Of a DNA stretch of 64,000 nucleotides, positions 1 to 64,000 are shown piece by piece. The notes beneath the pieces are model-generated. The model was not told where the DNA came from, ran no database searches, and worked only from the letters and a program-made list of their open reading frames with translations. This DNA comes from Candidatus Bathyarchaeota archaeon BA2. GTDB taxonomy: Archaea > Thermoproteota > Bathyarchaeia > Bathyarchaeales > Bathyarchaeaceae. Location: assembly GCA_001399795.1 (NCBI GenBank), contig LIHK01000056.1, positions 5,773-69,772 of the forward strand, read 5' to 3'. Within the stretch, counting starts at the first letter, position 1. Each line of letters opens with the position of its first letter. Both the position numbers and the translations under genes were made by a program.

Positions 1-15
1 GCCCTCACTAATATT

Positions 16-1293
16 TTATTCCACAGTTTTAACCACTGGCAAGGTGATGTTTCCATGAGGCATAGCCCAAACCTTGGCCTTCTTGCCAGCCATGTCAAAG
101 GCATCCCGCAAGGCGTCGTTCAAAGCCCTAACCGTCCTCAATTTAAAAGTGTTTACAGCGTAATAGTCAGGCATAACTGAAACTAGGATTATCTTAACTT
201 TTTGCAGGGCCCTTAGCAGGTAGTAGGCTTTGTGTCCTCCAAGAACGAAATGCTTTTTTATCTCCTTCTCCATTTGCTTCAAATCATTGAATTTTGTCAT
301 CCATTCATAAAAAACGTCGTTGCCGTGTCCTTCGGGGCATTCCGCCACTAGGACGATTACACCTCCCCTCTTGACGGTGTCGAGGGCGTTGTCGATTCCT
401 TTGTAGGCTTGAAAAAGGTCGATGTCGTGGGGGTGTCCGCCGGAACTCACGACGACGATGTCTGCTCTTCTATCAATGGGCACCTTATACATTTCATCAA
501 CGAGCCTCACTCCCTCATAGAAAGCCTTTTCCAAATCTCCAGCAAAAGCCTGAACCAATTCTCGCTTGCTGTTCGTGACGATGTTCAAGATGAAGTCAAC
601 CTTTGCGAGTTTCGCTGCCTCCACCATGTCTTCATGAACTGGGTTGCCATCTAAAACGCCGGTTTTGGCTTTGGGATGCAAAAGCATAGCATGGTTTCGC
701 TGAATGGTTTCAGCGCTTGAAACTGCGGGCAGAACGCTTTTTCTTCCACCTCCATATCCAGCGTAGTAATGTAATTCCACGTCTCCGGTTAAGATACTCA
801 CATTTGCTTCGGCGAAAACCTTGTTCACGTAAACTTTTGTCCCGAAGGAGGTTTTGCCCAAGAAAACCTGATCCGCAGATTTGTAATCGTGGCTTATGAC
901 CTTCACCCTCTTCAGAACCTCTTCGCCCACAAGCTTCTCCATCTCTTCAGGCTTTACCGCATGGTGGGAGCCGCAACCAAAGATTACCGTCACGTCTTCA
1001 TCCTTTACCCCAGCCCTGTTCAGTTCGTCTAGTAATGAAGGAACCATCAGATAACTTGGAGTTGCGCGGGTTGCATCGTCAACCACTATGGCCACTTTAT
1101 CACCTGCCTTTGCGATTTCCCTCAATTTTTTGGTTCCGATGGGCTCGTTTAAGGCTCTTTCAATCTCGGCTCTGGGGTCTGCAACTCCGGGTCTTTCCTT
1201 AGGCTCTATTGAACCCAGATAGTTTCTGGTGGGAATTCTTGCGCAAACCTCGGTTTTCCCGTAGGGAAGCCAAACGTCGACCATCAGGGTCAC
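16..1293 (-). CDS. LarA-like (DUF2088) nickel-dependent lactate racemase family protein
   Basis: 425-aa ORF. KVAIVVDDATRATP and FGCGSHH segments and the overall length are typical of the LarA/DUF2088 family. Confidence 0.75.
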   Translation of the reverse strand: MTLMVDVWLPYGKTEVCARIPTRNYLGSIEPKERPGVADPRAEIERALNEPIGTKKLREIAKAGDKVAIVVDDATRATPSYLMVPSLLDELNRAGVKDEDVTVIFGCGSHHAVKPEEMEKLVGEEVLKRVKVISHDYKSADQVFLGKTSFGTKVYVNKVFAEANVSILTGDVELHYYAGYGGGRKSVLPAVSSAETIQRNHAMLLHPKAKTGVLDGNPVHEDMVEAAKLAKVDFILNIVTNSKRELVQAFAGDLEKAFYEGVRLVDEMYKVPIDRRADIVVVSSGGHPHDIDLFQAYKGIDNALDTVKRGGVIVLVAECPEGHGNDVFYEWMTKFNDLKQMEKEIKKHFVLGGHKAYYLLRALQKVKIILVSVMPDYYAVNTFKLRTVRALNDALRDAFDMAGKKAKVWAMPHGNITLPVVKTVE

Positions 1294-1402
1294 TTCTAGT
1301 TGAATAGAAGATTTTCATGGGGTTCATTTAAAAGTAGTGGAGGAAGCCAACGTAAGCTCTTTAAAACCCAACCGATATAACTCTCTGGGTGAGGGTAACC
1401 GT

Positions 1403-2086
1403 ATGTCATTGGAAAATTTATCTCTCAAAAAGGGCGAAATAGCATTTCTGTGGTTTAATAGTTTTTCAGGCGTTGCTATAAGGACTCCGAGCAAAACTTT
1501 GGTTTTTGATCCAGCAGAGGTTGAGCCGGAAACCTTCAAGAAAGTGGACGCTGTACTCATTACCCACGACCATTTCGATCATCTCGACGAATCCATCGTC
1601 AGGGATATCCATAAACGAACTCGATGCCTTGTCATCGCTGACTTAACATCGGCAAAGAAACTAAGGAACGCTGTCGCCTCTGACAAACTGCGAGAGGTTC
1701 GAGCGGGCTCAGAACTGAAAATTGACAACGTTGCTGTTAGGGCTGAGGGTTTTAAACATCCCGCAGCCACGCCTGTTTCTTTTCTCGTTACAACCGAAGA
1801 TGGCGTCAAAATCTACCATACTGGGGATACTTTACCATTTCCAGAGATGAAGGGCATTGGAGAAAAATCTCCCCCAGACATTGTCTTTTGCACGGTTGGA
1901 GCCCCGGCTCCAGGGGCTTCTCCAAAAACTGGAGTTGAAATTGTAAAGATGGTTAAACCTAAGGTGGCTGTTCCCTACCATGCACCGAGGGCTGATTCAA
2001 CCAGATTTGCTGAGCTTCTTTCAAAAGAGGCTCCGCAAGTTCGATGTATGATTATTAGGCAGGGTGAATCCTATAAGTATCCTTAA
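1403..2086 (+). CDS. MBL-fold metallo-hydrolase
   Basis: THDHFDHLD (HxHxDH) motif. The internal ATG at 1403 is preceded by a GGTGAGGG Shine-Dalgarno-like sequence. The track ORF opens at a GTG at 1337. Confidence 0.75.
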   Translation: MSLENLSLKKGEIAFLWFNSFSGVAIRTPSKTLVFDPAEVEPETFKKVDAVLITHDHFDHLDESIVRDIHKRTRCLVIADLTSAKKLRNAVASDKLREVRAGSELKIDNVAVRAEGFKHPAATPVSFLVTTEDGVKIYHTGDTLPFPEMKGIGEKSPPDIVFCTVGAPAPGASPKTGVEIVKMVKPKVAVPYHAPRADSTRFAELLSKEAPQVRCMIIRQGESYKYP

Positions 2087-2110
2087 GTAAAGTGATCTTT
2101 GTTAGGAAAA

Positions 2111-2182
2111 GAAGAAGTTATGAAGGGTGAGTTGCGTAGAATTCTAAACAGGATTGGCGCCTTGAAGTTTGGAGCCTTTAGG
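2111..2182 (+). pseudogene. Orphan 5' fragment of an orotate phosphoribosyltransferase (pyrE-like) gene
   Basis: Translates as EEVMKGELRRILNRIGALKFGAF. This aligns to the N-terminus of the intact pyrE at 5396 (EEMKEELCRILTRIGALKFGVF). After that the frame runs into unrelated sequence. Confidence 0.55.
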
Positions 2183-2464
2183 TGCGCGTTTGCTATGTTG
2201 TTTGCGTTATTCCTCTCTTTCTAGACCCTATATAGCCCCCCTCTACGAGGATTCGTGTTGTTGTAGTTGTTGGCTTTTGTAGGAACTGGTCTGGGTGAGG
2301 GTTAGTTTTCAACCCATAGGCGGTGGTGTGGGTGTAGCTAGTGAGCTTTGCATGGGTGAGGCGATGTTAGACGGGTCTCCCAGCGTTGAACAGAAGAATT
2401 TCTGACAGAACTAGCGTGCTATTGCGCCTAAAAATTCCTGGCAGAGATTCTTGCGCGCGCTATA

Positions 2465-2746
2465 TTACTCATTTTTCCATCTGGAAGCCTTGTCCGCTAA
2501 CACGCATAACCACTCAAGGAATCCTTCAAAACAAACGACGGGCACGTATCGTCCTCTTTCTTCAGGCGTCAATCTATCCAACTCGACGGTCTTTCTTCTA
2601 ACAATATTCAGAGTTTGTGCTATACTTTCGAGCACCAAACATGTGTTGTAGGCTTCCTTCCTATTCCATGTCACTTCATTTTCACCAAAGGTGGTAGCGA
2701 AATGGTGAAATTTAAATATTCTGCTTAAAAAAACGTCAGCATGCAT
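2465..2746 (-). CDS. Hypothetical protein (93 aa)
   Basis: ORF only, co-directional with and about 117 bp downstream of the helicase. No motif recognised. Confidence 0.3.
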   Translation of the reverse strand: MHADVFLSRIFKFHHFATTFGENEVTWNRKEAYNTCLVLESIAQTLNIVRRKTVELDRLTPEERGRYVPVVCFEGFLEWLCVLADKASRWKNE

Positions 2747-2863
2747 TCTATGTAGAAACAGTTAGTAAATAAGTAAGAGGCAATGTGGTGAAGATAATCA
2801 AGTTGCATGCATCAGATGAATGTTGTTTATGCGCGCGCTAGGATGAAGAGAAGCATAAGGCAG

Positions 2864-5023
2864 TCACGGAGCAATTCCCAGTGATCTTTTAACCAACTCA
2901 AGAATTCTTTTTGCTTTTTCTTCACCAATACCTTGAATATACCGCACATGTATTTTTATGAAATTGGTTTCTCCTCGGTCTTTGTAAAGAGTTTTCAACA
3001 TGTCAAGGACTGTACCACTGTATCGAAGTGGTGGTTTAGCGAGCACATTCTTGCAATATTCATAAAGATTTCTAGCCGTAGTACGTCCAATTCCCTTGAG
3101 TTTAACGAACGGTACCTCCTCACTCCTAACTCCCTTTCGTATTCTGTCTCTTAGGATCTTGAACTGAGGAGGAATAATGAAGTTCTTTGCTCTTGCTAAT
3201 AACTTACATGTGAGTAAGAGCTTATCAAGTTCTCCCGCAACCTGAGGTAGTTGACTCGCGTAAACTTTAAAGTCTCTTTCAATCTGGTACTCCTCCATAT
3301 TTTCAATCCAGCCGAAGAAGACCGCGTACGCTGAATATTCTGCGTGACCGCAATCTGTGACCCCTTGAGTTTCATAGAACTCTTCTATCTGCTGCGATGT
3401 TTCCCTTGGAATCTTAGTCAATATAGCGCCCTCAAAAAGACGAGACAACGTATAAATGAGATCAAAATCGAAAGTAACTCCTCCTTCGTCGTCAAGATAT
3501 TTATTTAGTTCGAGAAACGGAGTTAGTTCATAAGGTGCAAAGGTGCTAAACAAAAATCTAAGAGTTACTTGTCCAAGATCTGTGAGTTTGTAGCCGGGAG
3601 CGCCAAGATATGACATGAAACCTGCGTCACAAAGGTATTTGACATGTCTACCCAGTATTCCGAAGAGGTCAAAGGGCATAAATGCTCTGGTTACTTTACG
3701 CGACTGAAAATTATAGAATGTTTTTTCAAAGAATCCTAATATTTGCGCATCTGTACATCGACCTGAATAAATCAACTCCAAAATTGCTTTTCTGAAATAC
3801 TCATCGCGTGCTATGTGTGAGTGTGCTTTTTCTATTTTTCCATTCAAGTATTGAGGTATTTTGCTAGTCAGCTCTTCGATACGTTTAGCGACAACATATG
3901 CATATCCTTCAGTACCGAATTGTGGTCTTCCAGCTCGCCCTGCCATTTGAATGTACATATAAACAGGAACGCTCACTCTTGACCTAGTATTAGGATCATA
4001 AAATGTTACATCGCTTAACACAACGGTTCTTGCAGGAAAGTTAATCCCGTACGCTAGTCCTGTGGTGGCAAATAAGTAATCAATTTCTCCGTTAAGAAAA
4101 AGATTTTCAACTAAAGTTCGTAGTCTTGGATCCAATCCAGAATGATGAAAAGCTACTTTCTTGCAAAGGCAATTGCAAAGGTTCTCTTCTAAATCCGTGA
4201 ACTGTTGTCGTTCTAACTCTCTTTCAAAGGCTTTAGCTATATCTTTTTTATTCGCGCTTAATTTCTGTATGAGCTGGCACATCTCGAGAGCTCGACTTTT
4301 TGTGGATTCTCGGGTAGTACAAAAAATAATATACGGATGCTGGCCTTTTTCCAAGAGAGATTCACAAAGAGCTCTGTTTTGTTGCGTGGCGTTCACTTCT
4401 GACAAATCAATGACGCCATACTTGAGGGGAACTACCCTAAGTTCTTCGGGAACTTCTATGACTTTTGCATCAAGCCATTCGCCAATCTCATTTTTGTCTT
4501 CAAAAGTGGCGGATAAGCAAATTATTCTTACATTAAGTTCTTTTAAAATTGTGATAACCTTTTCTAAATTAAACCCTCTAAGAGGGTCGTAAAGCACATG
4601 AAATTCATCAATGACGACTAGTTTGAAACCTTCGACATGGTGCCTAGCGGTTAGCGCAGTTCTATAGAAAAGCTCGAAAGTCGTGATTACGATATTAGCT
4701 GCATCCCAATCACGCGGCATGGCGTCCATTCCAACAATTTTATAGTTTTGCTTTAGATACAAAAATTCTCTTTCTTTATCAGAGATAAGGGGTTTCATGG
4801 GGACTAAGTAAGCTATTCTTCCTCCAGCTTTCAATGTTTGTAACATAACAAGTTCTGCAACACAAGTTTTTCCGGAAGCAGTAGGGGCAACAACTACAAA
4901 ATTCCTGTTGCTGTCGAGAAGCCCTTCGTTAAATGCTTTTTGCTCCGTAACGTTCAGCTTTTCCCAACCCTTTAATGTGAGTAATTCTTTAACAATCTCT
5001 TCTTTTCCTACTGCCATTACCAA
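2864..5023 (-). CDS. Ski2/Hel308-family DEAD/DEAH-box helicase
   Basis: Walker A APTASGKT, DEFH box, SAT-like LSAT, and a helicase C motif QMAGRAGR. The 719-aa length and the C-terminal helix-hairpin-helix-like end (GIGRTTARNL, IQGIGEEKAKRI) also fit. Confidence 0.8.
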   Translation of the reverse strand: MVMAVGKEEIVKELLTLKGWEKLNVTEQKAFNEGLLDSNRNFVVVAPTASGKTCVAELVMLQTLKAGGRIAYLVPMKPLISDKEREFLYLKQNYKIVGMDAMPRDWDAANIVITTFELFYRTALTARHHVEGFKLVVIDEFHVLYDPLRGFNLEKVITILKELNVRIICLSATFEDKNEIGEWLDAKVIEVPEELRVVPLKYGVIDLSEVNATQQNRALCESLLEKGQHPYIIFCTTRESTKSRALEMCQLIQKLSANKKDIAKAFERELERQQFTDLEENLCNCLCKKVAFHHSGLDPRLRTLVENLFLNGEIDYLFATTGLAYGINFPARTVVLSDVTFYDPNTRSRVSVPVYMYIQMAGRAGRPQFGTEGYAYVVAKRIEELTSKIPQYLNGKIEKAHSHIARDEYFRKAILELIYSGRCTDAQILGFFEKTFYNFQSRKVTRAFMPFDLFGILGRHVKYLCDAGFMSYLGAPGYKLTDLGQVTLRFLFSTFAPYELTPFLELNKYLDDEGGVTFDFDLIYTLSRLFEGAILTKIPRETSQQIEEFYETQGVTDCGHAEYSAYAVFFGWIENMEEYQIERDFKVYASQLPQVAGELDKLLLTCKLLARAKNFIIPPQFKILRDRIRKGVRSEEVPFVKLKGIGRTTARNLYEYCKNVLAKPPLRYSGTVLDMLKTLYKDRGETNFIKIHVRYIQGIGEEKAKRILELVKRSLGIAP

Positions 5024-5128
5024 GCCCTAGACCAGCTCGTAGCAAGTGTAACGCGCTAGATTTTTAAATACTTTTCAATGTATAAAAATGGGTTTAATAT
5101 TTCTGACAATTATGAGATTGTTAGAGAC

Positions 5129-5320
5129 ATGGAGATTGTCGAGAAATGCGTAAACTATGCCGAGTCGATATTGAAAGAAGTGGAGAAGTTTTTAAGAAAA
5201 TAGACGACTACGTAGCTGAGGCGCGCGAGCGCGCGCGAAATTCTGAATAAATACGGAAGCGAAAAGGGCGCCTTGAGGAAAGCCTTAGAAGAGGCGATCA
5301 GGGAGTTGAAGGACACCTAG
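5129..5320 (+). pseudogene. Small all-helical protein gene disrupted by two compensating indels
   Basis: MEIVEKCVNYAESILKEVEKFLRK stops at TAG 5201. The -1 frame continues KIDDYVAEARERAR, then the original frame resumes EILNKYGSEKGALRKALEEAIRELKDT*. The frame switches lie in an A4 run and a (GC)n run. Confidence 0.3.
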
Positions 5321-5395
5321 CGATATCCATAAGAACTTACTGATTGATACTACTAAGCGCGCGTGCTGTCACGCTCAAGAATGGTGGCTTAAACG

Positions 5396-6013
5396 ATGAG
5401 CCGAGAAGAAATGAAAGAAGAACTGTGCCGGATACTTACAAGAATCGGGGCACTCAAATTCGGGGTCTTCACCCTAACATCCGGTAAGGTAAGCCCCTAC
5501 TACATCGACCTAAGAATCGTTCCAAGCTTTCCAGACGCCTTCCAAAGAATCTGCGAACTCTACGTCGAACTAATAAAAAGCGAAGTCGGAGCCAACAACT
5601 TCGACAGAATCGCGGGAATCCCCACTGCTGGCATACCCTTCGCATCCCTCACCGCTTACCACCTCAAAAAACCCTTCCTTTACATTCGCCCGCGCGAGCG
5701 ACTACATGGACGAGAAAGACGGGTGGAAGGCATAGTGATGCCAGGCGACCGTGTCTTGTTGATGGACGACCTTATAACCAGCGGAGGTTCTCTAAAAAGG
5801 GCTGCGACGGCCATCAGAACTGAAGGCGGTGTGGTAACGGACGCTGTAATACTGTTAGACAGAGAAGAGGGCGGGAAAGAAAATTTGGCGAAGGACGATG
5901 TTAAACTCCATTATTTGTTGAGGACAAGCGAGGCCGCTGAAAAACTCTATGAGATAGGCGCCATCACAGAAGATCAATTGAAAATCATTCTGAAACAGGT
6001 GAAAAAGAAATAA
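5396..6013 (+). CDS. pyrE: Orotate phosphoribosyltransferase
   Basis: 205 aa. PRPP-binding motif VLLMDDLITSGGS and an N-terminal FKFG/LTSGK pattern. Confidence 0.9.
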   Translation: MSREEMKEELCRILTRIGALKFGVFTLTSGKVSPYYIDLRIVPSFPDAFQRICELYVELIKSEVGANNFDRIAGIPTAGIPFASLTAYHLKKPFLYIRPRERLHGRERRVEGIVMPGDRVLLMDDLITSGGSLKRAATAIRTEGGVVTDAVILLDREEGGKENLAKDDVKLHYLLRTSEAAEKLYEIGAITEDQLKIILKQVKKK

Positions 6014-6197
6014 CCTACCTCATAAAGGTCAAGTCTAATCAAGGATGTCGACAGTTTTCTTCTGAGGCTTCAGCCCCTTGTTGGGGACGTACATGAGGGT
6101 GAGCTGAGATAGAATTTTTGTCTGAATCTAAAGTCTAGATCATTGATTCATCATTCATAAAAGTCAGATGTGAACGTACCCCGTATAGGGCACCGCT

Positions 6198-6377
6198 GTG
6201 GAAATATTGAATATTTTTATAAGACGGATTTCCAAGAATGCAGACTCCTACCGCTGTTGGCACTGCGGATACGAACTTCTGAAGGAGGACGCCGTAATAT
6301 CTGGATGGGACTGTCAACAGTCGCTCCGCCATGTACACTGTCCAAAATGTGGGAGAATCATAACTCATGCTCCATGA
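6198..6377 (+). CDS. Candidate small zinc-ribbon protein (about 59 aa, below the ORF-track cutoff)
   Basis: The frame reads ...YRCWHCGYELLKEDAVISGWDCQQSLRHVHCPKCGRIITHAP*, with CxxC...CxxC. The start is uncertain (GTG 6198 or TTG 6207). Confidence 0.3.
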   Translation: MEILNIFIRRISKNADSYRCWHCGYELLKEDAVISGWDCQQSLRHVHCPKCGRIITHAP

Positions 6378-6448
6378 CTGAAGTCTGGGTTGGATTAAGA
6401 ACAAGATAAAACAAAAATGAGAGATATCACGGGTCTTTTGAATGATGC

Positions 6449-7009
6449 CTATTCGTAATATATCAGCTCTTCGTCCTCAAGTTTTTGATGGAGCTTGCTG
6501 ACCGCTTCGTAAACGTCTCCCTCACGTTTAGCACCTGTGCAAACCAGTTTTCCGCTTGCAAAGAGAAGAATTACAACCTTTGGTTCATCCATTCTGTAGA
6601 TGAGACCTGGAAATTGTTCTGGTTCATACATGGTTCTCCCGAGGGAGTAGGCTGACTTTTCAAGGTCTATCATTCCTCCCAGATCTGCTGAGGCCACGAT
6701 GTTTTGTATCTTCAGCTCGGGTTTGCCGATGATTATTATTCCGCCCTTCTTAAGTTCCTTTATAACTTTCATCACGGCTCTCCTCGCTTCTTTCTCAGAC
6801 TTGGCTCCTGTGCAAACCATCTTTCCCGAATTGAAAATGAGGGTTGCTGTTTTAGGTCTCTTCAACCTGAAAACTAGGCCGGGAAACTGTTCTGGGCGAT
6901 ACTCCACGCCGGGATAACCTTTCACAACCGCGTTTAGGTCAACATTTTGATTTAGTGTTGCAGATGCAACCACGTTTTCGATATTAATCTGCGCCTTAAC
7001 TTTAGGCAT
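6449..7009 (-). CDS. tbp: TATA-box binding protein
   Basis: 186 aa with two direct repeats (IENVVAS...FPGLVFRL...SGKMVCTGAKS and IQNIVAS...FPGLIYRM...SGKLVCTGAKR). Confidence 0.95.
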   Translation of the reverse strand: MPKVKAQINIENVVASATLNQNVDLNAVVKGYPGVEYRPEQFPGLVFRLKRPKTATLIFNSGKMVCTGAKSEKEARRAVMKVIKELKKGGIIIIGKPELKIQNIVASADLGGMIDLEKSAYSLGRTMYEPEQFPGLIYRMDEPKVVILLFASGKLVCTGAKREGDVYEAVSKLHQKLEDEELIYYE

Positions 7010-7249
7010 TTAAACCCTCCTTATAAAACACCATGAAGTTCATGTGGAGTCATTTATAAAGCCTCCGTAGTTTCATCAGAAAACCCCGTAATTTTCATAA
7101 CTCCGGTGCAGACTGCCTTGCCCACTTTTGTCTTCCCTTTACGACGCCCCCTAAAGAGTCTATTTAACATTTAGACCCAAATAAACCCCTAAGGGTACTT
7201 CTTGTGCACACAAAAAGAGATCGAGGAAATCTCCAGCTCAGGCAAGCTC

Positions 7250-7858
7250 TTATAAAAGCTTAGTTTGAGTTTGCTCCTCCTTAACCCGCTTTCTCATTAA
7301 GGGAAACACTTCTAGGATTATTAGAAGAATAATCCACAACATAATGAAGGCTACCTTCACGTGGAGGGGTTTGAAAAACAGGGCGATGTGGCCCAACAAA
7401 GGCACTTTAGCCCCCGTATATTTACCAACAATATCATTTTCCTTAACCACCCAATCGTCTTTACCTCCGGCATCACCCTGCGTTTCAAAACAACATTTCC
7501 CATTTCTATCAATTTTATTTACAGCTCTGTGCACAATTAGGTCGTGGGGAGGCACTGGCCTGCGGAACACGATGACATCGCCGGGTTGGCCGGCATCCTT
7601 CGGAGCGGCATGGATTTCACAGGCGTTATTTACTCCCTGAACCAGAATGAGGTCGCCTCTGTATAAGATGGGCTCCATGCTTCCGGAGGCGACAGCTAAC
7701 AGTGGGTTTTCCGTTCTAAAAGCAATTTTCAAACCATACCAGAAAGCGACAACGCCGACTAACATGATACCAACCATAATAGCCGTCTGTACGTAGTCTT
7801 TCCTAAGTATCTCAGCCAATTTCGCCCGTTTCATAGCGTCGCACTCTATCTTGTTCAC
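7250..7858 (-). CDS. Signal peptidase I, archaeal/Sec11 type (S26B)
   Basis: N-terminal transmembrane helix followed by the catalytic-Ser motif SGSMEP and HRAV. The start may be the internal MKRAKL at 7834. Confidence 0.8.
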   Translation of the reverse strand: MNKIECDAMKRAKLAEILRKDYVQTAIMVGIMLVGVVAFWYGLKIAFRTENPLLAVASGSMEPILYRGDLILVQGVNNACEIHAAPKDAGQPGDVIVFRRPVPPHDLIVHRAVNKIDRNGKCCFETQGDAGGKDDWVVKENDIVGKYTGAKVPLLGHIALFFKPLHVKVAFIMLWIILLIILEVFPLMRKRVKEEQTQTKLL

Positions 7859-8023
7859 ACTAGTGCTTACAGAAAGACTCTGTTCCTTCTCGCATATTAA
7901 AAACTTAACGCCTTCTAAAAATAAAAAGGAGGAGGAGTTAGGACTTTAAGGCGTTGAAACGCTCAAAGCTCTATGCTTCGAATCCATCTTTACCTTGCCA
8001 GCGATCCAAGCGACACCAGTGTC

Positions 8024-8194
8024 TCAAATCTTTCGCTTGCCTAGAACAACCCTGAAGGCTTTCTTGCACTTGGGGCAGTCGAAAAGCCCTATTGTCAGCT
8101 CCACTTTCTTTCCAGTTTTGTCTGGGCGACCAGCCATCTTCCAGCTTTTCCTAGCGTTAGCAACTTCGCCTCCACAATTCGGGCATTTAGCCAT
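8024..8194 (-). CDS. Small zinc-ribbon protein (56 aa)
   Basis: MAKCPNCGG...CPKCKK, with two CxxC pairs. A GGAGGA Shine-Dalgarno-like sequence lies 6 nt upstream of the ATG at 8194. Confidence 0.6.
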   Translation of the reverse strand: MAKCPNCGGEVANARKSWKMAGRPDKTGKKVELTIGLFDCPKCKKAFRVVLGKRKI

Positions 8195-8350
8195 GCATAT
8201 TCCTCCATTACCAACCGTCATGTTTTAAATGATATTGAATAAAAGATTTGCCCTTCATTTCGACGATACTGTCAAGTTATCTTTTATAGGAGCTTTGAGA
8301 AGCCGCTTTTGGGAGGTGATCCTCATCAAATGGCTCCTCAAAGCCCTTAA

Positions 8351-8975
8351 GATAGCAGTTTGTTCAGGATTACCAGGTTTTCGTTGCGGTTGAAGGTTAG
8401 GGCAATCCTGCTCTACATGGCTGGCTTGAGCTATAGGGACATAACCCATGTGTTGAGGGTTGTGCCATGCAGCCATGAGGCTGTTAGGCTCTGGGTTAAG
8501 AAGCTGGAGCAAGTAATCGTCATTGTTGAGGCTAAGCATAGGCGGATGGTGGCCGTCGACGAGACAAGGTTAAGGCTGATGGAGAGTGGTGCTACGTGTG
8601 GGTTGCCATAGATGTCGATACGCGTGAGCTGCTGGCTGTATGGTTTCTTGGCAGAGGAACATCCTCCATGCAGAGGCCTTCCTGAGGAGGGTGCTGGAGA
8701 CGTGCACGAACAAGCCAGTCATCCTCGTTGATAAGGGTTCCTAGTATCCCGAGGCGCTCCAAGCCCTTGGGCTGGAATGGATGCATAAAACCTTCGGCGA
8801 GAGAAACCGCGTTGAGCGCTGGTTCAGGACCACGAAAGCAAGGACTAGGCGATTCTTCAACAACTTCCCAGTGAGAAAAAGGCCCATCTTCAAGATCAAA
8901 CTCTTCGCCTTGTGGTACAACTTTATAAGGCCACACCAAACCATGAAAAGACCGCCAGCAACACCAATAACTTGA
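8351..8975 (+). mobile_element. Decayed IS6-family-like (archaeal DDE) transposase gene
   Basis: Pieces lie in three frames: VRAILLYMAGLSYRDITHVL...AVDET, then GEWCYVWVAIDVDTRELLAV, then NILHAEAFLRRVLETCTNKPVILVDKGS*YPEALQALGLEWMHKTFGERNRVERWFRTTKARTRRFFNNF. There are at least two frameshifts and one in-frame TAG where Trp is expected. Confidence 0.75.
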
Positions 8976-9214
8976 CAGTATCCATTTCGACTAGTGAAAA
9001 AGGCTAAACATAAGTGAAAAACAGACCTGTAGAAGTGATATGTTGAAGAATGAATGTGATGTATTAATAAACATTGAATATTCATGAATTTCAAATCAAC
9101 ATAATCAGGGAAATTATAGTTGGAAAGAATGTTAATTGAAAGGAGTGATAGTGTTTCCAAAACACTTTTACAGTGGCTTCCGCTGTATTTCCTTAGCTCT
9201 GGGGCATGTAGACT

Positions 9215-12094
9215 TTGTCAGATCTTCCCAAGAACGCCTTCGATATGCTCGTTAAACCGATTCGTAGACTGGTTGAGCAGAAAGGCTTTGAAGCACCAAC
9301 CGAGCCCCAGGAGAAAACCATACCAAAAATCCTTGAGGGAAAGAATGTTCTCCTTATATCGCCTACCGCCACTGGGAAAACTGAGGCGGCTGTTCTCCCG
9401 GTTCTCAGCATGCTCATTCAAACGCTTGAAAGACCGCGTGGAATCAAAATTCTCTATGTGACGCCTCTTAGGGCTTTGAACCGAGACTTACTTGAGCGTC
9501 TCGAATGGTGGTGCAACAACCTAGACGTTAAGCTGGCGGTTAGGCATGGCGACACCGACACTGAGGAGCGGACTAGACAGGCTCAAAGCCCTCCAGACAT
9601 GTTGATCACCACGCCGGAAACCTTGCAGGCCATTCTGCCCGGTAGGCTCATGCGTCAGCACCTTCAGCAGGTAAGATGGGTGATCGTCGACGAAGTTCAT
9701 GAAATGGCGGACAGCAAGCGGGGAAGCCAGTTGTCCTTGGCTCTTGAAAGGCTCAGATGGGTCACGGGCAGAGAATTTCAACTCATCGGCTTGTCGGCAA
9801 CTATTGGAAGTCCGGAGAGGGTTGCTCAGTTTCTCGTCGGTAACGGGCGTGAAGTCGAGATCGTGAAGGTGCCCGTCGCGCGGCTCATGAGGTTAAAGAT
9901 TCTTTTTCCGCAACCGGAATCAGGTGACTACGAGTTAGCTTCAACCTTGTTTACCCATCCTGAGGTCGCCGCCCGCCTTCGCATAATTCGCCGGTTCATT
10001 GAAGAGCACAAATCTGTTCTTCTTTTCACAAACACGCGAGCCATATCAGAGGTTTTGGCCAGCCGATTCAAAGTTTGGGACGTGGACTTCCCTGTTTCCA
10101 TCCATCACGGCTCCCTGGCTAAGCCTTCTAGAATCGCGGCTGAACGGGGACTGAAGAACGGCGATTTGAAGGGGCTTGTTGCCACATCTTCGTTGGAGTT
10201 GGGCATAGACGTTGGACGGATTGACATGGTGATTCAGTATATGAGTCCGAGGCAGGTTACACGTCTCATTCAACGTGTGGGTCGGAGTGGTCACAGAGTT
10301 GGACGCATCGCAGAGGGGCTCATCATCACTATGGATTCTGATGATACGCTGGAGGCCATGTCTATCGGTCGCATGGCTGGCGAAGAGGATTTGGAGCCTG
10401 TGGATGTACCATATAAGCCGTACGATGCCTTGGCTCATCAGATCATTGGCCTCTTGATGAAGAAGAAGCGTTGGTATTTCTACGAGATTTACGACCTCTT
10501 TAGGAAGGCCTATCCATACGCTGACCTTACAGTGGAAGACGTTCAGAAAGTTTTGGATTACATGCACCATCGGTTTCCTAGGTTGGCGTGGGTTTCCTTT
10601 GAGGATATGCTTGCCATTAAGCCGCGTCAAACCAAGGCTATGTACGAGTATTATTTCGAGAATCTTTCCATGATTCCCGACGAAAAGAAATTCTTGGTTG
10701 TAGAAGAAAGTAAAGATTCTGCTGTGGGTGTTCTAGACGAGGCTTTTGTTGCCGAGTACGGTAAGCCTGGCGTGAAATTCATTATTCGTGGTAGCCCTTG
10801 GAAAATTTTGAACGTTTATGGTGACCAAATTTACGTGAAGCAGGTTAACGATCCAACTGGGGCCATTCCGAGCTGGGTTGGAGAAGAGATTCCCGTTCCC
10901 TTCGATGTGTCTCAGGAGGTTGGTTGGATCAGAGGTTTTGTTGAGGAACAGGTAAAGAATGGAAGGGAGCCTTTTGAAGTTGCTAGTCAGTTGGCCGAGA
11001 AGTATCCTGCTGACAGAGATACGGTTATGCGGGCGATTCATGAGACGGTTGAGCAAGTCAGGAAAGGTTATCCTGTTCCTACGGGTAAGCGGATACTGAT
11101 CGAGGATTGGGAGGACTTCGTCATTATTCACGCCCATTTCGGGTCCCTCACGAATCGGGCTTTGGCTCAGTTAATTGGTCACGTTTTGTCTGAGCAGACC
11201 GGATACAGCGTTATGGTTCAACACGATCCGTATCGCATTTTCGTTTATACGATGAGTGCCGCCAATGCTGATCGTATTATGGGATTGTTTGATGAGATGA
11301 AGCGGATGGATGACTTGGACATTCGTGACATGCTTACCAAGGCGACCGTGAAGACCGGCATTTTCAAGAGGCGGATGGTTCACGTTGCCCGCAGGTTTGG
11401 AGCCCTAAAAAAGTGGGTTGACCTGAGCAGAATTAGTCTTCAGAAGTTGATGAAGAGTTTTGAGGATACAGCCATCTACGATGAGGCTTTGAAGGAGACT
11501 TTCACCAAGGACCTAGATTTGGAGCACATGACCTGCGTGCTGAACGATGTTAAGAAGGGCGAAATTGAAGTCACTAAACTTGAAACTGAAGGCGTTGCGA
11601 CTCCAGTTGCGCGTGTTGGAATAGAAAGGGTTAGCATGAAAACTGACCTCATTCCACCTGAGAGGATGAAGCTTATTCTGGTGGAGTCGACTAAGGCGCG
11701 CCTCCTCAACGAGGTTCGCACCTTTGTTTGCACCGATTGCTGGGAATATCTGGAAATGATTCGGATTAAAGATTTACCTGAGATGCCAGCTTGTCCTAGA
11801 TGTGGGTCCTCAAGCTTGGGCGTGCTTGGGATGGAGGAAGATGCTATTCGGTCTTTGGTTGACAAGAGGGGTGAGAAGCTAACCACAAGCGAGGAGAAAA
11901 TGAAGAAGGGAGCTTTAAAAACGGCTAGGTTGATGTCTGGGTACGGCAAGCCAGCTGCTGTGGCCCTTTCTGGAAGAAAGCTTAGGGTTTCTGACGTGGA
12001 GGAAATTCTTAGAGAGGAGAAGACGCTTTCAGACAGGTTTTTTGAGTTGGTGATAGAGGCTGAAAGAAACGCCCTAAAAAGAAGATTCTGGTAG
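9215..12094 (+). CDS. lhr: Lhr-type large ATP-dependent helicase
   Basis: 959 aa. Walker A SPTATGKT, DEVH box, SAT, a helicase C motif QRVGRSGH, and a long C-terminal Lhr-like extension with a CxxC...CPRC zinc ribbon. TTG start at 9215; ATG alternative at 9245. Confidence 0.9.
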   Translation: MSDLPKNAFDMLVKPIRRLVEQKGFEAPTEPQEKTIPKILEGKNVLLISPTATGKTEAAVLPVLSMLIQTLERPRGIKILYVTPLRALNRDLLERLEWWCNNLDVKLAVRHGDTDTEERTRQAQSPPDMLITTPETLQAILPGRLMRQHLQQVRWVIVDEVHEMADSKRGSQLSLALERLRWVTGREFQLIGLSATIGSPERVAQFLVGNGREVEIVKVPVARLMRLKILFPQPESGDYELASTLFTHPEVAARLRIIRRFIEEHKSVLLFTNTRAISEVLASRFKVWDVDFPVSIHHGSLAKPSRIAAERGLKNGDLKGLVATSSLELGIDVGRIDMVIQYMSPRQVTRLIQRVGRSGHRVGRIAEGLIITMDSDDTLEAMSIGRMAGEEDLEPVDVPYKPYDALAHQIIGLLMKKKRWYFYEIYDLFRKAYPYADLTVEDVQKVLDYMHHRFPRLAWVSFEDMLAIKPRQTKAMYEYYFENLSMIPDEKKFLVVEESKDSAVGVLDEAFVAEYGKPGVKFIIRGSPWKILNVYGDQIYVKQVNDPTGAIPSWVGEEIPVPFDVSQEVGWIRGFVEEQVKNGREPFEVASQLAEKYPADRDTVMRAIHETVEQVRKGYPVPTGKRILIEDWEDFVIIHAHFGSLTNRALAQLIGHVLSEQTGYSVMVQHDPYRIFVYTMSAANADRIMGLFDEMKRMDDLDIRDMLTKATVKTGIFKRRMVHVARRFGALKKWVDLSRISLQKLMKSFEDTAIYDEALKETFTKDLDLEHMTCVLNDVKKGEIEVTKLETEGVATPVARVGIERVSMKTDLIPPERMKLILVESTKARLLNEVRTFVCTDCWEYLEMIRIKDLPEMPACPRCGSSSLGVLGMEEDAIRSLVDKRGEKLTTSEEKMKKGALKTARLMSGYGKPAAVALSGRKLRVSDVEEILREEKTLSDRFFELVIEAERNALKRRFW
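12044..12093 (+). repeat. Direct repeat copy 1 (lhr 3' end)
   Basis: 48 of 50 nt identical to 12763-12812. Encodes ELVIEAERNALKRRFW. Confidence 0.95.
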
Positions 12095-12206
12095 GTGTCT
12101 ATTTCTAGAACCTAATTTTTGCCGAGTTAAAATTAGGCTTCAGGGAAAATTTAATGAACGTAAGTGTAAGCAATTGCGATTGATTGCGGAAGATGGAGTG
12201 GCTTAG

Positions 12207-12527
12207 ATGAAAACTTTCATGGAAGAAATCATGAGGGCTTATAGGAAGAAAGTGCTTTTTACGCGTCATGCGTTGAATCAGATGAACTTGTCTGAGAGAA
12301 TGATTTCGAGGCTGGAGGTTTATGAGGCATTGGAGAGTGATGAGATTGTGGAAGATTATCCAGATGATCCTCGGGGGCACAGTTGTTTGCTTATGGGCAA
12401 AACTCGTGATGGAAGGGTTATTCATGTGGTTTGTGCACCCAAGGAGGATTATTTGGCGATAATAACGATTTATTCGCCAACTTTATTAGAGTGGGAACCA
12501 GACTTTAAAACGCGTAGAAGAGAGTGA
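12207..12527 (+). CDS. DUF4258-family toxin-like protein
   Basis: 106 aa. The F/TRHALNQM...EDYPDDPRG...LL...VVCA pattern is typical of DUF4258. A 4-nt overlap with the downstream zinc-finger gene also fits a toxin-antitoxin pair. Confidence 0.7.
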   Translation: MKTFMEEIMRAYRKKVLFTRHALNQMNLSERMISRLEVYEALESDEIVEDYPDDPRGHSCLLMGKTRDGRVIHVVCAPKEDYLAIITIYSPTLLEWEPDFKTRRRE

Positions 12528-12760
12528 GGCTCATGGAATGTTATTATTGTAAGGGCGCTATGGTTAGGGGAAAAACAACTTATACGATGAATGGGCGGGG
12601 GTATCATCTTCTTATCGATGAAGTTCCGGCTTGGATATGTCAGCAGTGTGGCGAGGTTTATTTTGAAGGAGAGGAAGTCGACATAATCCAAGACTTGATT
12701 AAGACGATTGATTCAAAACTCGCCAAAGCTCAATTGGCTAAACCAAAACCTCCAACGTAG
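12524..12760 (+). CDS. YgiT/MqsA-type zinc-finger antitoxin-like protein
   Basis: CYYCKG...CQQCGEVYF zinc-finger pattern. It overlaps the upstream toxin-like gene. Confidence 0.7.
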   Translation: MRLMECYYCKGAMVRGKTTYTMNGRGYHLLIDEVPAWICQQCGEVYFEGEEVDIIQDLIKTIDSKLAKAQLAKPKPPT

Positions 12761-12762
12761 AT

Positions 12763-12812
12763 GAGCTGGTCATAGAGGCTGAAAGAAACGCCCTAAAAAG
12801 AAGATTCTGGTA
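12763..12812 (+). repeat. Direct repeat copy 2 (displaced lhr 3' end remnant)
   Basis: Same 16 codons as the lhr C-terminus plus a TAA stop. It starts 2 nt after the antitoxin stop codon. Confidence 0.95.
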
Positions 12813-13036
12813 AGTTTACGCTGAAAAGGCAACTTTAGGGCTCGGATTTTCCTCACATGTGCTTGTAGAACGATTTATGATCGGAAATGTGTTGGGAATG
12901 TTGAAAACATTGTTGAAAAATTATGGAGGGGCCCTAGATAGAGAAAGAGATAGTTATTTAGAATTCATAAAAGTATAAAAGGAAGAGAAAGTGACTTAGT
13001 AGTCCCCTACTGTTAGACCCTCTGGAGAAGAACAAT

Positions 13037-13372
13037 TTGGAATTAACCCGCCAAAGAATACGGGAACAGGCCCTCCAAAGATTCAAACATACACGAACCT
13101 GCGTCCTAGCCAGAGAACTATGCCTCCTCATCCGCACAAACAGAGTAGCCCTCAACCCAAAAGACGTAGCCGACTGTTGCTCCTTCATATCAACCATATG
13201 CAAAGAAGCTGGCTGCACGGAACCAAGCGAAATATGCCAAAAAGCTGCAGAAGCAGTCCTAACAAGCGAAGAGCGATACTTGGACCTCTGCATGCAAAGC
13301 TGCCAGAAATGCGGAGAATCCAGAAGACCCGCCGCAAGACAAATTCGAGAAAGAACAACCTATGTAGCCTAA
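13037..13372 (+). CDS. Hypothetical Cys-rich protein
   Basis: ORF with spaced Cys pairs (CCSFISTICKEAGC...CQKA...CMQSCQKCG). Only a TTG start is available, and there are competing ORFs in other frames. Confidence 0.3.
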   Translation: MELTRQRIREQALQRFKHTRTCVLARELCLLIRTNRVALNPKDVADCCSFISTICKEAGCTEPSEICQKAAEAVLTSEERYLDLCMQSCQKCGESRRPAARQIRERTTYVA

Positions 13373-13435
13373 CAACCGCGAAAACCATAAAAGCAGAAGG
13401 CATGTAATAAAGACAAAAAGCGAGGAGGACTAAAC

Positions 13436-13909
13436 TTGTTTATAGCACCATACGTCGCCTCACCCATGCCGGTAGTACGTCGAATGCTCACCCTCGCCGA
13501 ACTTAAACCCGGAGAAACCTTCTACGACTTAGGCTCAGGAGACGGTAGGGCAGTAATAATGGCTGCCCAAGACTTTGGAGCCAATGCTGTAGGGATCGAG
13601 TTGAGGGAAGACCTAGCGAAAAGAGCCCTCAACAGCATTGATGAACTCGGCATCGAGAGAAGGGTGCAAATTCTTCAAAACGACATATTCAAGGTTGACT
13701 TAACCACCGCAGATGTCGTCTTCCTGTACCTCACAACAAGCGCAAACGAGAAAATCAAGCCAAAACTGGAGTCTGAGCTTAAACCAGGAACCCGAATCGT
13801 TTCCCACGACTATGAAATTCTCGGGTGGAAACCATCTAAAATCGACAATTTCTGTGAAAACCCTAAGCTAGGCTACCCATCCCACACACTCTACGTCTAC
13901 AAAAGGTAA
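13436..13909 (+). CDS. Class I SAM-dependent methyltransferase
   Basis: Motif I FYDLGSGDGRAV, an acidic residue after beta-2 (GIELRE), and DVVFLYL. Confidence 0.8.
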   Translation: MFIAPYVASPMPVVRRMLTLAELKPGETFYDLGSGDGRAVIMAAQDFGANAVGIELREDLAKRALNSIDELGIERRVQILQNDIFKVDLTTADVVFLYLTTSANEKIKPKLESELKPGTRIVSHDYEILGWKPSKIDNFCENPKLGYPSHTLYVYKR

Positions 13910-14038
13910 CGTCTTCGTTCCAACGCTAAGTGATTCTAAACTTTCCGCAACATCACCTAGACTACAATTTATAAGATAGACCCTTTCTTGAATATTCTGA
14001 ACCTGCAAGACCAGCAGTTCATCGCTGGCGGATGAGAA

Positions 14039-14560
14039 ATGGTACCCATCCCTTGGAGATACGTTGAGTCTTGAAACTGTATCGCCTGTGGCATGTGCTG
14101 CAAAGGTTATCAGGTAGTCCTCGGGTTCAACGAGTGGGTTAACCTAGTTCGAACGTACGGGGTTGGAGTAATCCAGCCGGGCATAGACAAGTTTTATCTG
14201 GGGAAAAAAAGCGACGGCACATGCCTCTTCTTGTACAAGCTTTTCGACACACGGCTCTGTGGACTGCAAAACATGAAGCCTAAGGCTTGCAAACTTTGGC
14301 CCTTCAAAATTCTCTCTGGACCCAAGTTTGGCAGATCAAATGAGGCTGTCTATAGGTACAGGGACAAGGATTTTTTCGTTTACGTGGATCCGTCGTGTAT
14401 TGGGATAAGGTGGGGTAAACCGACGCCGGAGTTTACTTATAGAACCTTAACGGAGCTTGTTGAAATAGCCATGGGACTACGGGAAAAGCAGTATTATTCC
14501 ACTTCTAGGATACCTTACCGCCCACGATACTTTAGGGTTAGAGGAAGAAAAATAGTCTAG
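14039..14560 (+). CDS. YkgJ-family (CxxCxxCC) cysteine-cluster protein, interrupted by an in-frame TGA at 14072
   Basis: MVPIPWRYVES-TGA-NCIACGMCCKGY. The family motif begins 2 codons after the stop. No start codon lies between the TGA and the motif. The track ORF (ATG 14093) would lack the first two Cys. Confidence 0.65.
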
Positions 14561-14701
14561 AAATCAAGTTACACCATTTACTTCAAACATGAGCAAACAT
14601 AAATTCATTATTGTTCACATTCGATGCATTTACAATATTAGTTTTGATTCCTTTAGAATTAGAAGTATAGTATAGAAGGTTGTGATAGGCAAATTTTAAA
14701 T

Positions 14702-15925
14702 TTGCATGAAAATGAGGGCGGAACAGCAGTTGCGCTTTCTTCTACGTTTTCAGCTGAATTCGAAGTTAATACACCTATTGGTACGGATGTAATAGTTACT
14801 GACCCAGTTTCTGGCGTCACCGTAAAATTTGCTGAAGTTACAAACGCCGGAGTTACAATTGTTACTACTAGCGATATAGGGCCTACGCCACCAATAGGGT
14901 TCAAAATTGTGGGGGGATCACCACAATATTATGAGATCACTACAACCGCCGAATACGCAGTGACCATTGAAATAGCCATACCTTATGATCCGGCTCAAGT
15001 CAAGGGATCAGAAGGGTATCTAAAACTTATGCAATGGGATTCTGTTGAGGCAAAATGGAAAGATGTTACAACCTGGGTGGATGAGGTAAACAATGTAATC
15101 TACGGGCAGGTCACGGCACTCTCAATATTTGCGGTGATGGAATCGGAGCAATACTATCTAACGGTTCAAACAGAGCCTCTAGGCATAGCAACCATTCCTG
15201 GCGAAGGCTGGTACGATGAAGGCGAAACCGCATACGCAATACTAGCAATAGGCTTAGATTACGTTGACACTCTCGCCTATGGCTTCGTCGGCTGGAGCGG
15301 AGACGCCTCAGGCTGGGACCTAATAAGCGAACCCATCATAATGAACGCGCCCAAAACCGCCATCGCCAACTGGGAAGCCGGCCCAGTATACGAAGACGTC
15401 CGCACCATAGGATTCTGGAAACACCAAGTAAACGTCTGGTACTTCACCGAACTAGAAAAAACAGGCATGAAGATCAGGGGCATAGGAAAAGCGCAAATAC
15501 CTGAAGATGAGCTCATAGCCTACCTAACATTCATTGACACCAACTCAGACTATTTCAGAGGCAAAATAGTAAAAGACAACGATGGCGACGGAACTATCAT
15601 CAACTTGGAGATACTGCAAAACGCCTACAACTTCTTGGAGACTCCGACTGGTCCAGAGAGCATGAAAATGAGGGCGGAGCAGCAACTACTCGCCCTCTGG
15701 CTCAACCTAGCCCACAAAGCGTTCTTCTGGAACACCCAACTCAGCCAAGACACACTCTACATATACTATCAATACACCTACGATGATGCCGACGGACTAG
15801 CCACAATAGGCGAAGCAATAAGATTCTGCGAAGCCGAACTAACCAAAACAGACAGCAACTACGAGGCAGTCAAAAACATATGCGACAGCATCAACAATAA
15901 CCTAGGCATAATCTGGGGAACATAG
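14702..15925 (+). CDS. Hypothetical cell-surface-like protein, probably 5'-truncated
   Basis: 407 aa with a beta-rich N-terminal part and no signal peptide. Its first codons lie inside a 25-nt copy of an internal segment read in a different frame. Confidence 0.5.
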   Translation: MHENEGGTAVALSSTFSAEFEVNTPIGTDVIVTDPVSGVTVKFAEVTNAGVTIVTTSDIGPTPPIGFKIVGGSPQYYEITTTAEYAVTIEIAIPYDPAQVKGSEGYLKLMQWDSVEAKWKDVTTWVDEVNNVIYGQVTALSIFAVMESEQYYLTVQTEPLGIATIPGEGWYDEGETAYAILAIGLDYVDTLAYGFVGWSGDASGWDLISEPIIMNAPKTAIANWEAGPVYEDVRTIGFWKHQVNVWYFTELEKTGMKIRGIGKAQIPEDELIAYLTFIDTNSDYFRGKIVKDNDGDGTIINLEILQNAYNFLETPTGPESMKMRAEQQLLALWLNLAHKAFFWNTQLSQDTLYIYYQYTYDDADGLATIGEAIRFCEAELTKTDSNYEAVKNICDSINNNLGIIWGT

Positions 15926-16019
15926 AAAACAATCCATTAACGAACAAACACAAGTCCCCTCTTTTTTCTATACATTATAGCTTTGGAACGAATGCCTTTC
16001 GTACAGCATCTCATACAAC

Positions 16020-17776
16020 TTACTCATTACTCAATTTCTCAACGTTGTCGATTTCCTCAACCTTCTTGTCTGGTCGAAAACGCACAACCTTCGGAACCCT
16101 CGAGGCGTAACCACTCGTATACTCGTCTGTTTCCTGAATCTCCTGGTAAGTCGCCTCCACCACAACCGAAGGCTTAACGAAAACCCCTTCATTATCTTGG
16201 CTGATCCTGGTTTGCTCCACAATGTCCCTAAGCATGTCCATGGTTTCCTCTGGCAGATTCGAAACCCTTCCGATGGTGTAAAGCTTTTTCTTTTCTGGAT
16301 CTCGAACAGCCAGCAAAAAGGAGGAGTATAGTCCAGCTCTCCTTCCCTTCCCGTACAAAGCCTTTATAATGGTGCAGTCGATGGTGTCGCGCTCAGGCTT
16401 CAGTTTCAGCCAGGTGTAGGTTCTCTGCCCAGCCTCGTAGGTTGAGTTAAGATTCTTAACGACTATGCCTTCCAAACCGCTACGCAAGGCTTCCTCGTAA
16501 AACTTCATCAGTTCAACCTCGTTTTCACAGTCCCTCCCTTCCACAACATACTCGGCTGGAACAACCTCTAGGAGGTATTTCCTCCTTTCCGAAAGAGGCA
16601 GATCGGTCAGCTTCCTACCATTCAAGAAAAGAATGTCGAAGGCTCGGATAGTTACCCTAATCTTCTTCTTTCTTCGCTCCAAACCTTCCTTAGGCGGCTT
16701 TCTTGGAACAGTTCTTTCAAGCAAATATTGGAACGGGAGAAATCTTCCGTTTTCATCGATGGCGACAACCTCGTTGTCAACGATGCAACTCTGCGCCTTA
16801 AAAGTGTTGGCAATATCCACGACTTCAGGTAGAGTCTGCGACTTCTCCAATGCCCTCCTTGAAAAAAGCCAAGTTTGGGTGCCCCACCTATGAATCTGCA
16901 ATCGGCTTCCATCCAACTTGAACTCAGCTCGAACAGGATACTCCACCTTGTCGGACTCGTATAAATGGGCGAGTTGGGGCTTAAGAAACTGTCCGGGTCG
17001 CAGTTTTATGGTTGAAAGCGCTAGGTCGCCCTTGGGCACAAGCATTATGCCTTCAGTTATTCCTAGTATGGCGCAAGCGCTTTCAATAAGCTCAGGCGAA
17101 ACGTTATAGGCTCTTGCTGCAGCTCGAATTACAGTTCGTTGGTAGTAGCCCAGTTTCAGGTCGCTCAACAGGAGCCTAACTATATACTTTGCCTCTTCAG
17201 GGGTGCCAACCCTCAACAGGCTGGAGATGTGGAGGTTCCGCTCCATAATCCTGGCCATTTTAGGGAGAAGCCTAATTGCTTCGTAAACTTCCTCCACGGT
17301 TAGTTCTTCTTTCTTCGGTTTTTTAGGAGGAAGGCTACTTCTCCGTGTTCGCCGTAGTCTATGAGTAGTTTTCTCACTTCGCGTATGGACGTTCCTGTGG
17401 CGAGGGATACGGCTCTTTCCACGGTTCCTGGACCCACTTTTAGACTTTCTTCTATGATGTTTCCGAGTGCCAGCCTCGTTTTCATCTCTAAGCCTAGGTC
17501 CTCTCGCTGGAAGAATTTGGCGAGTCCTGTTTCCTTTCCCTTCTTGCTTCTCAAAACGGCTAGGCGTTCATACACCTTTACAACACTTGAGAAGGGGGCG
17601 GGATTTTTCAGCGGTATCCCTGCTATGAATAAACGTATGAGATGGTAGGGGACTCCCCACTTCCATTCAATTTGTTCTGGAGTGAAACCTGATTCTATAA
17701 GGTGTTGTACTGCGGCTTTAGGACTGCCGTACATTTGAACGAGTTCCTCAAAGGTGGGAGGCTTCACTACCGTCAT
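16020..17776 (-). CDS. lig: ATP-dependent DNA ligase, split into two ORFs by a -1 frame change at 17318-17324
   Basis: The upstream ORF (17300-17776) is the ligase N-terminal DNA-binding domain (FSSVVKVYERLA...GEHGEVA). The downstream ORF (16020-17297) carries the adenylation motif EFKLDGSR and the OB domain. Read in the -1 frame, the join gives ...KKPKKEELTVEEVYEAI. Confidence 0.85.
17318..17324 (-). promoter_or_regulatory. A_AAA_AAC heptamer in the ligase 0 frame (candidate -1 slip site or homopolymer indel site)
   Basis: The minus strand reads CTA AAA AAC CGA. The X_XXY_YYZ phasing was verified by counting back from the stop at 17300-17302. Confidence 0.6.
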
Positions 17777-17791
17777 AGCTTTTCACTGACT

Positions 17792-19018
17792 CTAATCCGA
17801 AGGCTTCGGGATGGGCTCAAGGGCTCGGATGAAGCCTTCAGGCGTGATGTCTACGCGTATTCTTCTCCGTTCAAAGTTGCACATTCTGCAGTCTAGCACC
17901 CTGGCGATTCTCACGAATTCTCCTCTGTTGGCTTCGAGGTCAACCTTCTGATCTTCCCAGTAGATGCGGCAATAGTCCACTATGATGGTTCCGTCGAGGT
18001 TGTGAGCTAGGCCTATGCCTCCAGCCATGTCGTAGCTGTCCCACCTTTCGGCGCTCCTTTGATTCACATAGAGGCCGGTCACCCCGTGCAGTTGGTTGTA
18101 CCTCGCCAGTTCCATAACTCGATATTTCAGGGCGCCTCTGTAGGCTTCCAAGACCGTTACCGAATCTAAAATGACCAGTTCAATTTTTTCCTTTTCGACA
18201 ACGTAACGATAAGTTTCAGCGAAGGTGCTCCAGTCTCTCAAATCCGGATAGACAACTGTGTCGAGGACGTAGAGGTTTTTCCTAATATTTTTCCAGTCTA
18301 ACCCCAGCATGTCAGCTTTCTGCTTTAAACGGGACTGCAAATCAAACCTTGGAGTCGCGCTTTTCCAAGTATCCTCCGCAGTGGCGTAAAGAGTCTTCCT
18401 CCCAGCAGCCGCCACCCTAACCGCAATTTCCTCAACCAAAATAGACTTGCCAGCCCCTGGAAGCCCTGTTATGGCAAACTGCCCACAAATCGGAACGCCG
18501 TTTAGGGTTTCTCCCTCAGGCGTCAAGAACAGCTGATCTATAAAGGTGCCTGTTGACAGTCCCACAAGAGGCTTCATTGCTTCTGGCGCCTCGTCTGGAC
18601 GGAGAACCAAGCCGCTCAGTTTCTCTTCTTTCCTCTCGATTTCTGTTTTCATGGGCTTGGTGGCTAGTTCCCACTCGTCGGCAGGAGCTCTAGCTCCCTT
18701 CATGGCTTCGGCTAATGTTTTAGCCATGGCCTTCATTATTCTTTCAACATCAGGCGCTGCTTCTGGCTTCTTCACCTCCGGCGGAGCCGACGGTGCAACT
18801 ACCTTAGAAATGACTGTTTCTGGGGCTAGGAGAACCCACATCTCTCCTCTTCTGTTGACGACGCCCTTGGACCTGAGGGACTGAAGTAGGGCGTAGGCGG
18901 AATCTGGACCATACTTGGGCACGCCTAAGCCTTCAGAAATTTCGTCTAAGGAAGCTTGGCCGTCGTGATCTTTCAAGAATCCTACGATGTCGCTTTCCTC
19001 CACCATTATGTTCCCCAC
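17792..19018 (-). CDS. KaiC/RecA-superfamily ATPase with an N-terminal winged-helix domain
   Basis: Walker A GLPGAGKS, Walker B LVILDS, and an N-terminal wHTH-like LDEISEGLGVPKYGPDSAYALLQSLRSKGVV. It lies 15 nt upstream of the ligase and is co-directional with it. Confidence 0.75.
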   Translation of the reverse strand: MGNIMVEESDIVGFLKDHDGQASLDEISEGLGVPKYGPDSAYALLQSLRSKGVVNRRGEMWVLLAPETVISKVVAPSAPPEVKKPEAAPDVERIMKAMAKTLAEAMKGARAPADEWELATKPMKTEIERKEEKLSGLVLRPDEAPEAMKPLVGLSTGTFIDQLFLTPEGETLNGVPICGQFAITGLPGAGKSILVEEIAVRVAAAGRKTLYATAEDTWKSATPRFDLQSRLKQKADMLGLDWKNIRKNLYVLDTVVYPDLRDWSTFAETYRYVVEKEKIELVILDSVTVLEAYRGALKYRVMELARYNQLHGVTGLYVNQRSAERWDSYDMAGGIGLAHNLDGTIIVDYCRIYWEDQKVDLEANRGEFVRIARVLDCRMCNFERRRIRVDITPEGFIRALEPIPKPSD

Positions 19019-19116
19019 TGGTTAATGTTTCCCTGTTCACTATAAACATTCCCACTTTTAAGGTGAAAATTCATATATCAGAAGCTGAATAATAGACAGC
19101 ATGAGGGATAGTGTTT

Positions 19117-19521
19117 ATGAAGGTCTTTCTCGCTGCCCCCTTATTCAGCGAGGCAGAGCGCGATTTCAATTCTAAGGTAGCCAAAAGGCTGAGGGACAAA
19201 GGGTTCGAAGTTTGGCTTGCTCAGGATTTTCCTTTCATTCATGAAGGAACTTCCAAGGAGAAAAAGAAAATCTACGAAGAGGATATTTCAGCTTTGAAGG
19301 CATGTGATGTTGTGGTGGCAGTCTTAGACGGTGTGACGGTTGATTCAGGTGTGGCTTTCGAAATGGGTTATGCCATAGCCATAGGAAAGCCTGTGATGGG
19401 ACTAAAAACGGACCATAGGGCTTTTTCAAAGATGGAAGATGTCAATCTCATGTTAGAAGTGCCCCTAATCAAGCTCTGCAATACCATAGAGGAAGTCCTA
19501 ACTGAGCTCAAAAGCATTTAA
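19117..19521 (+). CDS. Nucleoside 2-deoxyribosyltransferase family protein
   Basis: MKVFLAAPLFSEAERDFN... and the DSGVAFEMGYA pattern. Confidence 0.7.
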   Translation: MKVFLAAPLFSEAERDFNSKVAKRLRDKGFEVWLAQDFPFIHEGTSKEKKKIYEEDISALKACDVVVAVLDGVTVDSGVAFEMGYAIAIGKPVMGLKTDHRAFSKMEDVNLMLEVPLIKLCNTIEEVLTELKSI

Positions 19522-19557
19522 TTGCCCCAAGTAACGTTGAGAGTAAAGGTGTTTATC

Positions 19558-20097
19558 GTGGACGTTTTTGAAGCCATCAGAACTAGGAGGAGCATAAGAA
19601 AGTTCCGCCCAAAACCTATTCCAGACGAGAAGTTGGAGATGATTCTGGAGGCTGGTCGTCTGGCGCCTTCAGCTGGCAACCGTCAACCCTGGCGCTTCGT
19701 TGTGGTTAAGGACCCAGAGAGGAAGAGAGCTCTTGCCAAGGCGGCGGACAACCAGATGTTCATTGCAGACGCCAGCGTAATTATAGTTGCCCTCGGTGAT
19801 CCTGAAGCTTCACCGAGATGGTTTAGGCAGGACCCTATGATAGCGGTTGAGCACATGGTTTTGGCTGCAACCGCTTTGGGTTATGGCACTTGCTGGATTG
19901 GAGCTTTCAGTGAAGATAGGGTTAAACGCATTCTAAGAATTCCTGAGGGGTTAAAGGTTATAACACTGCTACCTATAGGCTTTCCAGACGAGGCTCCAGC
20001 TCCTAGGGAAAGAAAAAAGTTGAAGGAAATCATTTTCCTAGAAAAATACGGGAACCTTCCTGAACATAGCATCAGCAATTGTATTTCCATCAGCTGA
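19558..20097 (+). CDS. Nitroreductase family protein
   Basis: EAIRTRRSIRKF and PSAGNRQPWRFVVV motifs. GTG 19558 is the likely start; the track ORF opens at TTG 19522. Confidence 0.8.
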   Translation: MDVFEAIRTRRSIRKFRPKPIPDEKLEMILEAGRLAPSAGNRQPWRFVVVKDPERKRALAKAADNQMFIADASVIIVALGDPEASPRWFRQDPMIAVEHMVLAATALGYGTCWIGAFSEDRVKRILRIPEGLKVITLLPIGFPDEAPAPRERKKLKEIIFLEKYGNLPEHSISNCISIS

Positions 20098-20121
20098 AGA
20101 AAAATTGTTTTAATCGTTTAG

Positions 20122-20493
20122 TCATAGCCTCTTGAACAAGCTAGGAGACGATTCTGCGGTTCGCCAAAATCTAGCTACAAGGGCTACCATTCCGCCAATG
20201 ATGATTAGTACGCCGGAGAGAGTGCGATACTTGAAGTCAAAAGAATGCAGGATAAGTATTCCTACGATGATGCCCATTACGCCGCCTGCAAGGGAGGCGC
20301 CTTTCCATATTATGATGCACCCAATAACGGCTAATATTGCAAGCAATGTTTCTTCTATCGGAAAAGAGCCTGTGATTTGGTTTTGAGCCAAAATGTAGGT
20401 GGCTTCCAGCGGAACCATGAATTCAAGTAACCCCCCAATCAGCGTTAGCATTGATCCTATGGTCTCTAGTTCCTTTCCATCCAACTTTTTCAC
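20122..20493 (-). CDS. Hypothetical membrane protein
   Basis: 123 aa with about 4 hydrophobic helices. Confidence 0.5.
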   Translation of the reverse strand: MKKLDGKELETIGSMLTLIGGLLEFMVPLEATYILAQNQITGSFPIEETLLAILAVIGCIIIWKGASLAGGVMGIIVGILILHSFDFKYRTLSGVLIIIGGMVALVARFWRTAESSPSLFKRL

Positions 20494-20580
20494 CGCTGAG
20501 GTTTTGTCAGGTTGACAAGATAACTCTTTCTAAGCCCCTCATCACCATTTTTAGTGCAATTGCGTTTTTGGAAAAAATAC

Positions 20581-20617
20581 TGTTTTCAACATTCTTCTGT
20601 TATTAGGATCCAAATAG
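20581..20617 (+). repeat. 37-bp perfect repeat, copy 1
   Basis: TGTTTTCAACATTCTTCTGTTATTAGGATCCAAATAG is identical at 41622-41658. Weaker similarity extends about 25 nt upstream. Confidence 0.9.
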
Positions 20618-20675
20618 CGCCATAGTCTTTCATTTTGCTTCACCTTTATAAGTAATAACGCCGTTATAGATATCG

Positions 20676-21071
20676 ATGAAAATGAGACCACCATGCGAAC
20701 TTGTTGTGCGATCAGTGCTTCCGGCGTTTCGGTCTCTGATAGCTAAAAGACTTATTGAGAGACATCATTTTTCTCAGGTGACTGCGGCTGAAAAGCTTGG
20801 AACAACCCAGGCTGCTATAAGTTATTATCTCTATTCAAAACGTGGGGATGAAAAGGTGAAACAGCTTGAAGCCCTGCCTTCTGTTCAGGCCATGGTAAAT
20901 GAAATTGCTGAAGGCATCGCAACCGACAAGTTTTCTCCCTTCCAAGCCATGCTGCTTTTTTGCAAGTTATGTAAAGCCCTTAGAACGGGAGACCTTATAT
21001 GCGACTGGCACAGGGATTTCCTCGCAGTTCCAGAAGCATGCGACATATGCCCCACCGTTATTGAGAGTTAG
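20676..21071 (+). CDS. HTH transcriptional regulator with a C-terminal Cys cluster
   Basis: HTH segment FSQVTAAEKLGTTQAAISYYL. C-terminal CKLCK...C...CDIC. Confidence 0.6.
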   Translation: MKMRPPCELVVRSVLPAFRSLIAKRLIERHHFSQVTAAEKLGTTQAAISYYLYSKRGDEKVKQLEALPSVQAMVNEIAEGIATDKFSPFQAMLLFCKLCKALRTGDLICDWHRDFLAVPEACDICPTVIES

Positions 21072-21181
21072 CCTAAAGCGTATCTTAGCAGACGCATTGC
21101 GACTTAACGGTTTATGATGTAAGGCAGTTTATCTTAGCAAGCCATAAAAATGTGAGACTAGAAGGTAGTGATTAAAGTGCG

Positions 21182-21688
21182 GTGTCAAAGGTGCCCAAGA
21201 AACCTAGACGATATTTTCTGAAAGAAAAGGAGACAAGGAAACTTTTACTTGATTTTTCCCAAAGGCTTAAAGTAAACGCTGAAAGGTTGTTCGGGCCCAA
21301 ACCACGCGTTGAGGTGAATGAAAATGAGGTTGCTGAAATCTTTATTTTTGACAGAAAACCTTTGTTGGCAAAGTCCGGTGACACGTTTTTTCCCACCTTA
21401 GCCTTTGACGACGTTTTCTCCTTTCTTCCCAAAATAGTGGTGGACATGGGTGCTGTCCCCTTCGTTTGCAAGGGAGCTGACGTGATGGCTCCCGGCGTTG
21501 TTAGCATTGAAGGAGATTTTAAGGAGAATGATTTTCTTCTCATTGTGGATGAGCGCCATGGCAAACCGTTGATGATAGGCGTTGCCCTCTTCGATTCGCA
21601 AGCCATGAAGAATTTAAAACATGGAAAAATCGTGAAAAACATTCACCATGTGGGGGATAGGCTTTGGAATGCTTTAAAGAAAGTTTGA
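21182..21688 (+). CDS. PUA-domain RNA-binding protein (MCT-1/Tma20-like)
   Basis: C-terminal PUA pattern VVDMGAVPFVCKGADVMAPGV...GKPLMIGVAL. Confidence 0.75.
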   Translation: MSKVPKKPRRYFLKEKETRKLLLDFSQRLKVNAERLFGPKPRVEVNENEVAEIFIFDRKPLLAKSGDTFFPTLAFDDVFSFLPKIVVDMGAVPFVCKGADVMAPGVVSIEGDFKENDFLLIVDERHGKPLMIGVALFDSQAMKNLKHGKIVKNIHHVGDRLWNALKKV

Positions 21689-21883
21689 TGTATACAATGT
21701 CAAACTGCTGGCGATAGAAGCAGGGTTGCTCCAAATTGATGTAGATCGTTGTATTCCCGATTATTCTATGCAAGCGCATACAAAACAGAAATAGAAAGGA
21801 AGATTGCAGGGGAATGGAGAAGTCTCCAAACGCAAACGTTTAAAGTCAAACACCTCCTAACTAAACAGTTAAGAAAGTGAGCA

Positions 21884-22264
21884 ATGAATATTAAATTCAG
21901 GAGAGCAACCAGAATGTCCAAAAAGATTAAAAAAACTAAAACTGAGAAAGCTTCTCCGGTCTCCTCTGGTTTCCCAGCCAATGTTTACTTGAAAGCTCTG
22001 TCATTACGCGCTCTAGAGGACGTAGATGTTGTCAAACGTGAAATAGAATCGGGAAACATCCTCATACTGAGAGTAAGTCCACTAGCAAGAAAAAGCATTG
22101 AAGATGTAAAAAAGGCGGTGAATGAGCTATGCGAATTTACCAAATCAATTGGAGGAGACATTGCCCGCTTAGGTGAAGAACGCGTGGTTGTAGTGCCAAG
22201 TTTCATTAGAATTTGGCGGCAAGAAACCGCTACTTCCAAAGAAAAAGCGTCTACCGCAACTTGA
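21884..22264 (+). CDS. sepF: Cell division protein SepF
   Basis: LKALSLRALEDVDVVKREIESGNILILRVSPLA...IGGDIARLGEERVVVVP, the SepF/DUF552 pattern. The start may be the internal MSKKIKK. Confidence 0.7.
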   Translation: MNIKFRRATRMSKKIKKTKTEKASPVSSGFPANVYLKALSLRALEDVDVVKREIESGNILILRVSPLARKSIEDVKKAVNELCEFTKSIGGDIARLGEERVVVVPSFIRIWRQETATSKEKASTAT

Positions 22265-24146
22265 CGGTTTCTAGGTTCTCCGGCACAATCGCTTCAACCC
22301 TATACTTTCTCTGGAAAATGTTGGCTACGCTCATACACTTCGCTTTTTCGCCATGAACAACGATTATTCTCTCTGGTTTCGGTTTTACTCGTCGGATGTA
22401 ATTAATTATCTGCCTCCTATCTGAATGTCCAGAAAATCCCTCGATGGATTCGACCTGCAAGTTCACTTTCACCACTTCAATTTTTCCCTCGCTGTTTATC
22501 ATGGGTGTCTCAGTTAAGCCCTTCTGAATTCTGCGTCCCATGGTTCCCTCAATTTGATAGCTGACGAAGATTATTGTGTTGCGTTTATCCTGTGCCAAAG
22601 GTCCACCTTCCAGCATGCCCGAAGTCGCTATGATGATGCTTTGCTCTCCCTCAACGATTTCTTCCCTTGCACTGGGATGCTCCACGATGGTGAAGTAGTC
22701 TGACTGGAACGGGTTGATCCCCCCATGCAGAATGCTGTTTCGCACACCCCTCGCCAAATACTCAGGATAAGCCGTGTGAATGGCAGTTGCCTCAGAAATC
22801 ATGCCCTCAATAAAAACGGGCGCCTCCTTCAGCAATCCCCGCCGCATATACCCATCGATAATCAGCATGATTTCCTGAGCTCTCCCAACCGCTGGAACAG
22901 GAATCAAAACTTTACCTCCCCGATCTAAGGTTTCGTTAATCACTGACGCAAGTCTTTCTTCAGCCCCTATCCTAGACGGCATTAAATCATTTGGAGACCC
23001 GTACGTGCTTTCCGTTATTATGGTCTCCACTCTTGGAAACATTGATACAGCGGGCTCAAGAAGCATCGTCGGCGCATATTTATAGTCACCAGTGTAGACG
23101 ACGTTGTGCAGTCCCTCTCCAATGTGCAGGTGAATCAAAGATGAACCGAGAATATGCCCAGAATTATGCAAAGTTAGACGAATATCAGGCGCTATGTCAG
23201 TTACAGCGCCATATCGCAACGGAATAGTGTGTAAAACTGTCTCCCGCACATCCTTCTGACCATAAAGCGGCATCAGCCCTTGTTTGCTTAGAACATCAAG
23301 GTAATCCAGTTGAAGCAGGGTCATAAGATTTGAAGTTGGAGCCGAACAGTAAACAGGGCCATCGTATCCGTATTTGAACAAAAATGGGAGAAAACCACAG
23401 TGATCTAAGTGCGCGTGGCTTATTACAACAGCGTCCAACAAGTCCAGATCAAACTGGGCGGCGTCAAGCCTTGGGAAAGCTTCGAGGGGGTTTGTGGAAC
23501 CTGGATTGATGCCACAGTCCAGCAACACGTTACTTTCTCTCGTCTGCACGAGTATGGCGGATCTTCCCACTTCTCGGAAGCCGCCTAACGCTGTGAGTCG
23601 AATGTCCCCAGCTCCGTGGACAGCGGGTCTGAAAATTCTTTCGCCAACCGTGCGAAGTATCCTCTCCCTTTCCTTGCTCTCGGAGTGAAGATAATGGCGC
23701 ATGTGAGCCACAATTTTAGACGATATCGGAGGGCTTCTCAAAATGCGGGGTCTCCACCGCGTCTTCCTAACGATTTCTTGTAAGACCGCTCCATTTTTTC
23801 CAATAACCAGGCCTGGCTTCTTGGTTTCTATAATAACTTCGCCGAGGCTCGGGTCGAAGTTTATTCCTGTAATCTCTGCCTCTGGAGAAACTATTTCAGG
23901 TATAATCCTCTCCGCGTCTTTCTCATCCAACCTTACAGAAGGATCGGAGCGCACAACTATTCTTTTCCTGATCAAATTGACGATGTCTGCAATGATGTAG
24001 CTTTGTTCAATCAGAATCTCCGGCTTTTTCGTGTAGACGGCTAGTGCCGGCCCTTCGAACTCGATGCGGGTGACTTCCGCTTCTTTTGGAATGTGTTCCA
24101 ATATGTGTTGGCTTATTTCCCCCTCGGTTTTGCTGTTGGCTGGCAT
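22251..24146 (-). CDS. fttA: aCPSF1 (FttA) beta-CASP ribonuclease with N-terminal KH domains
   Basis: 631 aa. KH-like GKNG, the MBL motif SHAHLDHCG, beta-CASP region motifs, and C-terminal GFSGHSD...VHGE. Confidence 0.9.
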   Translation of the reverse strand: MPANSKTEGEISQHILEHIPKEAEVTRIEFEGPALAVYTKKPEILIEQSYIIADIVNLIRKRIVVRSDPSVRLDEKDAERIIPEIVSPEAEITGINFDPSLGEVIIETKKPGLVIGKNGAVLQEIVRKTRWRPRILRSPPISSKIVAHMRHYLHSESKERERILRTVGERIFRPAVHGAGDIRLTALGGFREVGRSAILVQTRESNVLLDCGINPGSTNPLEAFPRLDAAQFDLDLLDAVVISHAHLDHCGFLPFLFKYGYDGPVYCSAPTSNLMTLLQLDYLDVLSKQGLMPLYGQKDVRETVLHTIPLRYGAVTDIAPDIRLTLHNSGHILGSSLIHLHIGEGLHNVVYTGDYKYAPTMLLEPAVSMFPRVETIITESTYGSPNDLMPSRIGAEERLASVINETLDRGGKVLIPVPAVGRAQEIMLIIDGYMRRGLLKEAPVFIEGMISEATAIHTAYPEYLARGVRNSILHGGINPFQSDYFTIVEHPSAREEIVEGEQSIIIATSGMLEGGPLAQDKRNTIIFVSYQIEGTMGRRIQKGLTETPMINSEGKIEVVKVNLQVESIEGFSGHSDRRQIINYIRRVKPKPERIIVVHGEKAKCMSVANIFQRKYRVEAIVPENLETVKLR

Positions 24147-24162
24147 ACTTCTTCTTCGCTCC

Positions 24163-24804
24163 TCAGGAGCCCCCTAGAATGTTTTTCTTTTCCTCGTCGT
24201 TTAATTCACGATAACCTTTTTCGTCTATGACTGCTACGTCAAAACTGTCTCCGCTTGCGGCGTCCCTTTTCATAGCGGAGTCAACAGCTCGCACAACCAC
24301 GGATAGAACGTCCTTTACATCAGCATCTTCTTTGTATTTGTCTTCCAGAACCCCGTAGGCTATGGGGGAACCCGACCCAGTGGCAACGCATTTTTCTTCC
24401 GTGAGGCTTCCGAAGGGATCTAAGGAGAAAACATGGGCACCTGTGTCATCGACGCCGCCAACGAGAACCTGCGTTATCAGTGGCGCTAAACGAGCTGAGA
24501 ACAAGAGGTTTGCGACAAGTCTGGCTGCTGATTGTACTGGCATTGGTCGTCCGGAGTTCAGTTTGTAGAGTCGCGCGTTTACTTTAAGAATTTCAACGGT
24601 TCTTTGCGCGTCGGCAACGGTGCCTGAAATGGTCATGGCCAAATGGTCGTCTATTTGGTATATTTTCTTTCCCTTTTTGTGGGCTACAAAGTATCCCATG
24701 GTCACGCGGGTATCTGAAGAAAGGATAACTCCGTCTTTGCAAACTACGCCTATGGTTGTTGTTCCCTTTAAGGCTAATTTATCAATTGGTTCACGCATTT
24801 TCAT
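24163..24804 (-). CDS. psmB: Proteasome subunit beta
   Basis: A short propeptide, then the active-site GTTTIG. Start taken at MKMREP (ATG 24804); the longer track ORF is upstream read-through. Confidence 0.9.
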   Translation of the reverse strand: MKMREPIDKLALKGTTTIGVVCKDGVILSSDTRVTMGYFVAHKKGKKIYQIDDHLAMTISGTVADAQRTVEILKVNARLYKLNSGRPMPVQSAARLVANLLFSARLAPLITQVLVGGVDDTGAHVFSLDPFGSLTEEKCVATGSGSPIAYGVLEDKYKEDADVKDVLSVVVRAVDSAMKRDAASGDSFDVAVIDEKGYRELNDEEKKNILGGS

Positions 24805-25279
24805 TTCCCCCGAAAATTGAGAGATACACAGATACGTATCGGGAGAAGTTAGAGGAATGTATATCATAACCGACGCGTTAATTAATCTTACGGTTAGATT
24901 TATACCAAACTTCCCTTTTCTGTATAAATCTAAGCATACAGACAATTAACCGACGGATTTTGAAATTTATTTGTTCACCTTTTCCAGCCACCGGATTAGG
25001 AGGGACTTCTCTCTTTTGCGACGTTTTAGTCTTAAAGTTGTTTTCTTTGATTTCATCTCTTTTTCCATAGCTTTATCGTCTTAACAAAATCCCTTGGAAA
25101 GAAGACACTTGCGCAATAATTGGAGAAGATGACAAAGTCTGGTTCTATGAATCTCTAGCGGGGGACTTTTCATAATCAAAAATGGAGAATTTGTACCAGT
25201 TGTGTAGTAGCGCGCGAAAAGCGAGCAAGAATCGAACTAACCAAAAAACTATTACGGGGAACGAAGACAAGAAGCTAAC

Positions 25280-26344
25280 ATGAAGCCGAAGCCTGCCGTC
25301 CACAGAATGACTCTTCCAAGGGAAGTCGTTGTGGGAAACGAAACTCTATCGTTGATAAGCGATATTTGTAAAAGGCTTGGCTTTTCCGAATCCGCTTTTG
25401 TGGTAACGGGTCCGGAAACACAGCATGTTGCGGGTGGGAGGGTTATTGATTTGCTTCGTGACAAGGGAATTGATGTTGATCATTTGGTTGTGTCTTCCTC
25501 TACTATGTGGAATGTTAGGGCGGTTGAAGAGAAGATTCAGGAGTCGAAACCGCAGGTGGTTCTTGGGGTAGGTGGTGGCACCAAAATTGATCTTGCGAAG
25601 CTTGGTTCTGCGCGTCAGGGGATTCCCTTCATAAGCATACCGACCACGGCTTCTCATGATGGGATTGCGAGTCCTTTTGCTTCTGTTAAGGGGCTGAGTA
25701 AACCTTATTCTGTGGTGGCGCAGTCGCCTATGGCTATTGTAGCGGACACCAATGTCATCATTCAGTCGGATTACTGTTTTACTGCTAGTGGATGTGGAGA
25801 TGTCGTAGCCAAGTTTACGGCGGTTCGTGATTGGGAGCTTGCTCACAAAGTGAAAAATGAGTATTATGGTGAGTATGCCGCAAGTTTGGCTTTGATGAGT
25901 GCGAAGCTTGTCATGAGAAATGCGGATGTAATTAAGTCTGGGGTGGAGGAAGGTCTCCGTGCTGTCTTGGAGGCTTTGATAAGTTGTGGTGTTGCTATGA
26001 GCATTGCGGGCAGTAGCAGACCTTGCAGTGGTTCAGAGCATTTGTTTAGCCATGCTCTAGACCTTGTTGCGCCGAACATGGCTATGCATGGGGAACAGTG
26101 TGGTGTGGGGACAATAATGTTGGCTTATCTTTATGGAATGAATTGGAAGGGCATAAAGACAACGCTTCAGAAGGCTGGGGCTCCCACCACGGCTGAGGAA
26201 TTGGGGGTGGAACCTGAGTCTGTTGTGGAAGCGTTGGTGCGGGCGTGTACGATTCGTCCTGAGCGGTACACGATTTTGGAGGAGAAAAGGTTGAGTTATG
26301 ATTCTGCTGAGAAGCTTGCTAGGGCTACTGGCGTTATAGATTAA
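25280..26344 (+). CDS. egsA: sn-Glycerol-1-phosphate dehydrogenase
   Basis: 354 aa. GVGGGTKIDLAK and PTTASHDGI motifs, plus the metal-binding SEHLFSHAL/HGEQCG. Confidence 0.85.
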   Translation: MKPKPAVHRMTLPREVVVGNETLSLISDICKRLGFSESAFVVTGPETQHVAGGRVIDLLRDKGIDVDHLVVSSSTMWNVRAVEEKIQESKPQVVLGVGGGTKIDLAKLGSARQGIPFISIPTTASHDGIASPFASVKGLSKPYSVVAQSPMAIVADTNVIIQSDYCFTASGCGDVVAKFTAVRDWELAHKVKNEYYGEYAASLALMSAKLVMRNADVIKSGVEEGLRAVLEALISCGVAMSIAGSSRPCSGSEHLFSHALDLVAPNMAMHGEQCGVGTIMLAYLYGMNWKGIKTTLQKAGAPTTAEELGVEPESVVEALVRACTIRPERYTILEEKRLSYDSAEKLARATGVID

Positions 26345-26372
26345 GCTTGGATGAGAGGCGTGGAAAGGAGGA

Positions 26373-26729
26373 ATGGCTTTGGGACCAGAGGAATTAGAGA
26401 CAATAGTCATAGCATTGCGTGAACTTGGCCTGAGTTACGATGAGACGGTCAAACTAATGAGTGGAGTTACGAAAGATGCAAAGTCTCTGAGGTCCCTATG
26501 GGGAAAACCTAGTGCTGGAGGACAGAAGGGCTCTCGGCTCGTCAAGCTTGGTGTGTCTTTGATAGCTTTTCCAATTCCCACAATTGGTATTAAGAAGAGC
26601 TTGGGCGGTATGCTGATAGCTGCTGGTTTGGTTCAAGAGAGAATGAGGCATATGCACGTAGCGGATGTCTACAGCACTTTCCAAGATGTAAACAGGGAAT
26701 TGCAGAAGCTTCAGCAGAAATCTGTTTAG
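26373..26729 (+). CDS. Hypothetical protein with one or two hydrophobic segments
   Basis: 118-aa ORF. No motif recognised. Confidence 0.4.
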   Translation: MALGPEELETIVIALRELGLSYDETVKLMSGVTKDAKSLRSLWGKPSAGGQKGSRLVKLGVSLIAFPIPTIGIKKSLGGMLIAAGLVQERMRHMHVADVYSTFQDVNRELQKLQQKSV

Positions 26730-26844
26730 CTCTCCTACTCTCTTGGAGCATCTTAATGGAGTATGAAATGTAGAGAGTGTAGATGTTGTAACTATTTCCT
26801 TTCAGAGAACAAGTATTGGTGCTAGTTGCTTTTCTTTTTGGTTG

Positions 26845-27543
26845 TTATGCGCCTGTTTCCTGTTTTTTGAATATTTCGGTGAATTTTACGGTTGTTATTT
26901 CTGGGAAGAATTTTTGTATGTCTGTGGCGACGCCTCTTTTTGCGGGTTGTATTCCTTCTAGGTAGAAGGCTTCTTCGGGCATGTTTATTGTGATGTTGGT
27001 TTTTGTTGTTTTGAATTTTATTTTTTGTGTTTCTACTGCTGGTATTCTGCGGTGGATGAGTGCGGCTATTTTTTCTTTTTTTGTTTTGAGGTTTTTTTGG
27101 ACTGTGATTTCGTAGATTAGGGTTTTTCCGGCTAGGGGTGGGTTGAAGTCTAGTTGTACTCTTCCAGCTCCTATGGTTCTTATTGTTGCGGGTTTTTTGT
27201 TGTATTCGATTCGCATTCCTAGTTGGGGGGTTATTCCGCGGGCTGTTAGTCTTCTTAGGGGGACTAGCCGTACTTTTTCTGGGTCTCTGGGTCCGAAGGC
27301 TTTTTCTGGTGGTACTTCTATGGAGTCTTTTTTCTTGATTTTGAGGTTGGGTAGGGCTTCGTCTACAGCTTTTAGCATCCAGCCTTCTCCGACGACAATG
27401 AGTTGTGGCTCATAGATTTCTCCTTCTTTGTAGAGTTTTTCCTTTTTTGCTGTTTCTTCGATGGTAGTGTCAAAGATTTCTCCTGTTTCTTTGACTTTGC
27501 TTGTGTAGTTGATTAGGATGAAGTCGCCTTTTTTGCTGGGCAC
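26845..27543 (-). CDS. FKBP-type peptidyl-prolyl cis-trans isomerase (long archaeal type)
   Basis: N-terminal GDFILINYT...ETGEIFDTT, an insert-in-flap region, and FNPPLAGKTL. Confidence 0.85.
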   Translation of the reverse strand: MPSKKGDFILINYTSKVKETGEIFDTTIEETAKKEKLYKEGEIYEPQLIVVGEGWMLKAVDEALPNLKIKKKDSIEVPPEKAFGPRDPEKVRLVPLRRLTARGITPQLGMRIEYNKKPATIRTIGAGRVQLDFNPPLAGKTLIYEITVQKNLKTKKEKIAALIHRRIPAVETQKIKFKTTKTNITINMPEEAFYLEGIQPAKRGVATDIQKFFPEITTVKFTEIFKKQETGA

Positions 27544-27678
27544 TTTCTGTTCCTCTCCGGTGTTGTTTTAGTTTTGTTGGACGTTGTCTTTAACTTTTAT
27601 TTATGATTATTGTGTTTTTGTTTTTCTTTTTATAGATTAGCCCTCGACAAACATGTTATATAACTCTTTTGGGTCGGC

Positions 27679-28059
27679 TTAGCTTGGTCTCTTCAGGTAT
27701 TCAGACACGCTTTTGAGAAAGCGTTCAGCAGCCTCAACAATCCATTCTGCATCTTCTGAGCCAAGAACAGGCCTTAAGGCGTAGTCAGCTGTTTCCCTCA
27801 AACTTTTTGCATCTGAAAATATTATGCCAAGCTCTCTGGGCAGTTTCTTCTCCTTGACGAAATGTAATCCAAACTCTCGGAGGGTTCCTTCATGGGTTTT
27901 TGGAAACGAGTTTTCAGAGGCTAGAGCAGCTTTAGACGCATGGAATATGCAATAGTAGGCTCTAGAAATGGCGTCTTCATATTCCTCAAGGCCCAGTAAT
28001 TTCTTCGCCGCCCCCAGTTTTCTTTGAGCTTTCCTTAAGAGGTCATCAATTTCTGACAA
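27679..28059 (-). CDS. HEPN domain protein (toxin-like partner of the MNT protein)
   Basis: 126 aa. AISRAYYCIFHA and the Rx4-6H-like RETADY region. It overlaps the upstream nucleotidyltransferase gene by 14 nt. Confidence 0.75.
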   Translation of the reverse strand: MSEIDDLLRKAQRKLGAAKKLLGLEEYEDAISRAYYCIFHASKAALASENSFPKTHEGTLREFGLHFVKEKKLPRELGIIFSDAKSLRETADYALRPVLGSEDAEWIVEAAERFLKSVSEYLKRPS

Positions 28060-28543
28060 GACTCAAAACATCTCCATATAACTGAATGCCTTCTTCCTTG
28101 ATTTCCCTAGCAAAATTCAGCTCGTCCTTTATCCACTCAATAAATTCTTCTCGGTTCATGATGATTAGTGTTATGGGCGTGGCTGAAACCAGAGATATGG
28201 GATAGATTATTTTGTGTGATTTCCTTCTGACTCTAGAAGCATCTTCGTGTTCAATCAGAATGAGCAGGTCTATGTCACTTTCAAGTGTGGCATCGCCGCG
28301 AGCTACAGACCCGAACAGCACAACATCAGTGATGACGCTGGCTAGGTTAGATTTCAAAATCTCGGAAGCTATTTCAGCGATAACACGAATAAACCTTTGC
28401 AGGGATATGTAATGTTCGGCAACAAGCCTTCGAACCGCCTCTCTAATGGCTTCGCTTCTGCTTACATAGAAACCCTCTGAGACAAGTCTATCCAGTTCTC
28501 CGACAAGTTTATTGTCAAGTTTCGTTGGGATAGCTAGGTCCAT
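28046..28543 (-). CDS. Minimal nucleotidyltransferase (MNT) with an N-terminal ribbon-helix-helix
   Basis: RHH-like SRSEAIREAVRRLV. Nucleotidyltransferase motif LFGSVARGDATLESDIDLLIL. Confidence 0.75.
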   Translation of the reverse strand: MDLAIPTKLDNKLVGELDRLVSEGFYVSRSEAIREAVRRLVAEHYISLQRFIRVIAEIASEILKSNLASVITDVVLFGSVARGDATLESDIDLLILIEHEDASRVRRKSHKIIYPISLVSATPITLIIMNREEFIEWIKDELNFAREIKEEGIQLYGDVLSLVRN

Positions 28544-28622
28544 ATGGACACCATGTAGATAGAAATTATACTCTGGTATAAAAAGATAATTATGTCAGTT
28601 CTACTTCATCAACGTTTACATG

Positions 28623-29714
28623 TTACCTAAAGCACCGCCAGTATTTCTTCAGGATTTGTTTTAGTTCTGTAAGTGTTTTCTTAACCGTTCTTCGGCATTC
28701 TTCTGGTTCAACAGGCGGACTGTAAGGATCACCCACCCCGATCTTTTCCAAACCAACAACTCCAGCCGTGAGAGCATACCAACAAGCTGGCAGAACCACT
28801 GGATTATATCCACTTCCAACCATCAAAACCATTTTACCGCCACAAACCTTCTCCGCTACCCCAACAACAGTCCTACTTAACTCAAAGAAACCCTTCACCG
28901 TCAAACCCAAACTACCAAGCATATCAGCAAAATGAGAATCGCTTCCTCCATTACCCAAAATAATGTCAGGCTTATACTCCCCAGCCAAAGGAACAAAAAC
29001 CTCCCTCAAAGCCTCAAGATAAGTCTCATCCCCAATCCCAGGAGGCAAAGGCACATTCACATTAAAACCCTCACCATCCCCCTCACCAATCTCCTCAGCA
29101 AACCCAGTGCCAGGATACAAAGTCCTCGGATCCTGATGCAACGAAACAAACAACACGCTAGGATCGGAATAGTATATGTCGCTTGTTCCATTACCAAAAT
29201 GCACATCATAATCCAAAACCAAAACACGCTTCAACCCATACTTTTCGCGTAAGTACTCCACCAAAACCGCAACATCATTAAAAAGACAGAAACCCCCACC
29301 ATAATTCTTACCAGCATGATGAAAACCACAACCCAAAGCCACAGCACGGTCAACCTCACCCCCATAAACAGCCTCGCCAGCCATAACAGCTCCACCAATC
29401 ACCAACCTAGCCGCCTCAAGAATCCTAAGCGAAACAGGCGTCTCAACATCATAAGGCTGACCAAACTCAGCCAAACGAAAAATCAAATCCACATACTCCT
29501 CATCATGAACCCTAAGCAAATCCCCCCTATCAACCAAACCAGGCTTCAAAACAGTCACGCCGGGCAAACCAAGCAGCCCCTGCTCCTCAAAAAAACGCAT
29601 AACATTAACAAAACGGTCACCCCTAAAAGGATGACCAAACCCCAAATCATACTGACCAAACTTTTCGTGATAAGTCAAAGCCACTTTCAAACCATGCTGT
29701 CCCCGAAAACTCAA
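28623..29714 (-). CDS. Histone deacetylase / acetoin-utilisation (AcuC-like) family deacetylase
   Basis: GFHHAGKNYGGGFCLFND, DYDVHFGNGT and GGSDSH motifs. Confidence 0.85.
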   Translation of the reverse strand: MSFRGQHGLKVALTYHEKFGQYDLGFGHPFRGDRFVNVMRFFEEQGLLGLPGVTVLKPGLVDRGDLLRVHDEEYVDLIFRLAEFGQPYDVETPVSLRILEAARLVIGGAVMAGEAVYGGEVDRAVALGCGFHHAGKNYGGGFCLFNDVAVLVEYLREKYGLKRVLVLDYDVHFGNGTSDIYYSDPSVLFVSLHQDPRTLYPGTGFAEEIGEGDGEGFNVNVPLPPGIGDETYLEALREVFVPLAGEYKPDIILGNGGSDSHFADMLGSLGLTVKGFFELSRTVVGVAEKVCGGKMVLMVGSGYNPVVLPACWYALTAGVVGLEKIGVGDPYSPPVEPEECRRTVKKTLTELKQILKKYWRCFR

Positions 29715-31552
29715 ACCGACAACTTCACATACCTACCAAGTTCCTCAGCAACATCTCGCAAACCCAGCCTAGCTAACGAACTCTCAGTGGGTATTCCCCG
29801 ATTATCCCAGCCCCTCTTGCCATAGTACACCCCAAGCATACTGTCGTATTTTTCTCTATCTAAAGTTGCTCCCTTGAAGTGACCTTTTGTAAGAGGTTCA
29901 TCAAACCATCTCGCCGGCGGAACATCCATGTTCCTACTCCAACTATCAGCGTACTCCCTTACCCAAAAAGCTCTCATCAAAGCAAAAGTTCTGTCAGCAA
30001 TGGTGAACAAATCATTCATGGTCATGTCCACGCCAGTTGCAGCCTTCAGAAACTTGGGATACCAATATAACCCAAAGCCCACCTCCACCCACGGAAGGCG
30101 ACAAGTCGTCAGACACTCAAACACTCCTCCCCTCAACCTCTGCAACTCAATAACCTTGTCAACTTTAGCTTCGCCATAGCTTTCACGTCCAACCGAAACC
30201 TCCCAAGAAATAACCCAAGCATCCTTGTGATGAGCACCAATGGAGCAAGTGCCATAAGACAGCGCCATTCCAGGAGTTGTATGACAGTTGTAACCTGAAA
30301 CTTCCAAGCCCTTTATCTGCATAGCCAACTTTTCAGCATCACCGCCCACCTTCTTAGACGCTGACCGTACACCTTCCGCAAGAAGAGCGCCTATTCCACG
30401 TTTATAGACTACATCTTCAGCTAGGACCTTCGCTTCTTCAAAGTCTCCCCATTCAACCCTATAGTCGACGAGCCTCTTTTCTGAAGCCTCCATAGCGAAA
30501 CCTATAACGTTTCCAAGAGATATAGTGTCTACTCCATAGTCGTCGGCAAGCCTGTTCAAAGTTGCTACTTCTTTGAGATTGCCTAGACCTATGTTAGACC
30601 CCAGCAGAGCAACATTTTCGTAGTCCAGTTCAGAAGGCAACTTCTCAGAATCCTCCACCACATTGCCACAAGTCATGTTGCAGTGAGGACAACCTCTGTT
30701 GGAAATTTTTATTTTCTCCATAGCAAAACCTCCGATTTCATCTGCTTCGTCGAAAACTCCTTCCCGAAAGTTTTGCGTTGGAAGAACACTGTTTTCTTGG
30801 CTCCATTCTACGACCGACATAGTTCCCTGACGCTTCCAAAAATCGTAGTTTGGTTTTGCCAATACTTCCCGGTAGGCTTCAAGACCTAAGGTTTTTACGG
30901 CTTTAGCATCCTTTACTGGCAGGGTTTTTGTTCCTCTAACAACTACTGCCTTCAGGTTTTTAGAGCCCATAACTGCGCCCATGCCAGGTCTACCGCCCGC
31001 CCGGCCTCCTTGAGAAACCGCATTGGCGAACTTAACTTGGTTTTCTCCAGCTTGACCTATGGCGATGACACCTACGCTTGTACCATGCTCTTTTTTGAGG
31101 GCTTTTTCGGTTTGAAGGGAGCCTTCGCCCCAGTAGTCTTTGGCGTCAACGAACTCTGTTTTGGCATCGTGAATATACAGGGTGGTGGGTTTCGAAGCTT
31201 TCCCTTGTATGACGATGGCGTCGTATCCAGCCCTTCTCATTTGAACCGTTGCGTGGGTGCCTAGGTTTCCGTCGCCGTAACCACCTGTTAAGGGACTTTT
31301 CGCCGCGACTAGGAGTTTGCCGCTGCTGGGAAGCGGAAGGGCCGTTAGTGGTCCGGCTGCGAAGATTAGCTTGTTTTCAGGAGAAAGCGGGTCTATCCCT
31401 GGTTTCAGTTCGTCCCAGAGAATTTTAGCTGCAAAGCCTCTTCCGCCAAGGAAGGTCTTGGCGAAGCTGGCATCATATTCTTGAGAAACAGCCTTTCCTT
31501 TTGTTAGGTCTACTCGCAGTAGTTTGCCGTTCCAACCGTGCATCTCATCCAC
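29711..31552 (-). CDS. Aldehyde:ferredoxin oxidoreductase (tungstopterin AOR family)
   Basis: 613 aa. N-terminal GWNGKLLRVDLT, and the Cys motif region CPHCNMTCG. A 4-nt overlap with the downstream deacetylase gene. Confidence 0.9.
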   Translation of the reverse strand: MDEMHGWNGKLLRVDLTKGKAVSQEYDASFAKTFLGGRGFAAKILWDELKPGIDPLSPENKLIFAAGPLTALPLPSSGKLLVAAKSPLTGGYGDGNLGTHATVQMRRAGYDAIVIQGKASKPTTLYIHDAKTEFVDAKDYWGEGSLQTEKALKKEHGTSVGVIAIGQAGENQVKFANAVSQGGRAGGRPGMGAVMGSKNLKAVVVRGTKTLPVKDAKAVKTLGLEAYREVLAKPNYDFWKRQGTMSVVEWSQENSVLPTQNFREGVFDEADEIGGFAMEKIKISNRGCPHCNMTCGNVVEDSEKLPSELDYENVALLGSNIGLGNLKEVATLNRLADDYGVDTISLGNVIGFAMEASEKRLVDYRVEWGDFEEAKVLAEDVVYKRGIGALLAEGVRSASKKVGGDAEKLAMQIKGLEVSGYNCHTTPGMALSYGTCSIGAHHKDAWVISWEVSVGRESYGEAKVDKVIELQRLRGGVFECLTTCRLPWVEVGFGLYWYPKFLKAATGVDMTMNDLFTIADRTFALMRAFWVREYADSWSRNMDVPPARWFDEPLTKGHFKGATLDREKYDSMLGVYYGKRGWDNRGIPTESSLARLGLRDVAEELGRYVKLSV

Positions 31553-31686
31553 ACAACTCGTGGAGAATAGCGTATAGGTTCAAGGCTTTATAAATTCGGG
31601 TTTTGGATGGGAGGAATTTCGTCTGTGCTGTGTGATTGGGATTCAAGAAAAAGGGGAAGGAAGTTTTTGCGGGGTTTTGTTAAAGG

Positions 31687-32523
31687 CTACTCGTAGGTTT
31701 CCTCTTCAGTGGTCTCCTCTGTTTCTTCGTAGGAGGACGTCTCCTCAGCTGAAGTCTCGGTTTCAATCTCTTCTTCTGTTGCAGTTTCCTCCGTGTATGT
31801 CTCGTTAACAACTTCTTCCGTGTCCACGGTTTCTTCGGCGGTCTCCTCTAGTGCTTCGTATGGTGCCTCTTCTTCCACTGGCATCTCTTCTGCTGGGGTT
31901 TCGATAGGTATCTCAACCCCTTCCTCGGTGGGAGTTTCCTCTGATGTTTCCAAAGGCTCTTCGATTGTCACTTCCTCGGCAACTACCTCTTCTGGTGCTT
32001 CCAAAGGCTCTTCAACTGGCATCTCAACCAGCGTTTCAGTCGGGGTTTCCACAGGTATTCCTTCAACAACCCCTTCTGTCGGCTGTGCTTCCTCAATTTC
32101 GCTTGGCGTTGGTGGGGGTGTAGGCGCTACCACTTCCGGCATAAGCTCCGCAACGACCTCCTTGATGGCACTCAATTGGTTTTTCACAACGTCAAGGCCC
32201 AGAGTGAAGGCACCGATTTCGTTTGCATGCGACTCTTCATCTATTTCTCCAGCGACGTACTGGATCTCCGAGTTTGCAAGGAATAGTTCTAACGTGCTGA
32301 TCTGCTTTTCGAGGCCAGCAATTTGGGAGGCCATTTTTTCGGTCACATCCTTTTTGCGCGCCTCAATCTCCAAGATGGTGTCAGTGAGTTCCTTGTCAAG
32401 AGACTCATAAGTAGATGCCGAGATTTTGCCTGAATTGAAAAGATCGTCTAAGACCTGTTTCTTTTTCTTCGCTAGTTCCAAATCCTTGCTTATTTTCTCG
32501 AAAGAATACTTCCATGAAATCAA
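31687..32523 (-). CDS. CdvA-like coiled-coil protein with a long acidic E/T/P-rich tail
   Basis: The N-terminal ~130 aa (SGKISASTYESLDKEL...LELFLANSEIQYVAGEIDEE...) resemble the CdvA coiled-coil domain as I remember it. No PRC-barrel domain is present. The C-terminal ~150 aa are low complexity and acidic. Confidence 0.5.
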   Translation of the reverse strand: MISWKYSFEKISKDLELAKKKKQVLDDLFNSGKISASTYESLDKELTDTILEIEARKKDVTEKMASQIAGLEKQISTLELFLANSEIQYVAGEIDEESHANEIGAFTLGLDVVKNQLSAIKEVVAELMPEVVAPTPPPTPSEIEEAQPTEGVVEGIPVETPTETLVEMPVEEPLEAPEEVVAEEVTIEEPLETSEETPTEEGVEIPIETPAEEMPVEEEAPYEALEETAEETVDTEEVVNETYTEETATEEEIETETSAEETSSYEETEETTEEETYE

Positions 32524-33012
32524 ATTCGAACACCCAGTTGACTGCTAGCATAAAAGAACGAAATAACTTTTGTTAACATGCAGATATATTGTTGGCTGTC
32601 AAAATAAGCCTCTTTTCCTTTTTTCTTCAAGAAATGCTTTTAAATGGTATAGGTTAGCCATACAAACACAGCCTTAATCATTAACACTCTTAACTTAAAC
32701 GTGCACTCAGGTGAGAAACATCGAGCCCAGCGAAAATGCGACAGTTGTAGCATATTAATCTTCATTGAGTGGCTTATCCATGGGCAAGCGCTACTTCTTC
32801 AAGGCTAGCTGCGAGCTTTAAATGTTTTCAGGTCTTCCCGAGGAGCTGCTCATCTTTTGGACTTGCTCAAAGGGCTCCGGTCAACGCTTTTCATTCTGCG
32901 ATCTTAAAGCTGAACAGGGGTTCCTCAGGTCTTCAGATTTGAATTTTGCGCAGATTCGGACTCGGATTTAGACTAAATTATAAATATTCATATTTATATA
33001 TAAAATTAAAAT

Positions 33013-33375
33013 ATGACTAAACAAGATTATATTCAACGCGGTGGACGCAGTTTGGAATCCGAAGTCCTAAAGAAAATGCACAGAAGAATGGTCAAAAGCT
33101 TCATGGACATCCTTATCCTCGCAGAGTTGAGAAACAACCCCCTGAGCGGCTACGATGTTATCGCCCACATCCACAACAAATTCGGCATACTGGTTAGCTC
33201 GGGAACCGTTTACTCCCTCCTGTACTCTTTGGAAAGAGACAATTTGATAAGAGGCATCTGGGCCAAAAGAAAAAGAGTTTACGAGCTAACCGAAAAAGGT
33301 GAACGAGACATCGAAGCCATTCTAAACGCAAATGACCAAATTAAAAGCTTGATGACAACCCTCCTGACAGGCTGA
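33013..33375 (+). CDS. PadR-family transcriptional regulator
   Basis: ILILAELRNNPLSGYDV...SSGTVYSLLYSLERDNLI...KRKRVYELTEKG. Confidence 0.8.
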   Translation: MTKQDYIQRGGRSLESEVLKKMHRRMVKSFMDILILAELRNNPLSGYDVIAHIHNKFGILVSSGTVYSLLYSLERDNLIRGIWAKRKRVYELTEKGERDIEAILNANDQIKSLMTTLLTG

Positions 33376-33460
33376 AGAAACGTACCTACGTTAAAACTGC
33401 TAAAGCCAAGGCAAATCCTAGCCTAACACACTGCTCGTGTTCAGCCTTTGCCAGCTTCAT

Positions 33461-33709
33461 TCAACCACGAAGCTTAGGCACAAGTTTATCTACAGCTTCC
33501 TTAACCTTATTCCATTCATCAACATTCCTTAGCTGAAACTTGTGTTTTCTCTTCCACTTTCCATCCCGAAACTGCCACATGTACATGGCGATGGAACGCT
33601 TTCCATAGGATTCTATGAGGGCTATGGCCTCCCACCATTTATCGCTCTTAAAAATTGTTACATGATCAATTAGTTTGTAAAAGTCTGAAATGGGCAACTT
33701 TTCACTCAT
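33461..33709 (-). CDS. Hypothetical protein (82 aa)
   Basis: ORF only. Confidence 0.4.
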   Translation of the reverse strand: MSEKLPISDFYKLIDHVTIFKSDKWWEAIALIESYGKRSIAMYMWQFRDGKWKRKHKFQLRNVDEWNKVKEAVDKLVPKLRG

Positions 33710-33843
33710 TCTCTCATCTCCACCGTATTGTTAGAGTAAAATCTTAATTTAAGCTCTTTCTTCTTCTCAAAGGCACGGGTTTCCGTATGTAAAAATGTCG
33801 TTTAATCTCAGAACTTAAATACTTACCTTACCATGAATTACGC

Positions 33844-34638
33844 ATGAAAATTTGCATGATGGGGTCCTCCTTTGCGGATCCTGTGAAAGAGATCGAATTT
33901 GCAGGAAAGCATGATTTCCAGGGTTTCGAACTAGCCCTTGAATACCCAGAGGCAACTCCAGAGCAAATTCCCAGGAAAAGTAAGCAAATCCTGGATACAT
34001 TTTCGCGTTACAACCTCGTCAGGATCGGCCACACCCAGTCCTTTGTGAACATCTGCGACTTTTCCAAGATCATAAGGCGGGCCAGTCTCAAAGAAACAGT
34101 TAAAGCATTGGAGGCCGCCCACCGTCTGGACATCAGTTTCTTGACGGTTCATCCGGGCTTCCTTTGGCCAGTGATGACAAGGGAGAAAGCTTTGAAGGAA
34201 ACTTGCAAATCGCTGGAAGAACTTCTGAAGGTTGTGGATCTCGATTTGATTCTTGGTCTCGAGATTTTGCCTCCGAGATTTTTTCCTCCCAGAGGATACG
34301 TCAGTAGAACCGAAGAATTTGATGTCGTTTTTAGTCAAATAGCGTCGCAGAGGCTAAAACTCGTGCTCGATGTGGCCCACGCAAGCTTTCCTGAATCCGA
34401 TTCTTCGCTCAATTTTATTGACAAATTCTACGAAAAGTTGGCACATGTACATCTCAGCGACAACCTTGGGCAAAGGGATGACCACCTGCCCCTAGGAGCT
34501 GGTAGAGTGGATTACGAAACTCCGATAAAGGAAATAAAGAAAAGAGGTTACAGTGGAACCATAACGCTTGAAATTTTCGGCAAAGACCGTGACTATCTGC
34601 TGATGAGTAAGAGGAAGGTTGAGGAGCTTTTGCGGTGA
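33844..34638 (+). CDS. Sugar phosphate isomerase/epimerase (xylose isomerase-like TIM barrel)
   Basis: LTVHPG, GLEILP, LDVAHA and HLSDN segments in the spacing typical of this fold. Confidence 0.7.
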   Translation: MKICMMGSSFADPVKEIEFAGKHDFQGFELALEYPEATPEQIPRKSKQILDTFSRYNLVRIGHTQSFVNICDFSKIIRRASLKETVKALEAAHRLDISFLTVHPGFLWPVMTREKALKETCKSLEELLKVVDLDLILGLEILPPRFFPPRGYVSRTEEFDVVFSQIASQRLKLVLDVAHASFPESDSSLNFIDKFYEKLAHVHLSDNLGQRDDHLPLGAGRVDYETPIKEIKKRGYSGTITLEIFGKDRDYLLMSKRKVEELLR

Positions 34639-34644
34639 GAATCC

Positions 34645-35127
34645 ATGATTCAGGACAAGAGAAGTCGTAAAATCGTGGTTGTTGCCCACTGCATTTTAAA
34701 CCAGAACTCTCGCGTCCTTGGAATAGCCTACTACCCAGGAATGATCAAGGAAATCGTTGATGTGCTAAGAAAATGTGAGGTTGGTGTTGTTCAGATGCCT
34801 TGTCCAGAGCTGACTTATGCTGGTTTGCTTAGAGGGATTCAGACGAAAGAGCAGTATGACACTCCGGCCTTTAGGAGATATTGTAGGCAAATTGCTTCTG
34901 GTATAGCTGATCAAGTCCAAGAATATTCAAGAAATGGTTTCAAGGTTTTAGCTGTTCTCGGCGTGGATGGAAGTCCAACCTGTGGAGTAGATGAGACCTC
35001 TCCAGGCATTCTCATAGAGGAGTTGCAGTCTAAGTTGAAGGAAAGAAAAGTTGCGGTTCCTATGAAGGGTGTGAGGCATAAATATGCTAGCCAAGATGCT
35101 GCTTGGCTGGAGAAGATTCTGGCCTAG
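34645..35127 (+). CDS. DUF523/TudS-related protein
   Basis: VVAHCILNQNSR...QMPCPE...GSPTCG cysteine pattern. Assigned from memory of the family. Confidence 0.5.
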   Translation: MIQDKRSRKIVVVAHCILNQNSRVLGIAYYPGMIKEIVDVLRKCEVGVVQMPCPELTYAGLLRGIQTKEQYDTPAFRRYCRQIASGIADQVQEYSRNGFKVLAVLGVDGSPTCGVDETSPGILIEELQSKLKERKVAVPMKGVRHKYASQDAAWLEKILA

Positions 35128-35346
35128 AATACTGTGGGAAGAAGGGGCTCGCTTGAACTGAACCGAGTCGACCACTTAAATTGCTAAGCTTATGCGCACA
35201 CGCGCTTTGGGACTCCGAGTTCTGCGAGTCTCTTCTCCCCACAGACGGTCGGGCCATAAAAACATGTCTCTCTCAATAAATAATGGGAGAAGATACACAA
35301 AAACCTTGTTGTACACCCCCTAAAGAGACGCAACTGCGGTGGACCG

Positions 35347-35472
35347 CTGTAGATAGACCCCTCTAGTTTTCTTTATATACTGTCAACATTGAAACTGGGC
35401 GATGTGGTGCAGATGCTTCTTTGTGTGTCGAGGCTATGTAGCCCCCTCTGTTTATAGTTCCAACATTGAAAC
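35347..35472 (+). repeat. Two tandem units of a dispersed intergenic repeat family
   Basis: CTGTAGATAGACCCCTCTAGTTTTCTTTATATACTGTCAACATTGAAAC is followed about 77 nt later by CTATGTAGCCCCCTCTGTTTATAGTTCCAACATTGAAAC. Related copies lie at 48468-48610, 41449-41509 (minus strand) and, more weakly, at 2230-2330 and 43870-43925. Confidence 0.8.
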
Positions 35473-35495
35473 CGCGGATTGGGGCAGTCTCCAAC

Positions 35496-36356
35496 TTAGC
35501 TGATTGGTGTTTTCTTTCCTTGGAAGTCTAGCTTAAACTTGCCAAACTCCTCCTTAACCATCCTCAACTGCTCTGAAGTAAACACAGGCCCATCCCTACA
35601 AACCCGGAACCCACCAATCACACAGCTACCACACAACCCAATGGCACAACGCATAATCCGCTCCAAACTAGCCTGAAGCGGCATGCTATACCGTTCTGCC
35701 AAAACAAACATCCTATACATCATACGTTCAGGACCACACGTGTAAACCACATCAAACCTTTCCTTCTCCAACTTTTTCTCAGCCTCGTCAGTAACAACTC
35801 CCTTCAACCCGTAACTCCCATCCTCCGTCGTAGCAACAATTTCCGCATTAACCTTCGAAAGCATCCGCTCTATCCTATCCAAAAACAAAAGCTCATTCTT
35901 TGTCTTAGCTCCAACCAAAAAGATAATTTTCGTAGCAACTTCCACAACTTTCTCGGCTAAAGGCAAAAGAGGCACCAACCCAGTTCCTCCCCCAACAACC
36001 ATCACATTTCCACTAGCAACCGTGAAACCATTACCGTAAGGTCCCCGCACCCCCAGAACGTCACCTCGACTTCTCTCATTAATAGCCCTAGTAGCTTCCC
36101 CCACATCAGCCACACTTATCGAAGCAAGACCCCCCGAACTTATAGTTGAAAGACTCATGGGAACTTCATCGACCTCAGGTATCCAAACCATAACAAACTG
36201 CCCAGGCTCAGCCTCTGCGCAAAGCCTGTCATGAAAGATAAAAGTTTTAACAGTAGGACTTTCCTTTTTAACCTCCTGAATTTTCACAATTCTTAGGCGA
36301 TTAGTAGCAGTGGGATAGACCGCCAGTCTGGAACGTTTTTGCGAATGAAATTGCAT
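35496..36356 (-). CDS. pyrK: Dihydroorotate dehydrogenase electron-transfer subunit
   Basis: FAD/NAD-binding fold (GGGTGLVPL) and a C-terminal 2Fe-2S motif CAIGLCGSC...C. Confidence 0.85.
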   Translation of the reverse strand: MQFHSQKRSRLAVYPTATNRLRIVKIQEVKKESPTVKTFIFHDRLCAEAEPGQFVMVWIPEVDEVPMSLSTISSGGLASISVADVGEATRAINERSRGDVLGVRGPYGNGFTVASGNVMVVGGGTGLVPLLPLAEKVVEVATKIIFLVGAKTKNELLFLDRIERMLSKVNAEIVATTEDGSYGLKGVVTDEAEKKLEKERFDVVYTCGPERMMYRMFVLAERYSMPLQASLERIMRCAIGLCGSCVIGGFRVCRDGPVFTSEQLRMVKEEFGKFKLDFQGKKTPIS

Positions 36357-36422
36357 CCTTACCGCACGTCCTTCCTTAAGACATTATTCTATTTAACTAA
36401 TTATTATATGCACCCAAGAACA

Positions 36423-37083
36423 ATGGTTAGGAAAGAAGAGATTGGCAATACCGAAAGTAAAGGTAAATGACATCCAAATTCACTACGAAGTGCACGGCAA
36501 AGGCTTCCCATCATAATGATCATGGGGCTAAGCGCAAACATAGACTGGTGGGACCTCGCATGATTCAAGAACTTTCCGAGCATTTCAAGCTAATACTTTC
36601 GACAACAGGGGAGCCGGACGCACCGAAACATCCGATAAAAAATACACCATCAAATTGTTTGCCGATGATACAGTGGGTTTAATGGATGCCCTAGTAATCT
36701 TCAAGGCCCACGTACTTGGAATTTCAATGGGCGGAATGATAGCCCAAGAACTAGTGCTCAACTACCCCGAAAAAGTTGAAAAGCTGGTCCTCTGTTCAAC
36801 CATCTCAGGATGTATTGGGAATGATCATACCCGATAAAGCGTTGTCCCCAGAAGAAATAGCCAGAATGACGATTCCACTTATTTTCACCCAAGACTTCAT
36901 CAAAAAGTACCCTGCTATTACATGGCAAACAAGACATTCTAATACCTCCAGAAAACGGCTCCATTCTAGCTAAAGCCATACCAAACGCTAAACTCGTTTA
37001 CTTCGAGAATTCAGCCCACGGACTCATAGAAGAAAATGGACGAAGTGATTAACGTTCTACTAGACTTCCTAACAGAATCTTAA
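36423..37083 (+). pseudogene. Alpha/beta-fold hydrolase pseudogene (multiple frameshifts)
   Basis: Pieces lie in different frames: KVNDIQIHYEVHGKGFP, IMIMGLSANIDWW, PRMIQELSEHFKLIL, FDNRGAGRTE, LFADDTVGLMDAL...HVLGISMGGMIAQE (nucleophile elbow GxSxG), ...KLVYFENSAHGL. Confidence 0.75.
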
Positions 37084-37087
37084 CAAT

Positions 37088-38005
37088 TCAAAAGCTCTTG
37101 TGGGCTAAACCCACAATCTCCTTCACATTCCCAAAACCCTTCTTCTTAACATAAGCGTCAATTCCCCTAGCCACAGACTTGAAGACTCCAAGCCCCTTAA
37201 AAGCAATTGCTGTTCCAATCTGAACCGCTGAAGCCCCAGCCAACATAAACTCCGCAGCATCTCGCCAAGTAGTTATTCCCCCACAGCCGATAACCGGAAC
37301 ATCAACCTCACGGTAAACCTCATACACGCACCTTACGGCAATGGGCTTTATAGCAGGACCAGACAACCCGCCAATCCTGTTCGCCAAAAGAGGCCTAGCG
37401 GTTTCAATTTCGATGGCCATAGCCCTAACCGTGTTAATAGCTACTATGGCATCCGCACCCGCTTCAACAGCAGCCCTAGCTATTTCAGCAATGTTAGCAA
37501 CGTTTGGAGTCAACTTCACGAAAACCGGCTTGCCCACCTTCTTCTTAACTTCCCTCACAACTTCCGCCACCAAATCCAGATCGCTTCCAATCTCTGCTCC
37601 CATTTCTTCAACATGGGGACAAGACACGTTCAATTCTAAGGCGTCTGCTCCCGCCCCAGCCGCAACCTTAGCCACTTCAGCAAAGTCTCCAGATGAAAAA
37701 CCGTAGACGCTTACAATAATTGGAACCCCAGCCTCCTTTGCTTCTCTTATCTCCTCACCAAAATGATGAATGCCAGGGTTTGGAAGCCCGATGGCGTTGA
37801 GTAAGCCGCATTCAACCTGAACCACGGTTGGGTTGGGATAGCCTTCCCGCGGTTTTAGCCCCACCGACTTCGTAACAACGGCGCCAGCGCCAGCCTCAAC
37901 TACGCTTCTTAAGGATGACCCAGTCAACCCGAGAATCCCAGCGGCGAGCATCGTGGGATTGGCAAGCTTTAGTCCAGCTATTTCTGTAACGAGTCGCCCC
38001 GACAC
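37088..38005 (-). CDS. pyrD: Dihydroorotate dehydrogenase catalytic subunit (class 1B)
   Basis: 305 aa. NPTMLAAG, ELNVSCPH, TPNV, NTV, GGLSGP and GCGGI motifs. Confidence 0.9.
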   Translation of the reverse strand: MSGRLVTEIAGLKLANPTMLAAGILGLTGSSLRSVVEAGAGAVVTKSVGLKPREGYPNPTVVQVECGLLNAIGLPNPGIHHFGEEIREAKEAGVPIIVSVYGFSSGDFAEVAKVAAGAGADALELNVSCPHVEEMGAEIGSDLDLVAEVVREVKKKVGKPVFVKLTPNVANIAEIARAAVEAGADAIVAINTVRAMAIEIETARPLLANRIGGLSGPAIKPIAVRCVYEVYREVDVPVIGCGGITTWRDAAEFMLAGASAVQIGTAIAFKGLGVFKSVARGIDAYVKKKGFGNVKEIVGLAHKSF

Positions 38006-38088
38006 CTAGGGGACACCTCTTGTTGCAGTAAATGTTATCCACTAGCAAGATAAATGTTAAGAGGAAACACTGAGATGGAGGAAGCTGG

Positions 38089-39306
38089 GTGAAAGCAACT
38101 ATCGTAGAATGCGTGATGGGTGTTCTCAGCTTCGGAGAAGCCAACGAACTTCTCGACAAAGTTTTCTTCCCAAAGAATCCGCTGGAAATAGCGGAAAGGC
38201 TTGGAAAAATAGAAGCCGGAAAGGTTATTGAAGAAATAGCTACTTTGATTGAAAAACTGCAAGAAAAGGGTTACACAACCTTTGTTTTTGAAAGTTTGGA
38301 GATGGCTCGAAACGCCCGCGAAAAGCTAAACATTGAAGTAGATGTAGAGAGGCCCTCGGAGGCTGGTGAGCTGCTTCGTGGAAACCTTGAAAATTTTGCT
38401 GTTGACTTGGGGTTCGTAAAGCGGGCGGATCAGCTTCATGAATGGATTCACAATGTTTCTATGGAACTCGCTAAGGTAAGGGTGATGAGGGCTGTTGAAA
38501 AGCGAGATTTGTTGGTGGTTCAGGCTATTCAAACCATTGACGACTTGGACAAGACGCTGAATCTTTTCATGAGCAGGGTCCGCGAGTGGTATGGACTCCA
38601 CTTTCCAGAACTAGATCGTCTGATAGACAAACACGAAACATACGCGCGCCTTATCCTTAACTTTGGAAAAAGGGACAATTTTACTGTAGAAAACCTAGAG
38701 AAAGAGGGGTTACCGAAAGCTAAAACCGAACAGATAGCCGAAGCCGCCAAAGCTTCGATGGGAGCTGAACTCAGCGAAGAAGACATAAACCAAATGCAAG
38801 CCATGTGCAGAAACACGCTCGGGCTCTACGATGCGCGGCAGTCGCTGGAAAAGTATGTTGACACGATGATGAACGAGGTTGCGCCCAACACCCGTGCCTT
38901 GGTTGGTTCCCTTCTTGGAGCTAGACTCATAGCGCTTGCAGGTGGATTAAACAATCTAGCTAAGTTGCCAGCGAGCACACTTCAGGTTTTGGGTGCTGAA
39001 AAAGCCCTGTTTAGGTCGCTCAGGACAGGGGCTCGCCCCCCCAAGCATGGAATAATTTTTCAGCATTCCCTTATTCACGAAGCGAAACGGTGGCAGAGGG
39101 GGAAGGTTGCTCGGGCTTTGGCTGGAAAGTTGGCTATAGCCGCTCGAATCGACGCCTTCAGCGGCAAGTACGTGGGAGACAAGTTGACGGCTGGTCTCGA
39201 GAAAAGAATTGAGGAAGTCAAAGAAAAGTATGGGGAGCCTCCTCCTCCCAAGAAGCTTCCAGTCCAGAAGCGTCCTAGGAGAATGAAACGTGGCCGTAGA
39301 CGTTAA
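38089..39306 (+). CDS. nop5: C/D box RNP protein Nop5 (Nop56/58)
   Basis: NOSIC/Nop domain (REWYGLHFPEL...AEKALFR...PKHGIIFQH) and a K/R-rich tail. Directly upstream of fibrillarin and overlapping it. Confidence 0.9.
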   Translation: MKATIVECVMGVLSFGEANELLDKVFFPKNPLEIAERLGKIEAGKVIEEIATLIEKLQEKGYTTFVFESLEMARNAREKLNIEVDVERPSEAGELLRGNLENFAVDLGFVKRADQLHEWIHNVSMELAKVRVMRAVEKRDLLVVQAIQTIDDLDKTLNLFMSRVREWYGLHFPELDRLIDKHETYARLILNFGKRDNFTVENLEKEGLPKAKTEQIAEAAKASMGAELSEEDINQMQAMCRNTLGLYDARQSLEKYVDTMMNEVAPNTRALVGSLLGARLIALAGGLNNLAKLPASTLQVLGAEKALFRSLRTGARPPKHGIIFQHSLIHEAKRWQRGKVARALAGKLAIAARIDAFSGKYVGDKLTAGLEKRIEEVKEKYGEPPPPKKLPVQKRPRRMKRGRRR

Positions 39307-39988
39307 GCCGCACCCACGGTTTCCAGGAGTTTACTGGGCTTCTTTAGAGGATGGTTCCAGAAGACTAGCCACAGCAAACCTTATTCCAGGGAAGAGTGTT
39401 TACGGTGAGCGACTGGTCAGGTTTAGGGGTGAAGAATACAGGCTTTGGGACCCTTATAGGAGCAAGTTTGCTGCTTCCATTTTGAAGAGTCTGGAAGCTG
39501 TTCCTATCCAACCTAACCATAAAGTTTTGTACTTGGGAGCCGCTTCTGGAACAACGGCGAGTCACGTTTCTGACATTGTCGGGGAGAAGGGTCATGTCTA
39601 TTGCGTAGAATTTGCTGCTCGCGTCATCAGAGAGTTGGTTAACAACGTTTGTGCCTTTCGCTCTAACATGTCGCCTGTATTGGCGGATGCACGTCTGCCG
39701 GAGCGTTACTCGACGCTGGTGGGGAAGGTGGACGACGTTTACTGTGATATAGCTCAGCCTGAGCAGGCTAGGGTTTTGGCGGACAATGCTGATTTGTTTC
39801 TTGTGGATGGTGGTTGGGTTATGTTGGCGGTTAAGGCTCAGAGCATAGATGTTACGAGGGAGCCCTCTGAAATATATGAACAAGAGATAAACATTATGAA
39901 GGTCCGTGGGTTTCGTGTCAGCGAGGTTGTTCACCTGGAACCTTATGATAAGGCGCACGCCATGATTGTGGCAAAGAAAGAAACTTAA
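39290..39988 (+). CDS. flpA: Fibrillarin (rRNA/tRNA 2'-O-methyltransferase)
   Basis: YRLWDPYRSKFAA, VLYLGAASGTTASHVSDIV, and DIAQPEQA. Confidence 0.95.
   Translation: MAVDVKPHPRFPGVYWASLEDGSRRLATANLIPGKSVYGERLVRFRGEEYRLWDPYRSKFAASILKSLEAVPIQPNHKVLYLGAASGTTASHVSDIVGEKGHVYCVEFAARVIRELVNNVCAFRSNMSPVLADARLPERYSTLVGKVDDVYCDIAQPEQARVLADNADLFLVDGGWVMLAVKAQSIDVTREPSEIYEQEINIMKVRGFRVSEVVHLEPYDKAHAMIVAKKET
39806..39983 (+). repeat. Direct repeat copy 1 (fibrillarin 3' end, 178 bp)
   Basis: Identical to 40599-40777 apart from one extra G in copy 2. Checked base by base. Confidence 0.95.
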
Positions 39989-40033
39989 AAAGGAAGAAAC
40001 ATGCTTCTCTTATTTATCAAGTAAGGTGATCAA

Positions 40034-40240
40034 ATGAGCGTAACGGTCAGCAAAACTCAGTTGAAACAGGTGCTAGATAAATTGGACTCGGTGAGACTCG
40101 AACTTTTGAGGCTCAGAGCAACACTTCTTCCTCAAGAAGAGCCAAGCAAAGAGGATGCAAAAAAACTTGAAGAGGCCCGAAAAGAAATAGCAAAAGGCGT
40201 GAGCATAAACCTCGAGGACCTAATCAAAGAGTTAGGCTGA
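40034..40240 (+). CDS. Antitoxin-like small protein (partner of RelE)
   Basis: 68 aa, helical, located 8 nt upstream of the RelE-like gene. Confidence 0.55.
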   Translation: MSVTVSKTQLKQVLDKLDSVRLELLRLRATLLPQEEPSKEDAKKLEEARKEIAKGVSINLEDLIKELG

Positions 40241-40247
40241 CCCAACG

Positions 40248-40511
40248 TTGTTTCAGGTTATTCTTTCTCAGAAAGCCAGAAAATCTATCAAAAAACTCCC
40301 TAAATATTACAAGCGAAGAATCATAGAGTTACTTTTAATTTTTCGTGAGAATCCTGTTCCAGCTGAATACTACGATATAAAGAAGCTTAAGGGATATCTT
40401 GATGCATACAGAGCAAGAATAGGGGATGTCCGAGTTATCTACGAAATTCTCTGGGATGAGAAAAAAGTTAATGTACTGCTAATCGAGCCAAGAGAAAGAG
40501 CCTACCTCTAA
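40248..40511 (+). CDS. relE: RelE/ParE-family toxin
   Basis: KKLPKYYKRRI...YRARIGDVRVIYEILWDEKKVNVLLIEPRERAY, the typical RelE/StbE layout. Confidence 0.75.
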   Translation: MFQVILSQKARKSIKKLPKYYKRRIIELLLIFRENPVPAEYYDIKKLKGYLDAYRARIGDVRVIYEILWDEKKVNVLLIEPRERAYL

Positions 40512-40598
40512 AACTATTCAGTGCGTAACGTGATTGTAGAGCTTAGAAAATATAGGATAAGAAGACTCTAAACAGTAGCCTGTTTAATCAATTCTTTT

Positions 40599-40777
40599 AG
40601 ATGGTGGTTGGGTTATGTTGGCGGTTAAGGCTCAGAGCATAGATGTTACGAGGGAGCCCTCTGAAATATATGAACAAGAGATAAACATTATGAAGGTCCG
40701 TGGGTTTCGTGTCAGCGAGGTTGTTCACCTGGAACCTTATGATAAGGCGCACGCCATGATTGTGGCAAAGAAAGAAA
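40599..40777 (+). repeat. Direct repeat copy 2 (displaced fibrillarin 3' end, 179 bp)
   Basis: Same as 39806-39983 with GG changed to GGG at about 40619-40621. The end diverges (..KKENI* versus ..KKET*). Confidence 0.95.
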
Positions 40778-41011
40778 ACATCTAATGAAGTCGTAAAAAA
40801 CTACTAGAATTTGGAAGAAACAAACGTTACTTGAGGTAATAAGTTGTAAATTTTCCCCCATCTAAGCTCAATTGTTTTCTGTCCAGTTCTTATCCATTCA
40901 AAGGCTTTTTTATTAACCATGAACAGGGGCATTAATGCATCACCAAAGTTTATCTCTATGATGAAAATTTATAGATTGAAGAGTAAGCAACAAAAATAGA
41001 TGTGATGTTAG

Positions 41012-41250
41012 TTGTCTGGTCAGATTACACCTGAAGATTTAGCTAAGGCTGAAGACGTTGACTTTGAACAAGAAAAGGAACATTGGAACACATACAAACT
41101 AAAAGATGGGACTACTCTAATGGTGAAACTGGTTCTTGTTGGAGTAAAAAACTGAGAAAATGGAATCCCGATGGAAGTCCAGTTTACGTGATTAACTCTC
41201 AAAACGTAGTGCGAGTAACTAATGTGCCAAAGGAATTGAAAGAAAAATAG
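41012..41250 (+). pseudogene. Small ORF (about 79 aa) interrupted at an A_AAA_AAC heptamer
   Basis: ...KDGTTLMVKLVLVGVKN stops at TGA 41153. The -1 frame continues KKLRKWNPDGSPVYVINSQNVVRVTNVPKELKEK*. The heptamer at 41146-41152 is phased X_XXY_YYZ. Confidence 0.4.
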
Positions 41251-41448
41251 CCAGAGAAACGACATTCAAACCAGTGTAGTGATCATAGCTGGTGTAACTT
41301 CGATCTTCCTCATAAAGTGCCGATATTTGTTCATGGAATTTCATCTTAATGTGAGAAATGTGGAAAAAGTTATAGCAGAACCAAAAGAACTAATTAAAAT
41401 CTCAAAATCTTTAGCACCACTAGAAATGATACATCAGCTGTTCATCAG

Positions 41449-41509
41449 TGACTGCAAATGCGCTTGAATGTTGAACTATATAAAGAGAAACTAGGGGGTC
41501 TATCTACAG
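41449..41509 (-). repeat. Unit of the dispersed intergenic repeat family (reverse orientation)
   Basis: The reverse complement reads CTGTAGATAGACCCCCTAGTTTCTCTTTATATAGTTCAACATTCAAGCGCATTTGCAGTCAC. Confidence 0.75.
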
Positions 41510-41621
41510 CGCGCGCGGCGACAGGTCTTTTGTCTCTCGAAGGAAAAATTTGTTGTGAGACAAAGGTGAGGTACCCCTCCATCCATTTTCACAGCAGTTA
41601 CGGTTTTCAGAAAAATATTGT

Positions 41622-41658
41622 TGTTTTCAACATTCTTCTGTTATTAGGATCCAAATAG
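41622..41658 (+). repeat. 37-bp perfect repeat, copy 2
   Basis: Identical to 20581-20617. Confidence 0.9.
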
Positions 41659-41793
41659 GCAAGAAAAAGGGGAGCCCGCGGGGGACATCTCCACTAAAAG
41701 CTGAAACCTGTATTTTGGATTCATATTTTGGATTCATAAGTTAGTTAAAGGCAAAAGCCCATCACACATCCATAATCAGATGGAGAAACAAAA

Positions 41794-41976
41794 ATGGAAA
41801 AATCTCTATCCCCTCAAAAGCGTAAAAAACTTCAAAGGATGGTTATGGAAGCCTTCAAAGAAGAAATAAAAACCCTGCCCGCCGAACTCCGATACATCCT
41901 AACAGACGACTTAGTGACAGCTTTCCAAAACAGAATAACCATATTCCAGAGAATCCAAACAAAAACAAGCCTCTAA
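41794..41976 (+). CDS. Hypothetical small protein (60 aa)
   Basis: ORF only. Confidence 0.3.
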   Translation: MEKSLSPQKRKKLQRMVMEAFKEEIKTLPAELRYILTDDLVTAFQNRITIFQRIQTKTSL

Positions 41977-42061
41977 TCGGAATCGGAAGAAAAAACCTTA
42001 GTCTAAATCCATAAATGATATATACTCACTAGACAAAAATAAACTTAAAAGGGGCATACCT

Positions 42062-42358
42062 ATGCGAAGATCCAAACTTGAGATGTACATCGACATCCTC
42101 AAAGTTCTGGCCCACAGAGGCCCCCTTAAACTAACCCACATTATGTACAAAGCCAACGTAAACTGCAGCGTTCTCAAGCAATACTTAGATTTCCTCATAA
42201 AACAAAACCTAGTAGAAGAAAAAACCATAGGCAAAAAAAGAATAGTATACGGCATCACAGAAAGAGGCATAACAGTTCTCAAATACTTTAGAGAACTAAA
42301 AGTTATGCTCCCAGCTCTAGAAGAAGAAATCGCCAAAATCCCCCCAAGCCTATACTAG
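42062..42358 (+). CDS. Winged-helix DNA-binding protein
   Basis: SKLEMYIDILKVLAHRGPLKLTHIMYKANVNCSVLKQYLDFLIKQNLVEE...YGITERG pattern. Confidence 0.6.
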   Translation: MRRSKLEMYIDILKVLAHRGPLKLTHIMYKANVNCSVLKQYLDFLIKQNLVEEKTIGKKRIVYGITERGITVLKYFRELKVMLPALEEEIAKIPPSLY

Positions 42359-42513
42359 CCAAACCACCCACTTCCCATCCCCTTCCACTTCTGCAACCAA
42401 ACATGCAAGCAACAATTTTTTTCGAGAATATAGACTAGTATGTCGTAAGATTTAAGAAGCGCTGTCTCCCTACAATACTGTAGACCCGTCAAACACATCG
42501 AGGGTTCCCAACC

Positions 42514-42906
42514 ATGACAGTGTACAAGGGAAGGTTAGAAGGGAAATCCGCCAGAATATTGGAGAAAATAAAAGAAGGCCTTGACCGCCTCAACGAAAAA
42601 ATTGACGTGATGATCGAAATTCAGAGGCATAACCGAAAAGAAAGCCAAACCATACCAGACGTACTAGACGTAATGACCCTCCTTTCCCTGCCCGATCACC
42701 TGAGAAAAACAGCCGTGACCCTTTGTAGGCTCGGTCAAGCAACAGCCGATGAAGTCGCCGGACAAACAAAACGGGCAAGGGCTGTTGAAAGCGGCTACCT
42801 CAATCAGCTGGTAATAATGGGGTACTTAAAAAAGGAGAGGAGGGGACGCAAGGCCTACTTTTATGTTGAAAAGGAGGCTGAGGGTAACACATGGGAAAAA
42901 TCATAG
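42514..42906 (+). CDS. Winged-helix protein overlapping the ParA/MinD-like gene
   Basis: C-terminal wHTH-like LCRLGQATADEVAGQTKRARAVESGYLNQLVIMGYLKKERRGRKAYF. It overlaps the next gene by 16 nt. Confidence 0.5.
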   Translation: MTVYKGRLEGKSARILEKIKEGLDRLNEKIDVMIEIQRHNRKESQTIPDVLDVMTLLSLPDHLRKTAVTLCRLGQATADEVAGQTKRARAVESGYLNQLVIMGYLKKERRGRKAYFYVEKEAEGNTWEKS

Positions 42907-43678
42907 CCCTCCACTCATACAAAGGCGGAACAGGAAAAACGCTGCTATCAGTCAATCTAGCAGCAACATACGTTAGAAGAGGAAAAAACATTTGCCTCCT
43001 AGACCTAGATTTTCGCGCCCCAAGTCTCCATGCAGTTTTCAAAACCAACGACGCAGAATATTGGTTAAACGATTACCTAAACGGCGTCTGTGAAATTGAC
43101 AAGGTTTTGACTGATGTTGCTGAAAAGCATGGTAGAAGCGGGAGGTTTTTGGTTGGGCTGGCAAATCCAGCCACTGAAGCTATTAGAGAGATGTCTGCGA
43201 AGGATAGAAAGTGGGAAATGAGGGCTCTGGGTAGGCTCTTATCGCTTAAGACAGCTCTTCTTAACAATATGCATCTTGACAGCGTTATTTTTGACACAAG
43301 TCCTGGGCTTCAATACTCGTCTATAAATGCCATCGTTAGCGCCGACATTATCTTGGTGGTAACAAGCCTTGACATATCTGACATCCAGGAACCCGAAGGA
43401 TGACCCGTGAACTCTACACTCTTTTCGAGAAGAAAACTGGAATTTTGATGAACAAGGTGTCCACCGAGATCCTAGCATCCAAGAAAGAAAAAGAGAAATT
43501 CTATAAACACTTTAACAGCGTACATAAGCTTCCCATCTTAGAGGCTATTCCCTGCTTCTGCGACGTACTCCGGGCAGGAGGAACATACATATTCGCAGAG
43601 GAAAAACCAGAACACCCATTCACTAAGATCCTAGACAAATTAGCCACAAAAATCGAACACTTTTGCGTTTTGAGTTAA
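42891..43678 (+). CDS. MinD/ParA-family ATPase, frameshifted at about 43388
   Basis: Deviant Walker A KGGTGKT. ORF1 ends ...DISDIQEPEG*. The other frame continues GTRRMTRELYTLFEKKTGILMNKV. A single missing base in the GG run at 43388-43389 would join them into about 262 aa. Confidence 0.75.
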
Positions 43679-44016
43679 CGCTAATCTGTTAGACGCTTGC
43701 TCCGCTGACCGGTCGGTGAAACTCGCAATCTGGCAATAAAAAATTATTTCTTCCAAGGTTTTCCACTAGTTTTTCCGGCATTTTTCCAAGGTTTCCTTGG
43801 ATTATTTGAACCGCACAGAGGTGAGCCCTCCACAAGGTTTGTCTCTAGGCAAGGGCCTTTTTTCTACCAGAATAGTTTTCAACTTGTTGTTTGCGCATGT
43901 TTTAGCCGCGGTGGTCCCACTTGGGCCTGCTCAATAACCGCAACATCAAACATCATTTGTTTGTTCTACCTGTAACAATTGAAGTGTATGTTACCTTAAG
44001 TGTTGTTCTGGAAGTG

Positions 44017-45165
44017 CTATTTCTCTATATATTTTTCCCTAACTTTCTTCGCCGCCTCCACATAATTTCTAAGTCGCCTAAGCTCAATCTTCCTTTCAGG
44101 CAAAGTTTCAGGAGCGTACATTAAAGGCAAAACCGCTAAGAATAGGAAAAAGCTGGCTAACGAAAATGCTGCAGAGACATCGATTAGTTTAGTGTAAGGT
44201 GTGAATAGTATTTCTATGTAGCTTGAAATGAGAAAGGGTAATATGCCTATCAAGTAGTATTTTTCTTTGATTCGGTTTCCAGCTAGTTCTGACCATATAA
44301 CCAGATAGAAAATCAGTGAAAAGATTCCCCACGCAACGCCGTCTAGGATGATATACAAATACCAAGAAAGAATGCTTTGAAAAAGCCCTAACACAGCATA
44401 CCCGATTCCCAGCGTTATGAAGCCGACGATAACTATTCGTTTTCGACCAACTGAATCAGCGAACCAACCGCCCATTAATGCAGCAAAACTGCCAATTCCG
44501 TATTCTGCGATTGGCACAAATGAGGCAAAGTCTTCGCCCAAAAGAAAATTTACTACCGGTCTTTCAAGAAAATTTATCAGGCAGAACATAACCCATGGAA
44601 CGAGATACAGGAGGAAAGATCTGGCAAGCAAAACTGATCTGTAGGAGACGTCAGTCATAGTTTCTTTGTGATAGTCTTGTTTTGATCGGGCAAGAAGAAA
44701 TAAGAACAAGCCAATTCCTCTCCACGCAGCCAGTATTAATGCACCAACCACTAGAGTGGAGAAACTTAAGATCAAATCAATGAAAAGAGTGCAGAGACCC
44801 GATGCAAAAAACGTGATCCCTGCTAACCATCCTCTATTTTCCACGGTACTATGATCTCCGAAATATGCGAGGCAAGAGGGAAAACCCGATCCTAACGAAA
44901 ACCCCAAAAGAAAAGAAACTAGTAAAATATATGTTATATTAAACGTCTTCAACGTAACCATTAATGTAGGGGCTATGCTCCCAACGAACATCCAAACAGC
45001 CAGAAATGCATCGCGACTTGGAAATCTCTTCACCAAAGCCGCGCCTACTATTGCAAAACCAACAGCCGCCGCACAATGAACTCCGAATGCTGCTAACAAA
45101 AAATTGTATCCTATTTGAAATTTTCCTAAAGCACTCTCAAAAAAATGTACAGGGGAAAATACCAT
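44017..45165 (-). CDS. MFS-type transporter
   Basis: 382 aa with about 12 hydrophobic helices and DSVGRKR between TM helices. Confidence 0.7.
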   Translation of the reverse strand: MVFSPVHFFESALGKFQIGYNFLLAAFGVHCAAAVGFAIVGAALVKRFPSRDAFLAVWMFVGSIAPTLMVTLKTFNITYILLVSFLLGFSLGSGFPSCLAYFGDHSTVENRGWLAGITFFASGLCTLFIDLILSFSTLVVGALILAAWRGIGLFLFLLARSKQDYHKETMTDVSYRSVLLARSFLLYLVPWVMFCLINFLERPVVNFLLGEDFASFVPIAEYGIGSFAALMGGWFADSVGRKRIVIVGFITLGIGYAVLGLFQSILSWYLYIILDGVAWGIFSLIFYLVIWSELAGNRIKEKYYLIGILPFLISSYIEILFTPYTKLIDVSAAFSLASFFLFLAVLPLMYAPETLPERKIELRRLRNYVEAAKKVREKYIEK

Positions 45166-45469
45166 GAAAAAGCATTTACAACAACAATAAAGACAGCAAG
45201 AAAGTCTCTCTGCAAGAGAACGGTGCTTATGGCAAGTTTTCTAACCATTCTCTTACAACCCAATTCTCTATACTACATTAGAAAGATAAAATGTTTGCCA
45301 ATGCAGGTCCAGTTTGCGTAAAGACATTGAGAAAAACTGTGTTTGTGTTCAACAAAACTTATAGGTAACTGTAGAACAAAAATACAATTGGTGATGAGCT
45401 ATGGCCGAGAAGAAAGAAAAGAAAGCAAAGCCAATACGCTTGTATGCTGTTTAGGTTTGTCATATAGTA

Positions 45470-46510
45470 TCATAAATCTTCAATTACGCTCTTAATTAGC
45501 ACTTCCATCTGGGAAACTAAGTTTTTGTTGGGTATGCTGGAGATGCTATTGCAAACTTCTTCAGCCAAGCGTTCGACTTCATTTCTAAACATTTCAACAT
45601 TCTCTTCCTCAAAGATGATATCAACTATTCTTTCTGCATCCTTGTCAGAAATTTCTCGTTTTGAAAGATAATCTAGTATGATTTTTTTGGTTTGGGGGTT
45701 CTTGAAAGCGTAAAGGATAGGAAGTGGCAAGCATTCATTCCTAACCCGGTTTTTGAGCTCCTCGGGTTCGAATACATCAATGAAATCTTCTCTTATGCTA
45801 ACCAGAATCCCCAATCCCCTGCCATAATTACCTATTAAATCAACAATATCTTGTTCTCCACCTCCTATAATGGCGCCAATACGCATATGGGCTTCGAAGG
45901 TTGAAGCTTTCATTTTCAGAATCTTGAAGCATTCTTCCGGGGAAATATCTATGTTGCCTTTTAAAGAAGCTTCGAGGGCCTCAGCGTCTCCCAGCTCAAA
46001 AAATCGACTATTAATTATGTTCCAGATAGCATTCATCTTTTCTGTAGAAAATTGTTTCTCTAATTTGTGAAGAAGAATTAGGGCCTTCATCAAAAAAGCG
46101 TCACCTACAAGAAGAGAAATATCTTTGCCAAACCTACCGAAAACAGTGGGCTTCCCATATTTTGTCTTTGACTCATCAATTATGTCATCATGTATATCAA
46201 GCGCGGCAGTTAGCAACAACATGACGACTTGTATCGGAATTGCCTTGTCTACACTACCCCCTGCTGCCTCACAAGCAATTGAAATTAGCCCAGGATGCAC
46301 AACATCGTTCCAATTTTTTACGTAATACATGAAGGCATCATTAATTTCTTTGCATTCCCTTTTTTCTTGCAGAATCTCTTTTTTTGCGATCTCTAGAGAT
46401 TTTTGACTTCTTTCTTCTAGTAACCTTTGAACTTGTTCAATTAACTTCTCTTTGGTTTTCACTTTGGTTTCCCCCAATTTTCTGTGTAACTCTATCCTAA
46501 CTACTAACAT
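45470..46510 (-). CDS. Polyprenyl synthetase family protein
   Basis: First Asp-rich motif DIHDDIIDES. The second motif is degenerate (IREDFID). Confidence 0.7.
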   Translation of the reverse strand: MLVVRIELHRKLGETKVKTKEKLIEQVQRLLEERSQKSLEIAKKEILQEKRECKEINDAFMYYVKNWNDVVHPGLISIACEAAGGSVDKAIPIQVVMLLLTAALDIHDDIIDESKTKYGKPTVFGRFGKDISLLVGDAFLMKALILLHKLEKQFSTEKMNAIWNIINSRFFELGDAEALEASLKGNIDISPEECFKILKMKASTFEAHMRIGAIIGGGEQDIVDLIGNYGRGLGILVSIREDFIDVFEPEELKNRVRNECLPLPILYAFKNPQTKKIILDYLSKREISDKDAERIVDIIFEEENVEMFRNEVERLAEEVCNSISSIPNKNLVSQMEVLIKSVIEDL

Positions 46511-46539
46511 TTATCGTTTAAATCAATTGGGCCTGCGTT

Positions 46540-47387
46540 CACGTCCTCTCTAATAGAAAAAGAAATCAAACGGGCGCGGGATTCTGTTAATAATTGTAAA
46601 GCTAACCTATTTTTCTTAAGATCTTTGACAAAACTACGAGCATTTCGGGCGATTTCCTGCATGAGTTGTTCTACATGCCTAAGTCCTCCAGCTCCATCAG
46701 TAGTCTCCTAAAATTATTCTGGCGTCTCTTTTTGTTATTGTTTTTTTGAAAAGAACAGAAGCCAGTTTAGACCCAGTTTTGGGGGCTCTGTAAAGCATAA
46801 ACCAAGGGTAGGGGCAGGCACTCTCTTTTAATTCTATGCGTAATTCTATGCGCAATCTCTTCAAAGTCAACCATATCCATCCAGTCATCTCTCAATATCA
46901 TGATCATGCCGAGAAGTCTACTCGCCGAAGGGCCTCAATCTCGTCTTTTTGTTCCGCCTCCTTCCTCAACTGCTTTGTGCAGTAGTGTAAAACCTTTGAA
47001 TAGAAGCGCGTCTCCGACGAGCAGCGCTATGCCTTTACTAAACTTGCCTAGAACTGTGAGGCGAGACCCTTTGACCTTTGATCGATCAATGATATCGTCG
47101 TGTATGTCTATGGCTCCGCTAATCAACGTCATAGGGATAGCTATTGGCGTAGTTATGTCAGGGTATCCTCCTACGGCTTCGCAGGCTAAGGAAAGCAGTG
47201 CTGGCCTGGCTAAGTCGTGCCAGTACTCGGTTATGAAGTATTTTAGGGCTTCGCGGGTCTCTTTGCATTCTATTTCTTCCTGTAGAACTTCATTTCTAGC
47301 CATTTCCAGGGCTTTTCTTCCCCTCTCCTCAAGAGTTTTTTGCAACTGCTCCATTAATTCTTCTTGGCTGGGCTGTTTTTGGTTCAT
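46540..47387 (-). pseudogene. Decayed tandem paralogue of the polyprenyl synthetase gene
   Basis: An intact-looking 150-aa N-terminal part (46935-47387, DIHDDIIDRS) ends prematurely. Further downstream, another frame still shows ...LISFSIREDVNA, matching the LVSIREDFID region of the intact copy. Confidence 0.6.
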
Positions 47388-47389
47388 GG

Positions 47390-47752
47390 CTAGACCTCTT
47401 TTATGTCCAGCCTTTGCAGTTGTTCCCTCAAGAAATCATAGTAGGAGTCAACGAGTTGTATTCCCTTTGGAGTGATCTCGTACACTTTCCTCACTCGTCC
47501 TCCCTTAGCCACTTTTCTGCTTCTAACAAAGCCTTTCTTTTCTAGTTGGTTGAGGAGGGGATATAGGGCGCCGTGTCTAAGCTTGATTCCGAAGAGCTTT
47601 TCTGTTTTCTTTATGATTTTGTAGCCCCACATGGGTTCTGTCTGGATGAGCCTGAGGACGAGGATGTCTAGAAAGTTTCTGCTTACCCGTTGAACAATTT
47701 CCTTTCTGAAGTTTTGGGGCAATTTTTCACTTTCCACGCCGGCCATATTCAT
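47390..47752 (-). CDS. PadR-family transcriptional regulator
   Basis: FLDILVLRLIQTEPMWGYKI...HGALYPLLNQLEKKGFV...VRKVYEITPKG. Confidence 0.8.
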   Translation of the reverse strand: MNMAGVESEKLPQNFRKEIVQRVSRNFLDILVLRLIQTEPMWGYKIIKKTEKLFGIKLRHGALYPLLNQLEKKGFVRSRKVAKGGRVRKVYEITPKGIQLVDSYYDFLREQLQRLDIKEV

Positions 47753-47956
47753 GGATAGGAGAATTTGGCTTATTTAGGTTATCTAGGCTTTTATGTGGGC
47801 TTAATATGTTTGAATATGCTTTTCTATGCCTTTTGGTCGCACGAACCTTTATATTCTCGTTTACTCTATATAAAGTCCTAATATGTCAAAAATAAGACAT
47901 ATTGTACATGAGTAGAACATGCAAACTGTTGGGCAGAAATACATGAGGGAAATGGA

Positions 47957-48361
47957 TTGAGACAAAAATTGCGGGAGGTCCAGATCAAATTCATGAGGGG
48001 CCTCCTAGACCTCGTGGTCCTTCAGTTCTTGAAGGTGGAGCCCATGCATGGATACCAGATAATCACTAATATTCGCAGGAATTTCGGGGTTTATTTTGGT
48101 CCCGGCACCATCTATCCCCTGTTAGGGGCCTTGGAAGAGAAGGGTTACATTAGGAGTCGGTGGGACTTAGAGAACGACAGACCAAGAAAGGTTTATTCTT
48201 TGACGCCTGAAGGTCAGGGCCTGCTAAACGGCACAGAAGAATCCTTGAATCACATTTGTCGCAGGCTTAACACCATAGGCTTGAACAGACTATACGCCGA
48301 CAATCATAATGGCGTTCTGAAAAGCCGCAACCAATACCTTAAAGACCTTAAGAAACACTAG
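47957..48361 (+). CDS. PadR-family transcriptional regulator
   Basis: LLDLVVLQFLKVEPMHGYQI...PGTIYPLLGALEEKGYI...PRKVYSLTPEG. Confidence 0.8.
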   Translation: MRQKLREVQIKFMRGLLDLVVLQFLKVEPMHGYQIITNIRRNFGVYFGPGTIYPLLGALEEKGYIRSRWDLENDRPRKVYSLTPEGQGLLNGTEESLNHICRRLNTIGLNRLYADNHNGVLKSRNQYLKDLKKH

Positions 48362-48467
48362 GCATCCCAGCAGCATCAGCGGCCATCCATGCATGGCTTA
48401 GAACTCCCCTTGCCCATGTTTATTCAATTTTTGATATATTGTGGTTTATGATATATGCTGCTTGCCT

Positions 48468-48610
48468 CTGTAGATAGACCACCCTATCTAGACTGGGTAT
48501 ATACTATCAACATGGAAGTTGGGAGTTGCGGTTTATGCCCTCTGTGTAGATAGATCCCCCCTAGTTTTTCTTTATATAGTCGTAACATTCTTCGGTGCGT
48601 TTGCGGCACA
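48468..48610 (+). repeat. Two tandem units of the dispersed intergenic repeat family
   Basis: CTGTAGATAGACCACCCTATCTAGACTGGGTATATACTATCAACATGGAAG is followed about 73 nt later by CTGTGTAGATAGATCCCCCCTAGTTTTTCTTTATATAGTCGTAACATTCTTCGGTGCGTTTGCGGCAC. Confidence 0.8.
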
Positions 48611-48734
48611 TACCTCTTCCTCTAGGCTTTTTGAGGGTTTGTTTGGATGAAAAGGAAAGGTTAAGGTGTTGCTGATGAGTTTTTGGGTCGGTTAAAGATA
48701 ATATTCATGCAAACACCCCTATACATAAGCACAG

Positions 48735-50087
48735 GTGAACTTCTTGGAAGAATCCGACATCCTAATCCACAACTGCACAATCCTACCCATGGACAACAGA
48801 GAACCCATAAAAGAAGGCTTAATCGCCATAAAAAACGGAACCATAACCTACGCAGGTAGAGAAGCCAAAGCACCGCGAATGAGGGCTGAAGAGATCATAG
48901 ACGGTCGCGGAAAAGTAGCTATGCCCGGCCTAGTTAACTGTCACACCCACTTGGCTATGACCCTTTTCCGTGGAATAGCAGAAGATCAGCCGCTTCAAAA
49001 ATGGCTGAAACAAACTATATGGCCTCTAGAAGCAAAACTGAAACCACGCGATGTCTACGACGGCGCCCTACTGGGCTGCCTAGAAATGATAAAAAGCGGC
49101 ACCACAACCTTCGCAGACATGTACTTCCACGAAGATCAGGTGGCGAAGGCCGTAGAAAAAGTTGGTCTAAGAGCGGTTCTGGCCCAAGGAATTTTGGAAG
49201 CAGGTGTTCTTAGCCTAGGAGAAAAAATGCTACGCGAAAGCGTAAACTTCGCAAAAAAATACAATGGATACGCAGACAGAAGAGTCACCGCTCAACTGGG
49301 ACCTCATACCCTCTACACTTGCGGTTCTTCTCTCCTAAGGAAAGTACGAGAAAAGGCCACGGAACTCAAGGTGGGAATCCACATCCACCTAGCAGAGTCA
49401 GAAGAAACCGTGAACCTAACCAAACAGAAATACGGCCTCCATGAGATTGAACTTCTAGAAAAAATAGGCTTCTTGGGTCCAGATGTCCTAGCCGCCCACT
49501 GCACCCACCTAGCCAAGAAGGAAATGCGAACCATGGCCAAACACGATGTCAAAGTCGTCTACAACCCGGTTGCCAACACGAAACTCGCCCAAGGCACAGC
49601 AAGAATCAAAGACCTTATGGACCTAGGCATAACCGTGGGCATAGGAACAGACGGACCAGCCAGCAACAACAACCTAGACATGTTTGAATCCATGAAAATT
49701 GCGGCTCTCCTCCAAAAACAATTTTACAAGGACCCGACGGTTATGCCAGCCCAGACAGCACTGAAAATGGCAACAATAGATGGCGCCAGAGTAGTAGGAC
49801 TGGAAAAAACGGTTGGAACTCTAGAAGCCGGCAAGAAGGCAGACATCATCCTCGTAGACTTTAGAAAGCCTCACCTTACACCAGTTCATGACCCTTACGC
49901 CAACATGGTCTACTCGGCGCGTGGAAGCGATGTGGATACGGTTGTAGTAGACGGAAAAGTACTTATGGAAAACAGAAGAGTGAAAACCCTAGATGAAGAG
50001 GAAGTCATGTTAGAGGCTCAAAAAACTGCCATAGACTTAATAAAACGCAAGGCTCCCGTTTTCAAGTTTATTAAGAACTTCACATAA
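48735..50087 (+). CDS. mtaD: 5'-methylthioadenosine/S-adenosylhomocysteine deaminase (amidohydrolase)
   Basis: PGLVNCHTHLAMTLFRG...QKWL..., HIHLAES, and GTDG motifs. GTG start. Confidence 0.8.
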   Translation: MNFLEESDILIHNCTILPMDNREPIKEGLIAIKNGTITYAGREAKAPRMRAEEIIDGRGKVAMPGLVNCHTHLAMTLFRGIAEDQPLQKWLKQTIWPLEAKLKPRDVYDGALLGCLEMIKSGTTTFADMYFHEDQVAKAVEKVGLRAVLAQGILEAGVLSLGEKMLRESVNFAKKYNGYADRRVTAQLGPHTLYTCGSSLLRKVREKATELKVGIHIHLAESEETVNLTKQKYGLHEIELLEKIGFLGPDVLAAHCTHLAKKEMRTMAKHDVKVVYNPVANTKLAQGTARIKDLMDLGITVGIGTDGPASNNNLDMFESMKIAALLQKQFYKDPTVMPAQTALKMATIDGARVVGLEKTVGTLEAGKKADIILVDFRKPHLTPVHDPYANMVYSARGSDVDTVVVDGKVLMENRRVKTLDEEEVMLEAQKTAIDLIKRKAPVFKFIKNFT

Positions 50088-50113
50088 ACAATTCCATAAC
50101 ATGGTAAAAAGCT

Positions 50114-50750
50114 TTGTCGTCCCGATCAGTCATAACGGTTTCAAAGCTTACAAAATTCTACGGCGACCTCAAAGCGTTGGACTTAACCTCATTCGCAGTG
50201 GAAAAGGGCGGGTCTACGCTATCTAGTCCCAAATGGAGTATGGAAAACCACAACCACAAGAACCATGCTTGGTCTCCTAACCAGACCAAGGGGAAGTCCA
50301 AATAACAGACATCAGCCCAACTAAAGACCCGGTTCAAGCACTTCAAAGCCTAGGATACGCCCCGGAACTGCCGACCCGCAAACCTTTTTCACCGGAGAGC
50401 AGTTGCTAAATTTTATGGATTTTATGGGAAAATGTTTGGGTTGGCTGCGCAGGCTGGGAAGGAGAAGATTAAACAACTCCTTGATCTCGTTGGCTTGAAA
50501 GAGTGGGAAGACAAAAATTGGAAAGTATAGCAAGGGGATGGTTCAGAGACCCTTGGAAGCCACAGCTCACTTCGGAAACCTCTTCACAAACCTTTCAAAA
50601 CAAGGAAAAATAGTCTTTATTTCATCCCGCCTCCTAGAAGTTTAACGAATTTGCACCCATGAGGAATAAACAAAGGCAAAATGTTCTTCGACGGTCAGAT
50701 GACGCAAGTGTTGAAGTTTTCACCAAACAATGGATTATAAAAAGCAGAAC
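50114..50750 (+). pseudogene. ABC transporter ATP-binding protein pseudogene
   Basis: ITVSKLTKFYGDLKALDLTSFAVEKG, then frame changes (..TMLGLLTRPRG.., ..YSKGMVQR.., ..INKGKMFFDGQMTQVLKF). The Walker A region is corrupted. Confidence 0.7.
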
Positions 50751-50891
50751 TGAAAAAAGTAACAAAGAGAATGATTTCCCTTAAAAAGCGAAATGAAAAA
50801 TTATGGTATACAAGGTTTTTCATTCGATACTAGCAAACTTTAATAACAACTTTTGATAAAAATAACGGCATCCTAATGGCGTAATTGTGAG

Positions 50892-51659
50892 GTGAAGAAA
50901 ATGAGTGTTCCAACTGAGAATTTAAGGAGAGATGTCCGAATGCGTGATGAATCGGATCCAATAATGTCCACCGCATGGATCCTCGTCTACTTGATACCAG
51001 TTTTCGCTATAATTACAGCAATTCTTACAATCTTTTACGCTGTATTTGCGGCGGCGACGACACCTTGGATTGTACCTGCTTTGCCCTTACTGGCAGTATT
51101 GACTACCATATTTGGGTTCATTGTGTCTATAATACTCACATACAAACTCGTTAAGAGGCGCAACACACACTTCAAGAGACAGACGTTTTTATCTGAAGAT
51201 GCTGTAACCGCAGTTAAAACCATAGCGGCAAAAAAGGGTGTTGACGTAGAAGTCAGTTTGTCGTCCGTTAAGAGAACCGTGAGAGAAGCCAAAGCCGAGG
51301 AAACCGAAAAGAGCGCAGTACTTTGGGCTATTTTGTCCGCGATCATATTTCTTGCGCAATGGTATGTCTGCTACTTTCTGATGAAAGACTTCTACAAGCA
51401 TGAGAGAAGGGAGGAAGGCTTTTGGGAAGACCTCAGCAGGACGCTAGACAAGTGTGGTATCACGTTTTCCGTGCCGAGAAGAACAGAGACCATACCTAAC
51501 AGAAGCTTTATTCTATATCTAATTCTGACAATAATAACTGTGGGCTTATTTGGGATATACTGGCTTTACGTCCTGTTGAAAGATCCCAATGAACACTTCA
51601 AATATCACATACAAATAGAAGACCAGTTATTGAGTACTGTGGAATCTATTGCAATCTAG
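50892..51659 (+). CDS. DUF4234-like membrane protein
   Basis: Transmembrane helices plus a C-terminal GLFGIYWLYVLLKD motif. Confidence 0.5.
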   Translation: MKKMSVPTENLRRDVRMRDESDPIMSTAWILVYLIPVFAIITAILTIFYAVFAAATTPWIVPALPLLAVLTTIFGFIVSIILTYKLVKRRNTHFKRQTFLSEDAVTAVKTIAAKKGVDVEVSLSSVKRTVREAKAEETEKSAVLWAILSAIIFLAQWYVCYFLMKDFYKHERREEGFWEDLSRTLDKCGITFSVPRRTETIPNRSFILYLILTIITVGLFGIYWLYVLLKDPNEHFKYHIQIEDQLLSTVESIAI

Positions 51660-51771
51660 AAAATTCCTGTGCTGCCACTAACCCTTCTTTTTTTCACTTG
51701 TTCCGTAGCAGTTTTGCCCTCTGATCATAAAATTCTTTGTAAACGTCAAATGCAAATGTCTAATGTTTTTT

Positions 51772-52518
51772 CTACATTCCAAGTAGGTATGGAGTAATGT
51801 ACGTCTCTACATAAGCTGCTATCATGAAAAGTATCACGGATGCTACCGCAAGAATTAGGGTGTCTTTTACGCCCTGTTTAAACCTAGTGCTCTCCACTTT
51901 TTCCCCTGTTATCTTCGCCATCATTACATCAATCGTTGTTACGTGCCAGCGTATTATAGAAGCAAATTGGAGTATGAATGCTGGTATTTCGAGTATGCCA
52001 TGAGGCGTCAGTCCTACGATTGGATAAAATATGCCGTGAGTTATTCCAGTCATAACGGCTACTATCCCTATTACCCCTCCGTTAAGCAGGTGCTCTAAAC
52101 CCAGGATGAATGTACCCAGCAAAGGTATCCAAACAAGCATCTTAGGCGGGTTCCAGAAATGACCTACGTTGTTTAGAAAAATGTAAAAATAGAGGTTTTC
52201 AGTGAATGGAGGTGGAATAGCTATGTAACGTCTTTCAGACTGTGCCACAGACCTGAACCAGTCTGATAGCCATGGAGCCATAGAGAAAACAAGAACCGTT
52301 GAAAGCATTGAGAGCAATATTATCGTAAAGAAAGCTAGAGCTGTTGTCTTAATTATCAGTTTGTTTCGTTGAATACAGGATTTAAATGTCTCTTTGGCTT
52401 TTTTGAAGAATAGTTTCAAATGCAAACATGACATCTTCCATAATTCTAATGGCTGTTGTTGATTAAAAATTCTTTGTCGGGGCAATAACCTTCCGTCGAT
52501 TTTCTGCGCGGAGTTCAA
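51772..52518 (-). CDS. SpoIIM/DUF95-like membrane protein
   Basis: Multi-pass membrane protein with the GILEIPAFIL segment typical of the family. Confidence 0.55.
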   Translation of the reverse strand: MNSAQKIDGRLLPRQRIFNQQQPLELWKMSCLHLKLFFKKAKETFKSCIQRNKLIIKTTALAFFTIILLSMLSTVLVFSMAPWLSDWFRSVAQSERRYIAIPPPFTENLYFYIFLNNVGHFWNPPKMLVWIPLLGTFILGLEHLLNGGVIGIVAVMTGITHGIFYPIVGLTPHGILEIPAFILQFASIIRWHVTTIDVMMAKITGEKVESTRFKQGVKDTLILAVASVILFMIAAYVETYITPYLLGM

Positions 52519-52733
52519 GAGCTTTCAACATTCTCTTGATCGTCATTTCTTATCTTAAATGTCTCTTGGACACGTGTTTCCTCTCTTTTCAACCCAACCG
52601 TTATATGAATGCACGCGTCTCCAGTCGTCATCCTTCATAACAAAGATGTCCCTAAAAGGACTGTTAAGGAAGAAAAGTGTTATAAATAATTGAAACAACA
52701 GTAACCTGAAACTCAAGTGGGAGAAGTGGAATT

Positions 52734-53288
52734 TTGAAAATAAACTATATCGGCGTTGTGGCGACCGTTATAGCATTCATCAGCTTGGCGTTGCCTTGGT
52801 GGACGATGACAACGTCAGCTGAAGCCATTGGAATAAAAGTGAGCGCGGATGTTTCGGTATATCCACACCAAGCAAGGGCGTCGGCGATGGGAGTAGCACG
52901 GACCGTTGCTATGGAACTTTGGTTTGGTTGGGTAGCTCTCGCTCTCATCGTCATAGCCGGCGTCACGGGAATAGTGGGCAGCGTAATAATCGGAAAAACT
53001 GGAAAAATGATCCTTATTGTCGCTGGGATACTCACATTGCTTTTCATTTTAATCTTTGCAGCAGGTTTACAAAATGAGCTTTCAAAGGCGGCGCCAGTGC
53101 CAGGTCTTCCAACGGTAGGTCTGTTCTCCAGTGGTTCTTGGACTTTCATGGGAACAACGATGGATTACTCAACTTATCTATCCTTTGGCTTTTGGCTGGC
53201 ATTAGTTGCTGCTATCATAGCCTTCATTTCATTACTAAAGCATCTCATGGCTCCACCAGAAGCTCCGCCGACACCAAAGTCCCGATAA
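52734..53288 (+). CDS. Hypothetical membrane protein
   Basis: 184 aa with about 5 hydrophobic helices. Confidence 0.5.
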   Translation: MKINYIGVVATVIAFISLALPWWTMTTSAEAIGIKVSADVSVYPHQARASAMGVARTVAMELWFGWVALALIVIAGVTGIVGSVIIGKTGKMILIVAGILTLLFILIFAAGLQNELSKAAPVPGLPTVGLFSSGSWTFMGTTMDYSTYLSFGFWLALVAAIIAFISLLKHLMAPPEAPPTPKSR

Positions 53289-53421
53289 ACCGCCCAACCC
53301 TCCATTTTTCTCAACCCATCCAGTTCTTTCTAATATCTAGATTTCGATTCTTTGCAAAAGATTTACGTTACACTTCAGGTGTCCTTTAAGGAAATCGAAA
53401 GTGACCAATTGAAAGTTAAGT

Positions 53422-55200
53422 ATGAAAGCAAAGCAACCTAAGGATATTTATAAACATGATCAGCAGACAGTTATTCGAGGAGACAAAGAGCGTACTGGAA
53501 ATGAAATTATGGCTCTCTTAAACGAAAATTTGAAAGAAACTGTTTCAGACATCTGCATGCGTATCGCTGCCTCTCACAAAAGCCAGGTCATTGCCGCATG
53601 TTTTTACGGTTCTAGGGTTTGTGGGTACGCTGAAACCAAAAGCGACGTACATGTTTTATTGGTGTTGAGCAATTACAGTCCTGGGTTAAGGGGTTACCTC
53701 CAACCATTGAACGGGATCAACGTTTTCATTTTGGCAACAAGTCAGGTAGCCTTTGAAAGAGATGTGAAGCAGGGGTGGCTGGGCGAGTTTGTTGCCCAAA
53801 ACGTGACGGTTCCGTATGAACCTTTCATTAATAAGGAATATTTGCAGCGTCAAGAAGTGAAGATGAAAAGAAGGATAGTTTGGGAGCTTTTAGAAAACAT
53901 AGTTTCAGAATTTCCAGAGTTATCCCATGGACTTCTCATTAAGGCGGAATACTTCATGTATGAAGCCATGATGCGGCGGGCTCGACTGTTTCCATTAATA
54001 ACCTACACCCTTCTTAACATGTTAAGGCGAGACCTGAAAAGGAAAAACGTGGAATCTATGATGAAGGGATACATAAAAGCCCTTAATGAACTGGCGGAAG
54101 AAAATTGGATAACCTATTTCCATGGGCACATCAAGATTAAACGAAAATTTATCGATGCGGTCAGACGCCGGAAACCTCGGCTTCCATTTTTTGTCAAGTC
54201 TGTCCAGAGGGCAGCGTTCCTCCACATTCTCAGCGCTCTCCCAAAAATGATGAATCCCCTCATGGAGGACCAGAAAATCTTCATGAAGGCGCACCGAGGG
54301 GTTAAAGCTGAGGAACCAGTTTTTCAACTTGAAGAACCCAAAAAATACTTGTTGATGCCAACGCCTCTTGGACCCGTGGCACTTTCAGACAAGTCCGCCA
54401 TCGAAGATTTTGTGGGGAAAACTGTTCCGGGCGGAAAGGCTTTGGATATGAAAATTGATGAGATAGGGGGAGTCTTAAACGACGTTTACCTGCTAAGGCT
54501 TAGAAGAAATAACAGGGAACAGAAAGTTGTAGTGAAGAAATTTAGGGACTGGTCTGGCTTTAAATGGCTTCCCCTAGCGTTGTGGACCTTGGGCACCAAA
54601 ACCCTTGCGGTGCTTGGAAGATCTAGGCTGGAAAGGGAATATGCCATAAACCAGTTTCTGCACAGCCAAGGATTTCCTGTTCCTGAGGTTCTTCACGTTA
54701 GTCCTCGAGAACGCATGATTTTTGAAGAGTTCATTGAAGGAGAAAAAATGGTCAAGATCATAAAGCGAATTATTTCATCTAGGAAGGCCGTAAAAGAGGC
54801 CGCTCTTGTGAAAGAGGTGGGGAGAAAAATCGCCGAGGCCCACAGGCTTGGTGTTGTTCTAGGGGATTGCAAACCGGAAAACATTATTGTGACAAAAGAC
54901 GGAAAAACTTTCTTCGTTGACCTTGAGCAGGCGGCGAGGGACGAAAATCAAGCTTGGGACGTAGCTGAATTCTTATACTATTCTGGTCACCACGTTCCTC
55001 TAATATCCTCTGTTGAACCCGCGAAAATCATAGCCAAAAATTTTATTGAAGGATACTTAGAAGCTGGAGGGAGGAAAGAAACCGTGAAGAAGGCTGGATC
55101 AGCACGGTACGCAAAGGTGTTCAGCGTTTTCACCCCACCGCATGTTCTTATGGCCATTTCTAACTTTTGCCAAACAATGGGGAAAGAATTAGAAAATTAG
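53422..55200 (+). CDS. Fusion protein: N-terminal nucleotidyltransferase-like region plus a C-terminal Bud32/RIO/Kdo-type atypical kinase domain
   Basis: N-terminal FYGSRVCGYAETKSDVHVLLVL (GS...D.H, where the second carboxylate is replaced). C-terminal VVVKKF (beta-3 Lys), catalytic GDCKPENIIV, and FFVDLEQA (DFG-like DLE). Confidence 0.6.
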   Translation: MKAKQPKDIYKHDQQTVIRGDKERTGNEIMALLNENLKETVSDICMRIAASHKSQVIAACFYGSRVCGYAETKSDVHVLLVLSNYSPGLRGYLQPLNGINVFILATSQVAFERDVKQGWLGEFVAQNVTVPYEPFINKEYLQRQEVKMKRRIVWELLENIVSEFPELSHGLLIKAEYFMYEAMMRRARLFPLITYTLLNMLRRDLKRKNVESMMKGYIKALNELAEENWITYFHGHIKIKRKFIDAVRRRKPRLPFFVKSVQRAAFLHILSALPKMMNPLMEDQKIFMKAHRGVKAEEPVFQLEEPKKYLLMPTPLGPVALSDKSAIEDFVGKTVPGGKALDMKIDEIGGVLNDVYLLRLRRNNREQKVVVKKFRDWSGFKWLPLALWTLGTKTLAVLGRSRLEREYAINQFLHSQGFPVPEVLHVSPRERMIFEEFIEGEKMVKIIKRIISSRKAVKEAALVKEVGRKIAEAHRLGVVLGDCKPENIIVTKDGKTFFVDLEQAARDENQAWDVAEFLYYSGHHVPLISSVEPAKIIAKNFIEGYLEAGGRKETVKKAGSARYAKVFSVFTPPHVLMAISNFCQTMGKELEN

Positions 55201-55244
55201 AGTCTATGATAAAATTATGGGACATAGTTAACGAGGAAGTGAGG

Positions 55245-56606
55245 ATGGCGAAACAAAAAACTTTTCTTACCTTTTATGGTGGAGTAAACGAAATCGGCGG
55301 AAACAAGGTTCTTTTGGAAGACAAAAAAGTCAGAATCTTTCTGGATTTTGGGCAGTCTTTCACCATGAGCGCAGAATATTTCACGGGTTGGCTTGAACCC
55401 AGACCCATAAACGGTTTGGGAGACTATTTTGAGTTCAATCTACTGCCAAAGATAAAAGGAGTATACGGTAAAGAGCAACTGGCGTTTACCGATGTTCCTT
55501 ACACAAAACCGAAAATTGATGCTGTATTCCTGTCTCACGCTCACGTCGATCACATGGGGCACATCTTATTTCTTGACGAAAAAATTCCCGTACACTGTGG
55601 TTACGGAACAAAGATGTTCATTGAGTCAATGGAGAAAACAGGCTCAGTTAATTTTGGAGAACACCAGTACAACTCGTTCAGAACAGGGCGCAAAATAAAA
55701 ATTGGGCACCTGGTGGTAGAGCCCATTCACGTGGATCATTCTATCTCTGCCTCCTACGGCTTCATTATCCACACATCCGAAGGACCAGTCGTGTATACTG
55801 GAGACCTTAGGGCGCATGGTCCTCGGAAAGAGATGACGAAAGAATTTGCGGAAAAAGCACAGGAATCTGAGCCCATAGCCTTAATAAGTGAAGGAACTAG
55901 GATGGTTGAGACGGAACAGAAAAAGAGCTATTCCGAATTAGAAGTAGAGAAACTAAGTAACGAGATTGTTTCTGAAACCAAAAAGATTGTGTTTGTTACC
56001 CATTATGGGCGAGATACAGATAGGTTCAGAACATTCTACAACGTAGCCAAAAACAACAACAGAAAAATTGTCATATCTCCGAAAACAGCTCATTTACTAA
56101 GCAAGCTTGTAGAGGATAAGCGCCTTCACCTTCCAGACCCCATGAAAGACGAGAACATCCTAGTTTACTACAAGAGGAAAAAAACTGGGGGTTTCCTAGA
56201 GACGGACTACTACGTCTGGGAACGGAAGTTCATGGAAAAAATGGTGAATTACAAGTTTGTTCATGAGCATCAAAGCGAGTTGGTTATGAACTTGGATTTT
56301 TATCAGTTCGCGGAGCTCATTGATATAAAGCCTGATCCCGGTAGTCACTTCATCTACAGCATGAGCGAACCTTACAGTGAAGAAGACATCGAAGACGAAG
56401 TCATGCACAATTGGCTGAACCACTTCAAAATCAAGTTTCATCAACTCCACGCTTCCGGTCACATGAACAGAAGCCAACTAACAGGTCTCATTAACTACAT
56501 TAAACCGAAACAGATTTTCCCGATACACGTGGAAAACCCAAAACTGTTCAAAGCAATAAGCAAAACTGTTCAGTTAGTAAAATACGGAAAAAAGTATAGA
56601 GTTTAG
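55245..56606 (+). CDS. MBL-fold beta-CASP family nuclease (RNase J-like)
   Basis: FYGGVNEIGGNKVLLE, SHAHVDHMGH, DHSI, TGDLR and HASGH motifs. Start taken at ATG 55245, after GAGG; the track ORF opens at 55167 inside the upstream gene. Confidence 0.75.
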   Translation: MAKQKTFLTFYGGVNEIGGNKVLLEDKKVRIFLDFGQSFTMSAEYFTGWLEPRPINGLGDYFEFNLLPKIKGVYGKEQLAFTDVPYTKPKIDAVFLSHAHVDHMGHILFLDEKIPVHCGYGTKMFIESMEKTGSVNFGEHQYNSFRTGRKIKIGHLVVEPIHVDHSISASYGFIIHTSEGPVVYTGDLRAHGPRKEMTKEFAEKAQESEPIALISEGTRMVETEQKKSYSELEVEKLSNEIVSETKKIVFVTHYGRDTDRFRTFYNVAKNNNRKIVISPKTAHLLSKLVEDKRLHLPDPMKDENILVYYKRKKTGGFLETDYYVWERKFMEKMVNYKFVHEHQSELVMNLDFYQFAELIDIKPDPGSHFIYSMSEPYSEEDIEDEVMHNWLNHFKIKFHQLHASGHMNRSQLTGLINYIKPKQIFPIHVENPKLFKAISKTVQLVKYGKKYRV

Positions 56607-56747
56607 AGACAACACATGCGTGGCAACTACTCCGCGATCTTGATAGACTGAAACAAAAAGGATTGCAGAGGATAACTCTAACTGCGCGAGGGTTCAAACA
56701 GGGGTTGTAACCCAACACAAATCAGGGGAGACTGTGGATGAAAACCA

Positions 56748-57218
56748 CTAGATTAACATGAAGGATTCGGCTTTCTTAAGTTTTCCTGTCATTGTATCTG
56801 GCATTAGGTTCAGCAGCTCTAGGGTTGTTAAACCAATTATTCCCCAGTCACTCAACTGCTTTGACCTTAACATTTCTTTGACTTCTTCTGGAATCCTTAG
56901 GACGAGTAAATGGGCATAAGGTAATTCTTCTCCTTCAACAATAAGTTTGTTGATGACCGCTAACTCACCATCCATTTTATGTCCTGAAGCGGTCATGAGT
57001 GTCAGCGTACGTTTAACATGGGTAACACCGACCTTATCAACCACTTCTTTATCGACTATAGTCACGGAGGCTCCAGTATCAACAAGTATAATGCCCTCTG
57101 AATATTCCTTTGATCCCTCCAACCTTAATCTAGCTTTAACGATGGTCAATGAAGACCCCGTGACTATAATTCCTAAGCACTCTAATAAGTTATCCCCTCC
57201 TATCGACCCCCTAATCAT
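56748..57218 (-). CDS. Retropepsin-like (clan AA) aspartic protease
   Basis: ILVDTGASVTIV active-site motif. 156 aa. Confidence 0.65.
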   Translation of the reverse strand: MIRGSIGGDNLLECLGIIVTGSSLTIVKARLRLEGSKEYSEGIILVDTGASVTIVDKEVVDKVGVTHVKRTLTLMTASGHKMDGELAVINKLIVEGEELPYAHLLVLRIPEEVKEMLRSKQLSDWGIIGLTTLELLNLMPDTMTGKLKKAESFMLI

Positions 57219-57620
57219 GTCCTTTCCATTGTGGCATTTGTTATACTTTCATTCTTTTCAGCTCTTTAAATTTTATTTGCGAGGGTTCAAAATGAGGTGC
57301 AGATTTTAGACATAGTCTGAGCTTATTTCAGCTAGAGAAACCCAATTAGAATGCCGGGTTAGTTTAATATCGGTTTAAAACCTATTCTGGCACTAGAATC
57401 ATACCGCTTGCGCGCTAATGAGAGGTTATCCATGGATACGATGGGTGTGTAATCGCAATCCTAGCGTCATCATAAGTTGTAGTTCGAATTGCAATTTCAC
57501 GGATTTATACCGCACCATGTTCTTACGCCCATTTAGATCATTTTTGGGGAAAGGCTTGGTCAGAGAGTGCTGAGATTTTGGCTTGCGGTAAATTTATATG
57601 TGTTTTATGATGTATGACGT

Positions 57621-57848
57621 GTGGTGATTATTGTGAGCGATAAAAGAGCCAGGACGACGCTCATACTGGAGGAGACCGTGATTAAGAAGCTAAAACAAAA
57701 GTCACGAGGGAACATCTCAGAGCTAGCCAATAGAATACTTAAGGAAGCCCTCTTTGGTAAAGGCGAAAGCATGTTTGGCGAATTAAAGGGATTGGTGTCA
57801 ACGAAGGACGTCGTTGAGGAAGAAACTCATGAGGAGTTATATCGTTGA
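57621..57848 (+). CDS. vapB: VapB-like antitoxin
   Basis: 75 aa. An N-terminal beta-strand/helix pattern TTLILEETVIKKLK. It overlaps the PIN gene. Confidence 0.6.
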   Translation: MVIIVSDKRARTTLILEETVIKKLKQKSRGNISELANRILKEALFGKGESMFGELKGLVSTKDVVEEETHEELYR

Positions 57849-58209
57849 CACATACGCTTGGGTATCATACTTTGAGGGAAAGAAAGAATTCAAAGAAGCC
57901 ATAGAAGAAAACGAGCTTTACACCCCTTCAATAGTCCTAGCGGAGTTCAGCAGGATTCTAGTTAGAAAACGCATTCCGCAAGATAAGCGCTCTAAGACTC
58001 TTGGCTTCGTAAGGAAGCGCAGTCTCATCTTAAGCTTAGATGAGACCAACGCTGTTAAAGCTGGGGAAATAGCAGAGAAGGAGGGGCTACATCTAATCGA
58101 TGGCATCATATACTCCTACGTAGATGAAGACGTTTGGCTCCTCACAGGCGATAAGCACTTTATGAACAAACCTTTCGTTAACCTCATTGAAGGAAGCAAT
58201 GCCACATAG
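57829..58209 (+). CDS. vapC: PIN-domain toxin VapC
   Basis: YIVDTYAW (first acidic residue), ...EFSR..., and a C-terminal TGDKHF. Start taken at ATG 57829 (MRSYIVD). Confidence 0.75.
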   Translation: MRSYIVDTYAWVSYFEGKKEFKEAIEENELYTPSIVLAEFSRILVRKRIPQDKRSKTLGFVRKRSLILSLDETNAVKAGEIAEKEGLHLIDGIIYSYVDEDVWLLTGDKHFMNKPFVNLIEGSNAT

Positions 58210-58287
58210 TTTCTATGATGAACTTGTTTTAGGAAAATAAATGATGATTTAATCGAGATATTTCGCGGATAAACTAGGTCTCATAGA

Positions 58288-58320
58288 GTAGGGTTCATGG
58301 GTTCGAATCCCACCCTTACT
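58288..58320 (+). other. Orphan tRNA 3'-half-like fragment (T-arm plus acceptor strand)
   Basis: ATGGG-TTCGAAT-CCCAC followed by CCTTACT. No matching D-arm, anticodon arm or 5' acceptor strand lies upstream. Confidence 0.4.
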
Positions 58321-58537
58321 TCAGAATGACCACTTGCAAAATATGTGGAATTTAAACGTAGTTTTAAATGTAACCCACACATTATTTGAGAACGTTTTAA
58401 TGTTCAATTAAGAGTTCCCTTCAAGAGAGATGCATGCGCACTGTCCAGTGTTTCGAGTGCTTTCTGAAGATGCGAACTACACTTGCAAGTTCTTTCTTTC
58501 CACTTGGGTCGCAACGATTTGACATAAAAATATACTT

Positions 58538-60178
58538 TCACAAGAGCTTGCTAAATGTTTGGAGCTCGCTTTCCGAAATCCATTTCTCTTCCTTTAATTC
58601 TTCCAACCCCTTTTTGACGAGTTCTCGTGACCCTTTTGTTCGCAAAATGCTGACTTGGATTCCAGCGTCGCTTATCTCTTTTTCGAACACCGGGTTTTCT
58701 TGGATCAGGGCAACGAGTTGACTAAGGAAAGTTGTTACGGCTTTTGAACGAGGCTGAAGAAAGGATTTCATTTTTGTTGCTCTGAAGACGCCCTTCAATT
58801 TTGTTAGGATTCCTATGCTGCCTACGACGGACGGTGGGTACACAATGTATCTTTTCTTCTGCTCCGTTTCGTAGCAGGCAATGTAGAGAGGTAGGTAAAC
58901 CAGCGCGTATTTCCTTCGGGTCTCAGGTGCACCAATCTCGTCGAGTTCCTTCAATGCCGCCTTTTTCAACTTCATCATTTCATTCATTTGGTCTATAATA
59001 TGGGGGGTCGTATCCTCCAGCGACTTAATTTCTTGCTGTTTCATTCTGATTCTGGCTTCACGGGAAGCCTCAAGTTCCCTAAGGTCTCTCATGGCTTCCT
59101 CAACCTTTGCGTCATAGTTTAACCTTAGGTTGGATATATCAAGCTTCTTTGCGGTTTCTGCGTCCTCTATTTTTTTATTCATGTCCCGGATGCTTTTCTG
59201 TAAAGTCTGAAGCTCTTTCTTGCTTATTTTAAGCTTCTGTCTCCATGTGAGTTCTCCGCCCTCGTCTTTACGAAGCCTACAAGATTTTATTCCAGCTTCG
59301 TAACGGTCGATTTCAGCGTTTAAACGTTCGTGTTTTTTCTCAAGCTTGACGCTGTCTTTGTGAAGACGCCGGAGTTGCAGCTCAAATTTCTTGGAAGCCC
59401 TCGTGATTTCTACATCGCATCTCCTTTGAATCTCATGTACGCTCTCCATAACCTTAGGCCTAACCTTCTCAATTTCTTCGTCAAATTTCTTTTCAATTTC
59501 TCTGATTTCTTCATGAATGATTCTCACTTGTTGTTTGGTTGTGGTGCTCAGCAGATTCATACTTTTACCTAAGCTGTCGATTTCTTCTCTTAATTTGGCT
59601 CTAAAATTTGAGAGTTCTTCGATAATGGTTGAAATCGCTGACTCGTCCATGGTAGAAGACAAAAACGCCATGTTAGCCACAGGTTTTTCAATTTTCTCTG
59701 CTTCTGGAAGATAGGAGACAAGGTCTCGTATGAAATCGGGATTTGCGATGAGGCTCTCTATGGTTTTTTCCTCTTTGCCAGCGAAACTTTGAAAGTAATC
59801 GGCATTGTTGGAAAGAGCTGCGGAATAGGCTTCGCGTGTCTCTGCGCTTCGTTGTATATCGTTGTCAAATGCATTGATGTCAGGAAGTACGTCATAAGAT
59901 AAAGTGTGCGATGTGGCGTTAAGCCCGTCAAGGGTTAGGGTCCTTCCATTCCATGGAACCAACCATACGGGATAACAAGCCTCTGCAATGAAAATCAATT
60001 CCTCAGCTGTTTTTTTCAAGATGCGGCCCCCGCCCTTTCCCCTCTCTGCCTCGGCTAAGTAGAAAACAGCTGCCATTTCCATGTCCCTTGTAAACGCTTT
60101 GCTTCGATCCTCAGCAGGAATAGCGAAGGGGAGAAAAAGCTTAGTCGTTTGTTGGGACATGTTCTTCACCATTTTCAA
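58538..60178 (-). CDS. Large coiled-coil protein of unknown function (546 aa)
   Basis: Long uninterrupted ORF with a globular N-terminal ~200 aa, a ~200-aa heptad-rich charged middle, and a globular C-terminus (YLPLYIACYE...). Confidence 0.7.
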   Translation of the reverse strand: MKMVKNMSQQTTKLFLPFAIPAEDRSKAFTRDMEMAAVFYLAEAERGKGGGRILKKTAEELIFIAEACYPVWLVPWNGRTLTLDGLNATSHTLSYDVLPDINAFDNDIQRSAETREAYSAALSNNADYFQSFAGKEEKTIESLIANPDFIRDLVSYLPEAEKIEKPVANMAFLSSTMDESAISTIIEELSNFRAKLREEIDSLGKSMNLLSTTTKQQVRIIHEEIREIEKKFDEEIEKVRPKVMESVHEIQRRCDVEITRASKKFELQLRRLHKDSVKLEKKHERLNAEIDRYEAGIKSCRLRKDEGGELTWRQKLKISKKELQTLQKSIRDMNKKIEDAETAKKLDISNLRLNYDAKVEEAMRDLRELEASREARIRMKQQEIKSLEDTTPHIIDQMNEMMKLKKAALKELDEIGAPETRRKYALVYLPLYIACYETEQKKRYIVYPPSVVGSIGILTKLKGVFRATKMKSFLQPRSKAVTTFLSQLVALIQENPVFEKEISDAGIQVSILRTKGSRELVKKGLEELKEEKWISESELQTFSKLL

Positions 60179-60322
60179 ATTTCATCCAATAATATGAAAT
60201 CTGCTAATTTAAATGACTTGCGAATGCTTCTGAACGGGGATGAAAAAATTCAGGTATGGTCATGTTCAGAATAAATATAGTAGTGTACCAAGTATAATAG
60301 CTCTGTAGAAAAACTAAACGCT

Positions 60323-61117
60323 ATGATGGAAGGTTTCGCTTTGCCTCAACCTATTCGTGAAGGAGAAGATATCCTTCTCTACTTGGACAGTAAAAGAACT
60401 TATCTGGTTAGGGTGGAAAAGGGGAAAAGTTTCCATACTCACAAGGGTTTTGTTCAACTAGACGACTTGGTTGGAAAGGAGTATGGAACTCGAATAATTA
60501 GTAGCATGGGAGTAGAGTTTGTAGCTTTAAAACCCACCCTCCGAGACTACGTTTTCAAGATGCAGAGAAAAACACAGATATCCTATCCCAAAGACATGGC
60601 CCTCATCCTAATGTTCAGTGGAGTTGGCCCAGGAAGTCGCGTTGTTGAGGCGGGCACGGGAACAGGCGCCCTAACCAGCGCCCTAGCCTTCTATGTCAAA
60701 CCCGCTGGGAGGATTTACAGTTACGAGATTCGGCGAGAATTCGTGGACTCTGCGCTGAAAAACTTGAAGAGGGTTGGGTTGTCAGAGTATGTGGACCTCA
60801 AAAATAAGGACGTAACAGAGGGAGTTGATGAAAAGGACTTGGACGCGGTCGTTTTGGACATGGCAACTCCTTGGCTGGTTGTTCCTCACGCCTATTCAGC
60901 CTTGAAAGGAAGCGGCGTTCTGGTCTCCTTCAGCCCCACCATAGACCAGGTAGTAAAAACAGTAGAGGCCTTGAAGGAGAAAGGATTCGTAGACATTGAA
61001 ACCATTGAGTGCCTTGTGCGGAGAATGCAGGTTGAGAGGGGGAAAACCAGACCCCAAACCCTGATGACTGGGCACACGGGCTACATAACGTTTGCCCGTA
61101 AAGCTCTTGAACAATAA
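60323..61117 (+). CDS. trmI: tRNA (adenine-N1)-methyltransferase TrmI
   Basis: N-terminal beta domain (GEDILLYLDSKRTYLV), the SAM motif VVEAGTGTGALTSALA, and DAVVLDMATPW. Confidence 0.85.
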   Translation: MMEGFALPQPIREGEDILLYLDSKRTYLVRVEKGKSFHTHKGFVQLDDLVGKEYGTRIISSMGVEFVALKPTLRDYVFKMQRKTQISYPKDMALILMFSGVGPGSRVVEAGTGTGALTSALAFYVKPAGRIYSYEIRREFVDSALKNLKRVGLSEYVDLKNKDVTEGVDEKDLDAVVLDMATPWLVVPHAYSALKGSGVLVSFSPTIDQVVKTVEALKEKGFVDIETIECLVRRMQVERGKTRPQTLMTGHTGYITFARKALEQ

Positions 61118-61489
61118 ACTTCTCCTTGCGATAAAACTCTTAAATCAAAAAGCACGTAGCCTAAAACGATGAAAGTGGCTAGGGGGTGAGGTATTTTAGT
61201 TCAAAATGGAGCCATTTTCCGAAGTTCTAAGCCGAGTTTAGGTTTAAACCTATTTGATATGCAATGAATGAAAAGAATCTGGTTCGTTGCTGGGGGTCTC
61301 TTCTAACCTTATGAAGTGTTGAGATGTTTACGTTCGGTGAAATTGTTAGTCATTCATAAAGTGGGTTTTTGAAGGAACATATAGAAAATTCTTCTATCAA
61401 ATTTTATATACGATCTTGTGGTAGATATAAAGGTGAAGGGAGATTCCCAAATGATGAATATTTTTAATTTTCGGCTTGGAGGAAGGTGA

Positions 61490-62707
61490 GTGATGGAAAA
61501 GAAAATAGTATCGGGAATAGTAGTGGCACTGCTTTTAATAGGCATGTTAACGTTGGCGTTTAACATTCAATCAGTTAAGTCAGATTATACTTGGACTGAA
61601 ACTATTTATATTAGGGCTGATGGAAGTGTTTACCCGCCAGATGCGCCTATTTCTAGTGATGACAACATTACTTACACCTTAACAGACAACATTGTTGGAA
61701 ACGTCCCGTACAGAACCTCTGCGATTGTGGTGGAGAGGGATAATATTGTGGTTGACGGAGCCAACAACACGCTTCAATGTTCAATGCCACTTTTTCCCGG
61801 AACAGGAGTATACTTAGGTGAAAGAAGCAGCGTAACAGTAAAGAATATGAAAATTAAATCATTCTATTGTGGCATCGTTCTCAATTCCTCTTCTTACAGC
61901 ACCATTTCTGGAAACAGCATATTATCAAGCTACGTCTGTGGCATCCACCTCTCGAGTTCTTCTAACAACAAATTCTACCATAACAACTTCATAGACAACG
62001 ATCAGCAAGTGTACATAGAACCATCTAGCTATGCCAACGTTTGGGATGATGGTTACCCTCCTGGAGGAAACTACTGGAGCGACTACACAGGCGTTGATGA
62101 GAAAAGTGGTCCGAACCAGAATCAGCCTGGAAGCGACGGAATAGGCGACACTCCATACAAAATCAACGCAACCAAAACGGATGATGGAGACCGATATCCG
62201 CTTATGAATCCAGTGGTGTACGATGTGGCCGTTACCAGTGTTGTGCCTCAGAAGACGGTGGTAGGCCAAGGTTACGCCCTCAGGGTGAACGTAACCATTC
62301 TGAATCAAGGCAACTTCACACAAACCTTCGACGTCACACTTTATGCTAACACCACTTCAATTGCATCCCAAGAAATCACCCTAACAAGCGGAAAATCCAC
62401 AACCATCACCTTCACTTGGAATACAACAGACGTTCCATACGGCAACTACACCATAAGTGCCACAGCCGCCCCAGTCCCAGGCGAAACAGACACAACAGAC
62501 AACACCTATGTCGACGGCATAGTAGTCGTTAAGATTCTTGGCGATATTGATGGTGACGGCGATGTTGACGTAGACGACTTCTACGTATTCTCAAGGGCAT
62601 ATGGAACTAGTCCAGCAAGCAATCCAGGATGCGACTTAGACGGCGACGGCGACGTTGACAAAGACGACTTCTACATGTTCGCAGGAAACTACGGAAAAAG
62701 CATATAG
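61490..62707 (+). CDS. Secreted surface protein: right-handed beta-helix (NosD/PbH1-like) + CARDB-like domain + two dockerin-type Ca-binding repeats
   Basis: Signal/anchor helix IVSGIVVALLLIGMLTLAF. NNTL...GI.L..SS..TISGN repeats. VAVTSVVP...LNQGN (CARDB-like). DIDGDGDVDVDDF and DLDGDGDVDKDDF. Confidence 0.7.
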   Translation: MMEKKIVSGIVVALLLIGMLTLAFNIQSVKSDYTWTETIYIRADGSVYPPDAPISSDDNITYTLTDNIVGNVPYRTSAIVVERDNIVVDGANNTLQCSMPLFPGTGVYLGERSSVTVKNMKIKSFYCGIVLNSSSYSTISGNSILSSYVCGIHLSSSSNNKFYHNNFIDNDQQVYIEPSSYANVWDDGYPPGGNYWSDYTGVDEKSGPNQNQPGSDGIGDTPYKINATKTDDGDRYPLMNPVVYDVAVTSVVPQKTVVGQGYALRVNVTILNQGNFTQTFDVTLYANTTSIASQEITLTSGKSTTITFTWNTTDVPYGNYTISATAAPVPGETDTTDNTYVDGIVVVKILGDIDGDGDVDVDDFYVFSRAYGTSPASNPGCDLDGDGDVDKDDFYMFAGNYGKSI

Positions 62708-62744
62708 CCACAAACAGCGATTGTGACAGGGGTGCGAGGCTTAC

Positions 62745-62860
62745 AGATCCAAGCCGGGAGATCCCAACTGGGATGTGACCTGCGACATGAACCGAGCGGC
62801 ATCGTAGACGGCGCTGACCATACAATGGCCTGCGGAAACTACAGGAAAACATGCTGATCA
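62745..62860 (+). pseudogene. Frameshifted dockerin-like remnant downstream of the surface-protein gene
   Basis: GDPNWDVTCDMN in one frame, then SGIVDGADHTMACGNYRKTC* in another. Confidence 0.35.
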
Positions 62861-62964
62861 CGAGGGCGCGTTAGGGGACCGTTAAATGAGTTTGCAAGGA
62901 AGACGCTTGGGCTGTGATCATGGACTTCGAATTACTAATGTTGGCAGTCAATACGGTGGTTAGA

Positions 62965-63654
62965 TTACAAAATTAATGGATAGATTTCCTTCTCAACATA
63001 CTCCAAATACTTGTTCTTGTCAACTATGTTAAATATCGTGACAGAAGCGTCTCGTGTCACCCCAACAACGTATCCATGTTCCTTAGATTTAGCCACAATA
63101 TACCAGAGGTCACCGTGCTTACCATACTCCTCGAAAAGACTGGTGCCGATAAGGTCAGGTCCGTACAAAGAAAGCTTGTTCACGTTGGGAATGTCCACAT
63201 TGTCGAAAAACGTAATCTTCGTGTCCTCAGGATTCTTCAGGTGGAAGTCTCGAAGGGTTTCCGGAGGTATCCGCGCTTCTGTAATATGCCCAGCCCTTTC
63301 ATAAATTGTTTCGCTGAGGCGGTTGGCAATAAAATTGGCAAGCCTCTTCTTTTCAACCACCGTCAAGAAGGTTCGATCTTTGTGTTGGGCGAAACGGAAC
63401 ATTGCTTCGATGGTTCGGGGAAGGGGAACAGTCTTCCCCCTATGAAACACATGGGTCACGTAGTCGTGAGAGTAGACGCCAGTGAGGGCGTTCTCACGGG
63501 GCATAAGATGAACGATCTCCGTGACCAACATGAACTCGTAGTCGCTCTCCTCATAGGCTTCCTCTCTCCTGTAACCACCAAGTTTAGACGCTAGTTCAGG
63601 CAGAGGCGCAGGTTCAACAAGCTTAAAAACCTTCCCAGCCGTAACCATATCCAA
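62965..63654 (-). CDS. Hypothetical protein (229 aa)
   Basis: Long ORF. No motif recognised. Confidence 0.5.
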   Translation of the reverse strand: MDMVTAGKVFKLVEPAPLPELASKLGGYRREEAYEESDYEFMLVTEIVHLMPRENALTGVYSHDYVTHVFHRGKTVPLPRTIEAMFRFAQHKDRTFLTVVEKKRLANFIANRLSETIYERAGHITEARIPPETLRDFHLKNPEDTKITFFDNVDIPNVNKLSLYGPDLIGTSLFEEYGKHGDLWYIVAKSKEHGYVVGVTRDASVTIFNIVDKNKYLEYVEKEIYPLIL

Positions 63655-64000
63655 TTCTCACCAAACTTTGTTGTCTAATAGAGAGAAGTAGCTAATAATT
63701 TTAGTCTTATGTAGCTCAGAAAAAATAAACTAACCGCCCATACACCGCAACACGCGCGTACATGCTCTGCGGCTTCTAATGAAACAAAAACTTCGAACAT
63801 AGTACCATTCATATTGATTCTTAAGTTTTGAATTTGCCGTTCTAACTCATCTAGCTGTTTTGAATTAATGGCGTTCTAATCCGATTGCGAGTGCCAAAAA
63901 GAATATCCCTCACGCATGTGTGTATTCAAGTCATTTGACAGCGAACTTGCCGTCACGGAAGTTTTTCAAAATCTTATTTTCTATTGCACTATGAAAATCG

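Follow-up and report, generated by a model that had tools for sequence, protein, structure and literature searches.

In Candidatus Bathyarchaeota archaeon BA2, two direct copies of the 3' end of the fibrillarin gene flpA enclose a predicted toxin-antitoxin (TA) gene pair, and we consider this flpA cassette to be probably an old, non-autonomous integrated mobile element of ~0.8 kb that entered its site through a Campbell-type crossover. The evidence comes from the structure of the locus within the window, by which we mean the whole stretch of 64,000 nucleotides analysed here (contig LIHK01000056.1, positions 5,773 to 69,772 of the forward strand), and from the comparison of occupied and empty flpA loci in related genomes. 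Positions are those of the window, and the features of the locus are collected in Table 1.

Results

The two flpA copies form an exact direct repeat of 178 bp (39806-39983 and 40600-40777) with an offset of 794, which becomes a gapless repeat of 186 bp when two mismatches at its left edge, at 40597 and 40599, are admitted. The copies are separated by 616 bp, and an identity of this length cannot have arisen by chance. The displaced copy lies in an ORF (40615-40785) that keeps the flpA frame, without the first ~170 codons of the gene. As an observation, the initial annotation of this DNA holds up in part: the duplication, the two genes between the copies, the likeness to a second cassette at lhr and the diverging C-terminal ends (KKET-stop in the left copy, KKENI-stop in the right) are all recovered in our alignments and translations. 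It had placed the second copy at 40599-40777 and the copies 793 bp apart, where we find a start at 40600 and an offset of 794, and it had described an extra G at about 40620 that frameshifts the displaced copy. No such G is present; the alignment extends across this region without an indel, and the frame is intact.

The intact flpA gene, whose product covers positions 1-225 of the 227 in the Fibrillarin profile in a Pfam search, is a hybrid, its last codon and stop being derived from the insert. Relatives align up to the left copy, where homology ends at 39981-39985, and resume at the right copy, continuing through 40822 and leaving the intervening 794 bp unmatched; synteny with every relative then stops at ~40822. 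These alignments identify the right copy and its flank as the native end of flpA. The short flank that follows the left copy (39984-40001) is present in all occupied relatives (L092, L175 and L182) but absent from every empty site, and the 10-mer GGAAGAAACA with which it ends also closes the native flank, at 40813-40822. Beyond this point, the variable segment at 40823-41600 is probably older DNA inserted at the same hot spot. Neither the origin of these terminal parts of the left copy (last codon, stop, short flank) in the insert nor an element-borne flpA fragment figured among the points of the initial annotation.

Table 1. Features of the flpA locus and of the related lhr cassette in the window.
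Feature	Position	Strand	Evidence or remark
nop5, upstream partner, overlapping the flpA start	38089-39306	+	Pfam Nop, 259.6 bits; Nop5_56-rel_N_Arc, 66.6 bits
flpA, intact fibrillarin gene, 232 aa, ends KKET-stop	39290-39988	+	Pfam Fibrillarin, 321 bits
Left repeat copy, attL-like	39798-39983	+	Exact match to right copy over 39806-39983
Insert-supplied flpA end: last codon ACT, stop TAA, shortened flank ending GGAAGAAACA	39984-40001	+	
Upstream region of the antitoxin-position gene: TATA-like TTATTTAT, GGTGAT ribosome-binding motif	40002-40033	+	Putative promoter role
Antitoxin-position gene, 68 aa	40034-40240	+	Always paired with the toxin; no family match
RelE/ParE-family toxin gene, 87 aa, TTG start	40248-40511	+	Pfam PF05016
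Spacer, right end of the insert, 80 nt	40512-40591	+	Not common to cassettes at other targets
Right repeat copy, attR-like: displaced native flpA 3' end	40592-40777	+	Relatives align through into the flank
Native flpA terminal codons NI-stop (stop 40783-40785) and native downstream flank	40778-40822	+	
Variable low-GC (0.35) segment with broken small ORFs	40823-41600	.	Absent from L004
lhr cassette: same design, at the lhr 3' end (ORF 9215-12094)	12043-12815	+	

Between the copies lie only the antitoxin-position gene and the toxin gene, 7 nt apart, the former coming first and both running in the direction of nop5-flpA, as had been claimed at the outset. Small, adjacent, co-directional and conserved together, they have the layout predicted of a type II TA system. 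The toxin matches PF05016 (ParE_toxin) with 35.9 bits against a cut-off of 23, its residues 4-86 aligning with positions 1-89 of the 89 in the profile, and stays below the cut-off for NCBIfam RelE_StbE (16.4 vs 27.9). Its 278 homologues belong for the most part to Bathyarchaeia, and its relatives on viral contigs are only 33-48% identical. The 68-aa protein has no Pfam or NCBIfam match above cut-off, a sub-threshold DUF4763 being the only hit when matches of E <= 0.01 were considered, and it fits no known antitoxin family (RelB, ParD, Phd/YefM and similar) in these two collections; its putative antitoxin role is suggested by its position upstream of the toxin and its conservation across ~85 alignable related cassette loci. 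The dN/dS values of 0.096 for the 68-aa gene (against L092) and 0.071 for the toxin gene indicate purifying selection on both. The 80-nt spacer that closes the insert on its right contains a hairpin with a 6-bp stem, AAACAG-TAGC-CTGTTT, at 40570-40585.

The cassette at the 3' end of lhr has the same architecture, a repeat of 54 nt with 3 mismatches (12043-12096 and 12762-12815) enclosing a DUF4258 toxin (12207-12527) and a YgiT/MqsA zinc-finger antitoxin (12524-12760). Significant flanking repeats were not found at the other TA loci of the window (HEPN/nucleotidyltransferase and VapBC). The window contains no tRNA genes, and an Rfam scan of it at gathering thresholds returned no matches.

Of the 66 related cassettes with enough flank, 13 are bounded by exact repeats of 16 nt or more, compared with 1 of 114 shifted controls (Fisher p = 9e-6). 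Their targets are 3' ends, including those of tRNA-Ile, tRNA-Phe and a sugar nucleotidyltransferase gene, and the repeat varies between events from 24 to 420 nt, starting 24 nt from the 3' end in both tRNAs. At L120, L153 and L160, TA cassettes form arrays in which each is followed by a copy of the target 3' end. What cassettes at different targets have in common is limited to the upstream region and the two genes (in the window, homology with them begins at ~39995); the outer spacers show no relationship, and a terminal motif common to the cassettes at protein-gene targets was not found. A conserved motif of ~45 nt beside the displaced tRNA fragments was considered as an attachment-site arm and is absent from the ends of the flpA cassette. 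The toxin homologues L084-L091, whose gene context was looked up by exact protein, showed no flanking repeats, and the aspartic-protease genes on either side in L085-L087 proved to be no more than distant paralogues.

No recombinase gene lies within the 616 bp between the flpA copies, which hold two small genes only, and no integrase was found between the repeats in any pair examined. Among the larger neighbouring ORFs at related loci, integrases were found in 2 of 122; L142 has an integrase gene ~310 nt from its repeat-bounded cassette, and L148 has one in the neighbourhood of the cassette. None of the window's reading frames of at least 60 aa resembles either of these, and a Pfam scan of ten of the larger window ORFs found no integrase domain. 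Viral contigs were searched for a flpA 3' fragment that could mark an autonomous parent with a flpA attP, and none was found; a literature search likewise found no description of TA-only cassettes bounded by repeats.

Comparison with nop5-flpA loci in related genomes, proposed as a check in the initial annotation, recovered both occupied sites (L092, L175, L182) and empty ones. L092, from a related species, has this cassette too, at identical junctions, with ~88% identity across the whole locus and repeat copies that are 92% alike. In each genome both copies share lineage-specific substitutions, and the two edge differences (T at 40597, A at 40599) are common to the window and L092. The insertion is therefore old, in contradiction of the view that near-identity of the copies betrays a recent event, and gene conversion (concerted evolution) accounts for the perfect repeat identity in BA2. 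The empty sites (L172, L173, L174 and L178-L181) all have a native flpA end of the KKEKTR-stop type. In a host tree built on 1.7 kb of this one locus, the empty L173 groups with the occupied L092 (86% bootstrap) inside the clade that holds the window, and, in the flpA tree, cassette-type C-termini turn up in scattered positions. Empty lineages nested among occupied ones imply either precise loss or site-specific gain, although the empty-site contigs could in principle reflect assemblers skipping a loop. More widely, none of 80 flpA loci in species-representative genomes (L004-L083) has a second flpA fragment, which indicates that flpA is not a widely used attachment site.

A further line of evidence comes from L175-L177 and L182, in which the left copy begins with the clade's own sequence, switches 30-65 nt into the repeat to 11 consecutive sites of L004/L005 type, and ends with the common insert-supplied stop and short flank. 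These chimeric copies imply that the element carried a foreign flpA 3' end, and we read a chimera of this kind as the signature of a single reciprocal (Campbell-type) crossover. In the window and in L092, donor-type sites are confined to the last ~25 nt of the repeat, and gene conversion confounds the comparison of crossover positions; since the left copy in both is mostly native-type, the foreign-fragment signature rests on the other lineages and on the insert-linked short flank. A clean switch between host and element sequence was also sought within the L092 copies, where the differences are interspersed and the crossover could not be placed. Because gene conversion has blurred the crossover points, site-specific and homologous recombination cannot be told apart here.

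Discussion

We propose that the incoming element would have comprised the upstream region, the antitoxin-position gene, the RelE/ParE toxin gene and a short spacer, and would also have borne a flpA fragment of its own, covering the last ~190 nt of the gene and ending in a stop codon and a shortened flank. One reciprocal crossover between this fragment and chromosomal flpA, presumably catalysed either by host homologous recombination or by a tyrosine integrase acting in trans, would leave flpA whole, its 5' part coming from the host and at least its last codon, stop and short flank from the element, which in some lineages would have contributed most of the repeat. The cassette would then come next, followed by the native flpA 3' end and its flank, displaced downstream as a dead fragment. 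Gene conversion between the copies maintains their likeness, to the point of perfection in BA2. By analogy with established toxin-antitoxin addiction biology, it is plausible that the TA pair penalises cells that loop the cassette out; the site was nevertheless precisely emptied, or filled anew, in related lineages. The interpretation offered by the initial annotation therefore survives in part. A TA pair within a duplication of the flpA 3' end is borne out, and a cassette that is excisable or held by addiction fits the clean empty sites interleaved with occupied lineages, and both genes are under purifying selection (dN/dS 0.07-0.10); the recent origin does not stand. The insert is bounded by direct repeats that overlap a gene 3' end and reconstitute the gene, and its target site is empty in relatives (L004-L083; L172-L174 and L178-L181), as expected of an integrative element; since it has no integrase of its own, we do not file it as an autonomous site-specific member of that group.

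Several other histories could produce such a locus. The cassette might be what remains of a normal provirus or plasmid that was larger, encoded an integrase and had integrated at the flpA 3' end, before internal deletions reduced it to an addiction-protected and now immobile TA pair. The targets (the tRNA T-loop to the 3' end, and 3'-distal parts of protein genes) are typical of tyrosine-recombinase elements, the integrases near the L142 and L148 cassettes could be read in the same way, and in ~70-80% of related cassettes repeats could not be detected, as continuing decay predicts. We nevertheless think this unlikely, as TA genes alone occupy the space between the repeats at about eight independent target sites, and the gaps beside them are tight, measuring 50-440 nt on the left side and, for 16 of 17 cassettes, 2-150 nt on the right; moreover, integrase fragments were not seen, arrays are made solely of such cassettes, and presence is patchy among close lineages, with precise empty sites. 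It is quite improbable that the repeat was instead generated at insertion, by a staggered break, microhomology-mediated repair or replication template switching that copied 186 nt of the recipient, with selection keeping those insertions that spared the gene. Such an origin would suit the identical BA2 copies, the presence of each lineage's own substitutions in both copies, the wide range of repeat lengths (24-420 nt), the absence of a recombinase and the short strings shared at the junctions, which are TTCTT for the left edge and AGAAACAT for flank and cassette. It is countered by the foreign, L004-like tract in the chimeric left copies of L175-L177 and L182, by the linkage of short flank and stop to the insert in all occupied lineages, by the edge differences common to the window and L092, and by the constant 24-nt start of the repeat in two different tRNAs. 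A transposon or casposon signature is likewise missing, in that terminal inverted repeats were not found at the cassette ends and the repeat has no fixed length.

That the BA2 site is really empty, and that a free circle or tandem multimer of ~794 bp or a second copy made by the assembler was threaded into the chromosome as a loop, is scarcely credible. The 178-bp repeat is probably longer than the short reads used, integrated and free states are inseparable in short-read graphs, and a MEGAHIT contig of 703 bp from the same sample (L003) breaks within the repeat. That contig nonetheless contains the right junction, which is unique and carries the two edge SNPs, and an independent UBA scaffold piece (L002) is 100% identical over window positions 36958-43572, cassette structure included, and the identical integrated order is found in two other assemblies. 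In L092 the integrated order lies inside a 2.23-Mb contig and is unambiguous because the repeats have diverged, and L094 presents the toxin, the right copy and the chromosomal flank in that order. An assembly duplication, which the initial annotation had named as the finding that would overturn it, is excluded by the independent assemblies (L002 and L003) together with the orthologue in L092.

As an integrated element, the flpA cassette has parallels in several known systems. In archaea, integrated elements occupy tRNA 3' ends and the 3'-distal parts of protein genes, and a new stop codon can be supplied by the element; the att sites measure 8-69 bp, and the smallest element in the survey of Krupovic et al. 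2019 is 2.6 kb in size and has an integrase (PMC6563490). The elements in question, cryptic integrated elements and proviruses, use tyrosine recombinases (see also She et al. 2002, cited in PMC6563490). Such elements resemble the flpA cassette in their 3'-end targets, flanking direct repeats, replaced last codons and new stop, and they resemble the present cassettes in forming tandem arrays at one site and in leaving empty sites in relatives. The flpA cassette differs in having no integrase, a TA-only cargo of 0.6 kb and a repeat of 186 bp as against 8-69 bp. Phage 21 and e14, at icd of E. coli, carry an alternative copy of the last ~165 bp of their target; icd is functional after the Campbell-type crossover, and the displaced native 3' fragment is left behind. 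The scheme preserves the gene in the same way, but phage 21 and e14 are bacterial, span many kilobases and bring their own integrase. The CIMEs of the ICESt1/ICESt3 family, at the fda 3' end in Streptococcus thermophilus, descend from conjugative elements and are att-bounded by 27-bp repeats. Having no recombination genes, they are believed to rely on an integrase provided in trans, and they accumulate next to related elements. They share with the flpA cassette the flanking repeats at a gene 3' end and the absence of recombination genes, but they are bacterial and not TA-only. When archaeal gene-targeting plasmids pop in, giving single-crossover integrants in the laboratory, the insert ends up between two direct copies of the homology segment and can be resolved by pop-out. 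The topology is identical to that of the flpA cassette, which differs in being natural, in having persisted across speciation and in bearing a cargo that we propose penalises pop-out.

Integron cassettes hold one or two genes, form arrays and have a recombination site after each cassette; TA pairs are frequent among them and stabilise chromosomal integrons. In integrons this site is the attC hairpin, whereas in the flpA cassette it is the copy of the host target's 3' end. The window yielded neither an IntI-type integrase nor an attI, and inspection for attC showed only the 6-bp hairpin. On a more tentative note, it is possible that Bathyarchaeia harbour a class of integrase-less, TA-only cassettes that behave like an integron without the integron, the captured 3' end of a host gene or tRNA serving as the recombination site. 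In such a system a cassette lying between two copies could be released as a small circle and insert into the corresponding gene of a different genome, through homologous recombination or a borrowed integrase. Arrays would grow through repeated entry, cargo could be swapped inside the slot (as perhaps in L175, where a VapBC pair takes the place of the RelBE pair) and retention would be enforced by the TA cargo. The flpA and lhr cassettes of BA2 would then be two members of this class.

If the flpA cassette is indeed an element that entered by crossover, a TA pair and ~200 nt of borrowed host gene would suffice for a persistent, re-insertable archaeal element, and TA genes would have a concrete route for spreading and accumulating beside essential genes in uncultured archaea. 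The locus would also constitute a natural system in which the effects of gene conversion, pop-out and addiction on repeats of 186 bp can be measured on an evolutionary time scale. In annotation, the fragments of flpA and lhr that were displaced should be treated as insertion footprints and not as pseudogenes of paralogues. Our reading would, in addition, explain why such cassettes break metagenome assemblies; many of the close homologues lie on contigs of 0.6-1.7 kb.

The sequence enclosed by two copies of the flpA 3' end is read here as one case of a recurrent design in Bathyarchaeia: an old, non-autonomous toxin-antitoxin mini-element of Campbell-type integration, which gene conversion has homogenised.

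The flpA repeat and its cassette

In a self-comparison of the window, 178 bp recur exactly and in the same orientation 794 bp further on. Similarity extends 8 bp leftward (39798 and 40592), where 40597 and 40599 are mismatched, so that the repeat measures 186 bp with its imperfect left edge. The left copy closes the intact flpA gene and the right copy is a displaced fragment downstream of the cassette, which comprises a gene in the antitoxin position and a RelE/ParE toxin gene. The initial annotation had recognised this architecture, a toxin-antitoxin pair between duplicated flpA 3' ends, and the repeat it reported is real; the extra G and frameshift that it placed in the displaced copy do not exist, as the copies align without an indel and the displaced copy is still in frame (ORF 40615-40785). 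With a GC content of 0.38, the insert lies below flpA (0.49). Pfam and NCBIfam profile scans gave no family match for the 68-aa ORF. Among the window's reading frames of 60 aa or more none resembles the two integrases known from other cassette loci, and a Pfam scan of ten of its larger ORFs revealed no integrase domain.

The only other long close-range repeat in the window is at lhr, where it encloses a DUF4258 toxin and a YgiT/MqsA zinc-finger antitoxin. The 3' terminal 54-nt segment of this helicase gene (region 9215-12815) recurs downstream of the pair. The lhr and flpA cassettes are of the same design, with a different toxin-antitoxin family in each. No significant flanking repeats were found at the window's HEPN/nucleotidyltransferase and VapBC-like pairs. 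Aspartic-protease genes akin to the retropepsin-like gene beside the latter border a RelBE pair in three database loci (L085-L087).

Features of the window and of matched database loci (L handles); positions without a handle are those of the window
Feature	Position	Strand	Remarks
nop5	38089-39306		directly precedes flpA
flpA (fibrillarin, full length)	39290-39988		Pfam Fibrillarin, 321 bits; left copy is its end
flpA repeat, exact part	39806-39983 / 40600-40777		left / right copy
68-aa ORF	40034-40240		between repeat copies
87-aa ORF	40248-40511		Pfam ParE_toxin, 35.9 bits (cut-off 23)
lhr repeat	12043-12096 / 12762-12815		54 nt, three mismatches; copies 719 bp apart
HEPN + nucleotidyltransferase toxin-antitoxin-like pair	27679-28543	minus	by eye from sequence
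VapBC-like pair	57621-58209	plus	by eye from sequence
Retropepsin-like small gene	56748-57218	minus	adjoins VapBC-like pair
Low-GC (0.35) segment	40823-41600		fragmentary ORFs
Short ORF in low-GC segment	40804-40932	minus	
Frameshifted ORF in low-GC segment	41012-41250		
~65-nt element	20535-20617; 41601-41658; L004 5837-5892		TTTTTGGAAAAAATA..TTGTTTTCAACATTCTTCTGTTATTAGGATCCAAATAG, small hairpin
~45-nt motif	41661-41702		~880 nt downstream of flpA right copy
~45-nt motif	L120 1833, 2444, 4010, 4960, 6110; L128 3647, 4264; L143 3178; L144 2487; L150 1342, 2096; L154 261; L084 3545; L075 1270; L030 3677		
tRNA-Ile target	L143, L144		last 24 nt
tRNA-Phe target	L120, L170		
Sugar nucleotidyltransferase gene target	L140, L141, L146, L149, L156, L168		3' 200-420 nt

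Topology, native end and age

The UBA re-assembly GCA_002509245.1 is 100% identical over 36958-43572, in a single unbroken piece between N gaps. A 703-bp MEGAHIT contig from a sample of like kind (L003) spans 40016-40718 and differs only at 40597 and 40599, with the left copy's base at both, indicating that both edge variants are present in the population; it carries TTCTTGTG where the window has TTCTTTTA. This polymorphism fits gene-conversion tracts of differing lengths. Short reads alone give the same picture for the integrated form and for an empty site plus a circle, and it is the orthologous locus of a relative (L092), with diverged repeats within a 2.23-Mb contig, that settles the integrated topology.

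Four relatives (L004, L005, L006, L008) match the window as far as 39981-39985, resume at 40592-40601, cross the right copy and stop at ~40822; sequence 3' of the left copy and 5' of the right copy has no counterpart in these four. Given these breaks, the native flpA end is the right one (KKENI* plus flank), and the left copy's last codon, stop and shortened flank (CTTAAAAAGGAAGAAACA, 39984-40001) come from the insert. The 10-mer GGAAGAAACA from this flank is present again at 40813-40822, exactly where synteny with every relative stops, and the flpA flank on account of this break looks like an insertion hot spot.

L092 is collinear with 36908-40820 at 88% identity, with the same gene order (nop5, flpA, antitoxin, toxin, flpA fragment) and the same junction sequences. 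Its own copies are 92% alike, with a 1-nt deletion between them, and in both genomes substitutions are common to the two copies of one genome and absent from the other genome, while the right copy's two edge differences are common to both. The event, previously taken to be recent, is by these patterns an old duplication kept alike by concerted evolution. Purifying selection acts on both cassette genes (dN/dS against L092 of 0.096 for the 68-aa gene and 0.071 for the toxin); their dS is 0.33-0.35, compared with 0.50 for flpA.

Occupied and empty sites

Close flpA homologues have two types of C-terminus, 234 aa ending in KKEKTR*, which is what the L092 right copy would encode, and 232 aa ending in KKET*, KKES* or KKEN*. 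In contigs of the KKEKTR* type (L172, L173, L174, L178-L181) the site is cleanly empty and collinearity with the window is interrupted only by the missing 794 bp, for which an assembler skipping a loop is a possible cause in principle. A neighbour-joining tree of nop5 and flpA excluding the repeat (1.7 kb, one locus) has the form (window,(L173,L092)), with 86% bootstrap support for L173 with L092 and only 5% for the window with L092, and the cassette-type C-terminus is dispersed across a tree of 41 flpA proteins. This nesting of empty and occupied sites suggests either precise emptying or repeated filling at identical junctions; under either history the repeat-bounded unit is acting as a discrete entity. 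The tension between excision and addiction was rightly anticipated in the initial annotation.

How the duplication arose

Four further loci (L175-L177, L182) have flpA ending in KKET followed by the left end of the insert as in the window. Their left copy is clade-native for the initial 30-65 nt of the repeat and then has 11 consecutive sites of the L004/L005 type through to its end; the same switch is seen between the flpA proteins P0140 and P0149, near-identical over residues 1-170 and divergent after. Such chimeric copies imply that the element carried the flpA 3' end of another lineage and entered the chromosome by a crossover within the shared flpA segment, giving a Campbell-type product, the topology of laboratory pop-in integrants and of phage 21 and e14 in icd. 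This counts against a model in which a staggered cut or a template switch duplicated sequence of the recipient itself. The left copies of the window and L092 are mostly native-type, which fits a later conversion with the right copy as donor. The crossover could be the work of host recombination or of an integrase in trans, and the cassette may have been small from birth or be the last survivor of a larger element.

In L175 the antitoxin start codon has changed from ATG to ATT and the cassette ends after about 85 nt. At this same flpA junction (L175 1562-2367; also L176, L177 and L182) lies a dead, truncated RelB-like gene and then a VapBC-like pair, so that cargo replacement within one repeat-bounded slot is under way.

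Related cassettes at other loci

A search with the toxin gave 278 homologues at E <= 1e-5, the best 120 of which are 73-100% identical; among the matches listed, those named by organism are nearly all from Bathyarchaeia, and many lie on 0.6-1.7-kb contigs. Self-comparison found direct repeats around the pair in about 25 of 80 metagenome loci. Exact flanking matches of at least 16 nt occur at 13 of 66 loci compared with 1 of 114 shifted controls (Fisher p = 9e-6), the 13 reducing to about eight independent targets once orthologous loci are allowed for. The repeats are unrelated between loci, each being the sequence upstream of its own cassette; the tRNA and sugar nucleotidyltransferase targets in the table are among them, and there are others. 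What cassettes at different targets share is confined to the two genes and the stretch preceding them (window ~39995-40517), with differing outer spacers. For two different tRNAs the start of the repeat falls in the T-loop, 24 nt from the 3' end; the T-loop is a classic sublocation of tyrosine integrases. No integrase lies between the repeats of any pair. Among the larger ORFs near these cassettes (n = 122), two are Phage_integrase genes; the one at L142:1715-2683, on the minus strand, is separated by ~310 nt from a cassette bounded by repeats.

Downstream of tRNA-Phe in L120 (1430-6242), three cassettes follow one another (RelBE; a DUF4258-like pair; PadR with HepT/MNT), each ending with a copy of at least 24 nt of the tRNA-Phe 3' end. 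Similar arrays occur at another repeated segment in L153 and L160.

Archaeal integrated elements target tRNA 3' ends and 3'-distal parts of protein genes, can give a new stop codon and build tandem arrays; att repeats in the survey measured 8-69 bp, and its smallest element, at 2.6 kb, carries an integrase (PMC6563490). The flpA element is alike in topology and target logic but differs in having no recombinase, an addiction module as its sole cargo and a 186-bp repeat. Functionally it comes closest to elements that are att-bounded and lack an integrase, such as CIMEs. No description of repeat-bounded elements carrying only a toxin-antitoxin pair was found in the literature searched.

Further features

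A conserved motif of ~45 nt, AAAAAGA..GGGnTTTGCrGGGGAt(a/t)TCTCCA, directly precedes the displaced 3' fragments of tRNAs where cassettes end. It is itself the flanking repeat in L128, and in the third cassette of L120 it is followed by a 3' fragment of a different tRNA (4960-5027). The motif may serve as an attachment-site arm, or as promoter or leader of a tRNA 3'-half. The ~65-nt element, which has two copies in the window and no Rfam match, is kept downstream of flpA in L004. In L093 (2105-3021, minus strand) a different RelE-like pair lies between the copies of a repeat of 134 nt, 92% identical, which covers the 5' part of the pair's upstream small ORF, a geometry differing from the flpA type.
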